NCBI GenBank assembly: GCA_964342815.1
Contig: CAYFHS010000001.1
Location: 279,107-343,106 of the forward strand
Origin: an uncultured archaeon
Lineage (GTDB): Archaea; Thermoplasmatota; Penumbrarchaeia; JASLWR01
Length of the DNA: 64,000 nt
Direction: 5' to 3'
In this document: positions 1 to 64,000 of the stretch, piece after piece
Layout of the letters: every line of letters begins with the position of its first letter
How positions within the stretch are numbered: position 1 is the first letter of the stretch
Program-made: the position numbers and the translations under genes
Notes under the pieces: model-generated
What the model saw: only the letters and a program-made list of their open reading frames with translations
Told to the model about the DNA's origin: nothing
Database searches by the model: none

Positions 1-9641: not shown

Positions 9642-12600
9642 GTGAAGATGAAAAGAATAATTGCGATTACGATAACCATGCTCTTTTTGGCCCAGGCATT
9701 CATAGGTATTCAGTTTGTTGTTAAAAGAATGGTCGAGGAAGAGAGTTCAGTTGATATCATTCCTACAGGGACCGATGCCACTGTTAGTCGCCCAAGGACC
9801 AGGGGGGCAGCGAATGAATCAGGTCCACTCGGAGGAAGTTGGTTCGATGATTTTGCAAACGAGAGCGGGATTGAGTGGAAGGATAATATTACGTTGATCG
9901 AGCGAGCCGTGAACAGCACTAATGGCACTCTCACTACAACTGAGATCGTGCTTCCAAATAATATGTTCTGGGATACACTTTCCATCGCTAAAAACCAGCC
10001 TGCGAGCACTTTCATCAACGTCTCTGTTATCAACAGCACATCGAATGAAACCATCCCTGGCTATGATAACCTTACAGCCCGTAATAAAGATATATCAAAT
10101 ATAAATGTAAGCTCAATACGCCTTAGAGCATGGTTCGAAGGTAATGGAAGTGCAACACCGACCCTTGGATCATGGGGAGTCGAATGGACCAAAGAGAATG
10201 CGTGGAGGGATAGTTATATTGGCGATGACAAATCTAACTTTTCTAACGCAACAATGGGGATCTATGTAAACGGGAGTACACAATTGGCGTATAATGAGCT
10301 TGTTGCGGGGTCGAATACTACTGCAATGTTGAATTTTAATGAAGGGTATGGTACTGTAGTGAATGATTCTAGCGGGAATGGGAATGATGGTGTTATTCAT
10401 GGTGCGAATTGGACGGAAGGGGTGGATGAGCAAGGGTTGAGGTTTGATGGTGATGATCATGTTGAAATCCCTGATAATCCTACTTTGGATATTACGGATA
10501 AAATCACCATTGAAGCGTGGATTTTGCCTGAAGTATCAAATGAAATTGATCCAGGTATAGTATATCATTACGATGGAAATGGATGGTATTTATTATTAAG
10601 GGAAGGAAACACATCTAATCCAAAACCTGCATTTTCAGGTAAAAATATAAATGAAGCAAAATCATCTGTTGGATTAACAATAGGTAAATGGAATTATATT
10701 GCAATCACTTATGATAGACAAAAAGTCCGAATATTTTTAAATGGAATACTTACAAATGATACAATCGAAACAGATGCTCTAACTCAAAGTTCTAGTCCAT
10801 TAACAATAGGAAGAGTCTCTCATGCAAATAACGCTTTTTTCACAGGGAAAATAGACAACGTAGCTGTATACGACCGTGCGCTTACTCCCTCCGAGATATT
10901 CAATCATTCCCAACGATATCACAAAATCGCATCCCTTTTATCTGAACCAATTTCTCTCCCCCAATATCATTCCTGGGACACTTTGGTCATCAACAAGACC
11001 GAGCCTGCAAACCATTACATCAACGTTTCCATCATCGACAACGCCACTAATCAAACAATCCCTGGTTTCTCAAATTTGAACGCTAGCGGTATCATCAACA
11101 TATCGTCTATCGATCCGCGCAACCACACCTCCATCCGTCTCAACGCCACTTTTGAAGGGAACGGCTCCGACACTCCTCTTCTCCACTCCTGGGCCGTGAA
11201 CTGGACAAATAAGCGTCCAGTACTTGGGGAACCGATGGGAGCAAGACCGGTAAACCGTACCGAGTCGGTAAACATCTCGTTTCGAGCCTCTGACTATGAA
11301 GAATACACGCCGAATCTTCAGTTTACCGCGCAGTTCAAATTGAACTCGGAACTTGAATGGAATAACGCCGACGCTAACGATATCGACTGGAATACCACCC
11401 ATTTCTTTTTCAATCTTACCCCGCCTGTGGATGCGGAATTGGGCTCATATGACATTAGGATTCGACTTAACGACTCTCTCAATGCATCCACGGGCTGGAA
11501 AGAATATCTCAGCAGTTTTAATGTGAAAAATAATATTCCAGTTTACGATGCTCTTTCCATTTCCGGTAACGAGGTAACCCGATCATATAACGTGACCATG
11601 ACCTTGCTTAACGTATCCGACGTGGAAATGGATTTTAACAATCTCAGCATCTCTTTCTATCACCGTCTTAACGGCACAATGAACTGGTCGGACGATTTTA
11701 TCTATTCGGTTATGAACCGTTATGACAATGAAACCGTTGAGTTCGTACCTGGTACCTCAAGTACTCTTGGTTATTATGACATTCTGGTCAGTATAAATGA
11801 CAACGATACTTTCACTAATACCACCTATCCGAACCTGATTCATGTAAAAAATAATCTACCGACCCTGGAAGACCTTTACATGGAATCCCAGGAAGCTCTT
11901 CGTTCCGGAGAATGTACTCTGGTACTGGATAAACTTGAAGATGTTGAAAAGGAAAGCATGGACCTTCAACTTTCAATGTACATAAGGGAAAACGGAACCT
12001 CCACCTGGGATGTTTTCGAGACAATTTATGATGATGAATTTGCAGGGAAACTTATGTACTCCTGCGTTTTCGATGCGGATGCCCTGCTGGGTCCGCGGGA
12101 TATCAGGATCAACATATCGGACGGCGACGACAACATAAGCTTCGTGTATGGAAATGTGGTAACAGTGACCAATAATTTACCGTCTATTTCCGCTAATTTT
12201 ACAAACCTTTCCCTAAGAGAAGATACTAGGAATTTTTCTCTAATTGGTCTCGGCACTGACGTGGAGGATGACGAGATGGATCTGACCTGGGCGTGGAATA
12301 TTTCCACGGTGAATTCCACATTGATCGACAATATCGCACTGGACGGTAGAAATCTCACCATCACTCCCGCTGCCGGAGCGAACGGTACCAATAAGGTTGA
12401 ATTCATTTTAACCGATACAGACGGTGATTCGACTTCAAAGCTGGTGGACATTAAAGTTACCCCTATTCCAATCGAGCTGTCCGCAATTCTCTTCTCACCA
12501 TTACATGAAGCCGTGATCAATACATCGAGTGTTATTCTAGAGTGGAAGCTGAAGGCAGTCGATACAGTTGCAGTTGTCACCTATGACATCTATTTTGGCG

Positions 12601-14810
12601 AAGATATTGGTGGAGTGATCAACCACAATGCCCTGTATCTTATTAACAGCACCACTTCGAAATCGTTAAGTGTGGACGGCCTCGAAAACGGGACGAAATA
12701 TTTCTGGACTGTTATTCCCCGCAACGCTACGGCCACAGGGATTTCAGATCCCCTCTATTATTGGTTCAAGGTGGAAATTTCACCTCCCGATGACAACAAT
12801 ACTGCTCCTACCGTGGAATTATTATCACCGACGAATGGCGCCGAATTTGACATAACTTCTGTTGAATTTCATTGGAAAGGGAATGATAAAGAAAACGATT
12901 CAATGACATATTCGATTTATATTTCAAAAAACCGAACCAATGTTAGTTCACTATCTGTTAGCGCCATCAAGGGAAATACAATTTTTAGTGTATATAGTTC
13001 GGTACTCGAAATTAATACGTTGTATTACTGGACTGTGATACCCAATGATGGAAAAATAGATGGTATATGTATTTCAGGAATTTGGAGTTTTACTACCGGT
13101 GACATCCCACCTCCGAGTGCTACGATAACGGCACATTCTACTCGAATCCTAGCAGGAGAAGAGGTGACATTTACCATTCATTATAATGAAACCCGGAGCA
13201 ATGGTACGGAATTTCTCGTTAACTTCTTCGACGGTTCAGCTAGTCCGTGGATCAAAGGCGGAACGGTCACACACGTTTATGAAAAAGCAGGGCAGTATCC
13301 GGTTTCACTCAGCGCCAGGATCGATGGTGTTGTTATCCCCATCCCTGGAGGCGTTACCATAACCGTTATAGATCCCAAAACTTTGGGATTGGAATTTATC
13401 CAACTCCCTTACGCAGGAGACGATCCAACCCCGATTTTGGGGAATATCACCGGTGTTAATTGGATATCGGATAATCTCACTTTAAGGGCAGAGGTGAACG
13501 GCAATTCTATTGATATAACTCCCGGGATTTCCTGGTCGGATGAAATTCCAAGTAAATATCTGAAAGAAGGTATCAATAACATTACCGTCAAGCTCTTTTT
13601 CAAGGGAACTCTCATTGATTCAGAAGAGCGTAATATTCCCGTTCCAGAAAAAACTGATGGGAACGGAGGCAAAGGAGGAATCTCACCCGGGATGTGGATC
13701 GGCCTGATAGTTATCATTCTTGTGGTCATCTGCGTGTTGTTCCTGCTTACAAGGAAGAAAAAGAAGGAAGAGGAAATCGAAGATTCCATTGTTACGAAAA
13801 TGCCGGAATACAAATGTCCCGAATGCGGAGAATCCGCTGAAAGAGAATCGGTCTCATGCGATCAGTGCGGTGCGGAGTTCGATGAACCGGTATTGGTAGG
13901 TGAAGAAGTACCGCCCGAAGAGATCCCGGTAGAAGAAGAGCCCGAAACAGAAGAGGATATTCCAGAAATCCCCACTGAGAAAACACCGGTACCCATGGAT
14001 ATACATCCCGCTGATGAGAGTCATACGTGCAAAATATGTTTCGGCGTGATAAAGACGGGCCTGCCTGTTCTAACTTGTAACTGCGGACAGCATTTCCATG
14101 AAGAATGCATAAAACGGGTGGGAGAATGCCCGGCGTGCAAAGCCGTTCCCGATCTGGGCATATCCGAAACCGGAATGCCTGAAATGGCACCTCCGGAAAT
14201 GCTTGACGAGGAAATGGCGGAACCATCATCACCCGATATACCCCCCGAAATACCACCCCAGGCACCTCCCATGGATTTACCCCCGGAAATGCCGCCCGCT
14301 GTACCGGAACCTATAACAACCCCGCCAGAAGTACCGGTTCCGGAAGAACCTCAAACCGCAGCCGAGGCCCCAGCTCCGTCAACAGGTGAACCCCCCGCTC
14401 CCCCAACGGTGGTGAGCGCGAATTCTCCTCCGCTGGATGATCGGCCTGTCCCGGCATCTATGGTGGTTCTTGATCAATCAGTTCAGTGCAGAATTTGTTT
14501 TGGCGTGGTAAAAACAGGACTTGAGGTTATACAGTGCTCGTGCGGTAAGATATATCATGCATCCTGCGGCATCAGGGTTGGGGAGTGCCCCTCCTGTTCC
14601 TACGATTACAAGGAATTCATAGACCAGGTGGACGAAGAGGTTCTAATCGAAAGTGTGAAAGATAGTATTGAGAGCGGTACCAGGGAGATAGATGTGAAGG
14701 TCGAAAAGCTGACAACGGACAATCTATTGATGCAGTTGAAAAAGCAGCTGGTGAACCGGGAGATATCCATTGATGAATTCTATGAAAAGAAAAAGGCGTT
14801 AATCGAATAA
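9642..14810 (+). CDS. Giant surface protein (1722 aa): LamG domain, Ig/FN3/PKD-like domains, TM helix, cytoplasmic zinc ribbon, Pro-rich linkers, two C4HC3 RING/PHD-like fingers, SHOCT-like end
   Basis: Signal MKRIIAITITMLFLAQA; LamG motifs FNEG.G..V.DSSGNGNDG and FTGKIDNVAVYDRALT; TM WIGLIVIILVVICVLFLL; two C-x2-C-x12-C-x-C-x4-H-x2-C-x6-C-x2-C motifs; C-terminal REISIDEFYEKKKALIE. Confidence 0.85.
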   Translation: MKMKRIIAITITMLFLAQAFIGIQFVVKRMVEEESSVDIIPTGTDATVSRPRTRGAANESGPLGGSWFDDFANESGIEWKDNITLIERAVNSTNGTLTTTEIVLPNNMFWDTLSIAKNQPASTFINVSVINSTSNETIPGYDNLTARNKDISNINVSSIRLRAWFEGNGSATPTLGSWGVEWTKENAWRDSYIGDDKSNFSNATMGIYVNGSTQLAYNELVAGSNTTAMLNFNEGYGTVVNDSSGNGNDGVIHGANWTEGVDEQGLRFDGDDHVEIPDNPTLDITDKITIEAWILPEVSNEIDPGIVYHYDGNGWYLLLREGNTSNPKPAFSGKNINEAKSSVGLTIGKWNYIAITYDRQKVRIFLNGILTNDTIETDALTQSSSPLTIGRVSHANNAFFTGKIDNVAVYDRALTPSEIFNHSQRYHKIASLLSEPISLPQYHSWDTLVINKTEPANHYINVSIIDNATNQTIPGFSNLNASGIINISSIDPRNHTSIRLNATFEGNGSDTPLLHSWAVNWTNKRPVLGEPMGARPVNRTESVNISFRASDYEEYTPNLQFTAQFKLNSELEWNNADANDIDWNTTHFFFNLTPPVDAELGSYDIRIRLNDSLNASTGWKEYLSSFNVKNNIPVYDALSISGNEVTRSYNVTMTLLNVSDVEMDFNNLSISFYHRLNGTMNWSDDFIYSVMNRYDNETVEFVPGTSSTLGYYDILVSINDNDTFTNTTYPNLIHVKNNLPTLEDLYMESQEALRSGECTLVLDKLEDVEKESMDLQLSMYIRENGTSTWDVFETIYDDEFAGKLMYSCVFDADALLGPRDIRINISDGDDNISFVYGNVVTVTNNLPSISANFTNLSLREDTRNFSLIGLGTDVEDDEMDLTWAWNISTVNSTLIDNIALDGRNLTITPAAGANGTNKVEFILTDTDGDSTSKLVDIKVTPIPIELSAILFSPLHEAVINTSSVILEWKLKAVDTVAVVTYDIYFGEDIGGVINHNALYLINSTTSKSLSVDGLENGTKYFWTVIPRNATATGISDPLYYWFKVEISPPDDNNTAPTVELLSPTNGAEFDITSVEFHWKGNDKENDSMTYSIYISKNRTNVSSLSVSAIKGNTIFSVYSSVLEINTLYYWTVIPNDGKIDGICISGIWSFTTGDIPPPSATITAHSTRILAGEEVTFTIHYNETRSNGTEFLVNFFDGSASPWIKGGTVTHVYEKAGQYPVSLSARIDGVVIPIPGGVTITVIDPKTLGLEFIQLPYAGDDPTPILGNITGVNWISDNLTLRAEVNGNSIDITPGISWSDEIPSKYLKEGINNITVKLFFKGTLIDSEERNIPVPEKTDGNGGKGGISPGMWIGLIVIILVVICVLFLLTRKKKKEEEIEDSIVTKMPEYKCPECGESAERESVSCDQCGAEFDEPVLVGEEVPPEEIPVEEEPETEEDIPEIPTEKTPVPMDIHPADESHTCKICFGVIKTGLPVLTCNCGQHFHEECIKRVGECPACKAVPDLGISETGMPEMAPPEMLDEEMAEPSSPDIPPEIPPQAPPMDLPPEMPPAVPEPITTPPEVPVPEEPQTAAEAPAPSTGEPPAPPTVVSANSPPLDDRPVPASMVVLDQSVQCRICFGVVKTGLEVIQCSCGKIYHASCGIRVGECPSCSYDYKEFIDQVDEEVLIESVKDSIESGTREIDVKVEKLTTDNLLMQLKKQLVNREISIDEFYEKKKALIE

Positions 14811-14899
14811 TTATTTTTAGAAAAGAAATGAGAGATGGCCGTTTGTAATCAGGTCCATCTCTCCGCTTCAAGTTGTTCAGATAAATTCAAAATAATACA

Positions 14900-17560
14900 T
14901 TAACGTCTGACTGACCGTTTCTTTCTTTTGAGTCTTATGGCGCGTACTTTCCGCTGGACTTCGGCCGCATGTACTTTCTCCTCGTTTTCGCCCCCGCTCT
15001 CCTCAGGTGATTCCAATTCATTGGAACATTCTTTGGCATGTTTCCGTTTCTTTGCCACCACTATGAATACGAAGAGTATCACTATCAGCATGATCACTAT
15101 CCCAACGGCAACGTAACTCTCGAGGCTGGGGCCGCTTTCCTGATAGTTATCAAGGTTTTCTTCGCCTTCCAATCCCTCATTGCTCTCATCTTCCTCGTTT
15201 TCTTCTTCTAGGGCATTGTTCACGAGTTCACGGAAGGGTTCCAGGTCAACTTCGTAACTATTGTCATCCATGAATTCCTGAATTTTCATATCGATGGCTT
15301 TTTCACTGCTGCCAAGGTCCATGAATTCTCCTTCCTCGGGTAATGCCATAAAGTTGGGGTCGAAATTCTCGGTCATTAATTTGATTTCGATATGTGTTTC
15401 CTGAGGTACGGGTCGGTCCTTTGGGTTATTTTTATCCATTACCGGGAATATATTGAAATTTTCTCTATAGGTAAGATAACCCTCTGCCTCTACAACTACA
15501 GTATATTCACCAGCCGGTATCTTCAATTTGAAATGCCCTTCTCGGTCGGTTTTGCTTGCAAAAACTTTGTTACGGGGTATTTCATCCCTCTTCTCCCTTT
15601 CTCGTTCCTCCTTGTGACGTTCCTCCTCCTTTTCCCTTTCCTCCTTATGCCGCTCTTTTTCCCTTTCTTCTTCCTCCTTGTGACGTTCCTCCCCCTTTTC
15701 CCTTTCCTCCTTATGCCGCTCTTTTTCCCTTTCTTCTTCCTCCTTGTGACGCTCTTCTTCCTTTTCTTGTTCCTCCTTTTCCCTGTTCTCATCTTTGGAG
15801 TCGCCGTCACCTCTTCTTGGATCATCCTGATTGTCCTCGTCAGCATCTTCCCAATTTTCATCATCCCATTCCTCATTCTCCCATTCCTCGTCCTCCCAAT
15901 CCTCGTCGTCCCATTCCTCGTCGTCCCATTCCTCGTCCTCCCAATCCTCGTCGTCCCATTCCTCGTCTCTCCACCCCATTCCCATCATCTCGAGATACCT
16001 TTCCATGCCAGGCAGCGGCATATGGAAATCCCAAGGAACGAAGGAAGCCTTTATGGTAATCGATTCCGGATTTCCATCGCTGTTGCGGTCGATATATACA
16101 TAATGTAGATCGATCCTGCCATCGCCCTCGAAATCAGCTTTTAAAAGCATTATCTCTGGATTTTCATCACTGTTCTTATCAATGTATTTGAATTCAATAA
16201 ATGGTCGATGATCACGCTCCGGTTTAGGTTTTTCCATACCTTCCCTTCGGAAAAACCTTACTTCAACACCTGGTACGGGTTTACCGTCAACCGCACCTAC
16301 GACCTTGCCCGTGACCAGTACCATCTTGGGTTCGACATGCTGTTCAAACGGTTTTAAGATAAATTCCACAAATGCGGTCTCATCCACATCTACATGAACC
16401 TCTTGGTGAACTTCATGGAATCCTTTGGCAAAAGCGTGTAAAAAGACCAATCCGCAGGGTACCTTTTCGAATACAAAGTGACCTCTCTCATCGGTGACAG
16501 CCTTCGATTCAAATTCATTGTTGTTCAAAGCATCGGGTTCTCTTCCCTCCGTTTTGAGGTGCACGACGACACCATTCAACGGTTCATTCTTCATCCCGTT
16601 GATCACTTTCCCCTCGATTCTACCGAAACCCTCATTGTGATGATCTTCTCCAACCAATACCAGTTCTATCTTGAACTCTCGGTGATCAAAGATCGCGAAT
16701 TCTCCTTCAGCTTTTCCGTGCTCGGGTGCCTTTGCAAAAACCATGTAGTGCCCCCACGGTACAACAAGCTCAGCAATGTTGTCCTTTTCCGTCTCCGCCG
16801 CGTAAAGCTCACCAGATTCAATATTCAGCATTTCCACATGTCCATTAAAAACCCTGGCATCGGACCTGGGTGAAAGTAAAACGACTTTTACTTCCACCAT
16901 CTTGTCATGATGCTCGAGAGGTATCAATTCAAACTTAATTTCGAACTGCTCCATATCCAAAAGATCAATTTTCATGTGACCGGGCTCATGGCCTTCCGAA
17001 TGAACTTTAATTTCATAAAAACCCTGGGGAACCGTGATCATTATGGGCTCGCCAGGTGGCGAATGACCCCTGTAAGCTTCCCCGGTTTCCGTGTTCATCA
17101 TTTCCGCTTCTGCTCGAACATGATCACCATTTGCAGAGATCGGCCATATCGAAACAACAACCTCCTTTACTGGTTTTTCTACAGGAACCAGAGAAGCGCT
17201 GATCCGATAGTTGGGTTCACCGCCAGTTGCATTTAACCTCTGTTTCATTTCCTCGTAACCTCTTTTCCAGATCCCCACCACCAGCATGGTTGGCCGAATT
17301 TGAAACCTTATTGTTCCGTTTCTATTTGTGAGACCTTCCTGGTGCCAAACCAGAGTACCGTTATTATCAGTAGTTCCAACGGCTACCTTTGCTTGGGCCA
17401 ATGGTATATTTCCATGATTGTCAAAAACGTGTACTGTCAAATGGCTGCCTTCATCTCTCGTGGCCGTACCCCAAACGGGCATTAGAGTGGTAATGGCTGC
17501 CGTAATCAGGATAAACAATGCTAGAAACGATATGCTTTTTCTCATGATACTTCGTGACAT
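14900..17560 (-). CDS. Membrane-anchored surface protein (886 aa) with carboxypeptidase-regulatory-like beta-sandwich repeats and low-complexity acidic/charged tracts
   Basis: Signal peptide; G.IEG.V........L.GV.V and TD..GHF.F..VP.G...L.A.AKGF patterns; WDDED/WEDEE and RHKEEEEREKE tracts; C-terminal TM YVAVGIVIMLIVILFVFIVV. Confidence 0.8.
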   Translation of the reverse strand: MSRSIMRKSISFLALFILITAAITTLMPVWGTATRDEGSHLTVHVFDNHGNIPLAQAKVAVGTTDNNGTLVWHQEGLTNRNGTIRFQIRPTMLVVGIWKRGYEEMKQRLNATGGEPNYRISASLVPVEKPVKEVVVSIWPISANGDHVRAEAEMMNTETGEAYRGHSPPGEPIMITVPQGFYEIKVHSEGHEPGHMKIDLLDMEQFEIKFELIPLEHHDKMVEVKVVLLSPRSDARVFNGHVEMLNIESGELYAAETEKDNIAELVVPWGHYMVFAKAPEHGKAEGEFAIFDHREFKIELVLVGEDHHNEGFGRIEGKVINGMKNEPLNGVVVHLKTEGREPDALNNNEFESKAVTDERGHFVFEKVPCGLVFLHAFAKGFHEVHQEVHVDVDETAFVEFILKPFEQHVEPKMVLVTGKVVGAVDGKPVPGVEVRFFRREGMEKPKPERDHRPFIEFKYIDKNSDENPEIMLLKADFEGDGRIDLHYVYIDRNSDGNPESITIKASFVPWDFHMPLPGMERYLEMMGMGWRDEEWDDEDWEDEEWDDEEWDDEDWEDEEWENEEWDDENWEDADEDNQDDPRRGDGDSKDENREKEEQEKEEERHKEEEEREKERHKEEREKGEERHKEEEEREKERHKEEREKEEERHKEEREREKRDEIPRNKVFASKTDREGHFKLKIPAGEYTVVVEAEGYLTYRENFNIFPVMDKNNPKDRPVPQETHIEIKLMTENFDPNFMALPEEGEFMDLGSSEKAIDMKIQEFMDDNSYEVDLEPFRELVNNALEEENEEDESNEGLEGEENLDNYQESGPSLESYVAVGIVIMLIVILFVFIVVAKKRKHAKECSNELESPEESGGENEEKVHAAEVQRKVRAIRLKRKKRSVRR
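15585..15975 (-). repeat. Intragenic coding repeats: 63-bp (21-aa) RHKEEEEREKERHKEEREKxEE units and 15-bp (5-aa) W-D/E-D/E-E-D/E units
   Basis: ccttgtgacgttcctc...ttatgccgctctttttccctttc is repeated about 63 bp apart; cccattcctcgtcgt/ccaatcctcgtcgt recurs with 15-bp period. Confidence 0.9.
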
Positions 17561-17696
17561 GTTACACCATCCTTAAAGTTTCATTACTTTTCAGATCGAT
17601 AGAGTTTTTTGATCAATTCGATATATAATCTGTTCCATTCTATATAAAGAATAGCGGTATATATGCAAAAAATATATCATTTATTGAAATGTGGGA

Positions 17697-18045
17697 TCCG
17701 TCTTCACTTGACAAGACGGAGGCTACTGGCCCTTCTTGGCATGTTAGAAGTGCCAGTATGGTACGTCTTTACTTGTAAAGTCAGGAACATTTGGACTGAC
17801 TTCTTGGTAAAGGTGTCCCGTACCGGGCCCTATTACTTGTTCAGCCAAGCCCATAGGTCTTGGCTTCTCAAGTACGATGTGCCAGAATGGGTCGGCTTTT
17901 CACGTAAAGCCAGGAACATTTGGACTGTCTTCTTGGTAAAGTTGAACCAGAATGGGACGGCTTTACACGTAAAGTCAGGCACATTTGGACTGACTTCTTG
18001 GTAAAGTTGAACCAGAATGGGACGGCTTTACACGACAAGTCACCA
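17697..18045 (+). repeat. Degenerate tandem array of about 5.5 x 65-bp palindrome-rich units
   Basis: Hairpin G(G/T)CTTTAC-NN-GTAAAG(T/C)C or variants at 17700, 17765, about 17830, 17894, 17959 and 18024. The units at 17904 and 17969 differ at only 3 of 65 positions. Confidence 0.9.
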
Positions 18046-18062
18046 CCTGTCCTGTGCGGTGA

Positions 18063-18322
18063 GTCCACTGCGTTCCGATGCCCGCGTTGCTTCGGTGAAT
18101 AGAAATTCACCTGCCTCCTCGGCCAACTAACTGTTGGCCGGGACCGAAACGTTCCCAAAAGGAATGTTTCCAGTATCGGAACATTACCCCCAGGATGCAT
18201 TGGAAATGCATCTTCTCTCGTAGCTTTGCTTTGCGAGGGTGTAGCAGAGCCCAGGGGGTCTGCATAGCAAAGCGGACACCCTCAGGAGCAAGCTCCTTAC
18301 GGGAGCCGCTAGGGTCACCTTC
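18063..18322 (+). ncRNA. Dispersed structured element, copy 1 (candidate ncRNA or non-autonomous mobile element)
   Basis: Reverse-complement homology to 63857-64000 (about 88% over about 130 bp by manual alignment, with a 43-bp identical core) and multiple hairpins. Confidence 0.65.
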
Positions 18323-18528
18323 ACCACACAATGAAAGCAAAACCGCATAATTATTATGTGATTTTAAAGAGATTATTTGGAACAATCGTCAGGGAGGGAA
18401 TAAAATTTGTCGGCAAGCCTGCGGCTGCTTATAATTATGATTTTAATACCGCATATATCATCGGCTGAAAATTATTATTCAATTACTTTTAAATATTTCA
18501 AAGGCCTTCTGGGGGTTTGGTGGAATTT

Positions 18529-18936
18529 ATGGACCATGTAGCTGAATATAATAGAAATCCTTTAAGTAAGATGGTCACAGGCACCAGGAAGGCTGCCGTA
18601 CATTTTCTTAAAAAAATGGAACCGCCCTTCGAGAGTATAGGTGAGGATGATACGCTATACATGACCACGAGGGATGGAATAACCATTGCGAAGGCCGAGG
18701 TTGAAAAGGTTGAGAACTTCAAGGATTTGGACCCCGAGAAGGCGAAACAGATTATCACCGAGCATAAGGATGAGATTTCGCCAACACAGATCATGCTCGA
18801 AAGAGATATTTACAGAAAGTATCTTACCATCATATGGTTAAAGAACCTTCAGGAGATGGCCCCTTTTACAATATCTCCGAAATATAAACACCAGCATTGG
18901 GTATCAGTGGAAGATATAAACAAAATACGACGTTAA
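18529..18936 (+). CDS. ASCH/PUA-like domain protein
   Basis: MDHVA...L.K..TG.R....F.K...PF..I...D.LY......IAKAEVEKVENF resembles the ASCH core; MDHVA (18529) is preferred over the tracked start at 18517. Confidence 0.6.
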   Translation: MDHVAEYNRNPLSKMVTGTRKAAVHFLKKMEPPFESIGEDDTLYMTTRDGITIAKAEVEKVENFKDLDPEKAKQIITEHKDEISPTQIMLERDIYRKYLTIIWLKNLQEMAPFTISPKYKHQHWVSVEDINKIRR

Positions 18937-18991
18937 TCCACAAATTGTTACAACCGGTATGCAAAAGAATTTTAAGACCTTGTAGTTTTTA

Positions 18992-19615
18992 TTATTTGCA
19001 CTGTATCAAATTAATCTTTTCGCATACCATTTTTTCTATATCAATCGGATCGGTTTTTATCTTTTCTGAGATTTGGATACCCGACATTGCCAGCAATTCG
19101 TCCCTTAATGGTTCATCGGAAACAATTTCTGGGCTTTTTTGAGGACCGGTTCCGGATATGATCCATTCTTCATTTAGTCCAAGACCGCGTATTAGTCTTC
19201 TCCCACCAGCTATTAGTGATTCTTTGTATCTTAGCTCGAAGTTTTTTCTGTAAGTGATAATGTTCTCCATGGAATAATCCCTTATCAATCCCTCCACTCC
19301 GGCCCGGGGTGATAGAAAGATTAGAAATCTTTTCGACCCTGTAGAAAGACCGAAATGATCCAAAGCGTCCTTGATCTGTCTTTGACCCGATAGCATTAAC
19401 AGGATTTCCAAAGTAAAGGTTCTAGCAAAATTTTCCCCATATGCAAAATTCTTTACGGCATTAATAAATGCAGTATCGAGATGCCTCCTTCCAAGGACTG
19501 ACCCATAGGTTAAACACTGTGTAAAAAGTCCCTCCTCCCTTCCTTTAATATCCAGTGCCGGTAGGAAAGAGGTCGTATCTAAGGAATCTCCACATACCGA
19601 ACTTAAAATATACAA
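18992..19615 (-). CDS. cgi121: KEOPS complex subunit Cgi121
   Basis: Q.L....V.G.RHL..A...A......G.N.A.T..LEILL..SGQRQI.DAL..FG matches Cgi121; a GAGGAAGTGAT SD-like sequence precedes the TTG start. Confidence 0.85.
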   Translation of the reverse strand: MYILSSVCGDSLDTTSFLPALDIKGREEGLFTQCLTYGSVLGRRHLDTAFINAVKNFAYGENFARTFTLEILLMLSGQRQIKDALDHFGLSTGSKRFLIFLSPRAGVEGLIRDYSMENIITYRKNFELRYKESLIAGGRRLIRGLGLNEEWIISGTGPQKSPEIVSDEPLRDELLAMSGIQISEKIKTDPIDIEKMVCEKINLIQCK

Positions 19616-19704
19616 AAGATCACTTCCTCAAAAGGCAGGGGTAGGGTGACCTGATCGGATTGACCGCAAGTGTTTGAAGGGTAGGGTCCAACAGTTTGGC
19701 TCGG

Positions 19705-22700
19705 TCATCCGAGTTTGTGTCCGCACCACAGGCAGAACATGGCTTTTTCGGGTACATCCTGTCCGCATTTCGGACATTTCCCCTCAGGAATCTCTTCCTC
19801 TTCCATTTCCTCCAGTGGTTTTTGGAAATAATCCCTTACGAACACCTCGTTATCGAGGGCGAATGCCACGTATTCCTGACTGCGCTCAATACCTGTTGTA
19901 ATCTTATCGAACATGGAAACGGCCATGGCCTTTCGTATGCTGTCCCGGGCGATCTCCCGGACCTTGTCATAGTCCTTGCTTTCAAGCATTTCTTCCACCG
20001 TGGAAAATATTTCCTGGGCTTCCGAAATGTCCACACCGTTACCGCTCAGCTCATCCAGCTTTGTTCTGACATTGTCCACAACTGCAGAGGCTGCTCTCAG
20101 TTCCTTCTGTTGAATTGCCATCAACTGGGCCTCTTCGGCATAATCAAGGCTATCTTGATATTTCCCCTCCTTGAAGGCCTTCATGGCTGACTTGTATTGT
20201 CCTGTTGGTTCCTTGACGTCCGCCTTAATGGCCTTTGCGGCTTCAATGACCGTTTTCGCAGCTCTCACGGCATCTCTAGCAATATTGGAGAGTTTGTCCA
20301 CCTTGTATCGATCTACATTTGCACCTATTGTAGCACAAATGTCGATGACCATCTGGTATTCTCGGTCCTCAAATGCCTCCGAAGCATCCATCAAGGTGGC
20401 GTTCATGTCGCTAACATCCATGCCGTCCCGCAGACCGTCCCTTATTATATCTCCAGCGTATGCCAGCACATTTGCTGCTTCGATGACCAGTGCAGCATGC
20501 TTTGATTTATCCCCCATTGCCCTGGCGCTTTTGTTCAGTTCCTCGCATTTTTCGAAATCGTTTTCTTTAAGTGCCTCTTCCGCTTCCTTAAGCAATACTT
20601 GGGGTCTGCTGATATCCACCTTATCGGACATCTCTTCAAGGTATTCCCTGGTTGCCTTGAGCTTTTCGGTCAAAAGACTGTGGTAATGCTTGGTATACCG
20701 GTCCTTCAATATCTCCTTTGCCTCTTTTGCAATGTATTGAGCTTCCGGAAATTTTTTCTTCGTTATCAGGGTTTCCACTGGCTGGAGTTTGACAACAATG
20801 TCGCTGGTATCAACTCCGAATTCTTCCAGGTCTTTCAAATATCTATTGCAGTCTTCCAGGATTGTCCCTACGGTTCCCTTCTTGAAATCGTCCCTGAACC
20901 TTGCAGCGATAACCTTTGCCTCCTTTGCAAGTTCAAAGGCCGCTGCAACCTCCTCTTCTTCCACATTTTGGGCAACTTGGGTAAGAACCTTCTCCAGCTC
21001 GGCAACATCTTTTCCCTTTACCTTCAGTTTTTCAGCCAATGCAGTTGCTACCTTTTGGTTCTTCTCGGTTTCGTCCTTCATGTAGGTGATCCTTGACTCC
21101 TTGGTTATCTCCTGGGCTTCATTGGAATGCTCAATGGCCAGCGGGTACTCCTTTTTTTCCAGTGCCGCCTTTGCCTTCGTGAACATTTCTTGAGCCTGTG
21201 AAACGTTGGCACCCAGGTTCTTCACCTCTAAAAGGAAATCGTGGGTTGCCAAGAGAGAATCGATAACATAGTGATAATACAGGCGATCTGCCTGAGAATG
21301 TGCCTCTTCCGCCAGATTCTCCACCGAATCGAAATCCTTTTCCTTCAATTTTTCAGTAGCCGAATTCAAAAGATCAGTGGAGCCCGTAAGATTCACTTTT
21401 CCACCGGTAACCTCTACAATCTCTGACAGGAAATCGGCCATCTCCTTTACCATATCCTGACATTTTAACTGCCGGAAATCCTCCCAGAGCGCGTCCCCGG
21501 TAACAAAAGCCCTCTCGATCACTTCTAATGACTCTCGGTAGCGGGAACTCTCGATCAGGACGGTCGCTTCCTCCAGAAGACTTCTTGCCTCCATAATATT
21601 ACAGCCCTCTTCCTCCATTGCCTCAAGCTTCTTCGATGCCTCGTCCCTCCTGCCGATGGCCTTATCCTTGAAATCCCCGGTAATCTTGGCGCCTATGGTT
21701 TCCCTTATGGCTCTCAATGAATCTATGGCATCGTAGAATTTCCCCTCATCCTTCAAAGCCGAAGCCGAGGCGATGGCTTCCTTTTCCGGCTGAATATCAA
21801 TCGAGAGATTTTTCGCCTCGCCCATACCAGTTCGTAGAAACGAGATCTCCTCCTTGATTATCTCTTTCAATTTGGCATCCAACAGCTCTTTCAATGGTAT
21901 CTTTGCATTATCGGATACCTCTCGGGCTTTTACGTAATCTTCCTGCTCGAAAAATCCGAGGCTCTCAGTCTGCATTTCGATTATTGGTCCGTGCTCTATC
22001 TCCAACCTGACAGCTTCATCCATCATTTCTTTGAGTTCGGTTGCGGAAACCGCGGCTTTCTCCTTTAAAAATTCCTTTTTGTTCTCGAGAGCCATATCCA
22101 TGGCCTTCAAAGCCTGTTCCTTTGACTTGTCGTAATTCTCCCTCTCGAAGGCCGTCTTTGATTTGAACAGAAGCGCCTGGGGACGCATGACATCCACACC
22201 AAGCTCTTCACATTCCTCGACGATTTCCAGAAAATCGCCGAATATATGTTTTATCTCATTAACCAGTTTATCCCTTTTCCCACCTTGGACCAAAATAATG
22301 ATTTCTTGGGAGGTCTCCATGGATTTATCATATTCGCTATTGGTGATAAGTTCCCCTGCTGTCACAATGAGTACTTCAATGGAAGCGGGGTCGGGGTAAA
22401 GTTCTTTAAATGGTTCGTAAATGTTTTTTGCTTTCTCTAGCTCAGCCAATGCGTTCTCCTTTCGTTTTGCATCGATCTTGGAACTAAACAGAGCTTCAAT
22501 TTCCTGAAAGACGACAATAGCTTCTTCGAACATATAATCGGTCATTCGTTCTGAGGCTTCATTTAAGAGTGTCTCCTCATTTCCAATATCGATCTCCAGC
22601 TCTATGGCTGATTGCTTAAGCACGTTGGTCTTTTCGGAATACGCCCGGGCTTCTTCAAATTTCTCCGTCTGACCTTTAATCTCCTCTTTCATCTCCTCAA

Positions 22701-24825
22701 AGACGCCCATCTTGTTCTGAGCTTCCTGGAGATTACCGGCTTCGAGAAGCACTTTTGCATCTTCGATCAGTTTTTTTACCTCTTCCTTGTGGGAATCGGC
22801 AAAATATTCTATAATCTCGAATCCGGCATAGAATTGAAATGCCGTGTCGATATCAGTAGCCAACACTTCGCTTAGATATTTTTGATTGATCTCCTCCAGC
22901 GTTTTCTTCGTACCCAGAAGTGTTAGACAACCTTTCACGAAATCCTGGGATTTGATGGACAATATCCCCTGTTTAAATGTATCTTTTGCCTTGCCCAGTT
23001 CAACTCCGGCGCTGTTAAGCGTGTTATAAAGTCCCTTTGTGGAACCCAGCAGTTGGCTTGCAAGCCTTCTTGCTTCAACGCTCTTTGCGTTATTGATCAT
23101 CTCGCTTAAGAGGGGTATGAATTCCTCTACTTTTTCAAAATCGTTGGCAACTATGTTCTCATTGATATTTCCCAGCATTTCCTCGCCTGGGCCAATCTCT
23201 AAACCGATCTCCTTGATGACCGTTATATCCGCTTCCATTTCATTAGCCTGCAGAGAGTATTTTTCGAAAAGGAAAGAATTTCTCTCATTCTCGATCCCAA
23301 GCGTAAACTCTCTTATGAGCGCTTCTATTTGGTCGAAGTTGTTTTCGTCCAGTAACTGCTTAATGTTATCAATTTGTTCATGCAGTTCTGGAAATTCTTT
23401 CCCCGTTAAGGTTTTTAGTGAATCCAAAGAACTATTGGCATCTTCAAGTTGTTGGGTGAATTTGTCCTTTAATTGTTTGTTAATCTTGACCGAAAGTGAG
23501 GTTTTTATTTCCATCAGATTATTGTAAGCCTCCTTGCGACGCTCTTCTTTTCGAAGTTCCTCCACCTTTTCGAGAGCGCTGACCTCCTCGGATATATCGG
23601 CTTCTAAAGATCTTGCTTTTTCCATGATCTCGGGAAGGGTCGAAAGTTCATTGGTGATTACTTCTGCCAATCTGTTTTTTATTTGCGGATTTAGTACCAA
23701 CGCGGCCTGTTCTGAGAATTCTTTGACCCTCACCACGAAATCCTCGATCTTTTTAAATTCTTTATTCTCAAGGCTGGCTTTGTATTTGTTGAACGGGTCT
23801 TCAAATATGCTGACATCGATCCCCACATCGCGTGCCTGGTTAATCAAGTCCCCGACACCTGTCAGAGAAAGCGAGGCATTTTCGAAGAAGTATTTTTCTT
23901 CCGCACTCTCAAGCATTTTCTTGACATTGTTCGTCAATTGGGCGCCTTTGATATATTCCTCCGATTTGATGGCCAGGATCGCTTCTTTGAATAATTCCTT
24001 CTCCTCTTCAAGAGCAAGGCCGTATCCTTTCACCTTTCCGAAAAGAGTTCTGGTGGTAGTTATCAGGTCCTTCGCAATATTTTTCATCCGTTCTCCCTTT
24101 GCCGCCGCCGCCAAGGCCGCTCGGATCATGGAGAGATCGGTGACCGGCGCGGCTGCTGGTGTTGAATCTGGTTCTTCCGCTGGTGCGGGCACGGTTTCAG
24201 CAGTTTCATCACTCTTCTCCGGAGATCCCTGGTCTTCTATTGCCGCGGGTTCCACAGGTGCAGACCCTTGGGGCTCCTCCGTTTCTTCTTCCTCTCCTGA
24301 TTCCGGTGTTGCTTCTGTTGCCGAGGATTCCACAGGTGCAGATCCTTGGGGCTCCTCCGTTTCCGGTGCCGTTTCTTCTTCCTCTCCTGATTCCGGTATT
24401 GCTTCTGTTGCCGTGGATTCCACGGGTGCAGATCCTTGGGGCTCCTCCGTTTCCGGTACAGTTTCTTTTTCCTCTTCTGATTCCGGTATTGTTTCTGTTG
24501 CTGTGGGTTCGGGGGGTGCTGACTCTACTGGACCCGTTTCCGGTAGAACTCCCTCTTCCTCCGGTGACTCTTGAAGGGGTTCTTCTGTTGTGGCTTCTAC
24601 CGATAACTCTTCTGTCTCAGTAACTGGTGCTTCATCAGGAAGTTCTTGTTTTGTCTGTGGTATCGGTGTTTCTTCCGGTGGGAGCTCAGCAGGTTCTTCC
24701 TGCGGAGGCTCTTGGTCCGGTTCCGCAATAGGTGCTGTCGACGGTGTAGCAACCCCTTTTTCCTCGGGTTCGCTCATCTCTTTTTCGTTGACACGATTAG
24801 TGTTCTCCAATTCTTCATCCCCCAT
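19705..24825 (-). CDS. Giant alpha-helical repeat protein (1706 aa) with acidic Pro-rich N-terminus and C-terminal zinc ribbon
   Basis: Recurrent roughly 55-65-aa units of the type G.D.S.A..LL..A...F....Y..A; C-terminal CPKCG...CLWCG; no signal peptide, TM helix or Walker motif seen. Confidence 0.85.
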   Translation of the reverse strand: MGDEELENTNRVNEKEMSEPEEKGVATPSTAPIAEPDQEPPQEEPAELPPEETPIPQTKQELPDEAPVTETEELSVEATTEEPLQESPEEEGVLPETGPVESAPPEPTATETIPESEEEKETVPETEEPQGSAPVESTATEAIPESGEEEETAPETEEPQGSAPVESSATEATPESGEEEETEEPQGSAPVEPAAIEDQGSPEKSDETAETVPAPAEEPDSTPAAAPVTDLSMIRAALAAAAKGERMKNIAKDLITTTRTLFGKVKGYGLALEEEKELFKEAILAIKSEEYIKGAQLTNNVKKMLESAEEKYFFENASLSLTGVGDLINQARDVGIDVSIFEDPFNKYKASLENKEFKKIEDFVVRVKEFSEQAALVLNPQIKNRLAEVITNELSTLPEIMEKARSLEADISEEVSALEKVEELRKEERRKEAYNNLMEIKTSLSVKINKQLKDKFTQQLEDANSSLDSLKTLTGKEFPELHEQIDNIKQLLDENNFDQIEALIREFTLGIENERNSFLFEKYSLQANEMEADITVIKEIGLEIGPGEEMLGNINENIVANDFEKVEEFIPLLSEMINNAKSVEARRLASQLLGSTKGLYNTLNSAGVELGKAKDTFKQGILSIKSQDFVKGCLTLLGTKKTLEEINQKYLSEVLATDIDTAFQFYAGFEIIEYFADSHKEEVKKLIEDAKVLLEAGNLQEAQNKMGVFEEMKEEIKGQTEKFEEARAYSEKTNVLKQSAIELEIDIGNEETLLNEASERMTDYMFEEAIVVFQEIEALFSSKIDAKRKENALAELEKAKNIYEPFKELYPDPASIEVLIVTAGELITNSEYDKSMETSQEIIILVQGGKRDKLVNEIKHIFGDFLEIVEECEELGVDVMRPQALLFKSKTAFERENYDKSKEQALKAMDMALENKKEFLKEKAAVSATELKEMMDEAVRLEIEHGPIIEMQTESLGFFEQEDYVKAREVSDNAKIPLKELLDAKLKEIIKEEISFLRTGMGEAKNLSIDIQPEKEAIASASALKDEGKFYDAIDSLRAIRETIGAKITGDFKDKAIGRRDEASKKLEAMEEEGCNIMEARSLLEEATVLIESSRYRESLEVIERAFVTGDALWEDFRQLKCQDMVKEMADFLSEIVEVTGGKVNLTGSTDLLNSATEKLKEKDFDSVENLAEEAHSQADRLYYHYVIDSLLATHDFLLEVKNLGANVSQAQEMFTKAKAALEKKEYPLAIEHSNEAQEITKESRITYMKDETEKNQKVATALAEKLKVKGKDVAELEKVLTQVAQNVEEEEVAAAFELAKEAKVIAARFRDDFKKGTVGTILEDCNRYLKDLEEFGVDTSDIVVKLQPVETLITKKKFPEAQYIAKEAKEILKDRYTKHYHSLLTEKLKATREYLEEMSDKVDISRPQVLLKEAEEALKENDFEKCEELNKSARAMGDKSKHAALVIEAANVLAYAGDIIRDGLRDGMDVSDMNATLMDASEAFEDREYQMVIDICATIGANVDRYKVDKLSNIARDAVRAAKTVIEAAKAIKADVKEPTGQYKSAMKAFKEGKYQDSLDYAEEAQLMAIQQKELRAASAVVDNVRTKLDELSGNGVDISEAQEIFSTVEEMLESKDYDKVREIARDSIRKAMAVSMFDKITTGIERSQEYVAFALDNEVFVRDYFQKPLEEMEEEEIPEGKCPKCGQDVPEKAMFCLWCGHKLG
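24245..24495 (-). repeat. Intragenic repeat encoding EEEET(AP)ETEEPQGSAPVES.ATEA.PES (about 3.5 copies)
   Basis: ccttggggctcctccgtttc...tgattccggt occurs three times in the DNA. Confidence 0.9.
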
Positions 24826-24828
24826 GAT

Positions 24829-26763
24829 TTATTCCTCCTTTTTCTTGAGTTCTTCCAGGTTTGCCACCAGATCGCTGGGAAGGTCGATTCCGAGAGCTTT
24901 CATCTCCGCTATCATTTCTTCCAATTGCATGATCTCGGTTCGGTACTGATCCCGGCGATAGTTATTCAAATGTTCCTCTTTAGATTTTGCGAAACTTTCG
25001 AGTATTTTATCCAAAGCCAAGTAATCCTCGGATTCCAGCACGTTCATTCCGGAATCGATGATTTCATCCAGATCGGGGTACCCTCTTTCCGTTTTGGCAG
25101 AAATTCCGGAGATTTCCTCCCTGGCTTTCTCGATCTTTTCAATGTAAATCTCCTTGCGTCGCAGTGATATCTTTCGATCCACTGACCGTTTCAGTTCTTC
25201 GACATCGTTTATAACTTCACGGTATTTACCTTCTTTATTCAATAATTCAATTTTAAGGAATTCTTCTATCTCTTCAGTGATATCCGCCCCAATGTCCTTG
25301 GCCTCTTCCATTTCATGCTGTATCGTGGGAAACTTCAATGCAATTATATCCTGCAATTTACCATATATCGTTTCAGTCAGTTTTCCCATTGCTTCAACAG
25401 CTGTATTATTGGCCTTCTCAAGCTTGCCGCTGCCATGCAGCTCACTAACTATTTCGAATACTTTTTCGAAACGGGATATGTCAATATCAAGTTCCGCAGC
25501 TTCCTGAATCAGTTCACCAGCTTCCTCCAAAAGGGATTTGACGTTTTTCACGTAGAAATCCTCGCGAGCATCCTTTACGGCTTTATCGGCTTCCACTGCC
25601 AGCCGGTAAGCATCGGCGTATTCGAGCTTCTCGAAGACGTATTTTGCTTTGTATAGATATGCTTCGGATTTTAAGGTGTAGGCACCCATTTCCTCGTTTT
25701 CTATCAACGATTTTTCGATATTTATCAGAAGATTACTAAGCTCTTTAATTTGCTTGTTGCCCCTGGCTTCTTCGATTATCTGAATCGTTTCCGAGGATAT
25801 CTCAAAGGCGTTCTTGTATTCACCAGCTTCGAATAGGGATTTTGCATTTTCCAGCCTCGCATCAATGTCTGAAAGATCAATATTATCCTGATTCGCTTCC
25901 ATCAGTGCTTGTCCTTTTTCGATCCCCGTGCGAGCGTCTTCTATCATTTTCTGCTCTATTTTATCTTCAAGGTTTTTCCCAGTTTCTTCCAGCATGGATA
26001 AGGCTTCCTCAACCTTCCGACATTCCAACAATTCATCGGCTTTTCCAAGCTTTTCAAGTTCCAGGGAGATGTCTATCGATCCGTCATTTGTCGTTTTTAC
26101 AAGCTCGTTCACATTTTCGCGGAAGATTATAAATTCCTCTTTTTTCTGGAGGTTCAACTTAACAGCAGTCTCTTTTACCGTGTATTCGTTGAGTTTCATT
26201 ATTGCTTTTTTGAATTCGTGGCAATTGTAGAGCGATTCTATCTCGTTTAATTCCTCTGCCATCATCCGTTTATTTTCTCCAGTAAATATGTTGCACAAAG
26301 TAATATCATTGAGAAAATTCCGGGGTCGTGCCAGGGATTTGGTTATATATTCCTTTTGCGATTTCTCCAGCATTGATTTTGTCTTCAGGGTCAATTGACA
26401 GCCTTTGATGTATTCCTTGTTCTTTATTGCCATGACAGCCTGTTTGAAGGTCTCCCTTTCCTTTGGAAGCTCCAATCCAAAATCTTTCAAGCGTGTGAAT
26501 ATGGATTTCGTGGTATTGATCATCTCTCTTGCGACGTTTTTCATCTGGTCGCCTTTTGCAGCTTCCGCAAGAGCGCTCTTGATCCTGGAGATCCCATTCT
26601 CGGCTTTTTTAAATTCGTGCTCTACATTTTTTTCTGATACTGTTGCAGGTTCACCATTCGGCCCAACCACCCTAGGAGCTTCCGTAACATTATCTCCAGC
26701 AGTCGAACCCGGTTCATCCGGGGAACCTTCATCAACGGGAGATTTCACTTCCTCATCGTCCAT
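24829..26763 (-). CDS. Alpha-helical repeat protein (644 aa), paralog of both neighbours
   Basis: Shares ALA.AAKG..MKN.A...I.TT...F..LK..GL.L..E.E.FK.A..AIK..EYIKG.QLT with the 1706-aa protein and its C-terminus with the 1478-aa protein. Confidence 0.85.
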   Translation of the reverse strand: MDDEEVKSPVDEGSPDEPGSTAGDNVTEAPRVVGPNGEPATVSEKNVEHEFKKAENGISRIKSALAEAAKGDQMKNVAREMINTTKSIFTRLKDFGLELPKERETFKQAVMAIKNKEYIKGCQLTLKTKSMLEKSQKEYITKSLARPRNFLNDITLCNIFTGENKRMMAEELNEIESLYNCHEFKKAIMKLNEYTVKETAVKLNLQKKEEFIIFRENVNELVKTTNDGSIDISLELEKLGKADELLECRKVEEALSMLEETGKNLEDKIEQKMIEDARTGIEKGQALMEANQDNIDLSDIDARLENAKSLFEAGEYKNAFEISSETIQIIEEARGNKQIKELSNLLINIEKSLIENEEMGAYTLKSEAYLYKAKYVFEKLEYADAYRLAVEADKAVKDAREDFYVKNVKSLLEEAGELIQEAAELDIDISRFEKVFEIVSELHGSGKLEKANNTAVEAMGKLTETIYGKLQDIIALKFPTIQHEMEEAKDIGADITEEIEEFLKIELLNKEGKYREVINDVEELKRSVDRKISLRRKEIYIEKIEKAREEISGISAKTERGYPDLDEIIDSGMNVLESEDYLALDKILESFAKSKEEHLNNYRRDQYRTEIMQLEEMIAEMKALGIDLPSDLVANLEELKKKEE

Positions 26764-26766
26764 GAT

Positions 26767-29700
26767 CTAAGCCTCTTTTCGTTTTAATGCTTCTAAATTA
26801 CTCAATATCTCCGCAGGTACTTCGAGCCCGAGGTTATTCATTTCCGAGATTATCGTTTCAAGCTGGGTGATTTCCTCCCGGTATTTATCATCCTGGTGCT
26901 GACGGTATGCTTCATCCTTTCCTTTTGAGAAATTCTCGAGTGTGGAATCCACATCCTCAAAATCTTCGGAATCCAGTTTGCTATTTGCGGAATTAATGAG
27001 CTGAGTCAGGTCAGGGTGCTCCTTGCCGGTTTCCTCCTGCAAGGCCGCCAATTCGTTCCTGGCTTCGTCGATATTTAACAAATATTTATCTTTCTTGCTG
27101 GTAGTAATCTTCTCGATAACCTTTTCCTTGATTCCCACCATCTCTTCTTTTGCTTCGGGGAATTTCCCTTCCGCTATTAAAACCTCTATTCTTCCCAAGA
27201 TTTCACGGTATTCCTTTACATCCACCTCTATGGTCTCCGCCTCTTCAATTTTTTTTCGTAACGCTTCAGATTCGGCATTGACAATATCCGGTATTCTGGA
27301 TTGTATAATATTCCTAATCTTCTTTCTCGCTTCGAAGGCTAGAGCATTACCTTCCTCGAGCTCACCATTGTTGAAATGGGATTCCGATTGGGCGATCATA
27401 TTCTCGATTTCCACCGTGTCAATATCGCAAGCCTTCGCTTCCTTCAACAGATTCTCCACTTCGGAAATGAATGGTGAGGTGTTGGATTTATAAAATTCTT
27501 TCCTTGCCAGCATTGCGCTGCTCTCAGCCTTGGATGCAAGTTCATAAATATCATCGTAGATTTCCTTATTGAAAAGGTACGCTGCTTTATAGAGAAGGGC
27601 TTCAGACTGGATTACTTCGGCCCCCATTTCTGAGTTTTCATCTATGATTTCCTGGATTTTATCCAGTATTCCCTTTAAATATTCAGGTTTGGCTTTGATT
27701 AGTAAATTCTTGATCTCCGAGGTCATTTGGCAGCCTTTTACATACTCTTCACCTTTGATCAATAATACTGCCTGTTTGAACATTTCCTTTTCGTTGTCAA
27801 GAGGAATGTCCCAATCCTTGTATTGTTCCAGAAGCTTTTTTGCTTCTCCTACTAAAACTCTCGCTCTGTCCCGCGCTTTAACGGTACTGGCCTCCTCAAG
27901 TAACGAGTTTAGAGAATCGAATTCCTCATGAAAAGCTGGAAAATCGAATCTTGAAAGGGAGTCACCCGCCAAGCTCAAGAGTTCTTCTGTTCCCGCGACA
28001 TCGATTTCAAGTTCTCGCAATGACGTCATTTCCTCTTTTTTCTGTGAGAGACGGTCGGAGAGTTCCCCGGCCATTTGGACGTTCATTCTATTATCGTTTT
28101 TTCGGTTATATTCTCCTAGGGAGGCCTCAGCGGAAAGAATATCATCATACTCTAGGGCCTTACCTGCCATTTTAAGATAGAATTGTAGTTCATTGTGAAG
28201 TTCATCTTTCTTGAGATTTTCAAGTACTTGTTCCGCTTCTCCTATTTCCTTGATTTTAATTTCCTTCCTTTTTCCAAGAATCTTTTCTTCCAGTCTCTCG
28301 TGAGCCTCTTTTACGGATTTCAATGCTTCTTCAAAATTTCCTTCCTCCTTCAGAGCGTCCGCGGATGAAATTTTGTTTGTTTCCTTTTCGATATCAATGT
28401 CGAGTTCTTTGGCTTTTTCTACTATCTTTTCGGACGCAGTCATCTCTGTTTCAATTCTGTTCCGCAGTTCAGCGTTGACAGGTTCGCTCAATATTTTTAT
28501 TCCTTCAGCAGTTAGCTTGGAAGCTTCTTCGAATTTCTCTTCTTCCGCCAGACTGCGGCTTTTTTCCACGGTCTCATTAATAGAGGAAACATTCAATCCG
28601 AGATTCTCTGCCTCGACCACCAACCGGCCCAATTCATTCATTGTATTTGCGGCCAGATCACTATGGTAATTCCTTTCGGTCTCCAGAAGCTTTTGTTCCG
28701 TTCCAAGAACCAGTTGGCATCCTTTGAGATACTTTTGTGCTTTTATAGCCTGGATCCCGTCCTTGAACATTGATTTTTCCCCGTCCAGTTCAAGTGAAAA
28801 TCCCCCAAGTTTCGTTAACATACCCTTTGTCCTTGTGATTAGCTCCTTTGCCAAACCTTTCGCTTTACGGACCTCGGCATCGTTAAATAATCCACTCAAT
28901 TTATTAGACATATCCATAAATCCGGGAATGTCTCCCGCATCACCCAGTTCTTTTAGGATGGATATTTGTTTCGTCGAATCATCTGTAGAAAGACTAAGTT
29001 CACCCATGACTTTATTTATCCCTTCGAAATGTTCATTTCTCGAATTGAACAACTGGTTCTGGGCCTCTTTGATGAATCCTTTAGCAGATTCGACATCTCT
29101 ATTTTCGAATGCATACTTGGCCCGGTACAATTGAGATTCACCGGACGTTACATCGATACCTAGTCCCTGGTTTCCATCGATAAGTTTCTGGGAATTGTCG
29201 AAAAGCTCAGCCATAATGGCAGAAATATTTTTTTGCTTGAAAAAATCGATATCCCTAATGATCTTTTCCGTCAGCTCAATACTCTCGACATGAGCGTCTT
29301 TATCGATCAGTTCCTTGGCTCTGGTGATTTCTTCCTTGACTCTTTCCGAATCCTCGATGATTTCTTTGTTGGCCTTCAATCCGTTCACGGCAGTTTCAAA
29401 CCTCGAAGCAGCTATCTCTGAGTACTTTTTATCGATCTTTTCCCCAAGCTTATCGATTATACTGTCAAGTTGGGATATGGCTTCGCTGAAATTTAAATTT
29501 TCGATCAAGCCCACTGATTGGGAATACAGTGTTTCTTCTTCCGATATATCGATTTCTATGTCCTTTGATGTAGACCTGAGCTCTTCTATCTTTTCCTTTT
29601 GTTCCTCGGTCCTGTCGTGATCTTCGATTTTTTTCTTCATTTCAGATTCGATTTCTATGACTGATGGTAATTTTATCGAAGCTTCGAGAAATTTTTCACT

Positions 29701-31203
29701 GGAAAAAAGGGACCCTATCTCTTCAAGTTTCAACCTAAAATCCTCTTTTTTTTCAGCGAGAATGTAATCTATATCCTGTATCTCCTCAAGGAATCCATTC
29801 ATATATTCCAACCGGATGTTTAGATTTTTATCAAGGAAACTGTCCCGTGCTTCGATGAGCATTCTTTTGGCCTGTTGGCAATATCGGTAACTTTCAATGA
29901 AATCTTCTTTCTCCTTCTCAGAGGAGGCTTTCTCCAATACACTTTCTGGCTCTGAAATGTCAACATCTTTTCCCCTGAGTTCCTCGAGAAGAGCTTCTAT
30001 CTCGGTCATAATATTCTCGGTCAACTCTTTCGTCTTTACCGTTTTGATCTGTTCCAATAACTCCTTCAGATTGGCCAGAGTGTTAGAAACTTCCTCGAAT
30101 TTTTCCTTCATGAGTCCTTCTCTTGCAGAGAACATCAACTCATCGGCATTTCCCTTCTCGATCCCTAGCTCGGTAATGATCTCAAGGTCCTTGTCCAAAA
30201 GTTTAATTTTTTCGATCAACGTTTCCGAAAGATAAAGTTTCTTATCATCCACCTTGACCTTATGAAATTCTTCAATGATGACGTCGATCTCTTCGAAACG
30301 TCCTTCCTTAAGAGCTAATATGCCTGAACGGATTATGGCAGAGAGTCCCGGAAAGTCTCTAGAAGCTTCTTCCTTTAGTTCATCCAGCTCATTTTTCACA
30401 GCCATAATTTTATTCTTGTAGATACCGATCAGAGTAGTTTTCTTAACTTCTTCTACCTTTTGATGCCCTTCCCGTAGCATTTCATTAGCCTTATCGAACT
30501 CCAAATTATTGATTTTCGATTTTATTTCTTCCAAAAGCTGAATGATCTCACTGGGCTCCCCTCCCAATCCTGCAATCTCCTCCACATCGGCTTGTACCTC
30601 ATTACAATCCCGGTTCAGTTCATCCGTTCTTCTTTCATTGTGCTGCCTTTCCAATCGAGTCGCTATCTCCAATGCCTTGTTCAAATGTTCTTCCAAATAC
30701 TTGAATTCCTTTAATCTTATCTCTTTTTGAGCCAGCTCATAGAGGCCCTCGGCTTCAGATATATCAATACCTTTTTCTTTCTTTTCACCGATTATTTCTC
30801 CTACCTTCCGGTTTAATTCCAATATATTAGCAGGTATTGAATCAGTGGCTTCGACCACCGGTACGACGGTACCAGGGCTTTCCTTGACTTCTGCCTTCTC
30901 GGTTATTTTTTCCGGTTCCGGGCTTTCATCTTCCGGTTCTGGTATCGACTTGGTCTCCAGTGTCTTTTTTGCATTGGCCATGAATTTTTTTGCCTGTACG
31001 GTGAGAAGAACCGCTTTTTTAAGGTTCTCTCCACTTAGTGCAAGTGTTGCATGTTTCACAAAGGCCTGTGCATCTCCAACGTCAACACCCATCCCTTCCA
31101 ATTCCGCCAATTCTTTTCCGATTTCTTCGATGGCCTGCTTAACTCGGTCGCCCGTATCACCCTTGGTATCCGTCTTCTCCTTTTCGTCGCCCATAACAAA
31201 CAC
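26767..31203 (-). CDS. Giant alpha-helical repeat protein (1478 aa), first gene of the operon
   Basis: Same repeat types (EK.MFK.....IK...Y.KGCQ twice); C-terminus YREEITQLETIISEMNNLGLEVPAEILSNLEALKRKEA. Confidence 0.85.
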   Translation of the reverse strand: MFVMGDEKEKTDTKGDTGDRVKQAIEEIGKELAELEGMGVDVGDAQAFVKHATLALSGENLKKAVLLTVQAKKFMANAKKTLETKSIPEPEDESPEPEKITEKAEVKESPGTVVPVVEATDSIPANILELNRKVGEIIGEKKEKGIDISEAEGLYELAQKEIRLKEFKYLEEHLNKALEIATRLERQHNERRTDELNRDCNEVQADVEEIAGLGGEPSEIIQLLEEIKSKINNLEFDKANEMLREGHQKVEEVKKTTLIGIYKNKIMAVKNELDELKEEASRDFPGLSAIIRSGILALKEGRFEEIDVIIEEFHKVKVDDKKLYLSETLIEKIKLLDKDLEIITELGIEKGNADELMFSAREGLMKEKFEEVSNTLANLKELLEQIKTVKTKELTENIMTEIEALLEELRGKDVDISEPESVLEKASSEKEKEDFIESYRYCQQAKRMLIEARDSFLDKNLNIRLEYMNGFLEEIQDIDYILAEKKEDFRLKLEEIGSLFSSEKFLEASIKLPSVIEIESEMKKKIEDHDRTEEQKEKIEELRSTSKDIEIDISEEETLYSQSVGLIENLNFSEAISQLDSIIDKLGEKIDKKYSEIAASRFETAVNGLKANKEIIEDSERVKEEITRAKELIDKDAHVESIELTEKIIRDIDFFKQKNISAIMAELFDNSQKLIDGNQGLGIDVTSGESQLYRAKYAFENRDVESAKGFIKEAQNQLFNSRNEHFEGINKVMGELSLSTDDSTKQISILKELGDAGDIPGFMDMSNKLSGLFNDAEVRKAKGLAKELITRTKGMLTKLGGFSLELDGEKSMFKDGIQAIKAQKYLKGCQLVLGTEQKLLETERNYHSDLAANTMNELGRLVVEAENLGLNVSSINETVEKSRSLAEEEKFEEASKLTAEGIKILSEPVNAELRNRIETEMTASEKIVEKAKELDIDIEKETNKISSADALKEEGNFEEALKSVKEAHERLEEKILGKRKEIKIKEIGEAEQVLENLKKDELHNELQFYLKMAGKALEYDDILSAEASLGEYNRKNDNRMNVQMAGELSDRLSQKKEEMTSLRELEIDVAGTEELLSLAGDSLSRFDFPAFHEEFDSLNSLLEEASTVKARDRARVLVGEAKKLLEQYKDWDIPLDNEKEMFKQAVLLIKGEEYVKGCQMTSEIKNLLIKAKPEYLKGILDKIQEIIDENSEMGAEVIQSEALLYKAAYLFNKEIYDDIYELASKAESSAMLARKEFYKSNTSPFISEVENLLKEAKACDIDTVEIENMIAQSESHFNNGELEEGNALAFEARKKIRNIIQSRIPDIVNAESEALRKKIEEAETIEVDVKEYREILGRIEVLIAEGKFPEAKEEMVGIKEKVIEKITTSKKDKYLLNIDEARNELAALQEETGKEHPDLTQLINSANSKLDSEDFEDVDSTLENFSKGKDEAYRQHQDDKYREEITQLETIISEMNNLGLEVPAEILSNLEALKRKEA

Positions 31204-31410
31204 ATCTAATTATTTACTGATTATTAATAAATGACAAGTATAATGAACAGCACTAAACTGGAACTAAAAATAACTTATTATATTTAATTTAATCTACGAT
31301 TAAGTGGTAAAAAGATAGGAAGGAGGTATTTCTCAGAGGAAAATAAACGCCGGAAGACAATATATAAGCGCTATAACATTAAACAACGGGTAACGAAATG
31401 GTGGAGAAAA

Positions 31411-32736
31411 ATGAAAATAAACTGTGATCTGCACTGTCATTCCGGATATGCCGGTGGAGTTGGGAATATCTCTTTGGTCGATATCGAGAAGACCATGCCC
31501 TTGAAGGGCATCGATATTGTTGGAACGGGAGATATTCTTCAGCAACAATGGTTGAACACGTTGAAAAGCAGTTTCATAGAAAAAGAGTCCGGCCTTTTTG
31601 CCACTGCTCCGGATGCAAGGGTTCGTTTTTTACTCCAGACCGAAATAATATTCACTTCTCCCGTGGGGGAAGGAAGAAAAATGGTTCACCACGTGCTCCT
31701 GTTTCCTTCTTTTGATAGTGTTGACCGATGTCGTCGATTGATGGAAAAATGGAATGTTAAGCTCAACATCGGTCGTCCTTTCGTGAAATGTAATGGCAAG
31801 GATGATATTGGGGGAAAATTATTTGATATTCACAAGATAGATCCCCTGATTGAATCAATTCCCGCACACGTTATGACCCCCGACGGCATATACGGTTCGA
31901 AGAATCCCGTTACCTCTATGGAACAGTTTTACGGGGAAGGGATGGATCTAATTTATTCCGTGGAGACGGGTCTTAGTGCAGATCCAATTATATTGGGCCA
32001 GATCCCGGAACTTGATGATTTCACTCTTCTTTCGAATTCTGATGCTCATTCCGCTCAACTTCACAGGATGGGGCGTGAATTCACGACGCTTGAATTGAGA
32101 AATGTTGATTTTCCCGGAATTATCCGCGCTGTAAGAGAGAATCATGTTTACCGTACGGCCGAGTTCAATCCCATGGAGGGACGTTATTTTCTTACAGGCC
32201 ATCGTAAGGGAAAGAAAGGTCATGGTGACCAGTATTGTATATATTCACCCGGATTTACACCCCATGACGCGAAATGCCCTATCTGTAAAAAACCTTTGAC
32301 CGTTGGCGTCCTTGCGAGAAGTCAGATATTGAAGCGAGCTCAGGGTGGGGAGGATCGAGATTGGGGATACCTCCCGAAAGATAGTCCTGATTTCGTTCAC
32401 ATGGTTCCACTGGTGGAGATCATCGCCCACAGTCTTTCTATAAGATCATCCACATCGAAACGAGTAATTGAGACATACCTTGACATGATCGAACACCTCG
32501 GGACAGAATGTGCCATGTGGTTCATGGACGAGGCTGAAATAGAAAAACGTTTGACCGGAAACGTGGAAGAGAACTTGCTGAGAAACATCTTGATGATCAA
32601 GAAAGGGGATTTCAACTTTTCCCCCATGGGTTATGATGGGGCATACGGGAAGCTTACTATAGGAGAGAGGAGTGATATTTTTGGAATAAAGGTGGAGCAT
32701 ATGGACGGTGGACAGTTAACCTTGGATCAATGGTAA
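31411..32736 (+). CDS. Endonuclease Q family / PHP-domain protein (TIGR00375-like)
   Basis: DLHCHS, KGIDIVGTGD, LQTE, HHVLLFPS, IPAHVMTP, ETGLSAD, SNSDAHS, GREFT, EGRY...GH, CP.C.KPLTVGV..R and GYDG.YGK motifs. Confidence 0.9.
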   Translation: MKINCDLHCHSGYAGGVGNISLVDIEKTMPLKGIDIVGTGDILQQQWLNTLKSSFIEKESGLFATAPDARVRFLLQTEIIFTSPVGEGRKMVHHVLLFPSFDSVDRCRRLMEKWNVKLNIGRPFVKCNGKDDIGGKLFDIHKIDPLIESIPAHVMTPDGIYGSKNPVTSMEQFYGEGMDLIYSVETGLSADPIILGQIPELDDFTLLSNSDAHSAQLHRMGREFTTLELRNVDFPGIIRAVRENHVYRTAEFNPMEGRYFLTGHRKGKKGHGDQYCIYSPGFTPHDAKCPICKKPLTVGVLARSQILKRAQGGEDRDWGYLPKDSPDFVHMVPLVEIIAHSLSIRSSTSKRVIETYLDMIEHLGTECAMWFMDEAEIEKRLTGNVEENLLRNILMIKKGDFNFSPMGYDGAYGKLTIGERSDIFGIKVEHMDGGQLTLDQW

Positions 32737-32849
32737 AGCTGGAATTTAATGAGTCGAAATTGACCACATGCGTCATGTTTTTTCATCAGATATTTTAATT
32801 AACAAGAGAACAAATATACAATCGATATGCACGTAATCATAGCGAAAAC

Positions 32850-35369
32850 GTGTTTCGTGGTCACTATCGGTGTAGATCTATGGGACGAATAGAAAATGAG
32901 ACAGATCCTGAAATCGAAGGGGAGCTGGTCACGTTATCACCTGTAAATGATATTGAGGAATGTGCAGAGAACCAGGACACATTCCCTAATGAAGTTATTT
33001 TCAAAGACCTTCTGGCATTGACCGATACCCCTGAAGTAAAGAAAGTATCCGATGAAGAAGAGCGAAAACCGGATGTTCCACCTACGGAATGTTTGATCGA
33101 AAGAGAATCCATTGCTAAGGCTGGGGAAACCTCTGTAGTCTTAAAACCCCCCGTGAAGAGGAAAAAGAAACCTGTGGTAATAAGCGTTCTCAGAAAAACA
33201 AAGGTACGGGAGCCCGACAATGTCGGAAACGATGTAATACAGGGAGATAAGATAAATCAGCAGGAAAGGGATGTTCCGGATAATCGAAGTTTGAAATTAC
33301 TGGAGAACATTGAATTAAGAAACCGCGCTAGAAATAAAGCCGGCTCTCCTCACGAGATAGGATTTCGTCGCATGAAGATCCCCTCGGTAATATACAAGGA
33401 GAACGCATGGTTTCCCTATGAGGAAGAGAACGGTATTTTAACGTATATCGCCCTTGAAAAAGCAACACGTCGCTATCGAAAGAGATTGAGTTTTCTTGGA
33501 GTGCTAATGCTCCTTGTATCAATCATTTGCGTTGTATCAATAGCGGCAGTGGGCACTAGTCTCTATACTGCTTGGGACCTCTGGTTCCTGATGCTTTTTC
33601 CCCTTGGACTCTCACTTGGGGTGCTCATAATACTTTTTATCGTTAGATTGTCAGTCCGACCACACAGAATCATTTCACTGATGAAACATTATTACAGGGT
33701 TGATGTTCTGGCATTCACTGAATCCAGCGCCGTGATCTACGATTACCATGACTCTGTCAGCGATTTCAGTTTTCATTATTCCGATTTTCCTTTCAATGAT
33801 ATTCACAGACGATTGTGCGGAATAAACAAAACGCCCGTTTCCATACACGACGAGGAAAATGTTATATCCAGTCTTGCGAAATGCGCCGATATTTGGAACT
33901 CGAAAAAGAGGGAATTCTATGAAGTACCTGTTGCCACCGGGAACAGCCTCCTATATCGCTGTGTCGAAGCGCTTCTACCCTATTCCATAATTATTTCACA
34001 CAGCGATACCCTGAGAACGGTCCGGGAGATGACCCTTCCTGCGAGTTGGGATGAGGAAAAGTCGCGTACAATGAATCCCCAGTTTGTTCAGTTCTGCGGT
34101 CTTCGGGGCATAATAGATAATTTCAACAACCTGGTGGAGGAGATCGACAGGTCCATCTCGGTATACCATGAGCTGCTTTCGGGAAATATAAGTGCCACAA
34201 ATCATTATTACAGTGAATTCTCGCGTTTGGCCTCGAAGATGATGGGGATTTCTCAAATTGAAATTAATGATGAAGGGAATGTAAAGGGTTCGGGGGAAAA
34301 TGATATCGGACCCGTAGCGCCGCTAAGATCTCTCATTCGCAAATTCAGCGACGAAACGAAGGGAAAAAGGGAATGGATCGCCGAAGAATACGATGGGAAG
34401 ATAAATTACCTTCAAGACGAGATGGAAACCAAGATAGACAATGAACGGACGGAATTAAGTGGAAAGAGTTCCGAGATCGATTTTCAGATCAAAGAAATGG
34501 AATTGGAAACAGAAGGACTGCAAAAAGAGAAACTACGCATTGAACGATCTCAAAAAGACCGCGCGATCGAGATTTCCGAAGCTTCTGAAAATGGGAACCA
34601 GGACAATGAAATGGAGCGGTTGGAACTGGAAAGCGAGAGAGTACGGGACAAGCTTGACCAGAATGAGAAACTGCTGGCCCTTCTTACAGAACGGGCAAAA
34701 GAACTGGACGATGTTCTTACGGCAAAGATTTCAATGATAGAGAAAGTATACGCAGAGAAGAAGGATCACATCGAAAACGAGAAGAAAATGGAACTGACGG
34801 ATGTGGAAAAGGAAGTAAATGTGCTGAAAGGTCTGAGGGATGAAATAATGAAGATTGCCTTGAGCAGCAAAAAAGTTTTTTCTAACATGGAGGAAAAAGA
34901 GATACTGCCGTTTCAAGAACGATGGGAGGATATAAAGAAGATCCGAAATTATCTCGTTACCGCCATTGAGAACGATAAAAATGAGTTGGCTCAGGGAATA
35001 AAACCCACTGATGACCTGAAATTCACATACGACGGAGCCCTGCCACTCTCATTCCATATTCCTTTTTGGAGCATTCAGCTCAGCACGGGTGAGATCAGCG
35101 TGTTGCTCCCCATGTTGATGTGCGAGGATGTGGATGCAGGTCGAGAGATCCGGGACAACTGCGTCCCCTTGGAGAAAATATTTAAAAAGTTCTACCCTTC
35201 ACAGGCGGAATTCGAAGATTTTCTCGCAAAACGGGTGAGAACCGATAAGGATTATTTTCCGTCAAAGAAGCTCATGGCGTCCCCGGAAGAGATGAAAAAC
35301 TACTCTGGTGTATTTTTTACGGAAAGATTTCTGAAAATGGTAGAGAAAAAGGGGGGATACCTTTGGTGA
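32850..35369 (+). CDS. Membrane protein with two TM helices and a long C-terminal coiled coil (hypothetical; start may be 32880)
   Basis: Hydrophobic segments LSFLGVLMLLVSIICVVSIAAVG and LWFLMLFPLGLSLGVLIILFIV; E/K-rich heptad region at about aa 500-690. Confidence 0.7.
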   Translation: MFRGHYRCRSMGRIENETDPEIEGELVTLSPVNDIEECAENQDTFPNEVIFKDLLALTDTPEVKKVSDEEERKPDVPPTECLIERESIAKAGETSVVLKPPVKRKKKPVVISVLRKTKVREPDNVGNDVIQGDKINQQERDVPDNRSLKLLENIELRNRARNKAGSPHEIGFRRMKIPSVIYKENAWFPYEEENGILTYIALEKATRRYRKRLSFLGVLMLLVSIICVVSIAAVGTSLYTAWDLWFLMLFPLGLSLGVLIILFIVRLSVRPHRIISLMKHYYRVDVLAFTESSAVIYDYHDSVSDFSFHYSDFPFNDIHRRLCGINKTPVSIHDEENVISSLAKCADIWNSKKREFYEVPVATGNSLLYRCVEALLPYSIIISHSDTLRTVREMTLPASWDEEKSRTMNPQFVQFCGLRGIIDNFNNLVEEIDRSISVYHELLSGNISATNHYYSEFSRLASKMMGISQIEINDEGNVKGSGENDIGPVAPLRSLIRKFSDETKGKREWIAEEYDGKINYLQDEMETKIDNERTELSGKSSEIDFQIKEMELETEGLQKEKLRIERSQKDRAIEISEASENGNQDNEMERLELESERVRDKLDQNEKLLALLTERAKELDDVLTAKISMIEKVYAEKKDHIENEKKMELTDVEKEVNVLKGLRDEIMKIALSSKKVFSNMEEKEILPFQERWEDIKKIRNYLVTAIENDKNELAQGIKPTDDLKFTYDGALPLSFHIPFWSIQLSTGEISVLLPMLMCEDVDAGREIRDNCVPLEKIFKKFYPSQAEFEDFLAKRVRTDKDYFPSKKLMASPEEMKNYSGVFFTERFLKMVEKKGGYLW

Positions 35370-36238
35370 ATGATTCGGAGATTGTCGACACTCTTCACGG
35401 AAAAAAGCTGAAAGATAAAATGAACGTAGTTATCGATCCCGATGACCGGGGTAATGTGGATATACTACCTGATTCCAGAGAAACATTCTTTTCCGATATC
35501 GGGAGGAATATCGTAGTTGGTACCGGCGCGAGAGCCGGGCATCTTTTGGGAAAAACAGTTACGCTAAGCAATGGGGAAGGAGGTGCATTCACGGCAGCGA
35601 TCTCCGCAACAGGATTTGAAAGAGTGGTACTTGGCGAGCAGTGTGTCGTGCTGAACGACATTTGCAGTCCCGGAGAGGTGAAGGTGGGGCGGGCAGGAAG
35701 GATAGGAAAGAACATATTCTGCGGAAGAGCTGAGGTCCACCGACAAACACAAATCAACGGTAACGTTCTGGCCACGGGTGATATCGCAATTGCAAGCGAC
35801 TGCGACGTGAACGGTGCCCTTATCAGCCTCGAAGGTAGTGTTACGGTGGGAGACCGATGCAATATCGGGATGATATATGCCAAGGGAAATATCAGGATGG
35901 GCCAGGACATTTCTCTTATGAACGACATTATCAGCTCAAGTGAAGGAAAGGTCGTTTTCCCGTCGGACGGGGAAGACCCGGTGGTGACCCTTGCCCATAC
36001 TTTTTCCGTAATCAAAAATGAATTGATTCCATGGGAAGAGCTTGCTGCCTACTGCTTTACTAATACGGATAATGTCGGATATAACCTTTCAAAGGTCATA
36101 TTTAAAAAGGATGAAAAAATAATCACCCGGCACTTAAAGCACCTTGAGGACAAATGGAAAAAGCGGTTCGTAATGGAAGAAATGGAGAACCTGGCGGATG
36201 GCCATGGGCGGAAGGGACCGAACGGGTACGATGGGTAA
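35363..36238 (+). CDS. Beta-helix protein, polymer-forming cytoskeletal / COG4801-like
   Basis: Repeats such as VVLGEQCVVLNDI, VKVGRAGRIGKNI, INGNVLATGDIAI, VTVGDRCNIGMI; overlaps the upstream gene by 7 bp. Confidence 0.6.
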   Translation: MVNDSEIVDTLHGKKLKDKMNVVIDPDDRGNVDILPDSRETFFSDIGRNIVVGTGARAGHLLGKTVTLSNGEGGAFTAAISATGFERVVLGEQCVVLNDICSPGEVKVGRAGRIGKNIFCGRAEVHRQTQINGNVLATGDIAIASDCDVNGALISLEGSVTVGDRCNIGMIYAKGNIRMGQDISLMNDIISSSEGKVVFPSDGEDPVVTLAHTFSVIKNELIPWEELAAYCFTNTDNVGYNLSKVIFKKDEKIITRHLKHLEDKWKKRFVMEEMENLADGHGRKGPNGYDG

Positions 36239-36344
36239 AACCAGGATTGGATGGTGTCATTACTTGCGGTCATCTATTCAGGTGCCCTTGGAGACTCCAT
36301 TGCAGTGAAATGGGAACCCTGAAAAACGGGACGAGGTATGATTA

Positions 36345-38081
36345 ATGGATGAACTTGAGAATATCGCAAGAAATCTTGCACTGCGCAATGCCGTGGAACA
36401 CAACGGCAGGGCAAATGCAGGGCCGGTTCTGGGCCAGTTGATGGCTGCCGATCCTGAAATGAGAAGCAGGGCAAAAGAAGTTGCCGCCATTATTGGTCAG
36501 ATCATCTCAGAAGTGAACGCCATGGCCCCTGCAGACCAGATCCGGGAGCTGAATGAAGCGGACCCCGAGTCTATTTTAAACCTCGAGAGCAGACGGAACG
36601 AGCGGACTGATGAGCTGCCGCCACTTGAGGATGCGGAGGGCGGAGTGGTGATGCGCTTCGCACCGGGACCCTCGGGTCCTCTTCATCTGGGACATACCAG
36701 GGCAGTGATACTAAACGATGAGTACGTGAAACGTTACGGAGGCAAGCTGATAATCCGCTTCGAGGATACCAACCCCGACAAGATCGATCCTGATTCATAT
36801 GAAAGCATACTTGCTGACCTTGATTGGATGGGCATAGATTATCACGAAACAGCGATACAGAGCGACCGTTTCGACCTTTACGAGGAATGGGCGGGGAGAT
36901 TGATCGAGCTGGGCCGGGCTTACGTTTGTTCGTGCGATGTGGAAAGCTGGCGTGGGCTAAAGGAAAAGGGTAAACCCTGCCCTCACAGGGAGCTCCATTC
37001 TGAGCTACAGATGAAGGAATGGACAAAGATGCTGGACGGTACCTATCAGGCGAACGCAGCTTCTCTCGTGGTAAAGACCGACCTGAACCACAAGAATCCC
37101 GCAGTTAGGGATTTCGTGGCCATGAGGATCAACGAGACGCCGCATCCGAGGACCGGACGTAAATACCGTGTCTATCCGCTGTACAATTTCTCGGTTGCCG
37201 TAGATGATCATTTCATGAAATGCACTCACGTACTCCGGGGCAAGGACCACCTAAACAACACGATACGGCAAAAATACATTTATCGTTTTCTGGGATGGGA
37301 GCTTCCTTACTTTCACCATTACGGATGGGTCTCCATAAAGGATGTATTGCTCAAGACCTCTACCATCAAGGAAGGAATACTCGGCGGGGAGTACAGCGGG
37401 TGGGACGATATGCGTTTGGGGACCCTGCAGACCATTGCGAGGCGCGGCATAAAACCCGAGGCAATCCGCGAGTACTGGAAGGAGGTGGGAACGAAACCCG
37501 TGGACGTTCAGTTCTCCTGGGAAAACCTTTTTGCGTACAATAAAAGCGCAGTTGAAAAAGAGGCAAAGAGATATTTCTTCGCACGCGAACCTGCCAAGCT
37601 GAACATTCAGGGAATTGACCGCCTAACGGGAAAAGCTCCGCTCCTGCCCGACCACAAGGAATCCGGTTACAGAATAACATCTCTCCATAGTGACGGAGGT
37701 TTCATTTGTATTCTAGTGGACCGGCAGGATGCCGTGGAAATGAGCGAGCGGCTGGCAGACAACCATTGTGTGAAAATACGCCTGAAGGACCTATGCAACG
37801 TAGAGGTTACAGGGCTCGATGATGATGTTTTCACCGCGAGATACACAGGGACCGAATTGAATTGGCTGAGAGAAAGGGCACGAATTATCCACTGGGTACC
37901 CAGCGATCCACTGAAAAATTTAGACTGTACCGTTCTGAAACCTGACGGAACAAGCGAGTCCGGCAAGGTCGAAGCTCACGTGAGAGAAAGCCATGGAGAG
38001 CTGGTGCAGTTCGAACGTTATGGTTTCGTATCGGTGAAGGTTGTGGGAGAGAGGGTGGAAGCGTGTTTTGCACATAAATGA
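36345..38081 (+). CDS. gltX: Glutamate--tRNA ligase (archaeal type)
   Basis: MRFAPGPSGPLHLGH, RFEDTNP, YPLYNF.VAVDDH, THVLRGKDH, GWDD.RLGTL, QFERYGF and the archaeal N-terminal ALRNAVEHNG.A..G.V extension. Confidence 0.97.
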   Translation: MDELENIARNLALRNAVEHNGRANAGPVLGQLMAADPEMRSRAKEVAAIIGQIISEVNAMAPADQIRELNEADPESILNLESRRNERTDELPPLEDAEGGVVMRFAPGPSGPLHLGHTRAVILNDEYVKRYGGKLIIRFEDTNPDKIDPDSYESILADLDWMGIDYHETAIQSDRFDLYEEWAGRLIELGRAYVCSCDVESWRGLKEKGKPCPHRELHSELQMKEWTKMLDGTYQANAASLVVKTDLNHKNPAVRDFVAMRINETPHPRTGRKYRVYPLYNFSVAVDDHFMKCTHVLRGKDHLNNTIRQKYIYRFLGWELPYFHHYGWVSIKDVLLKTSTIKEGILGGEYSGWDDMRLGTLQTIARRGIKPEAIREYWKEVGTKPVDVQFSWENLFAYNKSAVEKEAKRYFFAREPAKLNIQGIDRLTGKAPLLPDHKESGYRITSLHSDGGFICILVDRQDAVEMSERLADNHCVKIRLKDLCNVEVTGLDDDVFTARYTGTELNWLRERARIIHWVPSDPLKNLDCTVLKPDGTSESGKVEAHVRESHGELVQFERYGFVSVKVVGERVEACFAHK

Positions 38082-38120
38082 GACCCAGGATTGTTAATTT
38101 CCAGTCCAATTTTCTTTTTT

Positions 38121-38210
38121 TAGAGGACCTGCGAGCCCAGCACACGCAGGTCCGGTTAAAAACAAAATATTAAGCAAATAGAAAAAGGTCGGCAGGTGCC
38201 GACCTTTCTT
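38121..38210 (+). repeat. Two-hairpin cassette downstream of gltX (terminator/REP-like), copy A
   Basis: Stems GGACCTGCG/CGCAGGTCC (38125-38153) and AAAGGTCGGC/GCCGACCTTT (38184-38207); homologous to the reverse complement of 43155-43251. Confidence 0.75.
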
Positions 38211-38528
38211 GATCTTGTGATTATTCTTACGCATTATAAAAGGGAGCGGTACCAACATTTTTCCTCAATATCTTAAAGGTTGATGTGTCTTTGTTACCCG
38301 TTCAATGAAGAACCTGACATTGGCTACCACCTGCTTTCTAATTATCGGATCAAGCAGATCCATGGCAGTATGGGCAAAAAATGTTCTTTGTTAAAGTAAA
38401 TAGGGTAAACATGCAATAAATAAGAACGAGATTTATATAGAGACTTAATTAGCGAAAACATTATCTAATAGTCAAGCAATCTTATCCATACCAAATTTAC
38501 TCAAACCTTTACTTTATGGTCCATCTCA

Positions 38529-41500
38529 TTGATGGCGGGATTAGATATGAAAAGATTAACGACAATGGTTGTCCTGATAATTCTGCTTGGGACAAGCTCA
38601 ATGATTACATTTTATCCAGACTATAATGTCATGGAAGTATCACTGGTTGTTGGGGATAAGAAATTTCCTGGAATCGACGCGGGAAAATCTAATTTAAATA
38701 GAAACGGAGAAAAAATCGATGCTCACATCGTAAAAACCCATCAGAAAATCTCGGATATCGAAGGGGGTTTTAACGGAACTTTGGACAATCAGGACTATTT
38801 TGGTCGTTCAGTTTCTCAGATTGGAGACCTGGATGGAGATGGGATCACTGATATTGCAGCTTGTGCTTATTGGGATGATGACGGGGGTACTAATAAAGGA
38901 GCGGTATGGATATTGTTTATGAACCGCAACGGCACGGTCAAGTCACATCAGAAGATCTCAGACACCGAAGGAAATTTCACGGGGACACTCGACATAGGCG
39001 ACTATTGGGGTGAATCGGTTACAGAGTTGGGAGATCTCAACGGAGATGGCGTTCTCGATATTGCTGTAAGCGCAGCGAGAGATGATGACGGTGGCTTTAA
39101 TAAAGGAGCGGTCTGGATATTGTTTCTGAATATTAATGGTACTGTTAAATCACATCAGAAAATATCCGATACCGAAGGAGGATTTACCGGAACGTTGGAT
39201 AATGAAGATTTTTTTGGTAGCTCTGTATCCAAGATTGGTGATCTGGATGGTGACAATATCACTGATATTGCGGTGGGGGCTTATTTTGATGATGATGAAG
39301 ATTTTAATGTAGGGGCAGTTTGGATATTGTTTTTAAACAGTAATGGCACAGTTAAGTCCCACCAGAAAATTTCACAAACAGAAGGAGGTTTCAACAGAGG
39401 ATGGATGAATGGGGATTTGAATGCACTTGATTGGTTTGGTAGCTCAGTTTCAGACATTGGTGATCTTAATGAGGACGGGATTCTAGATATTGTGGTTGGT
39501 GTAATGAGGAATGATTTATTTGGTATTGCTGCTGGACATATATGGATCCTATTCTTAAATACTGATGGTACTGTAAAGTCCCATAAGAAGATTCCTAACT
39601 TTGGAGAAGATTTAGCTAATGAATTAAAAGCAGGGGATCAGTTTGGTTGTTCTGTTTCAGATATTGGGGACCTAAACGGAGACGGTGCAATAGATATATT
39701 AGTAGGTGCTTTTGAGGATGATGACGGGGGAAATGATCGAGGGACGGTTTATGTCCTGTTTATGAATAAAGACGGAACTGTCAAATCACATCAGAAAATT
39801 TCGGATACTGGAGGAAATTTTAAGGGAATACTTGATAATAGTGATAAATTTGGTACATCGGTTTCAGGTGTTGGTGATCTTGATGGGGATGGTACTCTGG
39901 ATATTATTGTAAGCGCCTTTGAGGATGATGATGGAGGTCAGGATAGAGGTTGCTTTTGGACTTTTTTCCTGCATGATAAACCATCCTTCGGTACATTATG
40001 GAATAGTACATTGACCACCGGCGACACTGAAAGATTTTCCGCAAATGTAACCGACATAATAGGTGGTGGTTTGAACGAGGTCTGGTTTAATTTCACGATA
40101 GACAATGATACTGCTTTAAACTGGAGTGTTACTAATCATACCGGCAACTCATGGTGGGTGGAGATGGATATACCAAATAATGCTACTTCTTTCGACTACT
40201 TTTTCTGGGTCAATAATACAGACGATGTTTGGGCGAAAACAGATAAGAAAACACTAAAAATATTTGACAATGACGAACCATCATTCGGTACGTTATGGCA
40301 AAATGAATTGACTACTGGTGACGAAGAAATGTTTTCAGTAAACGTCACAGACAATATGGGTGTTCATTCGGTATTATTCGATTTCAAGATAAATGGACGA
40401 TCCTATAAGAACTGGTCAGTTACAAACAGAACCCAGGATTCTTGGGATATTACTATCGTTCTGCCATCAAATGCTACTATAATCGAATATCGATTCCGAG
40501 CTAATGATTCCTCTGACAATTGGGGTAAAGTTGGTAACATTACACGCGATGTAATTGATAACGACAAACCGGTATTCGGTAAGTTATGGCATAATGAATT
40601 GACCACAGGAGATGTCGAAATGTTCTCCGCCAACATCACCGATAATATTGATATACATACAGTAATTTTCGATTTCAAGATTAACGGAACTTCCCATTAC
40701 AACTGGACCGTAACGAACAACACAGAGAATTCCTGGGAAATTTCCATCCTGATACCCTTTAACGCCCTAAACTTCGAGTATCGGTTCTGGGCCAATGATT
40801 CCGCGGACAACTGGGGTAAAACGGACAACAATACTCACATCGTTATCGATAACGACAAGATGATGTTTGGAACCCTGTGGCACAGTCCGTTAACCACCGG
40901 CGATCCGGCTGTATTTTCCATCAACGTCAGTGATAATATCGGTTTGAATGAAGTCTGGTTCAATTATATTTTGATCGATGTGGAATATAATGATCATACC
41001 TTTAATTTATTGGTCACAAACCATACGGATGTCCTATCATGGAAGATCACAATTATGATTCCCCCGGATGCTACCTATATCGTTTATCATTTCAGGGCAA
41101 CGGATATGTCTGACAACGGAAATGAGACTCCAATAGAAGCAAGCAGTATTCTTGATAATGACCTACCGGTTTTGGGAGAGGACCGGTCTGGGGAAATTCC
41201 GTCTACTGGAGATTCTTATACCTTTTCTCTGACTGTGAGAGATAACATTGAATTAGCAAATGTATCGGTGTGGTATAAATTCGATAATGAAAGTCCCTTC
41301 AACGTCTCCATGCACAATGAGGGAGGTCTTTGGATCAAGACCATCGATGTTCCTGCTAAAGCATTCAACTTGACCTACTGTTTCTATATTGAAGATAATA
41401 CTGGGAATTGTCTTGTAGTAAACAAATCCATGAAAAAAATCCATGACAATGACCTACCAAGGTTGCAAGAGGATCTCATAACTGGGATCGCTACTACGGG

Positions 41501-43130
41501 TGAGGTGTTCGTTTTTTCTATCGGCGCACTTGATAATATTAAGATTGATTCTGTTTTTGTCCGATACTCCTTTGATGTCGGAATGGATTTTAACCAAACG
41601 ATGTTTAGCACTGATTTGGAAAACTGGAGCTTGTCGATCTTGGTCCCGACCAACGCGACGTACTTAGAATATTCGTTCTTTATCAATGATACATCCGAAA
41701 ATTTCATAATTACTGAAATGCAAAACCGTACTGTTATTGACAATGACGATCCAATTGCCCTTGCTGGTGAGGATATCACAATTGATCAACATGAAAACAC
41801 ACTATTCAATGGTACTTTTAGTAGTGATAACGTAGCTATCATTAACTATACCTGGTCCTTTTTCTATAACGGAGAAAAGCTGATATATTATGGCAGTGAA
41901 GTTCCTATCACCTTTGATAGTGCTGGCGAAAATAATGTTACATTGAAAATTATTGACGAAGCAGGCAACTCGGATACCGATTACCTCATCGTTACAGTAC
42001 GGGATATCACTCCTCCGGTAGCAGAAGCTGGTGATGACTTTGTTATCGATCAGGGGCAATTGGTAAACTTCAATGGCAGTGGTTCCTATGACAACGTTTT
42101 ATTGGTTAATTATACCTGGACGATCATCTTTGGTAATGTCACACAAAGATTTTCCGGCTTGACCCCGAGCTTTACTTTCGATAAGCCTGGCATGTACCAT
42201 ATAAAATTAAATATCACAGATTCAGCGGGTAACTGGCATAGCGATCATCTCAATGTGACCGTCAGAGACAGCACTCCCCCGGTTGCACAAGCTGGTGAGG
42301 ATATTACAATCGAAGAGGGAGATACTGTTGTGCTAAACGGGACCGGAAGCAAGGATAATGTCGGCATCCTGACCTATACCTGGAGATTTATATACGATGG
42401 TGCCGAGAAAGAACTCAACGGCCCCTTGGCAAATTTCTCATTCTTAATTCCCGGTAATTACACGATCATTCTCACCGTGGAGGATGCCATGAGTAATATT
42501 GGGACTGATGTGGTCAAGGTGCAGGTAGAATCCACTGTGATTATAATACCTGATGATACTCCTGTTGAAAAAGAAAGCAGCTTCCCAATATGGGGCGTAA
42601 TTCTGATCGGACTCATTGTAATACTGATCATAATATTTTTAGTCGTTCTTATCCGTCTGAGGAATAAGAAGGAAGAAGCGGTTACTGAAGAAAAGGCGAA
42701 AGAATCTAACGTAAGTATTCCTGACGAGGAAACACCTATTGCCCGCCTGGATGAACCTGTGGATGTAACTGTAAAAACAGAGGAATTGAACCATTCCTCG
42801 GACCAATCTACAATTAATGAATCTGTTCCTCCAGTTGTTAGTTCAGATATCGCGTCGCCGATATGTCCAACATGCGGTCAGTTTTCCGTGTACTATCAGG
42901 AATACGAATGTTTCTGGTGTGATGGATGTCAGGACTATGTATCTTCTGAAGAAGAAAATCCAGGGGAAATTAATTATGAACCACGCCCACCTAGTGAAGA
43001 ATCACCCAAAGAGGAAATACCTTCAATTACTATCGAGAGCGATCCATCTTCACCCATGCCTAATGAACCCGAAGAAATAGTACCGGTAAGTGAAATTCTG
43101 GAATCTTCAGAAAATTCAGTTATTGATTGA
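38529..43130 (+). CDS. Surface adhesin (1533 aa): six FG-GAP (integrin-alpha-like) repeats, Ig-like repeats, three PKD domains, TM helix, zinc ribbon
   Basis: FG.SV..IGDLDGDG..DI.V.A..DDDGG...GAVWILF occurs six times; P.A.AG.D PKD motifs; TM IWGVILIGLIVILIIIFLVVLI; CPTC...CDGC. Likely start is 38547. Confidence 0.9.
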   Translation: MMAGLDMKRLTTMVVLIILLGTSSMITFYPDYNVMEVSLVVGDKKFPGIDAGKSNLNRNGEKIDAHIVKTHQKISDIEGGFNGTLDNQDYFGRSVSQIGDLDGDGITDIAACAYWDDDGGTNKGAVWILFMNRNGTVKSHQKISDTEGNFTGTLDIGDYWGESVTELGDLNGDGVLDIAVSAARDDDGGFNKGAVWILFLNINGTVKSHQKISDTEGGFTGTLDNEDFFGSSVSKIGDLDGDNITDIAVGAYFDDDEDFNVGAVWILFLNSNGTVKSHQKISQTEGGFNRGWMNGDLNALDWFGSSVSDIGDLNEDGILDIVVGVMRNDLFGIAAGHIWILFLNTDGTVKSHKKIPNFGEDLANELKAGDQFGCSVSDIGDLNGDGAIDILVGAFEDDDGGNDRGTVYVLFMNKDGTVKSHQKISDTGGNFKGILDNSDKFGTSVSGVGDLDGDGTLDIIVSAFEDDDGGQDRGCFWTFFLHDKPSFGTLWNSTLTTGDTERFSANVTDIIGGGLNEVWFNFTIDNDTALNWSVTNHTGNSWWVEMDIPNNATSFDYFFWVNNTDDVWAKTDKKTLKIFDNDEPSFGTLWQNELTTGDEEMFSVNVTDNMGVHSVLFDFKINGRSYKNWSVTNRTQDSWDITIVLPSNATIIEYRFRANDSSDNWGKVGNITRDVIDNDKPVFGKLWHNELTTGDVEMFSANITDNIDIHTVIFDFKINGTSHYNWTVTNNTENSWEISILIPFNALNFEYRFWANDSADNWGKTDNNTHIVIDNDKMMFGTLWHSPLTTGDPAVFSINVSDNIGLNEVWFNYILIDVEYNDHTFNLLVTNHTDVLSWKITIMIPPDATYIVYHFRATDMSDNGNETPIEASSILDNDLPVLGEDRSGEIPSTGDSYTFSLTVRDNIELANVSVWYKFDNESPFNVSMHNEGGLWIKTIDVPAKAFNLTYCFYIEDNTGNCLVVNKSMKKIHDNDLPRLQEDLITGIATTGEVFVFSIGALDNIKIDSVFVRYSFDVGMDFNQTMFSTDLENWSLSILVPTNATYLEYSFFINDTSENFIITEMQNRTVIDNDDPIALAGEDITIDQHENTLFNGTFSSDNVAIINYTWSFFYNGEKLIYYGSEVPITFDSAGENNVTLKIIDEAGNSDTDYLIVTVRDITPPVAEAGDDFVIDQGQLVNFNGSGSYDNVLLVNYTWTIIFGNVTQRFSGLTPSFTFDKPGMYHIKLNITDSAGNWHSDHLNVTVRDSTPPVAQAGEDITIEEGDTVVLNGTGSKDNVGILTYTWRFIYDGAEKELNGPLANFSFLIPGNYTIILTVEDAMSNIGTDVVKVQVESTVIIIPDDTPVEKESSFPIWGVILIGLIVILIIIFLVVLIRLRNKKEEAVTEEKAKESNVSIPDEETPIARLDEPVDVTVKTEELNHSSDQSTINESVPPVVSSDIASPICPTCGQFSVYYQEYECFWCDGCQDYVSSEEENPGEINYEPRPPSEESPKEEIPSITIESDPSSPMPNEPEEIVPVSEILESSENSVID

Positions 43131-43154
43131 GGAAAAAAGTTGTAAATAATATCG

Positions 43155-43251
43155 ATGGTCGACGAGTGCCGACCATGAGGGCAAGCCCTCTTTTTCTTTA
43201 TTCTTAATTTTATTTCGGGCCTGCGTTTGGCTGGGGCTCGCAGGCCCTCTA
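43155..43251 (-). repeat. Hairpin cassette between convergent genes, copy B (inverted relative to copy A, with one extra hairpin)
   Basis: GGGCCTGCG/CGCAGGCCC (43217-43247), GAGGG-CAAG-CCCTC (43177-43190) and ATGGTCG...CGACCAT (43155-43176). Confidence 0.75.
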
Positions 43252-43282
43252 TAGTTAGAATCTAAGATTCCTTTGGATAATA

Positions 43283-46200
43283 TTATGCCTTTCGTATCTC
43301 TTCCAGGGCGTCCGAGAGGTTCATCAGTATTTTCCGGTTGATCTCCTCTATCTTGATCCTTCCGCCCCGCGCCTTTGTTCTCACACGGATCATGTCTCCT
43401 TTCATGGATACGATGGTTCTTTCGGTACCGGACCTGGATACGATCACATCACCCGGTCTCAATCCTTCCAGAGCTTCTTCGATGGTTTGCTCATCTACCA
43501 GCTCATCGGAGTCTTCAGCCTCATTGTCCTTGGAAAAATCAGCCCCGCATTTCGGACACACATCGGCGTCCTCACCCATGACACCCTGACAGCGTGGGCA
43601 GAAATATTCCACCAGCAGTGCTTCCACTTCCACCACCTCCGCTTCCACCATTTCCACAGCCTTCCTCCTCTTTTTACCGCCCTTTTTTCCATCAGATAGT
43701 TTCAATTCCATCTTTCTCTCCTTCCCCCTGCCTCTGAGTACTAGCACCAGGAAGATAACGTTCAGAAGGATAAAGCCTGCAATTATGGCAACAGCCATGC
43801 GCAATGGCCCGGAAAACTTGATCTCGTCATCCTCGCCTCCACTGGCTTTTGGTCCCGTCACCTCTACCTTGAACGTCTGCTTGGCGGAATTGCCTTTTCT
43901 ATCCTTAACCAGCAATGTGATTTTGTACGTTCCGGCTTCCAGATCATCCGGGTAGGATAACCTCGGGGAATCCGTCCTAAAGTTCCCGCGCTCATTGCCT
44001 TGGGAATCGGTCAATATCCAGTAGTATTCATCGATATCCATATCTGCAAAGTCATCTGGAATGACTATGTCGAGAGACGAGTCCAGCCCTATCTCGATGT
44101 TTTCCACTTTGTTTTTCGGATTGGTGTCAATTACATTAATATTGTACTCCACAACCGTGGTGAACCCCGCATCATTTTTCACCGTCAGAACGATCTCGTA
44201 ATTTATAGCTTCGGAAAAAACGAATTTTGGTTTCTTTTCATGGAACGTTTCGACCTTACCGTCATATTTGATGGTCCATGTATAGGTGAAGGTCACAGAG
44301 CCGTCGTCGATCCAATCACCGGCGTCGAGTTCAATCTCATCGCTATCTTCGTCATCCACATCAAGATTCGAGTGGAGGCCTGCGGGGGCCACCGGCGGAG
44401 TCACATCCGAAACGATTACGGAGAAGGTATCCTTTGCCCAGTTTCCAGCGGCATCAGTTACAGTCAAAGTGACGGTGAAATTTCCCACATTCGAAAATAC
44501 ATAATTTTGTGACATTCCCGTCATTATTCGCAGCCCATTGTCCTCCAGGGTCCAGGCATAGCTAACGATACCAACATTGTCTTTTGAGGCTCGCCCGTCA
44601 AAGTATACCGCTTCGCCCTGGTCCGCCGCTTGATCAATTCCTGCGAGAGCTGTTGGTGGAGTTGAATCCGTGATGTTAACCCACATCACGTCCGTATTCG
44701 AAAGACCCGCAGCATCAGTTACCGTGAGAGTCACCGGATAGTCCCCGACGGTCACGAATGCGAAACTTACAGTTTTTCCGAAGAGAGAATGCATGGTATC
44801 ACCATAGGTGAATTTCCATGTCCAGTTCACCACTCCTACGTTGTCCGATGACAAAGACCCGTTAAACTCTGCAACCGTTCCCTGGGTGCCGTTCAGATCG
44901 GGTCCGGCACTTGCCGCAGGAATAGTGATGTCTCTCACGATCACGACGAAATTATCCGATGCTTTATTTCCCCGAAGATCGCTGATCTCGAGAGTTATTT
45001 GGTATATGCCGGGAATATCGAATAAGTATGAAGTATGCTCGCCGTTAAGTGTGACGTTCATCCCATGGTATACGAATGACCAAATGTATTCGGAGACGGA
45101 GCCACCATCCGGGTCGAAACAGCCGGTACCGTTGAACTGCACCGTCATCCCCTCATCCACAACAATCTCTGCAGGATGGACCGCTGCGGGGGCTGTTGTA
45201 TCGTTCACAGTTATCTCGCAGTTATCAGTATCGGTATTCCCTCCGTAATCGGTAATTGTAAGCAGAATTTCATATATACCCGGATGAGTGAATAGAAAGG
45301 TTGGATTCTTACCTATGAGGTTTACGGGTGTGTCGTTATGATGGAAGGACCATTGATAGCTTTTTACCGCCATGTTGTCACTGGATTTGCTTCCATCGAA
45401 AAATACAATCACATTCTCGTCAGTGACCTGGTCAGTTCCTGCATCCGCTTCTGGTGATTCATCGTCGGATCCCACGATCAATATACTTTTGCAGATCAAC
45501 TCATTCATGTCGTCCTTCAGATACGCGCAAACCCCGAAGGAGCTTAGGTCCTGGTCCGTGGGCGAATTATCATATATGTTCGGTGTATTGATCTCGCATG
45601 AAAAATTTCCATTAGCGTTGGTGATGGTATCCACTGTCCTTCCCGTGAACGGGAACGTAACTACGACGTCCTCCGAGGAGAAGCCCGGAAAACACCCGTT
45701 CACCTGGATCGGGATGTTCAGAAGGGCCTGGTCGGTATTGGTTTCAATGGTGTTGGCAACCACTGCCGTGCTGTATGAATTGATTTCCATGGTAGTATCG
45801 AGTACGCTGTGGTCTTCGTCATCGGTGAGTGTAATGCGATATATGTCATGCTTGACCAGAGATTTCACGTCAGCCGAATAAGAAAAATTCATGGTGGAAG
45901 GATCGGCCGAGTCCGTTGAAATCGCCGAAAAACGGTATACATCGTAAGATACACCGTTTACAGTCACCGGGGCCTCCGAGGAGCTGGTCATGTCATAGGC
46001 GAAGGGAAATACCTCGGTGTATTTTTTCAGGTAATAGCCCAGTTCGGAAAGGTATAGGGAGAATGTCCGGTTCTGCTGCGTGGAAAAATTGAACTGCTCA
46101 CCAGGAGAGATTGGGAGGTCGAAGATGTCCACCATATCGAGATCGAACATGGTCTCGGAGATCTTGAAGCGCAGGGCCTGGGTTGTGGTATGGACGAATC

Positions 46201-46756
46201 CTTCCAGGTAGGTTTCCTCATGCAAAATGGCAAGATCGGAGCAACGGTAAATCCTGTAACCCGTGGTATCCCCCGGAGTTTTGGATAGCTTTGAGAAACG
46301 ATCGCCGTTAACTAATAGGGGGGCCCCGCTGTATACCGCATTTCCTATGGATCCGCCTGATACCGTGCAGTTGTATGCGAGATAGGAATTTCCGTCCGCG
46401 GCAGCGAACATCTCAATCCTTCTCAAGGTGTATTTCACCGTACCGTTCAGGAAGAGGAAATCAGTGCGGTCTGTCCAAGAATTATTAAATGTAGTGTTGT
46501 ACTCCCACCAGTCGCCGACTTTCCAGGTGGGAACGTCGGTTTCCGCCGTGAACCTGCTTAAAACACCTACATCACTTTCGACATTCGATCCTGGAGCGTT
46601 AATAACTTTGACATTGTTTTTTTCCGCCGAACCTTGATTTGAGTTGCACGGGATCTGCGAGCTGACAAGTAAGACCATTACCGATAATAATATTATTTTT
46701 TGAAATCTCATGTGGACACGTCCGGTTAATTCGATTTCGAGTGAAAAAATATTCAT
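43283..46756 (-). CDS. PKD-repeat surface protein (1157 aa) with TM helix, zinc ribbon and a small C-terminal SH3/KOW-like domain
   Basis: Signal peptide; N-domain VPTWKVGDWWEY; about six PKD repeats (A.AG.D...FDGS.S.DN.....W.W); TM MAVAIIAGFILLNVIFLVLVL; CPRC...CPKC. Confidence 0.88.
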   Translation of the reverse strand: MNIFSLEIELTGRVHMRFQKIILLSVMVLLVSSQIPCNSNQGSAEKNNVKVINAPGSNVESDVGVLSRFTAETDVPTWKVGDWWEYNTTFNNSWTDRTDFLFLNGTVKYTLRRIEMFAAADGNSYLAYNCTVSGGSIGNAVYSGAPLLVNGDRFSKLSKTPGDTTGYRIYRCSDLAILHEETYLEGFVHTTTQALRFKISETMFDLDMVDIFDLPISPGEQFNFSTQQNRTFSLYLSELGYYLKKYTEVFPFAYDMTSSSEAPVTVNGVSYDVYRFSAISTDSADPSTMNFSYSADVKSLVKHDIYRITLTDDEDHSVLDTTMEINSYSTAVVANTIETNTDQALLNIPIQVNGCFPGFSSEDVVVTFPFTGRTVDTITNANGNFSCEINTPNIYDNSPTDQDLSSFGVCAYLKDDMNELICKSILIVGSDDESPEADAGTDQVTDENVIVFFDGSKSSDNMAVKSYQWSFHHNDTPVNLIGKNPTFLFTHPGIYEILLTITDYGGNTDTDNCEITVNDTTAPAAVHPAEIVVDEGMTVQFNGTGCFDPDGGSVSEYIWSFVYHGMNVTLNGEHTSYLFDIPGIYQITLEISDLRGNKASDNFVVIVRDITIPAASAGPDLNGTQGTVAEFNGSLSSDNVGVVNWTWKFTYGDTMHSLFGKTVSFAFVTVGDYPVTLTVTDAAGLSNTDVMWVNITDSTPPTALAGIDQAADQGEAVYFDGRASKDNVGIVSYAWTLEDNGLRIMTGMSQNYVFSNVGNFTVTLTVTDAAGNWAKDTFSVIVSDVTPPVAPAGLHSNLDVDDEDSDEIELDAGDWIDDGSVTFTYTWTIKYDGKVETFHEKKPKFVFSEAINYEIVLTVKNDAGFTTVVEYNINVIDTNPKNKVENIEIGLDSSLDIVIPDDFADMDIDEYYWILTDSQGNERGNFRTDSPRLSYPDDLEAGTYKITLLVKDRKGNSAKQTFKVEVTGPKASGGEDDEIKFSGPLRMAVAIIAGFILLNVIFLVLVLRGRGKERKMELKLSDGKKGGKKRRKAVEMVEAEVVEVEALLVEYFCPRCQGVMGEDADVCPKCGADFSKDNEAEDSDELVDEQTIEEALEGLRPGDVIVSRSGTERTIVSMKGDMIRVRTKARGGRIKIEEINRKILMNLSDALEEIRKA

Positions 46757-46831
46757 AACAAATCATAAAAACCAATACATAAAGTTATTGGTGTAATTGG
46801 GATTCCTTCAATTTTAAATAAAAAAAATGAA

Positions 46832-48616
46832 TTACTTCATATGCCAAAATTTTCTGAAACCAACCTTATCGCCCTCGAGTATTCCTCTGTCGGCAAGGTT
46901 GCTCAGATGGTAGTGAACAGTAGGCCGTTTTTTCCGGAGGATCTTGGCAATCTCCTGGATAGTTTTTCTTTTTCTTTTACCGAGAAATCGAACGATCTCC
47001 TTTTCCATAGGTGAAAGCGGCTTAATGTTTCCGTAGTTCATCGGATAGAAAAATTTGTATTTACTTACTTTCACGGTTTGTATATAATCGTTTCCGGTCA
47101 GTTTTTGAATATGATGCCTCAATGCCCCGCCTCCCATTCCCATTTTGGTCTTTAGACCTCTATAATGCAGCCCCGGATTCGTATTAATACAGGCCAGTAC
47201 AGCCATGGTATTGCTGTTCTTCAGAATCTTTTTGCCGTTATGCCGGGTATACCACATTAACGCGGTTAAAATGAGGATGAATCCTATGGTTATATAGATG
47301 AGGATGAGCACAATATTTGTCCGTGTCTCATCCTCCCGTTTCCATCGGCTCCCATCCAGTGGATAATCGTCCTCCCAGTTCACCACTCCGTCACCGTCCC
47401 AGTCATTGGGTGTGGACCTGTTATCGTGTGAGTCGCTTCCCGAGCTATTCTCCAAGGTGTTGTCGTAACCGTCCCCGTCTATGTCCGGATCGATTAAATC
47501 TGGGATACCGTCGAGGTCAAGGTCGCTCGGATATGATGAGTTATCCCATGCATCGGTTCCCAATTCCAATTCAATGGTATTGTCCCATTCATCCCCGTCG
47601 ATGTCGGGATCGAGGTAATCCGGTATTCCATCCTCATCTAAATCAAAACCTTTGGGTTATGGTGTAGGGCGGATCACCCAGGATTGGTTCGCTTCGTTAA
47701 CTATCGGTAATCGATCCATCAACGGGTTACTATCGAAACCCTCCCATGGCAGGTCCGTATCACCTATTCCGTCAACGTTGGTATCAATTCCATCGTAGTT
47801 GTACCAGTAGTTACCGTGTCCGGTAGAATTGTTCCATATGTCTTTGTATCCATCGGGCGGGGTATCGGGCTGCAACGGATCAAGACAGTTGATGAAGTTG
47901 TTTTGATAAAATCTGTTGGGTAATTTTGGATTGCTCGCACCCGATCCAATGATTATTGAGTTGTAGTTATTGACGAAATTGCAGTTTGTAATTGTGTTGT
48001 TGTTGGGATATTGGTCCCCGCCGGTTCCATCTGCTTTATTAATAACGATTCCGGTATCGCCATAGAAATTACAGTTATTGAAAATACAATCGTCGGAACC
48101 GAAAAGGGTAATTTTCCCGATTGAGTAGAACTCACAGGATTCGAATATGAAACGGTCGTAAAGGCTTGCCCCTAAGCCCATCCGGTCATCTAAATACACG
48201 TCCCCTCCATATGAAAATGTTATCTTATCCTCAACAGTACCTATAGCATTAATATTACCAATGGATTCTGATGAAGTCCATTCGCCGGTTACGTCCTTCC
48301 TCGGACCTCCTAGCAGTGCTCCCGATTCACTGAACGATATATTTACACCGGGTTCTATTGTTAGTGTGGCGTCATTCAGTATGTAAATGGCATTGGATAT
48401 CATATATGGATTATCTTCCTTATTCCAGGTCGTATCTTTAGTTATATTATCATATACGTGGGTACTGGAACGGCTGCTTTCTCCGGATCGCAAAGCCGGT
48501 ATCCCTTTATCTATGGACCTCACCGCAATCCGATGGCTGTAAACCTGGCTGCCAACTATCAGGATGGCAAGTATGACCATGAACGTCTTCACTTTTTTCA
48601 TCTTGTGATACATCAT
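46832..48616 (-). pseudogene. Membrane-anchored one-component regulator (beta-helix + TSP3-like repeats + TM + tandem wHTH) split by an in-frame TAA at 47657-47659
   Basis: The tracked ORFs 47657-48616 and 46832-47569 are in the same frame. The bases between them read PKGFDLDEDGIPDYLDPDIDGDEWDNTIELE, continuing the D-x-D-x-D-G repeats. C-terminus has PGLHYRGL...LRHHIQKL and TIQEIAKIL...TVHYHLSNL. Confidence 0.85.
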
Positions 48617-48661
48617 TGTGCCGTTCCTATAAATTTATTCCTTGATGAATGTCTCGTCTTT

Positions 48662-51600
48662 CTAGAGATACAATTTGTCTGCCAGATTTCCTCCATCGTC
48701 ATTATCGCCGTCCTGCTGTGACTTGGAATTTCCGTCATCATCGATCTGTGGGTGCTCCAATCGATTCTCGTGATCTTTCTCCCATTTATACGCTTCGTAG
48801 ACCGATGCTATGTCGGCGACATTGGCCGCTCCTGCTCCGTCATCGGGACCTATGTACACGCCGTTGGTGGGAGTGTGTCCGGCAAACGCACTTAATAGAT
48901 AGAAGTCGAACTCGCAGTTCTCGTACTGGACCTCGTCGCCGTCGCCCGATGCCAGATATGAAAGCTCATTATACCTACAGGCAGTGGCGATCACGGTCTT
49001 CGAACTGCTCAGATCGTTAATAAAACCCCCGGCGTATGTCTGCTGAAGAAAAAATGTACGGTATTTGTAATTCGTAATCTTCCCCACATACGAATTTCCC
49101 GCGAACACATCGTCTTGCAGCTCAAAGTGTCCTCCATTGCCGTCATTCATCCGTATAAAACTGTGGTTCGTCACTGCGTTCCGGCTGCCGTGGTCGATGA
49201 CGGATACGAGAAGGAAATCGTCCGGAAGGACCACGTTTGAAAGATTTGTACATTCGGTCTGCAGCTCAGCGGGCGTCGCCGGACCGTCGGTATACGTTAC
49301 TCCAGCAGGAGTCGCGTAACCGCCGGTCTTCACGTCAGTCCCGGTGGAGTGAAGCAGGTGTATGTCGCGGTCGAGATAGCCGTATGACTTCAGTGCGTCG
49401 TACATGAATTTCGCATCGTTCCAGAATGCGTCTTCCTGGCCCAGGTCCAAGGGATTAGGGACTACCAGCAAAGCATGTCTCCCGTTATTCTCCACCGGGT
49501 CGTATTGGTCCGAGTAACCCGACCTCATGATCTCGTAGCCGTCGCTCATCCCGTCCCCGTCAGTATCCTCGTGGAATGTCCGGGGGTAACAAGATATTCG
49601 AACCTCGTCTATTCGCCCTTCGAAGTATTGGCTATCCCCGTAATATTTCGAACCTATATACATACCCATATCCGAACCGTACCCGATATCGTCCGCGAAA
49701 GTGGTGGCTGCCTCGCACACGCCGTTTATATATACCCTGACATCACTTCCATCGGATACCCCGGCAACGTGCCACCATTTATTTTCACTTACCGTGGCAA
49801 TAGTTAGGGCCGAGAACGAGTTTTCACCGTCGTCGTACACGAGGAACTGTATCGCTCCCGTTTCTCTCAACCTGAGGGCGTAACCCCCCTTGGTCTTGCC
49901 TTGTTCACTTGCCCTGTAGGAATTATCGACGATACACGACAGCTGCAGGTCCGTGGGATATATCCATGCCTCCACGGTTATGGTGGGCGGATTCAGCTCG
50001 GAAGGAACTGACGAATCCATCTTCAATCTGTCGTTCGCTCCGTCGTAAATGTAGCACCCTCCGTACTTTCCGCCTGTGGAGCTGTAAGTAATGGAGCCGT
50101 AGGTATCATCCATATCGTTATCCAGTGGTGATCTGTCGTCCAGCCTGCTTGACTTTGTACCCCCCTCGAAGGGTAGGTCCAGAACGTCGCCCCCGTAGTC
50201 CCGGGTCCCGCCATAGGTCGCATCGTAATTCGATATTCGAACCTCGTCTATTGCCCCGTTGAAATTGTGAAATGTGCCCGAATAACCTCCGATATACAGA
50301 GTTTTTGCCGGGCTTCCGTCCGGAGCATAGGTATCTCCCTCGCCGTCGAGCAATCCGTTAATATAGATCTTCACGTGAATATTACTGGTGCGAACCACTG
50401 CAATATGGGTCCATACACCGGTTGAAAGGGCGGAATCGCTGTAAACGTCCGGAGCCCATGGGGTATTGCCGCTTTCGAATACTATCTTTCCGGCTGAAGC
50501 ACCTGTTCTTCTGGTGAATATCCAGAAATGCCCTTCCTGTGCCACGATGGTATCCACACTTCCGGTGCCAGTACCGGCTCCGTCGTATTTTACCCATGCT
50601 TCTATGGTGGTCTTTCCTTTCAGGTTCAACCTTGCATCGGCTGGTATGCTCACGTAATCATTGTTGCCGTCGAAATCCAAAGCTCTTCCGTATTTCCCGT
50701 CGGTCATTGTGGGGCCGGATATGGTTCCATCTTTCAGTTTCTGCGGTGACCGATCCCTCAATCTATTGCCGGAAACTTCGTTGAAATTCCAGAATCCCAC
50801 GGTATCCCCGATCTCCCTATCGGTATCCGATATACTAACTTCGTCCACGAATCCCCTGAAATTGTGCGTTGAGCCGCCCCATGCCCCAATATAGGTATTG
50901 GCAGCGCTGGAGGGGGATGATTCATCTATATCATTCTCGGCATCAAGGACCCCGTTTATGTACATTTTAACGTTTTCGTTATTATCGGTACTGGGAGTTC
51001 TGACAATGGAGAGATGTGTCCATTCGTTCCTTGCCAGTTCGCTATTGCTCACAAGAGATTCCCATGGGTCCCCCGCGGAAAAACAGATCTTGTTCATCAA
51101 GCCCCCTGTCCTTCTCACATTGAGCCAGAAATGCTCGGATTGAGCGATTATGGTGTCGTATGAACCGCCAGTACCCGGCCCTTTCCAGAATACCCAAAGG
51201 TCGATGGTCAGTTTTCCCCTGATATCCATGGAATTATCATCTGGGATACTTGCATAATCGTCGGAACCTTCAAAATAAAGCGATCGTCCGTAAAGTGAAT
51301 TGCCGGCCTGCCCGGCTCCTGAGATTGTCAGATCTAGACCGTTTCCCGAATCTTCGTTCCCCGGGCCGCTGGCATTGTCGAAACCGTAATATGCCAGTGT
51401 GTTGGCATCACCGAGAAATCCGATCCCACCCGCAGCCATGGCCTGTTCGTTGTACGACATATTTCCAGGTGATTCTCTTTTTAGATCGTCCTTCATTGCA
51501 ACTTTACCCGGGGCATGTCTCCCCTGGGTCTTGTTGTTGGATTTTTCCTTCTTTGCCCTAGTTGGATTACCTTCGAGAAATTTATAATCATTGTCATCGG

Positions 51601-51748
51601 AATTCACTTGAACTTCTATATCTAGTACCTGGGTAAATAGCATGAAGACCAAAAAAATTACCATTATGCCAAAGAATACGCCAATAAGCCCATTTTTATG
51701 GATTTTCCCCTTTATTTTCATTTTGTCGGTCATATGTATACCATCCAT
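48662..51748 (-). CDS. Secreted or N-anchored protein (1028 aa): three LamG domains plus a caspase/legumain-fold (C13/C14-like) domain with Cys replaced by Thr
   Basis: Three F.G..DEV.IS LamG ends; ALLV...FWNDA..MY.AL...G, VIDHG and FLQQTYAGGF, where homologs have a His-Gly dyad motif and Q/E-x-C-Y-S-G-G-F. Confidence 0.75.
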   Translation of the reverse strand: MDGIHMTDKMKIKGKIHKNGLIGVFFGIMVIFLVFMLFTQVLDIEVQVNSDDNDYKFLEGNPTRAKKEKSNNKTQGRHAPGKVAMKDDLKRESPGNMSYNEQAMAAGGIGFLGDANTLAYYGFDNASGPGNEDSGNGLDLTISGAGQAGNSLYGRSLYFEGSDDYASIPDDNSMDIRGKLTIDLWVFWKGPGTGGSYDTIIAQSEHFWLNVRRTGGLMNKICFSAGDPWESLVSNSELARNEWTHLSIVRTPSTDNNENVKMYINGVLDAENDIDESSPSSAANTYIGAWGGSTHNFRGFVDEVSISDTDREIGDTVGFWNFNEVSGNRLRDRSPQKLKDGTISGPTMTDGKYGRALDFDGNNDYVSIPADARLNLKGKTTIEAWVKYDGAGTGTGSVDTIVAQEGHFWIFTRRTGASAGKIVFESGNTPWAPDVYSDSALSTGVWTHIAVVRTSNIHVKIYINGLLDGEGDTYAPDGSPAKTLYIGGYSGTFHNFNGAIDEVRISNYDATYGGTRDYGGDVLDLPFEGGTKSSRLDDRSPLDNDMDDTYGSITYSSTGGKYGGCYIYDGANDRLKMDSSVPSELNPPTITVEAWIYPTDLQLSCIVDNSYRASEQGKTKGGYALRLRETGAIQFLVYDDGENSFSALTIATVSENKWWHVAGVSDGSDVRVYINGVCEAATTFADDIGYGSDMGMYIGSKYYGDSQYFEGRIDEVRISCYPRTFHEDTDGDGMSDGYEIMRSGYSDQYDPVENNGRHALLVVPNPLDLGQEDAFWNDAKFMYDALKSYGYLDRDIHLLHSTGTDVKTGGYATPAGVTYTDGPATPAELQTECTNLSNVVLPDDFLLVSVIDHGSRNAVTNHSFIRMNDGNGGHFELQDDVFAGNSYVGKITNYKYRTFFLQQTYAGGFINDLSSSKTVIATACRYNELSYLASGDGDEVQYENCEFDFYLLSAFAGHTPTNGVYIGPDDGAGAANVADIASVYEAYKWEKDHENRLEHPQIDDDGNSKSQQDGDNDDGGNLADKLYL

Positions 51749-51788
51749 TTTTTTTATCTGATAATGTATGGTTCAGCTTATTAAATAT

Positions 51789-51811
51789 TGAGGCACAGTC
51801 TTCGACACCTT
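51789..51811. promoter_or_regulatory. 23-bp sequence TGAGGCACAGTCTTCGACACCTT, copy 1
   Basis: Identical to 52529-52551; abuts TTTATAAA upstream of the 1028-aa gene. Confidence 0.6.
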
Positions 51812-51939
51812 TTATAAACTACTTTTATTAAAAAAACCGATACGGTTTTTACAATTTTCCAGGGTACTTTCCCCCGTTCCAGATCTACTTTCCATCAATT
51901 TTCTCTATTCCACCTCTCTGAACGGTTATTACATAAAAT

Positions 51940-52457
51940 TTAGGCTCCAAGATTTACACCGTCCAGGATCATCTCGATGTCCGTTAATTGTCTATCGTTG
52001 AACCATTTGGGATTGATCGATACCAGAAATTTCGCATTCTTGTTATTGAAGAGTTCTTTTAAATCACTCAGTAGAGTAATTGAACTATCGAAACCGTTCA
52101 CAAACATTATCTGGTCGAAGCAGTCCAGGAGAACTACTGCTTTTCTCGAGGATTTGGCGAATTTATTTGCCGCCCTCCGGATCTGAGATAACTTTTTCAG
52201 ATTGATAGTCCCGTAGGTCCCCTTGCATGTCAACCGATAGAACATTCCTTTTCGAATGTTGTACCTGTTTCTAATTCTGTCCAGGTGCAGTTTGGATATG
52301 ATCAGGCAGTCAAAACCGCTAGTTGATGCCTCTTTTAACGTTTTATATGCCTTGAACGGCTTTTCCTCTTTTAGAAGGTACGAATGTCCGTAGCACGGTT
52401 TTTTTTTGTTATGTGATGAAAAAATGCCTTTTTATTTTTACTAATATTCATGTTCAT
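51940..52457 (-). pseudogene. DUF835-family protein, frameshifted at an A9 run
   Basis: The tracked ORF (51940-52245) extends upstream in frame as KPCYGHSYLLKEEKPFKAY...CLIISK, typical of the DUF835 N-part, but has no start codon. The ATG at 52457/52451 joins it by a -1 shift in the plus-strand T9 run (52409-52417). Confidence 0.7.
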
Positions 52458-52528
52458 AATCATCCCTGCAGCTGTTTATCGGAAGACTTAGGCAATTAGG
52501 TGTATGCTCGTCATGTATATTTTATAAA

Positions 52529-52551
52529 TGAGGCACAGTCTTCGACACCTT
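52529..52551. promoter_or_regulatory. 23-bp sequence TGAGGCACAGTCTTCGACACCTT, copy 2
   Basis: Identical to 51789-51811 and adjacent to TTTATAAA (52521-52528); a 13-bp partial copy ATATTGAGGCACA lies at 52645-52657. Confidence 0.6.
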
Positions 52552-52753
52552 GTCCCTTGTCAATAATAAATCATAGGAACCGAGCAGAAAAAAAATAAAT
52601 AATTTTCCAAAGAAAAATCCATAGAAGACCATAGCCGAATAAGGATATTGAGGCACAAATTCTATCAAAAAAATCGGGACGATAAGCAACAATTCGATTA
52701 GCTGGACGGATATCAAAGCTTAATGCTAGTATTTGCTAGATATTAAGCTAGGT

Positions 52754-55700
52754 CTAATTGTTCCACTCATTATCCCACGGTGAAGCGGATTCTCCCTGCT
52801 CCGATGAGAGTGGAACGTTAGGGACGCTCTCTTCAGGTTCAATGGATTCATCCAGTTCATGGGGTTCAACGTTTTCCTTTTTCTTTCGAGCAAATAAAAG
52901 GACAGCCACCACCACTACTGCAATTACGACGATAATCCCTGCTATTATAATCCCTAATGCGGCTTCACCCATCCTGGAATCCGTTTCTCCCTTTTCAGGA
53001 ATCAAATCGTCCGACGGAGTGATCTTGACCACCATATGATCCTCTGCCCAGTTCCCCACATCATCGGTGATATTGAGTGTAATATTATAGGTACCTGTTT
53101 CCACAAAGGTAAAGGAAACCTCGCGCCCCTTCAGTTTTACGAGCTGTCCATCATATTCGAACGACCACGTGAAATTGGCAATGTTAATGTTATCGCTGCT
53201 CAAAGAGCCGTCGAAGCTGACAATTTCTCCTGCCTTTCCGGTAATATCCCCCCCAGCATCAGCTTCCGGTCTCGTGAGGTCAGTTACCGTTATCAGGATC
53301 GTATCCGTATCATTATTCCCCGCTGGATCCTTCACCGTGAGGCTCACCTCATAAGTACCTATGGTGGAGAAAGTGTAACTCGCCGAAGATGTCTCCACGG
53401 TTTTCAACACCCCGTCATGACCTACAAAAATAAAGCTCCATTGATAATCGACGATACCCATGTTGTCGCTACTGCCACTCCCGTTGAAAAGTACAGTTTC
53501 GGACACTCCCACCACCCGATCACCACCAGCATCCGCCACAGGTTCTTCTATATCGTTCACTGTGACAGTCAATTCATCGGTAGCCAGATTGCCCATGGCA
53601 TCCTTAACCGTCAGGTTGATAGTGTAAAAACCGGCATTATCGAAGGTATATTCCGGTGAACTACCGTATAAAAATATTGGATCACCGTCCAAAAAGCTCC
53701 ATGTAAGGTTCGTCACCAGAATGTTATCGGTGCAGCCACTCCCGTTGAAAACAACTTTACTGTGTTGGTCGACCAACACATCATCCCCGGCATCGGCAAA
53801 AGGTTTAGTGATGTCGAGCACAGTGACAGTCATACCGTCAATAGCCCAATTACCATAGGTGTCTGTTACGTTCAATGTTACGGGATAGATACCTGCAATA
53901 GCGAATTCGAAGCTGGGAGCAGGACCCGATAGATTGATCAGGGAATCGTCGTAGAAGAAACTCCAGTTATACCCCTCATTTGCCCTTATCCCGACGTTAT
54001 CGCTGCTTCCGCTCCCATTAAACTGCACTGTTTCGTGCTGGTCCACAATGATATCGGGGCCGGCGTCTGCAAAGGGTGGTATCGGGTCAGTAACCTCCAC
54101 GGAGAATTCCCTCCAGCCAGAGTTCCCGGCTTCGTCGGTCACCGTCAATATCACCCGGAACATCCCAGTGTGATAAAAGCTGTAACTGACATTTGCTCCG
54201 TAGATTTTAGCAATAAATCCTTCGGGATTACCTTGTAAAAAATCCTGGATTATCCAGGTATAATTGACTATGCTACCACCTTCCGGATCAAAGCTTGTAC
54301 TTCCATCCATGAATAATGCGGACCCAATATCCTTTGTAACGCTGCTGTTAGGAGTGGTTATTACAATGGGAGGGGTGATGTCCAGCACGTTAACATAGAT
54401 GAAATCCGAATCCGTAAAACCGCCAATGTCAGTGACAGTGAGGGTCAATGTATAATTTCCCGGTATCTCGAAACTGTGCTCTGGCATCATCCCGTAGAAT
54501 GAACGCGGGCCGTCGGTTGAATCGTATTCCCAGGTGAAGTTAGCTATTGCCCGATCGTCGAAGCTTCCGGAAGCATTGAATCTATATAGTGTATCCTCAG
54601 GGATGGACAATGATGAACCGGCGTCTGCCGTGGGTCCGTCATTATCGGATTCCACTATCGTTAAGGTCCGGCTCATAATCTTGTTGTTCGGGTTCAGGTC
54701 CATGTAAGCGCACACACCAAATGAACCATTGTCTGCAGTAGTATTTGTGGGGTCCCAGCTTGACGGCGAGATAATATCCACAGCATAATCTCCGGTCCCA
54801 TCCGTCTTTCCGTACCACATTTCCCCGGTTAACGGAATAGTTACGATGATATCCTCGTTTGGATCGTTGGGAAAACTGCCGGAAACCCGTGTTGGGCTAC
54901 CTGCCAGATTTGTAGAAGGCAGTAGCTCGATACTGTTCTCATCCTGGGCGATATTGTAATTGCGCAGCTCCCGTCGGTCCTGCATGGTACCGGTGCTGGA
55001 TAATTTAATATCGAGATGATTTTCCCTTATTATATTTTTTACAACCGGGGAGTACCATAGGGCACTGCGCTCGTTATTGATATAAGAGCTTCCGTCCAGG
55101 TGGTAGGTGTTGAAAACCCCGGCGATTACGGTATCCTGCACGTTCGAAGTTCCGTTGACGGTGAAATTGTACTGGGAAATACTGTCGTAGTGTTGGGAGT
55201 AATCGGCCATATCCGCAACGTTCACGTCGGCAATGCGCCGGCGGGTAGTGTTATACCAGAATGAATCACCGTTCTTTGCCGGAAAGTCGATATCCTCAAC
55301 AGGGACTATATCCCATGATATGAACTTGATCGTGGTTATTGGAGCCAACCAGACACCAGGAAATACTTCGTAATGGATGTGCCCCTGCAAGACCATCTTG
55401 TCGTGGAGGACCGAGAGATCGCTGGCACGAACTACCCTGTAACCGGATACGCTTCCTTTTTGATTTGCGTTTGGCGGGCCGCTGTTCTGTCCGTCGAAAT
55501 GAAAAACTGTCCCGTCCACGGAAAATTTTCCATGCACGGTTCCCGATAATGTCAGATTGTATGCTGGATACAAGGTTCCATTCTTGTCATAAAAATTGAT
55601 TTTCGATACAGTTAAGGTTGCATTACTCCACAAAGACAGGTAATCGGAATTGTCACTGAATGATATGTAGATGATACCGTAATAGGTCCAATCATCACCA

Positions 55701-55933
55701 ACCTGCCAGGATGGGACGTCGATCATGTTATCTCGTGGCGATCTGCCCGCTTTTCCCTCGGTACCTTCCTCAATTTTCAATCCACTGTCGACATTACAGC
55801 TCCTTGATTCTTTGCTGTAGCTGTACATCCCGTCACGGCTCAATCGGACGGCATGTGGAAAACCCGAGAACAGCAGAATAGTAACACTGATCAAAATGAT
55901 TATTTTCCTTTTCATATATATCATCACCCGCAC
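52754..55933 (-). CDS. PKD-repeat surface protein (1059 aa), paralog of 43283-46756
   Basis: VPSWQVGDDWTY and SFGVCAY shared with the 1157-aa protein; about six PKD repeats; TM ALGIIIAGIIVVIAVVVVAVLLFA. Confidence 0.88.
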   Translation of the reverse strand: MRVMIYMKRKIIILISVTILLFSGFPHAVRLSRDGMYSYSKESRSCNVDSGLKIEEGTEGKAGRSPRDNMIDVPSWQVGDDWTYYGIIYISFSDNSDYLSLWSNATLTVSKINFYDKNGTLYPAYNLTLSGTVHGKFSVDGTVFHFDGQNSGPPNANQKGSVSGYRVVRASDLSVLHDKMVLQGHIHYEVFPGVWLAPITTIKFISWDIVPVEDIDFPAKNGDSFWYNTTRRRIADVNVADMADYSQHYDSISQYNFTVNGTSNVQDTVIAGVFNTYHLDGSSYINNERSALWYSPVVKNIIRENHLDIKLSSTGTMQDRRELRNYNIAQDENSIELLPSTNLAGSPTRVSGSFPNDPNEDIIVTIPLTGEMWYGKTDGTGDYAVDIISPSSWDPTNTTADNGSFGVCAYMDLNPNNKIMSRTLTIVESDNDGPTADAGSSLSIPEDTLYRFNASGSFDDRAIANFTWEYDSTDGPRSFYGMMPEHSFEIPGNYTLTLTVTDIGGFTDSDFIYVNVLDITPPIVITTPNSSVTKDIGSALFMDGSTSFDPEGGSIVNYTWIIQDFLQGNPEGFIAKIYGANVSYSFYHTGMFRVILTVTDEAGNSGWREFSVEVTDPIPPFADAGPDIIVDQHETVQFNGSGSSDNVGIRANEGYNWSFFYDDSLINLSGPAPSFEFAIAGIYPVTLNVTDTYGNWAIDGMTVTVLDITKPFADAGDDVLVDQHSKVVFNGSGCTDNILVTNLTWSFLDGDPIFLYGSSPEYTFDNAGFYTINLTVKDAMGNLATDELTVTVNDIEEPVADAGGDRVVGVSETVLFNGSGSSDNMGIVDYQWSFIFVGHDGVLKTVETSSASYTFSTIGTYEVSLTVKDPAGNNDTDTILITVTDLTRPEADAGGDITGKAGEIVSFDGSLSSDNINIANFTWSFEYDGQLVKLKGREVSFTFVETGTYNITLNITDDVGNWAEDHMVVKITPSDDLIPEKGETDSRMGEAALGIIIAGIIVVIAVVVVAVLLFARKKKENVEPHELDESIEPEESVPNVPLSSEQGESASPWDNEWNN

Positions 55934-56062
55934 ATTGCCAATAGTTATTGCATCCCATATTGTTAATGGACATTAAATAAATTATTACTAGCAAAATCAC
56001 TCTCTGTGGATTGTTAATTCATCTATATTTCCGTTGAAACCCCATTCGATAGAGGGGGTAAT

Positions 56063-59000
56063 TCATGATAATGGAACGGGTGATGGGGCCGGTGGGGCTG
56101 TTGGCGGTCCCGTGGGGGTCACCAGAGGTGCGTCTTCTACAATAGGAGCTGTCGGTGGTCCCGTTGGATTCACCGGGGGTGCGTCTTCTATAATAGGAAC
56201 TGTCGGTGGTCCCGTGGGGGTCACAGGAGCTGTGTCCTCTACAACGGGAGCCGTCGGCGGTCCCATGGGATTCACCGGAGGTACGTCTTCCACAATAGGA
56301 GCTGTCGGCGGAGTTGTGGGTGGAAGCAGCGGATTCATTTCCGGGGCAGAGGAAGTATTTCCCGCTAATTCCTGTTTTACCATCGGTACCGGAACTGTAT
56401 TGGCGTTACTCGCCATTCCAGGGGTTTCCATTGCCTGAATGGACATCATCAGGTTCTGGAACTCATCCTCCGGCGGGGTTGCATCGGCAATATCCCCGGA
56501 TGCTGGTGAAACCGGGAGAACAGGTTCCAGGGTAGTGGGGAAATCCGGTCCGGGTATTTCCGGAATTCCGGGGGCGGTGATCTCTGTGATGGAACTTGCC
56601 TCGGGAAGTGCCAGTCGGTTCAGGTCGAGTACACCCTGGTCCGTTGGAAATGCCGGCAATACATAACTGGCCCCGTCCGGCGGCCCAAAGGTGGTCCCTG
56701 TCTGCACCGGCAATGCTGTGGGAACCGGTTGAGCAGGTGGTATATGGGACTGGTAACCCTGGTTTTGATAACCGTAGCCGGTCTGCTGTTGATATCCGAC
56801 ATAGGGTGAAACCACCACCTGCCCCATGGGTAGTGTTGAGGTTTGGACAGGATATACCATGCTGTTTTGAGTGCTCAGCTGACCGTAATTGTCGTATTGA
56901 CCCGGACCACCCATAGTACCCGGCGTCTGCATACCCATTTGACCGCCTTGCCATTTTCTCTCCTTTTCGGCCGCGGCGGATTGAGCTTCCTTTTTTTTCT
57001 TCCTTTTCCTTCCGACTAACACAATGACCATGATGATAATTAATAGTACAAGAGCGGAAATACCTAGCAGTATCAACCAGTATTTCGCAAAAAGACCTTC
57101 CTCGGGTACTTTTTGTTTTTTCTGCTTGATCAGTTCTTGTTGGTACGTCTCCAGGTACTCGTCCGTTGCGTCGTTGGGGTTCTCGGGGTCCAGACCATTG
57201 ATCTTTTCCCACCAATCGGGAAGTGTATCTCCATCGCTGTCTGTCATATCCTCCCATCTCTCCTCCACCTCTTCCTTGCTGGGTTTCGCCACTATTTCGA
57301 TCCTAACACTGGTACTTTCATTGAATCCCAGTCCGTCGTCCACGTAAAGAAGAATGGTATAATCGCCCGATATGTCGAGAACAGTGGTAACAACTCTATC
57401 ACTCCCCCGGAATACAATATTTTTAGTCGTTTTCTCCTTTATTTGCCAATGAAAAGCCAGATCATCATTGTCAATATCGGTACTCCTATTGGCGCTCATA
57501 GTTATAAATGAACCTTCCTCGAAGATTGCGTCATTTCTAGGTTTATGGATAACCGGGTGCGGCGGCGAGTTGATATGTATGCGGTACCCTTCGGAAACCG
57601 TAAACCCGTTGCCCACGGCATCCTTGGCGCGCCACCTGATATGGTTATCCCGGCCAGCCTCGAACCGGATGTCGAGAAGCATGTCCATACTTTCCAGTAT
57701 CATATTATTGCCGACCGAGGTCCAGTTCCGATAAAATTCCTCTTTATCTCCCCAACTCGAAATACAATATTCCACAGTATTTCCATCCACTCCGCTTCCT
57801 CCGGGATCCGTCAAGGTTATTCCGCAGAGAACCATGTTTTCCAGAAATATTTCCTGCCCATCCGGGACCGGACTGCTGAATAGCACCGGGGTCATATCTA
57901 TTTTAACATTGAGGTTCTTGCTGGCGGTCGGCCCGTTCCCGGCCAGATCGCCGATCCTCCACCTATAGCTGTTCTCACTTCCATCGAAAAAATCTATTTT
58001 TACCTCCGCCCGAACCTTTACGGGATTATCCTGTATTCCCCTCTCCAGAAACTCATAATCCAATTTGTCCGCGGTCCAGGCAGAAAATGAGTTTTCACCG
58101 TTTTTCCGGTATGAGTACATAATACTATCAAGATCCAGGCCGAAACTGTCGGGATCCTCGAAGATGGCATATACATCCACCGAGGTCTGATTGAACCATT
58201 GGCCCCCGTCAGGGCCGATTTCGGAAATAATCGGAACTGACGTATCGATATTGATCCGGAAGTGGGTCGCATTGCTCCACTGGTCGTATATGTCGCAGCA
58301 GCTTATGTGGAAATACCATGTTCCATCAGCCAGACCGGAAAATTCACCCGGAAAGGTTCCCGTTAAATGGCTGTTCGGTGTATAAATTACCTTCGTGGGC
58401 TCCGAAATTGGAGAGCCATCCAGCATATATGAATAACCCTTTACTCCTGTTACTTCCCGGGGGGCTTCCCACTGGAAAACTGGAAGCGTGCTGTTGTAAT
58501 ACATCATTTCATCCGGGTGGGTGGGTGAGCTGATGGTGATGTCTCCCGGACCATCAAGATCGAAATATACCGTATCGTTGTAAAGCTCGGATACAATTCC
58601 TGCGTGGTCCCGGAACCTTACACTGATCTTTTTAAGGCCGTCGGTCTGGGTAAGAGCGATTCTTTTTTCCGTGGAGTAAGCTTCCCAGGGTCCAACGTTT
58701 CCGCGGTCTCCGATTATCTGCATGTCGGCCATACCGCTTCCGTTGTCCGTTGCATTTATGGCAAGGTCCACGAGATTTTCGTTAACCGTGGCTGCCCCCT
58801 CCTCAATTGTGATGTTACCCACGGGCTTTGTGACGTCTATCATTATTTTTTTCAGCCCGGAAAAGTTGCTGGCGGCGTGAAAGCTATCCTTAGTACGGAC
58901 CCGCCAGTAATATGTCCCATCGTCCAGTTTCATTCCTACCGTATGTTCGGGTTTAGTTGAATTCACCCAAGATGAGTTATAGATCAAATTCTCCATTTCC

Positions 59001-60418
59001 GGCTCGCCGAATATTTCCAGATGGTAATCGGACTGGTGATCTCCGGTATCTGGATCGGTGAAGTTCCATTCCAGCTTGGGAGTATTGTTCGCATGCCATG
59101 TGTTTGAGCCCGGTGCGAAAGGTTCCGGATCGCTCACGAGATCAAATTGTATTACAATACTATCAATACCGGGGGTCACATCCGGGTCCTTCGTGGTAAG
59201 TGTTGCGTTCCACATAAGCCTGGAACCCCGATCGTCGAATACATGCCAGCTATCGTTCTGCATGATCACCCAGTTTTCACCGTTAGCGGTCATGTTGTAA
59301 ACGATATTCGTTCCCTGGGGTTTGTATTCGAACCACGTCATCCTGGCCGCACCCACCATTGGCCAGTTTTTATATACCGGCTTGGACTGGATGGTGCCGT
59401 TGGTGAATCCCTCCAGGTTGCCCCAGACGTCCGCCACATTATCGAGGGCGAACGTATCTTTCCAACCAAGACCGGTAAATAGCCGATTATGGAAATAGTC
59501 GTAGCTTGCATCCACCACGTATGAGTTGCTTATGAAAACCTCGTTGGTGTAACTGTGAATTGCGCCAGTATCGCCGTCAATCCGATGAGTGATCCGGGCC
59601 TGGCTGTAGGCGACGGTGTAAAAATAATGGCCCACAGCAAAACACGTGCTGTAGCCGTTCTTGTGTGGAAGACCGTTTACGGTTCTCAGAAGATTCTCGT
59701 TAAGATCCCATACCTTGAGGGTGGTGTCGGACCACGTATAGATATATACACCGTCACAGGCAACCCCCTGCTGGCTGGGTCCGCGCCATCCCCAGCGGGA
59801 CGTTCTCGCATGCTGGATATTGCTCTGCACTGTAGCTTTGTCACCAAGGCGCACCTTTCTCAAGGTATCGCTTGCTTCGGATGACGTATAAAGATGCCCG
59901 TTGGCTATGAACATCTGTGTGGAATGCTGGGATTCGGGGACATTTAAGGTGTCTATCCGGTTCCTGTTATTGAAATAATCGGTCCAGTCATTGAATATCT
60001 CCACCGTGTTGCCGGAGCCCGCGTTCAGATGATAGTACCTGCCGTTCTCGTCCACCGCCATTGAATTGAAACCGTTGTGACCGACGTGGTGATCGTGCTG
60101 GGTAACCTGACGGATATTGCTCTTTGGCGTCCCCTGTCCTCTTAAATGAACGTCTTTGTTGTAAGTATCCACAACCACAGTCGTATTGCTGTAATCGATA
60201 TTATCCGTGGTCGAGAAATCCTCAACGAGTACATTGTCGTTACGAGTGATGGTTGAATGGACTGATTGAATCGATTCCTTTTCATGCTCGGGATCGATAA
60301 TTGCAACCAGATTCTCATTATCCATGGGAGGGTAAAAATATCCCGGGAACAGCAGCGGGAGAGTAAGCATCGAGGTAAGAAGAACTATGAATTTTCCTTT
60401 ATACGAGGTAGTTATCAT
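56063..60418 (-). CDS. Giant surface protein (1451 aa): olfactomedin-like beta-propeller, Ig/FN3-like domains, PKD, TSP3-like motif, TM helix, Gln/Gly/Tyr- and Pro-rich cytoplasmic tail
   Basis: Signal peptide; olfactomedin-like motifs (see findings); DSDGDTLPDWWE; TM YWLILLGISALVLLIIIMVIVLV. Confidence 0.82.
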   Translation of the reverse strand: MITTSYKGKFIVLLTSMLTLPLLFPGYFYPPMDNENLVAIIDPEHEKESIQSVHSTITRNDNVLVEDFSTTDNIDYSNTTVVVDTYNKDVHLRGQGTPKSNIRQVTQHDHHVGHNGFNSMAVDENGRYYHLNAGSGNTVEIFNDWTDYFNNRNRIDTLNVPESQHSTQMFIANGHLYTSSEASDTLRKVRLGDKATVQSNIQHARTSRWGWRGPSQQGVACDGVYIYTWSDTTLKVWDLNENLLRTVNGLPHKNGYSTCFAVGHYFYTVAYSQARITHRIDGDTGAIHSYTNEVFISNSYVVDASYDYFHNRLFTGLGWKDTFALDNVADVWGNLEGFTNGTIQSKPVYKNWPMVGAARMTWFEYKPQGTNIVYNMTANGENWVIMQNDSWHVFDDRGSRLMWNATLTTKDPDVTPGIDSIVIQFDLVSDPEPFAPGSNTWHANNTPKLEWNFTDPDTGDHQSDYHLEIFGEPEMENLIYNSSWVNSTKPEHTVGMKLDDGTYYWRVRTKDSFHAASNFSGLKKIMIDVTKPVGNITIEEGAATVNENLVDLAINATDNGSGMADMQIIGDRGNVGPWEAYSTEKRIALTQTDGLKKISVRFRDHAGIVSELYNDTVYFDLDGPGDITISSPTHPDEMMYYNSTLPVFQWEAPREVTGVKGYSYMLDGSPISEPTKVIYTPNSHLTGTFPGEFSGLADGTWYFHISCCDIYDQWSNATHFRINIDTSVPIISEIGPDGGQWFNQTSVDVYAIFEDPDSFGLDLDSIMYSYRKNGENSFSAWTADKLDYEFLERGIQDNPVKVRAEVKIDFFDGSENSYRWRIGDLAGNGPTASKNLNVKIDMTPVLFSSPVPDGQEIFLENMVLCGITLTDPGGSGVDGNTVEYCISSWGDKEEFYRNWTSVGNNMILESMDMLLDIRFEAGRDNHIRWRAKDAVGNGFTVSEGYRIHINSPPHPVIHKPRNDAIFEEGSFITMSANRSTDIDNDDLAFHWQIKEKTTKNIVFRGSDRVVTTVLDISGDYTILLYVDDGLGFNESTSVRIEIVAKPSKEEVEERWEDMTDSDGDTLPDWWEKINGLDPENPNDATDEYLETYQQELIKQKKQKVPEEGLFAKYWLILLGISALVLLIIIMVIVLVGRKRKKKKEAQSAAAEKERKWQGGQMGMQTPGTMGGPGQYDNYGQLSTQNSMVYPVQTSTLPMGQVVVSPYVGYQQQTGYGYQNQGYQSHIPPAQPVPTALPVQTGTTFGPPDGASYVLPAFPTDQGVLDLNRLALPEASSITEITAPGIPEIPGPDFPTTLEPVLPVSPASGDIADATPPEDEFQNLMMSIQAMETPGMASNANTVPVPMVKQELAGNTSSAPEMNPLLPPTTPPTAPIVEDVPPVNPMGPPTAPVVEDTAPVTPTGPPTVPIIEDAPPVNPTGPPTAPIVEDAPLVTPTGPPTAPPAPSPVPLS
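56090..56325 (-). repeat. Intragenic 51-bp (17-aa) repeat GPPTAPIVEDAPPVNPT, about 4.5 copies
   Basis: Visible in the protein tail and as ...gtcggtggtcccgt.gg. DNA units. Confidence 0.9.
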
Positions 60419-60586
60419 ATTTCCACCAAGGATTGAACATATGAACTATTTCACTGACTAACTATTATGGTTATTGTAGAACAATAAGTTTTCTATACAT
60501 TTTATGACCCTAAACTTAAATCACCTGATAACATCGGAATAATTCTATGGTTCTACAATAATTCCAAGCTTCTGAAAAAGTACTAA

Positions 60587-60612
60587 TACAATGTGATATA
60601 TATCACTTTGTA
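60587..60612. promoter_or_regulatory. 26-bp near-perfect palindrome, putative AbiEi operator
   Basis: TACAATGTGATATATATCACTTTGTA has one symmetric mismatch and lies 27 bp upstream of the antitoxin start; a related half-site TTGTGATA follows at 60628-60635. Confidence 0.7.
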
Positions 60613-60638
60613 TCAAATAAAGAAACATTGTGATATGA

Positions 60639-61268
60639 ATGAGAATGAATCCAATCCTTAAAAAACTCCACCTTGAAGAAAAGGAATTTGTCACCTCGTT
60701 TGAGATCAGGAACTACTGCGATATCTTTGATTATAATTATTATAACACGATCAGAAACCTCACCTCAAGAGGGTATCTGCTGAGAATCTTCAAGGGTGTC
60801 TTTTATCTGAAGACCTTTGACGAAGTAAAGCTCGGGAAAATGAAATACTCCCATCTGGACCTGGTATCGAAAGGACTTGAGCTTAAGGGTGTGAAAAACT
60901 GGTATTTTGGTCTCCAAACGGCACTTAAGCTGAATAATGCAACGCACGAACATTTCACTATGGATTATGTGATAAATGACAAACTTTTCAGAAGCAAACC
61001 CATTACTATCAATGGTTATAGATTTAAATTTGTAAAACTAAAGAAAGGACTTATGGGATTTGGTGTGAACCGGAACATAATTCAGTATTCCGATATGGAT
61101 AAGACCATACTTGACCTCATCTATATCTGGAGGTATAACGGAAAGCCTGAAGTAAAGATCATCGGGGATATTTCCGAATACAGGGATCATATCGTTCCGG
61201 ACAGAATAAACCAATATTCCATACATTATCCCAAAAGCGTTAAAAGAACACTGGAGAGGATTATTTGA
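60639..61268 (+). CDS. AbiEi-like type IV toxin-antitoxin antitoxin / transcriptional regulator
   Basis: N-terminal wHTH (L.SRGYLLRIFKGVFY), WYFGL.TAL.L...T and D..KT.LD..Y; coupled to a nucleotidyltransferase gene. Confidence 0.8.
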   Translation: MRMNPILKKLHLEEKEFVTSFEIRNYCDIFDYNYYNTIRNLTSRGYLLRIFKGVFYLKTFDEVKLGKMKYSHLDLVSKGLELKGVKNWYFGLQTALKLNNATHEHFTMDYVINDKLFRSKPITINGYRFKFVKLKKGLMGFGVNRNIIQYSDMDKTILDLIYIWRYNGKPEVKIIGDISEYRDHIVPDRINQYSIHYPKSVKRTLERII

Positions 61269-62200
61269 AAGCTTTTATTTCTGAAATAAGCAACTCTCTA
61301 AACATAATACGCGCCGATCTTGTGGAAAAAGACGTACTTCTTTAAAATATCCTTCTCTCATTATCGGAAAATGACTTCTATCGTAACAATTTCCTGTTCA
61401 AGGGCGGCACTTGTCTAATCAAATCGTATCTGGGATATTACCGATTTTCAGAAGATCTTGATTTTACCTGGAGAGATCAAAGTAAATTTAACAAGATGTC
61501 AAGTAAGGAATTGCGAAGGTTTCTTTCAGCGATAATCGATAAAACAGGTACGTTGCTTGAAGCTACTGCCAAATCATTCGGACTTGATTTCTTATCCGAT
61601 AAAAGTGATCGAAGATATATCGAATTGGGAGGGAGCAATAAAATCGTTACCTTCAAATTATGGTATGATTCAGTGATTTTAAAACATGAGGCTTTCCTGA
61701 AAATACAGATCAATTTTGTCGAGAAACTTTTATTCCCTCCGGCCAATCGAACTTTCGGAAGTCTGATCTCAAGTAAGGATCATGAAGATTTGGGATTGTT
61801 TTTTCCAGAAGAGTACGGAATATTTGTCCGAGAAATCACTTTCCCCGCGTATGACCTCCGTGAGATACTCTGTGAAAAAGGAAGGGCAATTTTAACAAGA
61901 AAAGGTAGTAAAGCCAGAGATTTTGTAGATTTGTTCATGATCTCGCAAGACCTCCATATAGTTCCAGATGATTTCAAATCGGAGATAATTGAAAAAACAG
62001 TTTTTAGCCTGAGCCTATATAAGAAATATCGTGAGAATTTGGCCGTAAAAAAAGAACTTTTTTCATTAGGTGATTATTTTGAATGGGGTGCTGAAAAAGA
62101 TTTTTTATTATGTGAAATTCCAATGGAAAAGTTTTACAACTTTGTGAAAGATGTGCAAAACTCTATTTTAAAAACGGCCAATGAGATTAGTGTTCTTTGA
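61265..62200 (+). pseudogene. AbiEii-family nucleotidyltransferase toxin with a premature TAA at 61343-61345
   Basis: The TTG at 61265 overlaps the antitoxin stop. The frame reads ...LVEKDVLL*NILL...FLFKGGTCLIK.YLGYYRFSEDLDF and continues into the tracked ORF 61496-62200 (LREILCEKGRAIL...ARDFVDL). Confidence 0.88.
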
Positions 62201-62349
62201 TATTCTTTTTTCTTTTTTATATGAGATAACAGTAAGAGTGCATTCCTTAACGCTATTGGATTATAGGAGTAAGAATATTGCGCGATAAGACAACAACGAC
62301 ATAAAAAATTCGAAAATGTAGAAATAACAACAAACATCTCACCAGCGGG

Positions 62350-63687
62350 ATGAAAAAGGGCATATACCGAAGCGTGGTGAGACTTTCCATACCGGCGATC
62401 ATTTCCAATCTCCTTTTTACATCCCAGATTATAGCCGATACGGTAATGTTGGGGCATTACAAATCAGCTGCAGTAAGCCTGTCCGCACTTGGTCTCGGCT
62501 CACTGATTTATTTCATGTTCTTTCCGGTAGTCATGGGCCTCGGAACGGCCACCATAGCAATAATCGCGAGAAGGTGGGGCGAGAAGAATTACCGCGAGGC
62601 AGGAGCTGTAGCCGGAGACTCCCTCATGACGCTCCTTGCAGTATCCATTCCCCTATCGCTCATAGGCTTCTTCATCGGTCCCTTCATAATTAACGCCCTT
62701 GGTGCCAGTGACTCGGTATTAACCGAAGGAACTAGATACATAAGGGCGATCTTTGCTTTCTACCCCTTCAGCGTTTTCATACTGTCGTTTCACGGCTATC
62801 TCCGGGCGGCCGGGGACACCAAGACCCCTATGTATGTGGATATCGTTACGAATTTATTCAATATCGCCATGAACTACTGCCTGATATTCGGAAAGTTCGG
62901 ATTTCCTGAACTGGGAGTATTGGGCGCGGGCATCGCCACAGGCACCTCATATCTCGTGGGATCACTATTTTATCTGATCTTGTACAAGCGCGGCAGTCTC
63001 ATTATCATTCCGAGATTCATACGGTCATTCGAGGAAAGGTGGAAGACGATAAAAAAAATGTTCAGGATAGGCGTACCCGCCGGTCTGGACATGGGTATGT
63101 GGACGATTTCCTCTCTGTGCATGGCCCCTATCGTACTTCGCTTCGGTGATGTGGGGTATTCGGCCTACCAGATAGGATTCAGGGCCGAAAGCATAGCCTA
63201 TATGCCGGCAATTGGCTTCGGGGTTGCAGCCACCACGCTGTCGGGCCAATTTCTCGGAGCGCGCCAGCGTGAAAATGCGAAAAAAGCCGTAATGATATCT
63301 ACACGGTTGGTTCTCATATTCATGGGCATCATAGGGCTTGTCATGATACTGTTTCCATTTCCCATTGCAAGGATATTTACGTCAGACAGCAAGATTCTCG
63401 GGAAAGCGGCGCTGTATCTTTTTATTGTGGGTTTTACGGAGCCGGGCCTTGGTGTTTTCTTTACCTTGATCGGAGGCATGAGGGGGGCCGGCTACACAAA
63501 AGTACCCATGGTAATAAACTTCTTCGGCCTCGTTGTGGTCCGGGTTCTGCTGTCATTGTTTTTCGCCTTTACACTAGGCATGGGCCTCTTAGGTATATGG
63601 ATTGCAATGCTTGTTGAGATCTATCTTCGTGGTATTGTGATATACTTGGTATTTAGGAAGGGGAGATGGATGGATGTGAAGGTTTAG
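62350..63687 (+). CDS. MATE family efflux transporter
   Basis: L.IPAII, D..MLG, IIARRWG, RAAGDTKTPM, FGKFGFPELGV.GAGIAT, GIP..L and L.G..RGAG.T motifs; about 12 hydrophobic segments. Confidence 0.95.
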   Translation: MKKGIYRSVVRLSIPAIISNLLFTSQIIADTVMLGHYKSAAVSLSALGLGSLIYFMFFPVVMGLGTATIAIIARRWGEKNYREAGAVAGDSLMTLLAVSIPLSLIGFFIGPFIINALGASDSVLTEGTRYIRAIFAFYPFSVFILSFHGYLRAAGDTKTPMYVDIVTNLFNIAMNYCLIFGKFGFPELGVLGAGIATGTSYLVGSLFYLILYKRGSLIIIPRFIRSFEERWKTIKKMFRIGVPAGLDMGMWTISSLCMAPIVLRFGDVGYSAYQIGFRAESIAYMPAIGFGVAATTLSGQFLGARQRENAKKAVMISTRLVLIFMGIIGLVMILFPFPIARIFTSDSKILGKAALYLFIVGFTEPGLGVFFTLIGGMRGAGYTKVPMVINFFGLVVVRVLLSLFFAFTLGMGLLGIWIAMLVEIYLRGIVIYLVFRKGRWMDVKV

Positions 63688-63856
63688 TATCCATAATTAT
63701 AACTATTAAGGATCTGTCTAATGGACAGGCTAGGGAAAAGGATGTGTATACGTGGACCCCCCAGAGCTTATCAAAGTCAGTCCGGTTTGTTTTCTCCCAT
63801 TACCCAATAAAGATTATTCTCTAGAAAGAAATGTGCGGATAGTATGTCCCTACAGA

Positions 63857-64000
63857 GAAGGCGACCCTGATGGCTCCCGTAAGGAGCTTGCTCCTGAGGG
63901 TGTCCGCTTTGCTACGCAGACCCCCCCGGGCTCTGCCACACCCTAGCCAAGCATGGCTACGGGAGAAGATACATTTTCAATGCATCGGAACGCAGTGGAC
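63857..64000 (-). ncRNA. Dispersed structured element, copy 2 (truncated by the window end)
   Basis: Inverted homolog of 18063-18322 that lacks the 117-bp internal block. Confidence 0.65.

Follow-up and report, generated by a model that had tools for sequence, protein, structure and literature searches.

We found that positions 18032-18324 of the analysed DNA are probably a composite copy in a lineage-restricted family of non-autonomous, hairpin-rich DNA repeats, most likely mobilised in trans by a Y1 transposase. The analysed DNA, hereafter the window, covers 64,000 nucleotides (G000:C1:279107-343106) of a 4.35-Mb archaeal assembly (G000; 116 contigs, 45% G+C, 89% complete). The family, whose composite unit is here called B, was recognised by its copy number, its mosaic build, a folded architecture with covarying helices, presence/absence differences between sister genomes and a copy that lies in frame inside a gene. 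An earlier note on this DNA, made from the letters of the window, had offered two identities for the element, an undescribed ncRNA or a non-autonomous element family; these observations agree with the second.

The unit forms the end of a head-to-tail array on the plus strand (17708-18324), in which each module ends with CTTTAC or CTTCAC and the next one begins directly. The first module (17708-17772, 65 nt) is preceded by a CTTCAC site, ends with CTTTAC and has copies in the sister genome (DNA search, query 1-73). It is followed by a second shell unit of the 65-bp type (17773-17901), which carries a 69-nt passenger cassette (17813-17881) between its two arms, a spacing represented in 7 units of the genome, and then by shell units 3 and 4, both plain 65-bp units in head-to-tail order (17902-18031; TRF: period 65, 2.5 copies, 92% matches). 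B copy 1 occupies the remaining 293 nt (18032-18324) and is itself composite. Its 5' arm (18032-18076) comprises a hairpin and the 5' half of a closing helix, in which one compensated change separates the copies; a nested 117-nt cassette with GATGC on each side comes next (18077-18193), followed by a small hairpin X of 19 nt (18194-18212), the same 20-mer of which was found at 5 other loci, by a four-way junction (18213-18311) and by a 3' arm that ends with CTTCAC (18306-18324) and whose relation to that of the 65-bp units was seen in an alignment of 3' arms. The junction is predicted to leave zero unpaired bases at its centre and comprises a closing helix P1 (18215-18222 paired with 18298-18305), a P2 hairpin (18223-18234), a long P3 with an inner hairpin (18235-18283) and a P4 hairpin (18284-18297). 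The covariance model R1, described below, matched it with 93.3 bits (E 3.6e-21).

The 117-nt cassette was present neither in the second window copy nor in the other G000 copies; a 59-nt form of it was found in the sister-genome copies that were compared, and sub-parts of it recurred within other composite units. Direct repeats of 3-5 nt were found at the cassette boundaries in B, and the short B copies lacked P2 and P3, with CCC at each edge of the missing block. B itself encodes nothing, and the only long reading frame that runs across it is that of a host gene on contig C13.

The second window copy (63855-64000, minus strand) is without the nested cassette. The earlier note had treated it as complete, but the end of the window is also the end of contig C1 (343106 bases), so the copy is truncated, with its 5' arm missing; model R1 matched it at 63868-63967 (minus strand, 95.4 bits). 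The inverted similarity between the copies was real: 18254-18322 matched 63857-63925 over 69 nt at 93%, 18063-18081 matched 63982-64000 exactly over 19 nt, BLAST returned the reported 88% identity for 18194-18322 (164 bits, E about 1e-40), and the 43-bp identical run was seen in both copies. The extent of roughly 260 bp (18063-18322) had to be revised to 18032-18324, the length reflecting the cassette that copy 2 lacks. Differences that preserve pairing had also been reported; the stem changes are indeed there, but the P2 hairpin of copy 1 is degraded and not neatly compensated. As to the neighbours, the MATE gene beside copy 2 was confirmed, while the gene called ASCH exists as a 139-aa ORF (18517-18936, plus strand) but had no Pfam match at E 0.001. 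The gene after it (18992-19615, minus strand) matched CGI-121, a KEOPS subunit. In the sister genome, a tRNA gene lies downstream of MATE (G001:C44, about 20520-20600), where G000 has B copy 2 and the contig end. The window also holds a third mosaic hairpin locus of the same superfamily, located between a 2026-aa gene and a small ORF (about 7840-8290), in which we found a diverged four-way-junction unit (8056-8150, plus strand; R1 40.6 bits, E 7e-08).

The coverage of the window in a BLAST search against the genome differed strongly along the array: positions 17750-18040 were matched 25-80 times, 18190-18320 about 5-6 times and 18090-18180 about 2 times. We detected at least 8 B-type copies in G000 (long, short, arms-only and diverged), together with dozens more units that share parts of B; the claim that the element is present twice is thus true within the window only. 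The long copies are the two of the window, C20:10833-10984 and C66:304-437, and the short ones, which lack 61 nt, are C13:108083-108215 and C19:6008-6099. A diverged copy was found on C23 near 6430-6570, and 51-nt arms-only units were located approximately at C33 near 32950-33000 and C23 near 6380-6430. The sister genome of the same genus (G001) contained at least 6 B copies, and 9 stretches of marine metagenome contigs carried the conserved core of B. Among named public records, the core was recovered only in a Thermoplasmatota MAG from the eastern tropical North Pacific. By DNA search, B was present in 3 out of 41 relatives and in 3 out of 37 genomes of the class, all belonging to one family, and no match to the element emerged among viral contigs, phages and plasmids, searched by exact pattern and by BLAST. 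Long copies were 90-98% identical within G000, 91-97% within the sister genome and 86-90% between them, a pattern that fits amplification or homogenisation after the species split.

We examined the relation between B and the 65-bp units, which a genome-wide count showed to be the source of the most frequent 14-mers and the most abundant repeat in G000. The 65-bp arm family comprised 54 left and 73 right arms, and of the gaps between arms, 35 measured 5 nt, 7 measured 69 nt and 4 about 174 nt; since these sizes are fixed, cargo is placed at one fixed position. B and the 65-bp units have 3' arms that can be aligned and 5' arms that follow a common plan, and both end with CTTYAC; B therefore belongs to the same superfamily with a different cargo. 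The 51-nt arms-only form is this unit minus the cargo. The 65-bp units start with GTAAAG and finish with CTTTAC, a 6-nt inverted pair, and the arms of B are imperfectly complementary over about 10 nt, so the reported lack of terminal inverted repeats holds only roughly. Most of the 10 complete B copies had a T-rich pentamer ending with AC or AT upstream, and many of these follow another unit; orthologous sites without B, which are not cleanly empty and have diverged flanks, read TATTC, CGATC and TTTAC. The 65-bp units formed 47 arrays in G000, of which 45 were intergenic and 16 were located at contig ends. Their orientation relative to neighbouring genes was random (7, 7, 5 and 8 over four classes), some arrays contained units of mixed orientation, and in a hand tally along the contigs 8 adjacent pairs of arrays had the same orientation and 5 had different ones, a result that carries no information. 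The 14-mer counts also revealed three other repeat families in G000 (13-17 copies each), which are unrelated to B and may be CRISPR or further dispersed repeats.

The comparison of orthologous sites that the earlier note had suggested was carried out with the sister species and revealed presence/absence differences. The 679-bp interval 17692-18370 corresponds there to 57 bp, with both flanks kept (76-79% identity), including a TATA-like block left of the array. Conversely, 3 sister-species B copies were absent from the orthologous G000 sites (C9:112628-112638, C45:268-281 and C45:8832-8851), and a fourth orthologous site contained only a 51-nt arms-only unit with a different 5' hairpin. No target duplication was found at these 4 comparisons, where divergence blurs the junctions, in line with what had been noted from the window. 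Since the flanks have diverged (76-92% identity) and no junction is clean, gain and loss of copies are not separable.

The short copy on C13 contributes 126 nt, i.e. 42 codons, antisense and in frame, to a 956-aa acidic coiled-coil protein (residues 371-415), and the sister ortholog is without this stretch. The copy sits in a disordered acidic linker and was the one such in-gene copy seen in G000. The host gene (C13:106969-109836) is of the same general type as two acidic tandem-repeat proteins of the window: an 886-aa protein with CarboxypepD_reg domains and long acidic tandem repeats (14900-17560, minus strand) and a 1706-aa coiled-coil protein with long acidic tandem repeats and a zinc-ribbon-like motif at its end (19705-24825, minus strand). 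The sister ortholog of the host gene (G001:C116:14136-15650) has two in-frame TAA stops in a well-conserved stretch, which may indicate a pseudogene or an assembly error.

The four-way junction was analysed in two alignments. In the close set, which comprised 26 distinct junction copies, 92.6% of the cells were paired, against 83.7% after shuffling and 31-48% when the partners were slid, and 15 pairs changed on both sides; these were in P1, P2 and P4, with P3 almost invariant. The P3 core was nearly invariant even between genera whose coding DNA is only 66-72% identical, and in the sister genomes it was found in many further contexts, with unlike hairpins at the P2 and P4 positions. Model R1, the covariance model built from the close-set alignment, gave 36 matches in G000, 54 in G001 and 46 in G003 (three genomes of one family) and had no match in any of the 34 remaining genomes of the class, one of which is the fourth family member. 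For the wider set, 40 of the more distant R1 matches were fetched and realigned: 89% of the cells were paired and 29 out of 36 pairs changed on both sides, with pairs of P3 and its inner hairpin this time among them, so that all five helices of the junction covary. With one strand per locus, 88.4% were paired, against 36-51% when slid. As it was fitted to model R1, the wider-set alignment leans towards the structure, and many of its changes are whole-hairpin swaps between subfamilies, not stepwise substitutions.

We searched for an enzyme that could move the units. No Y1 transposase gene was found in the G000 assembly (89% complete), and a self-comparison of this genome for IS-sized repeats recovered diverged gene families only and no multi-copy IS. 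Both repeat-bearing relatives possessed Y1 genes (4 matches and 1 match, respectively), and the family member without repeats had none. These genes belong to multi-copy IS200-type elements that have ends of their own, and a single-copy RAYT gene with units on its flanks was not found. The first of these elements is 752 bp long (G001:C158:38946-39697 and G003:C1:8942-9692), is 82% identical between the two genera and, as it was found at many contig ends, is multi-copy in G001. Its Y1 gene lies at G001:C158:39095-39454. Its left junction follows TTTAC in 10 out of 10 cases and its right end is also TTTAC. An AT-rich stretch of G000 (C44:2208-2442) retains a degraded right end and a 3' coding remnant of it. 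The second element encodes a 160-aa TnpA, with the gene seen only at G001:C65:2976-3338, and is accompanied by PATE-like minis in G001. Two near-identical minis of this element, of about 150 nt and with both IS ends, were also found in G000 (C40, about 4950-5104; C36, about 42960-43117), and a Y1 enzyme therefore acted recently in this lineage.

The IS200-type elements of the sister genomes are thus a candidate source of the mobilising enzyme for the B units. The only feature in common between B and these elements was the terminal TTTAC motif: neither local alignment with shuffles nor an nhmmer profile with 40 shuffled sets placed the real comparison of IS200-type ends and B above the shuffled ones. 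A 12-mer common to the P4 hairpin and the IS ends was discounted, as hairpins carry little information, and inspection of the flanks revealed no consistent pattern of IS608-type complementarity between guide and flank.

A unit thus consists of a 5' hairpin arm and a 3' arm ending with CTTYAC, and the two arms can enclose passenger cassettes. The passengers of B are the small hairpin and the four-way junction of about 100 nt, to which copy 1 adds the 117-nt cassette nested between GATGC repeats. Units are placed head to tail behind CTTYAC-like sites, without target duplication. In the mechanism that we consider most likely, one strand would fold and be cut and joined at its CTTYAC ends by an IS200/IS605-type Y1 (HUH) transposase acting in trans, a route that has been proposed for PATEs and REPs. 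Nested insertion would add cassettes, and deletion between short direct repeats would remove them. Single-strand transposition of the IS608 kind agrees with the shared terminal motif, with the co-occurrence across genomes and with the stacking of units head to tail; which enzyme acts, that it acts on single strands and which way each gain or loss went are inferences. Several observations count against this explanation: the 65-bp units are abundant and similar in G000, where no Y1 gene was found, but were not recovered by DNA search from the sister species with active IS; the IS ends have no significant similarity to B; the 5' flanks of B are only loosely CTTYAC-like, with 2 out of 3 sites without the element reading differently; and the link across genomes is drawn from four related genomes only.

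A rival reading takes the units as host elements that need no transposase. They could be REP-like sequences, serving as protein-binding or DNA-structure sites, terminators or mRNA stabilisers, that spread and become homogenised by recombination, gene conversion and replication slippage. The failure to find a transposase in G000, the tandem head-to-tail arrays, the clustering of copies by genome and the 3-5-nt direct repeats at cassette boundaries would accord with this, as would one orthologous site at which the two species carry different arms and cargo, as from gene conversion. Slippage and conversion, however, leave unexplained the new copies at more than 40 unlinked sites and the copy inside a gene; in addition, the fixed terminal motif matches the target of the sister-genome IS200-type elements, and the PATE-like minis of such an element have moved recently in G000. 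Overall, we consider a transposase-free origin unlikely and prefer mobilisation in trans by a Y1 enzyme.

The ncRNA proposed in the earlier note was evaluated as a multi-copy structured RNA (regulatory, scaffold or guide) formed by B or by its four-way junction, with the DNA copies as its genes. The predicted folds were stronger than shuffled ones (z -3 to -6), all five helices covaried, with the P3 core near-invariant between genera, and the competing pairing described in the earlier note exists in the predictions, allowing two mutually exclusive folds. We also found a strand-specific feature, the hallmark of GTAG-tagged REPs: both the P2 hairpin and the inner hairpin of P3 have GTAG directly on their 5' side, with 50 occurrences of GTAG against 17 of its complement in 2724 nt (genome rate 1.9 per kb). 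Nevertheless, both strands fold about equally well (copy 1: -124.6 and -124.7 kcal/mol; z -6.0 and -4.9), and the wobble pairs of the close set favoured neither strand (30 G-U against 28 A-C); the ratio in the wider set was 141 to 93, but there the search itself had picked the strand. The related 65-bp arrays are randomly oriented, some of them mixed within one array, one B copy lies antisense and in frame inside a gene, and presence varies between orthologous sites. The suggested Rfam scan yielded chance-level matches only, both for the whole window at the gathering score and for 17500-18500 at E values up to 10; the confident match to a known IS end or Rfam family that would have refuted the earlier note's reading was not obtained. 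As to a guide RNA of the TnpB/IscB kind (omega RNA, HEARO), a search for TnpB (PF07282) found none in G000 and its three family relatives (G001, G002 and G003), and Rfam gave no match; a tRNA-like element was rejected after ARAGORN called no cloverleaf in 17000-19000. On balance, an RNA identity for B appears quite improbable, and the results point to mobile DNA.

A related reading, which we hold to be similarly doubtful, considers the junction of about 100 nt as a selected functional nucleic-acid module and not as mere cargo. It would be either a new structure by which some further enzyme recognises and moves the units, for instance a nuclease or recombinase that is specific for junctions and works on extruded cruciforms or on single strands after folding, or a new multi-copy structured RNA. 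Such a function would explain why five helices covary over 35-55 copies per genome and why the P3 core is near-invariant. Finally, an old segmental duplication that links the 18-kb and 64-kb positions, compatible with the two copies visible within the window, can be set aside, since the copy-number search recovered many more copies, both elsewhere in the assembly and in the sister species and metagenomes.

Much work has been done on small repeats without a transposase in bacteria (REP, BIME, MITE) and haloarchaea (PATE, SMR); in uncultured marine archaea they are barely described. In the present genome they break the assembly (the 16 out of 47 arrays at contig ends), come between promoters and genes and lengthen one protein by 42 residues. 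Annotation should mask such loci as repeats instead of calling RNA genes or small ORFs there. The question of how they are mobilised is directly testable, since the sister species offers candidate enzymes in two IS200-type elements with TTTAC specificity.

Among known systems, B comes closest to the transposase-free repeats of Haloquadratum walsbyi. The PATEs of this species carry palindromes near their ends and a terminal oligonucleotide and cause no target duplication, and 52-bp terminal-only forms of them arise via repeat-mediated deletion (PMC3119063). SMR-A repeats insert into PATE palindromes, and both PATEs and SMR-A move though all IS200-type genes are pseudogenes in one strain (PMC3119063). 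The B family resembles these repeats (PMC3119063) in being archaeal and in its unit length of 51-293 nt, too short for a transposase, as well as in its near-terminal palindromes, conserved terminal oligonucleotide and lack of target duplication. It shares with them terminal-only minis of about 52 bp, apparently derived from short-repeat deletion, small repeats nested in palindromes, and mobility in a strain where no intact IS200-type transposase was found. The arms of B are weakly inverted, as in SMRs, which makes it uncertain whether B agrees with PATEs in lacking terminal inverted repeats. PATE palindromes resemble those of co-resident IS605-type transposons, and no such similarity was found for B; its cargo includes a conserved, covarying four-way junction that is undescribed for PATEs, and its host is a marine Thermoplasmatota without TnpB partners. 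As its palindromes are not detectably related to those of any IS605-type transposon, B was not assigned to the PATEs.

The REPs are single hairpins of 20-40 bp, tagged with GTAG at one end and described in bacterial phyla only (PMC3733652). Like the REP, BIME and REPIN systems with their RAYT enzyme (PMC3733652), the units studied here are abundant, intergenic and palindromic, form mosaics and arrays, carry GTAG directly 5' of hairpins, occur occasionally inside genes and have a Y1-family enzyme as proposed mobiliser. Unlike REPs and BIMEs, they measure 51-300 nt with nested cargo, and no RAYT gene flanked by repeats was found; membership was rejected on unit size and on this missing gene. Given that neither the PATE nor the REP/BIME definition applied, we regard B as working like these families without being a member of them.

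IS608 inserts 3' of TTAC, without duplication, guided by subterminal hairpins (PMC3201880). Insertion 3' of a short fixed site (TTAC in IS608, TTTAC in the sister-genome IS) would be a further likeness of B to IS200/IS605 elements such as IS608, although its 5' flanks agree with such a site only loosely. B shares with them the lack of target duplication, hairpins close to the ends and a terminus similar to the target, which allows head-to-tail stacking. In contrast to IS608, B encodes nothing, no consistent complementarity between guide and site was seen, and hairpin recognition is putative. Rickettsia palindromic elements, as cited in PMC3733652 and PMC10969869, offer a parallel for a hairpin repeat that lies in frame in a gene without breaking it; B differs from them in having one in-gene copy in G000, within a disordered acidic linker, and in its unrelated sequence. 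What sets the B family apart is its unusual modular build, in which the arms are fixed, the folded cargo can be exchanged and this cargo includes a four-way junction whose helices covary.

Follow-up and report, generated by a model that had tools for sequence, protein, structure and literature searches.

A strongly diverged olfactomedin propeller as the head of a stalked membrane protein in a marine archaeon

The protein designated P0001, from a marine Thermoplasmatota archaeon, has as its head a genuine yet strongly diverged olfactomedin (OLF) domain. Work on OLF domains has dealt almost exclusively with proteins of animals: myocilin, for its part in glaucoma, latrophilins, noelins and gliomedin. 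The reading favored here, with a probability of roughly 0.8, is that this diverged OLF, which lacks the calcium site and the disulfide, caps a type I surface protein at the end farthest from the membrane and acts as its ligand-binding or adhesive tip.

P0001 is encoded by a single open reading frame on the minus strand (56063..60418) of the window, the whole 64,000-nucleotide stretch of DNA that was analyzed, and is a predicted type I membrane protein of 1451 amino acids. Its parts follow in the order signal peptide (probable), OLF head, stalk, acidic thrombospondin type 3-like motif, membrane helix and putatively cytoplasmic tail. A reading of the sequence alone had proposed an olfactomedin-like five-bladed propeller at 59440-60135, which corresponds to residues 95-326 of the frame on the minus strand. 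Residues 98-332 (59423..60127, minus strand) make up the head, as delimited by aligning model residues 13-248 structurally with OLF chains.

Sequence evidence for an OLF head

Pfam OLF (PF02191) matches P0001 as a whole with 25.6 bits (E 1.1e-5) and the excised domain with 29.6 bits (E 6.7e-7), the match extending over residues 122-308 (59495..60055, minus strand) and profile positions 25-226 of 246, or 25-227 for the excised domain. The profile search that the sequence-only reading had suggested is thus positive, the curated gathering threshold being 23.9 bits, and the whole-protein score exceeds that cut-off by only 1.7 bits. The similarity lies well beyond chance. Five of the six P0001 orthologues pass the cut-off, and the sixth, P0003, is 1 bit below it at 22.9.

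Searches with profiles reach further. One whose only members were the P0001 clade and the two closest of its distant relatives was compared with the PDB and found myocilin at 1.2e-5 and latrophilin-1/3 at 1.3e-5 to 8e-5 over about 180 columns; among structures, the clade's sequence profiles match OLF chains only. Profile-profile comparison of the P0001 clade with a canonical archaeal OLF clade (hhalign) agrees, giving 90% probability and E 1.5e-6 over 208 columns at 30% identity. When the profile of the clade (clade A, below) was run against 1.84 billion representatives, the whole-domain matches were the clade's own three representatives and the clusters of P0008 and P0018. The other approximately 64 matches were WD40 proteins that share a single 30-residue hairpin, and they were set aside. 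The same hairpin accounts for what single-sequence phmmer returned from the PDB with the P0001 head: no OLF chain, and only designed WD40 propellers, rejected as repeated matching of one local motif. Word-index homologue searches and a genome-contig scan yielded close relatives only, and tblastn gave no match for the canonical head in plasmids or for the P0001 head in phages.

Six peptides had been likened to myocilin motifs. All are present in P0001 in the order then given, at residues 160-177, 183-191, 209-223, 258-269, 279-285 and 304-314, and each finds its partner in the profile alignment. There VPESQHST..NGHLY of P0001 is opposite LPRPLEST..NGSLY of myocilin, WGWRG..ACDG is opposite SWGGYTDIDLAVDE, TCFAVGHYFYTV is opposite NAFIICGTLYTV, DGDTG falls at the DT.TG turn, and ASYDYFHNRLF is opposite IDYNPLE.KLF. 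On the HMM alignment to myocilin and latrophilin, the motifs of the OLF family occur in order in P0001: the NG.LY, W.G...D and F..G..Y blades, the D..TG turn and the Y(D/N)...L of the last blade.

Fold, metal site and disulfide

The AlphaFold model of the head has 20 strands arranged as five blades of four, with moderate confidence (pLDDT 76, pTM 0.81; below 50 at both domain edges). As AlphaFold had OLF structures in its training set, the model does not count as wholly separate evidence from the sequence similarity. A Foldseek search of the PDB with this model gave OLF structures as all of its best 44 matches, and an ESM Atlas search by shape gave gliomedin, myocilin-like, OLFML2B and latrophilin clusters at TM 0.73-0.78. 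Both models of the head are five-bladed with OLF topology and lie nearest to solved OLF structures, as had been anticipated. The closest known domains are those of animals, above all gliomedin (PDB 4d77, 4xav, 5yby), and also latrophilin-3, noelin/OLFM1 and myocilin. Identity to solved OLF chains is only 13-17%, and in comparison with animal OLF the middle-blade hairpin of P0001 is shortened and WD-like and about 16 residues are added past the last blade.

Could the OLF signal be spurious and the head have six or seven blades, as a propeller of the WD40, NHL or SGL type? That phmmer and the clade profile find WD40 proteins and designed WD propellers would suit this, as would the Atlas search by features, in which the matches were generic propeller clusters (SGL, NHL, Reg_prop) with scores of at most 0.83, under the reliability line. 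Pfam WD40 (PF00400) has no match on P0001, in which the WD-like element is the one 30-residue hairpin, and with five blades in both models such an identity is extremely improbable. Plant/bacterial-type glutaminyl cyclase (PDB 3mbr, 3nol, 2iwa) is a five-bladed propeller to which the head was also compared, and an enzyme of that or the YjiK type might have no more than a resemblance to OLF. OLF chains score 5-7 Z units above it in both models, OLF is above its cut-off whereas Glu_cyclase_2 goes unmatched up to E 10, the P0001-clade profiles match OLF chains only, and one paralogue in this genome is a canonical OLF. The cyclase family (PF05096) is neither a profile match nor the closest structural class for P0001, and we consider an enzyme of this kind very unlikely.

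In the alignment, myocilin D380, N428, C433 and D478 correspond to G, T, G and S of P0001. The internal Ca2+ site (myocilin D380, N428, D478) is accordingly absent from P0001, the aligned residues being G, T and S, and so is the disulfide that joins an N-terminal Cys to the blade D Cys (myocilin C245-C433), with Gly at position 433; the two cysteines that the head does have, C221 and C259, are at other positions. Most OLFs have the calcium site and most animal OLFs the disulfide. Neither feature is universal, gliomedin being without either of them (PMC4488277), so their absence does not exclude P0001 from the family. The head is a naturally calcium-free and disulfide-free OLF that should express easily in bacteria and be of use for myocilin-relevant studies of folding and stability.

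Stalk, membrane helix and tail

Residues 10-24 (60347..60391, minus strand), a hydrophobic segment that follows two lysines as read from the sequence, are probably a signal peptide, by which the protein would be secreted. From residue 346 to residue 1040 (57299..59383, minus strand), weak Pfam matches and internal repeats point to a stalk of about seven beta-sandwich domains of Ig-like or PKD-like type, the number being an estimate from repeat spacing. The weak matches are to Ig_Rha78A_N, Big_3_3, Y_Y_Y and PKD_4; the stalk is also repeatedly similar to that of the paralogue P0007 and 61% identical to that of another paralogue, P0080. The ectodomain has 20 N-glycosylation sequons, 19 in the stalk and one in the head. 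An acidic motif, DSDGD...DPENPND, like those of bacterial thrombospondin type 3, occupies residues 1060-1083 (57170..57241, minus strand). Pfam TSP3_bac has no significant match to it in P0001 itself, though it does to the aligned segment of P0007 (4.8e-7).

A hydrophobic-run scan gives a single membrane helix at residues 1113-1136, followed directly by RKRKKKK at 1137-1143 (together 56990..57082, minus strand), so the arrangement of an ectodomain followed by one transmembrane segment, proposed earlier, holds. By the positive-inside rule the basic cluster would place the tail on the cytoplasmic side. Together with the N-terminal hydrophobic segment and the sequon-rich stalk, it suggests that the head of this multidomain protein is extracellular.

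The sequence after the helix amounts to about 315 amino acids and is proline-rich; the predicted cytoplasmic tail proper, residues 1144-1451 (56066..56989, minus strand), is 19% proline and rich in Q, G and Y, with no cysteine. It can be aligned with the tail of P0007, also at a conserved motif, LPAFPTDQGVLDLNRLALP, at residues 1254-1272 (56603..56659, minus strand). Of the genome's 22 family members, 11 carry this motif. At the C-terminus a tandem repeat of 51 nt in 4.2 copies (56097..56311, minus strand) encodes 17-amino-acid proline-rich units. The terminal zinc ribbon found in most relatives is absent from P0001 but retained in P0004 and P0006, the more distant of its orthologues.

In animals OLF domains stand in the context of coiled coils, collagen or GPCRs, whereas that of P0001 is joined to an Ig-like stalk, a membrane helix and a proline-rich tail. 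A Methanosarcina surface-layer protein with a YVTN propeller and PKD domain (PDB 1l0q) likewise combines a propeller head with PKD/Ig-like repeats at an archaeal surface. It is an example of the giant adhesins of prokaryotes that have PKD/Ig stalks, with which P0001 probably shares a role in adhesion or in the envelope.

Paralogues and the family of stalked proteins

The genome has three old OLF-type paralogues, labelled A, B and S, in deeply diverged clades; P0001 belongs to clade A. The canonical OLF paralogue, P0007 (G000:C1:166938-171269), is 108 kb from the P0001 gene and outside the window. It resembles P0001 in overall architecture and in length (1443 versus 1451 amino acids), and the two have homologous stalks, membrane helices and tails, at 29% identity over 678 residues. 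BLASTP gives E 2e-53 for stalk plus tail and E 1e-11 for the heads, which are only 26-29% identical. The head of P0007 is recognized by Pfam OLF at about 1e-41 (9e-41 was also computed) with 140 bits, against 26-30 bits for that of P0001. P0007 too is without the calcium ligands and the cysteine; its tail, unlike that of P0001, terminates in a 4-Cys zinc ribbon.

By sequence alone, P0007 finds animal noelin and myocilin at E 1e-29 to 1e-27, and OLF domains are described in the structural literature as modules of multicellular organisms (PMC4488277), so that animal contamination of the assembly, or a very recent animal-to-archaeon transfer, has to be weighed. Against this, the P0001 head is in frame with a stalk of prokaryotic type and with a helix and tail common to about 20 other genes; the reading frame contains no introns or stops; orthologues occur in four genomes, all of one family, at 73-91% identity with dS of 1.2 or more; and the three paralogue clades are deeply diverged. 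One orthologue is a protein of a Candidatus Thermoplasmatota archaeon MAG and the related contigs are Thermoplasmatota or uncultured archaeon, which bears out the archaeal host assumed from the sequence. We give contamination or recent transfer almost no credence, since the fusion and the set of orthologues already speak against it.

Clade B heads are those of P0080 (G000:C3:86239-90600), of the archaeal P0008 and of P0018, which is of unknown origin. Orthologues aside, they are closer than any others to the P0001 head (P0080 39%, P0008 33% and P0018 27% identity), and in two related genomes the B gene adjoins the A gene. None has a match to Pfam OLF, even at E 10, and the clade B profile by itself finds no OLF chain in the PDB; the tie of clade B to OLF is via clade A or profile-profile comparison only (96% probability). 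Of the three OLF-type copies in the genome, two are found only just or not at all by standard domain searches. With two of three archaeal lineages at or below the Pfam detection limit, the prokaryotic range of the OLF fold is probably underestimated.

At least 22 open reading frames of the genome belong to a family defined by a length of approximately 1200-1460 amino acids, one membrane helix approximately 300 amino acids before the C-terminus, and the tail motif LPxFxT[DE]QG..NL.R[ML]ALP and/or a terminal 4-Cys zinc ribbon. In size, helix and motif P0001 conforms to this, but it has no ribbon. The members have the helix and one or both tail elements in common, and their heads differ: three are OLF, others are Laminin_G_3, endostatin-like or disaggregatase-like, and many are unknown. 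P0001 has no BLASTP similarity at 1e-3 to the other large open reading frames in the window, so the neighboring giant proteins are not close paralogues.

Conservation and the role of the head

Against its orthologues, P0001 has a whole-gene dN/dS of 0.04-0.11, and synonymous sites are close to saturation or past it. Identity among orthologues is highest in the head, at 85% versus 29-70% for every other segment, and against the same-genus orthologue the dN/dS of the head is 0.04 and that of the stalk 0.08. Paralogues A and B show the reverse: heads have 39% identity and stalks 61%. The three paralogue heads diverged after duplication and each then stayed under strong purifying selection, as would suit three different ligand specificities.

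A propeller fold in common is not proof of a binding function. Most likely, about seven glycosylatable beta-sandwich domains would carry the OLF head outward, where it would act as a ligand-binding or adhesive tip tens of nanometres off the membrane. The alternative is that the head, instead of receiving an external ligand, serves the cell envelope as a structural or self-associating part, forming an S-layer-like canopy or homophilic cell contacts. A rigid wall is often missing in Thermoplasmatota and the genome has its 22 or more similar stalked proteins; animal OLF proteins are commonly oligomeric, as in the noelin tetramer (PMC4463452); and very high conservation of the head would suit a self-interface too. 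But heads that are wholly different among family members fit varied ligands better than one lattice, the paralogue heads have diverged faster than their stalks, and no coiled coil or other oligomerization element is evident beside the P0001 head. On balance an envelope element appears unlikely, and the ligand-binding or adhesive tip is preferred.

Range and possible origin of OLF

Among 401 sampled Thermoplasmatota genomes, only five have OLF-type heads by the combined profile, and four by Pfam alone. A B-type head is also present in a second family, and a Pseudomonadota cluster (Cadherin_4/Big_9) has an OLF-like shape without a Pfam OLF call. The literature search found no paper on prokaryotic OLF. 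The three deeply separated paralogue lines of a single archaeal family and the B-type head in the second, together with P0018 and the Pseudomonadota cluster, raise the tentative and somewhat doubtful idea that animals did not invent OLF, that it began long ago as the head of prokaryotic surface receptors and diversified there without being noticed, that animals acquired the module from prokaryotes, and that the archaeal tails couple binding to a cytoplasmic partner. If so, the archaeal proteins would be transmembrane adhesion receptors, with the tail motif and the zinc ribbon as possible couplers. The clade A, B and S sequences are a concrete set with which to ask whether animal OLF came from prokaryotes.

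One archaeal family has a diversified set of OLF heads, more than a single canonical copy, within a large family of stalked receptors whose heads are otherwise tied to animal matrix proteins (OLF, laminin G, FG-GAP, endostatin-like). The window itself also encodes stalked proteins with FG-GAP, LamG, beta-helix and PKD heads.

Olfactomedin identity of the head

P0001 is encoded by a single ORF of 1451 residues on the minus strand (window 56063-60418), and the stretch that the sequence-only reading had proposed as an olfactomedin (OLF) propeller, 59440-60135, corresponds on that strand to residues 95-326. All six peptides on which the proposal was built are present in P0001 in the order given. 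The Pfam OLF model (PF02191) aligns with residues 122-308 through positions 25-226 of its 246; the score is 25.6 bits for P0001 in full and 29.6 bits (E 6.7e-7) for the excised domain. The curated cut-off is 23.9 bits, so that a significant OLF profile hit, whose absence was to count against the proposal, was obtained; five of the six orthologues also score above it. A profile restricted to clade A (the P0001 type) and its two nearest distant relatives, canonical OLF sequences being left out, found myocilin (1.2e-5) and latrophilin-1/3 (1.3e-5 to 8e-5) in the PDB over about 180 columns, and its alignment paired every motif with myocilin just as had been proposed. Profile-profile comparison of clade A with the canonical OLF clade gave 90% probability (E 1.5e-6). 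The same genome encodes a canonical OLF paralogue, P0007, whose head aligns with that of P0001 at E 1e-11 and whose stalk, membrane helix and tail align with it over 678 residues at 29% identity (E 2e-53).

The AlphaFold model of residues 85-350, from a 13-row alignment (pLDDT 76, pTM 0.81), has 20 strands in five four-stranded blades, the blade number that had been claimed. A Foldseek search of the PDB with this model returned OLF structures as its best 44 matches, the first non-OLF structure being glutaminyl cyclase. Since the alignment included canonical OLF rows, the prediction was rerun with clade A, archaeal P0008 and P0018 (of unknown origin) alone, giving pLDDT 70. AlphaFold was trained on OLF structures, so the models back the sequence evidence and are not fully independent of it. 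By profile, motifs and predicted fold, the head of P0001 belongs to the OLF family.

A shape search of the ESM Atlas with the head model found gliomedin, myocilin-like, OLFML2B and latrophilin clusters (TM 0.73-0.78). Its top row was a cluster of 159 Pseudomonadota proteins, whose 513-residue representative carries bacterial Cadherin_4 and Big_9 domains. The cluster matches the head model with TM 0.75 over 244 residues and lacks a Pfam OLF annotation; it is possibly a bacterial OLF-like group that has gone unrecognised.

Local peculiarities of the head

In the alignment of P0001 with myocilin, G, T and S occupy the positions of the calcium ligands D380, N428 and D478, and G that of the disulfide cysteine C433; by alignment, a calcium site and disulfide of the myocilin type are therefore absent from the head. 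P0007 likewise lacks them, with N, W, S and G in place of the four residues. This is no bar to OLF membership, because the gliomedin OLF domain is without either feature and is still very stable (PMC4488277). Compared with canonical OLFs, the P0001 head has a middle blade five residues shorter and about 16 additional residues after the last blade. The five-residue deletion yields a hairpin, SDTTLKVWD, resembling a WD repeat (DGVYIYTWSDTTLKVWDLNENLLRTV; residues 217-243; window 59690-59770, minus strand). It was because of this hairpin that WD40 proteins appeared in the single-sequence and clade-profile searches, hundreds of them being drawn into profile searches. A WD40 identity for the head was rejected: these proteins are matched many times over on one 30-residue stretch, which is taken as local resemblance.

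Paralogues, clades and distribution

P0007 is encoded 108 kb before the window (G000:C1:166938-171269) and matches P0001 in length and architecture; searches with its head give E 9e-41 for Pfam OLF and 1e-29 to 1e-27 for noelin/myocilin. A combined profile revealed a third OLF-type head, P0080, outside the window (G000:C3:86239-90600, locus L015), whose identity to P0001 is 39% over the head and 61% over the stalk. Pfam OLF does not match the P0080 head even at E 10, and the profile of its clade alone found no OLF chain in the PDB; hhalign of that clade against the canonical one gave 96% probability (E 1.2e-9). The unrooted tree has three clades: A with P0001, B with P0080, P0008 (whose gene adjoins a Kae1/RIO-kinase gene pair) and P0018, and the canonical S. 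To its canonical P0007 the genome thus adds two further, cryptic OLF lineages. Each of the four genomes in the taxonomic family has clades A and B, as neighbouring genes in two, and three have clade S.

Among 401 sampled Thermoplasmatota genomes, Pfam OLF is found in four, all of this one family, and the combined profile added one more, with a B-type head, from a different family within the class. Against 1.84 billion representatives, the clade A profile had whole-domain matches only to three query-clade representatives, P0008 and P0018. Plasmid collections searched with the canonical head gave no match, nor did phage collections searched with the P0001 head. Literature searches turned up no account of OLF domains in prokaryotes.

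Architecture and selection

At its N-terminus P0001 is basic, then hydrophobic (residues 10-24). A linker of poor conservation leads to the OLF head (98-332) and then to a stalk (346-1040), which has internal repeats spaced 100-115 residues apart and weak Ig-like and PKD matches. An acidic DSDGD...DPENPND motif (1060-1083), whose P0007 counterpart matches TSP3_bac, precedes the single membrane helix (1113-1136), RKRKKKK and a tail of about 315 residues, 19% proline, with a conserved LPAFPTDQGVLDLNRLALP motif. At the tail end, 17-residue proline-rich units are encoded by a 51-nt tandem repeat (window 56097-56311, minus strand; 4.2 copies, 78% matches). We infer that the head lies outside and the tail inside, the head acting as an adhesive or ligand-binding one. 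Of the 20 N-glycosylation sequons in the ectodomain, the head has just one. A terminal zinc ribbon, retained in more distant orthologues and in paralogues, has been lost from P0001 and its same-genus orthologues.

Across six orthologues no segment is as well conserved as the head, whose mean identity to P0001 is 85%, against 48-70% for stalk segments and 29% for the tail. dN/dS with the same-genus orthologue is 0.04 for the head, 0.08 for the stalk and 0.20 for the linker, and with one from another genus 0.07 for the head and 0.11 for the stalk. The gene is thus real and the head its most constrained part. Heads diverge more than stalks between paralogues and less between orthologues, a pattern which fits binding specificities that would have diverged after duplication and then come under purifying selection.

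A shared chassis with differing heads

At least 22 ORFs of the genome (1170-1466 residues) place a membrane helix some 300 residues from the C-terminus and carry the tail motif LPxFxT[DE]QG..NL.R[ML]ALP and/or, at the very end, a zinc ribbon of the form CHxC...CxxC. Many are arrayed in tandem, with as many as eight genes together (C1 139-176 kb, C10 49-79 kb, C26 10-22 kb and others). Their heads differ: three are OLF, others Laminin_G_3, endostatin-like or disaggregatase-like, and many have no Pfam match. Within the window, 1344-55933 is an island of giant single-pass surface proteins also with differing heads: a beta-helix/NosD head on a protein whose tail bears several zinc ribbons (1344-7424), Laminin_G_3 heads (9642-14810 and 48662-51748), FG-GAP integrin-alpha-like repeats (38529-43130) and PKD arrays (43283-46756 and 52754-55933). 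The varied heads and the island support the view that the OLF propeller is one interchangeable tip for ligand binding on a shared stalk-membrane-tail chassis.

One family member (G000:C10:66229-70386, head in locus L036) has an endostatin/collagen NC10-like head (PF06482, E 5.5e-19), a module known mainly from animal matrix proteins. Three consecutive large minus-strand ORFs at window 19705-31203 (1706, 644 and 1478 residues) lack both a membrane helix and any Pfam match at 1e-5. The first terminates in a zinc ribbon (CPKCG...C..CG), and the second and third share a near-identical C-terminal peptide, ..QLE..I.EM..LG...P......LE.LK.KE. Between the genes for P0001 and a MatE transporter, on the plus strand (60639-62200), are a 209-residue ORF without a Pfam match and then an AbiEii nucleotidyltransferase toxin gene (E 2.8e-11). 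As the MatE gene directly follows the P0001 orthologue in a same-genus genome (locus L007), the pair looks like an inserted toxin-antitoxin cassette.
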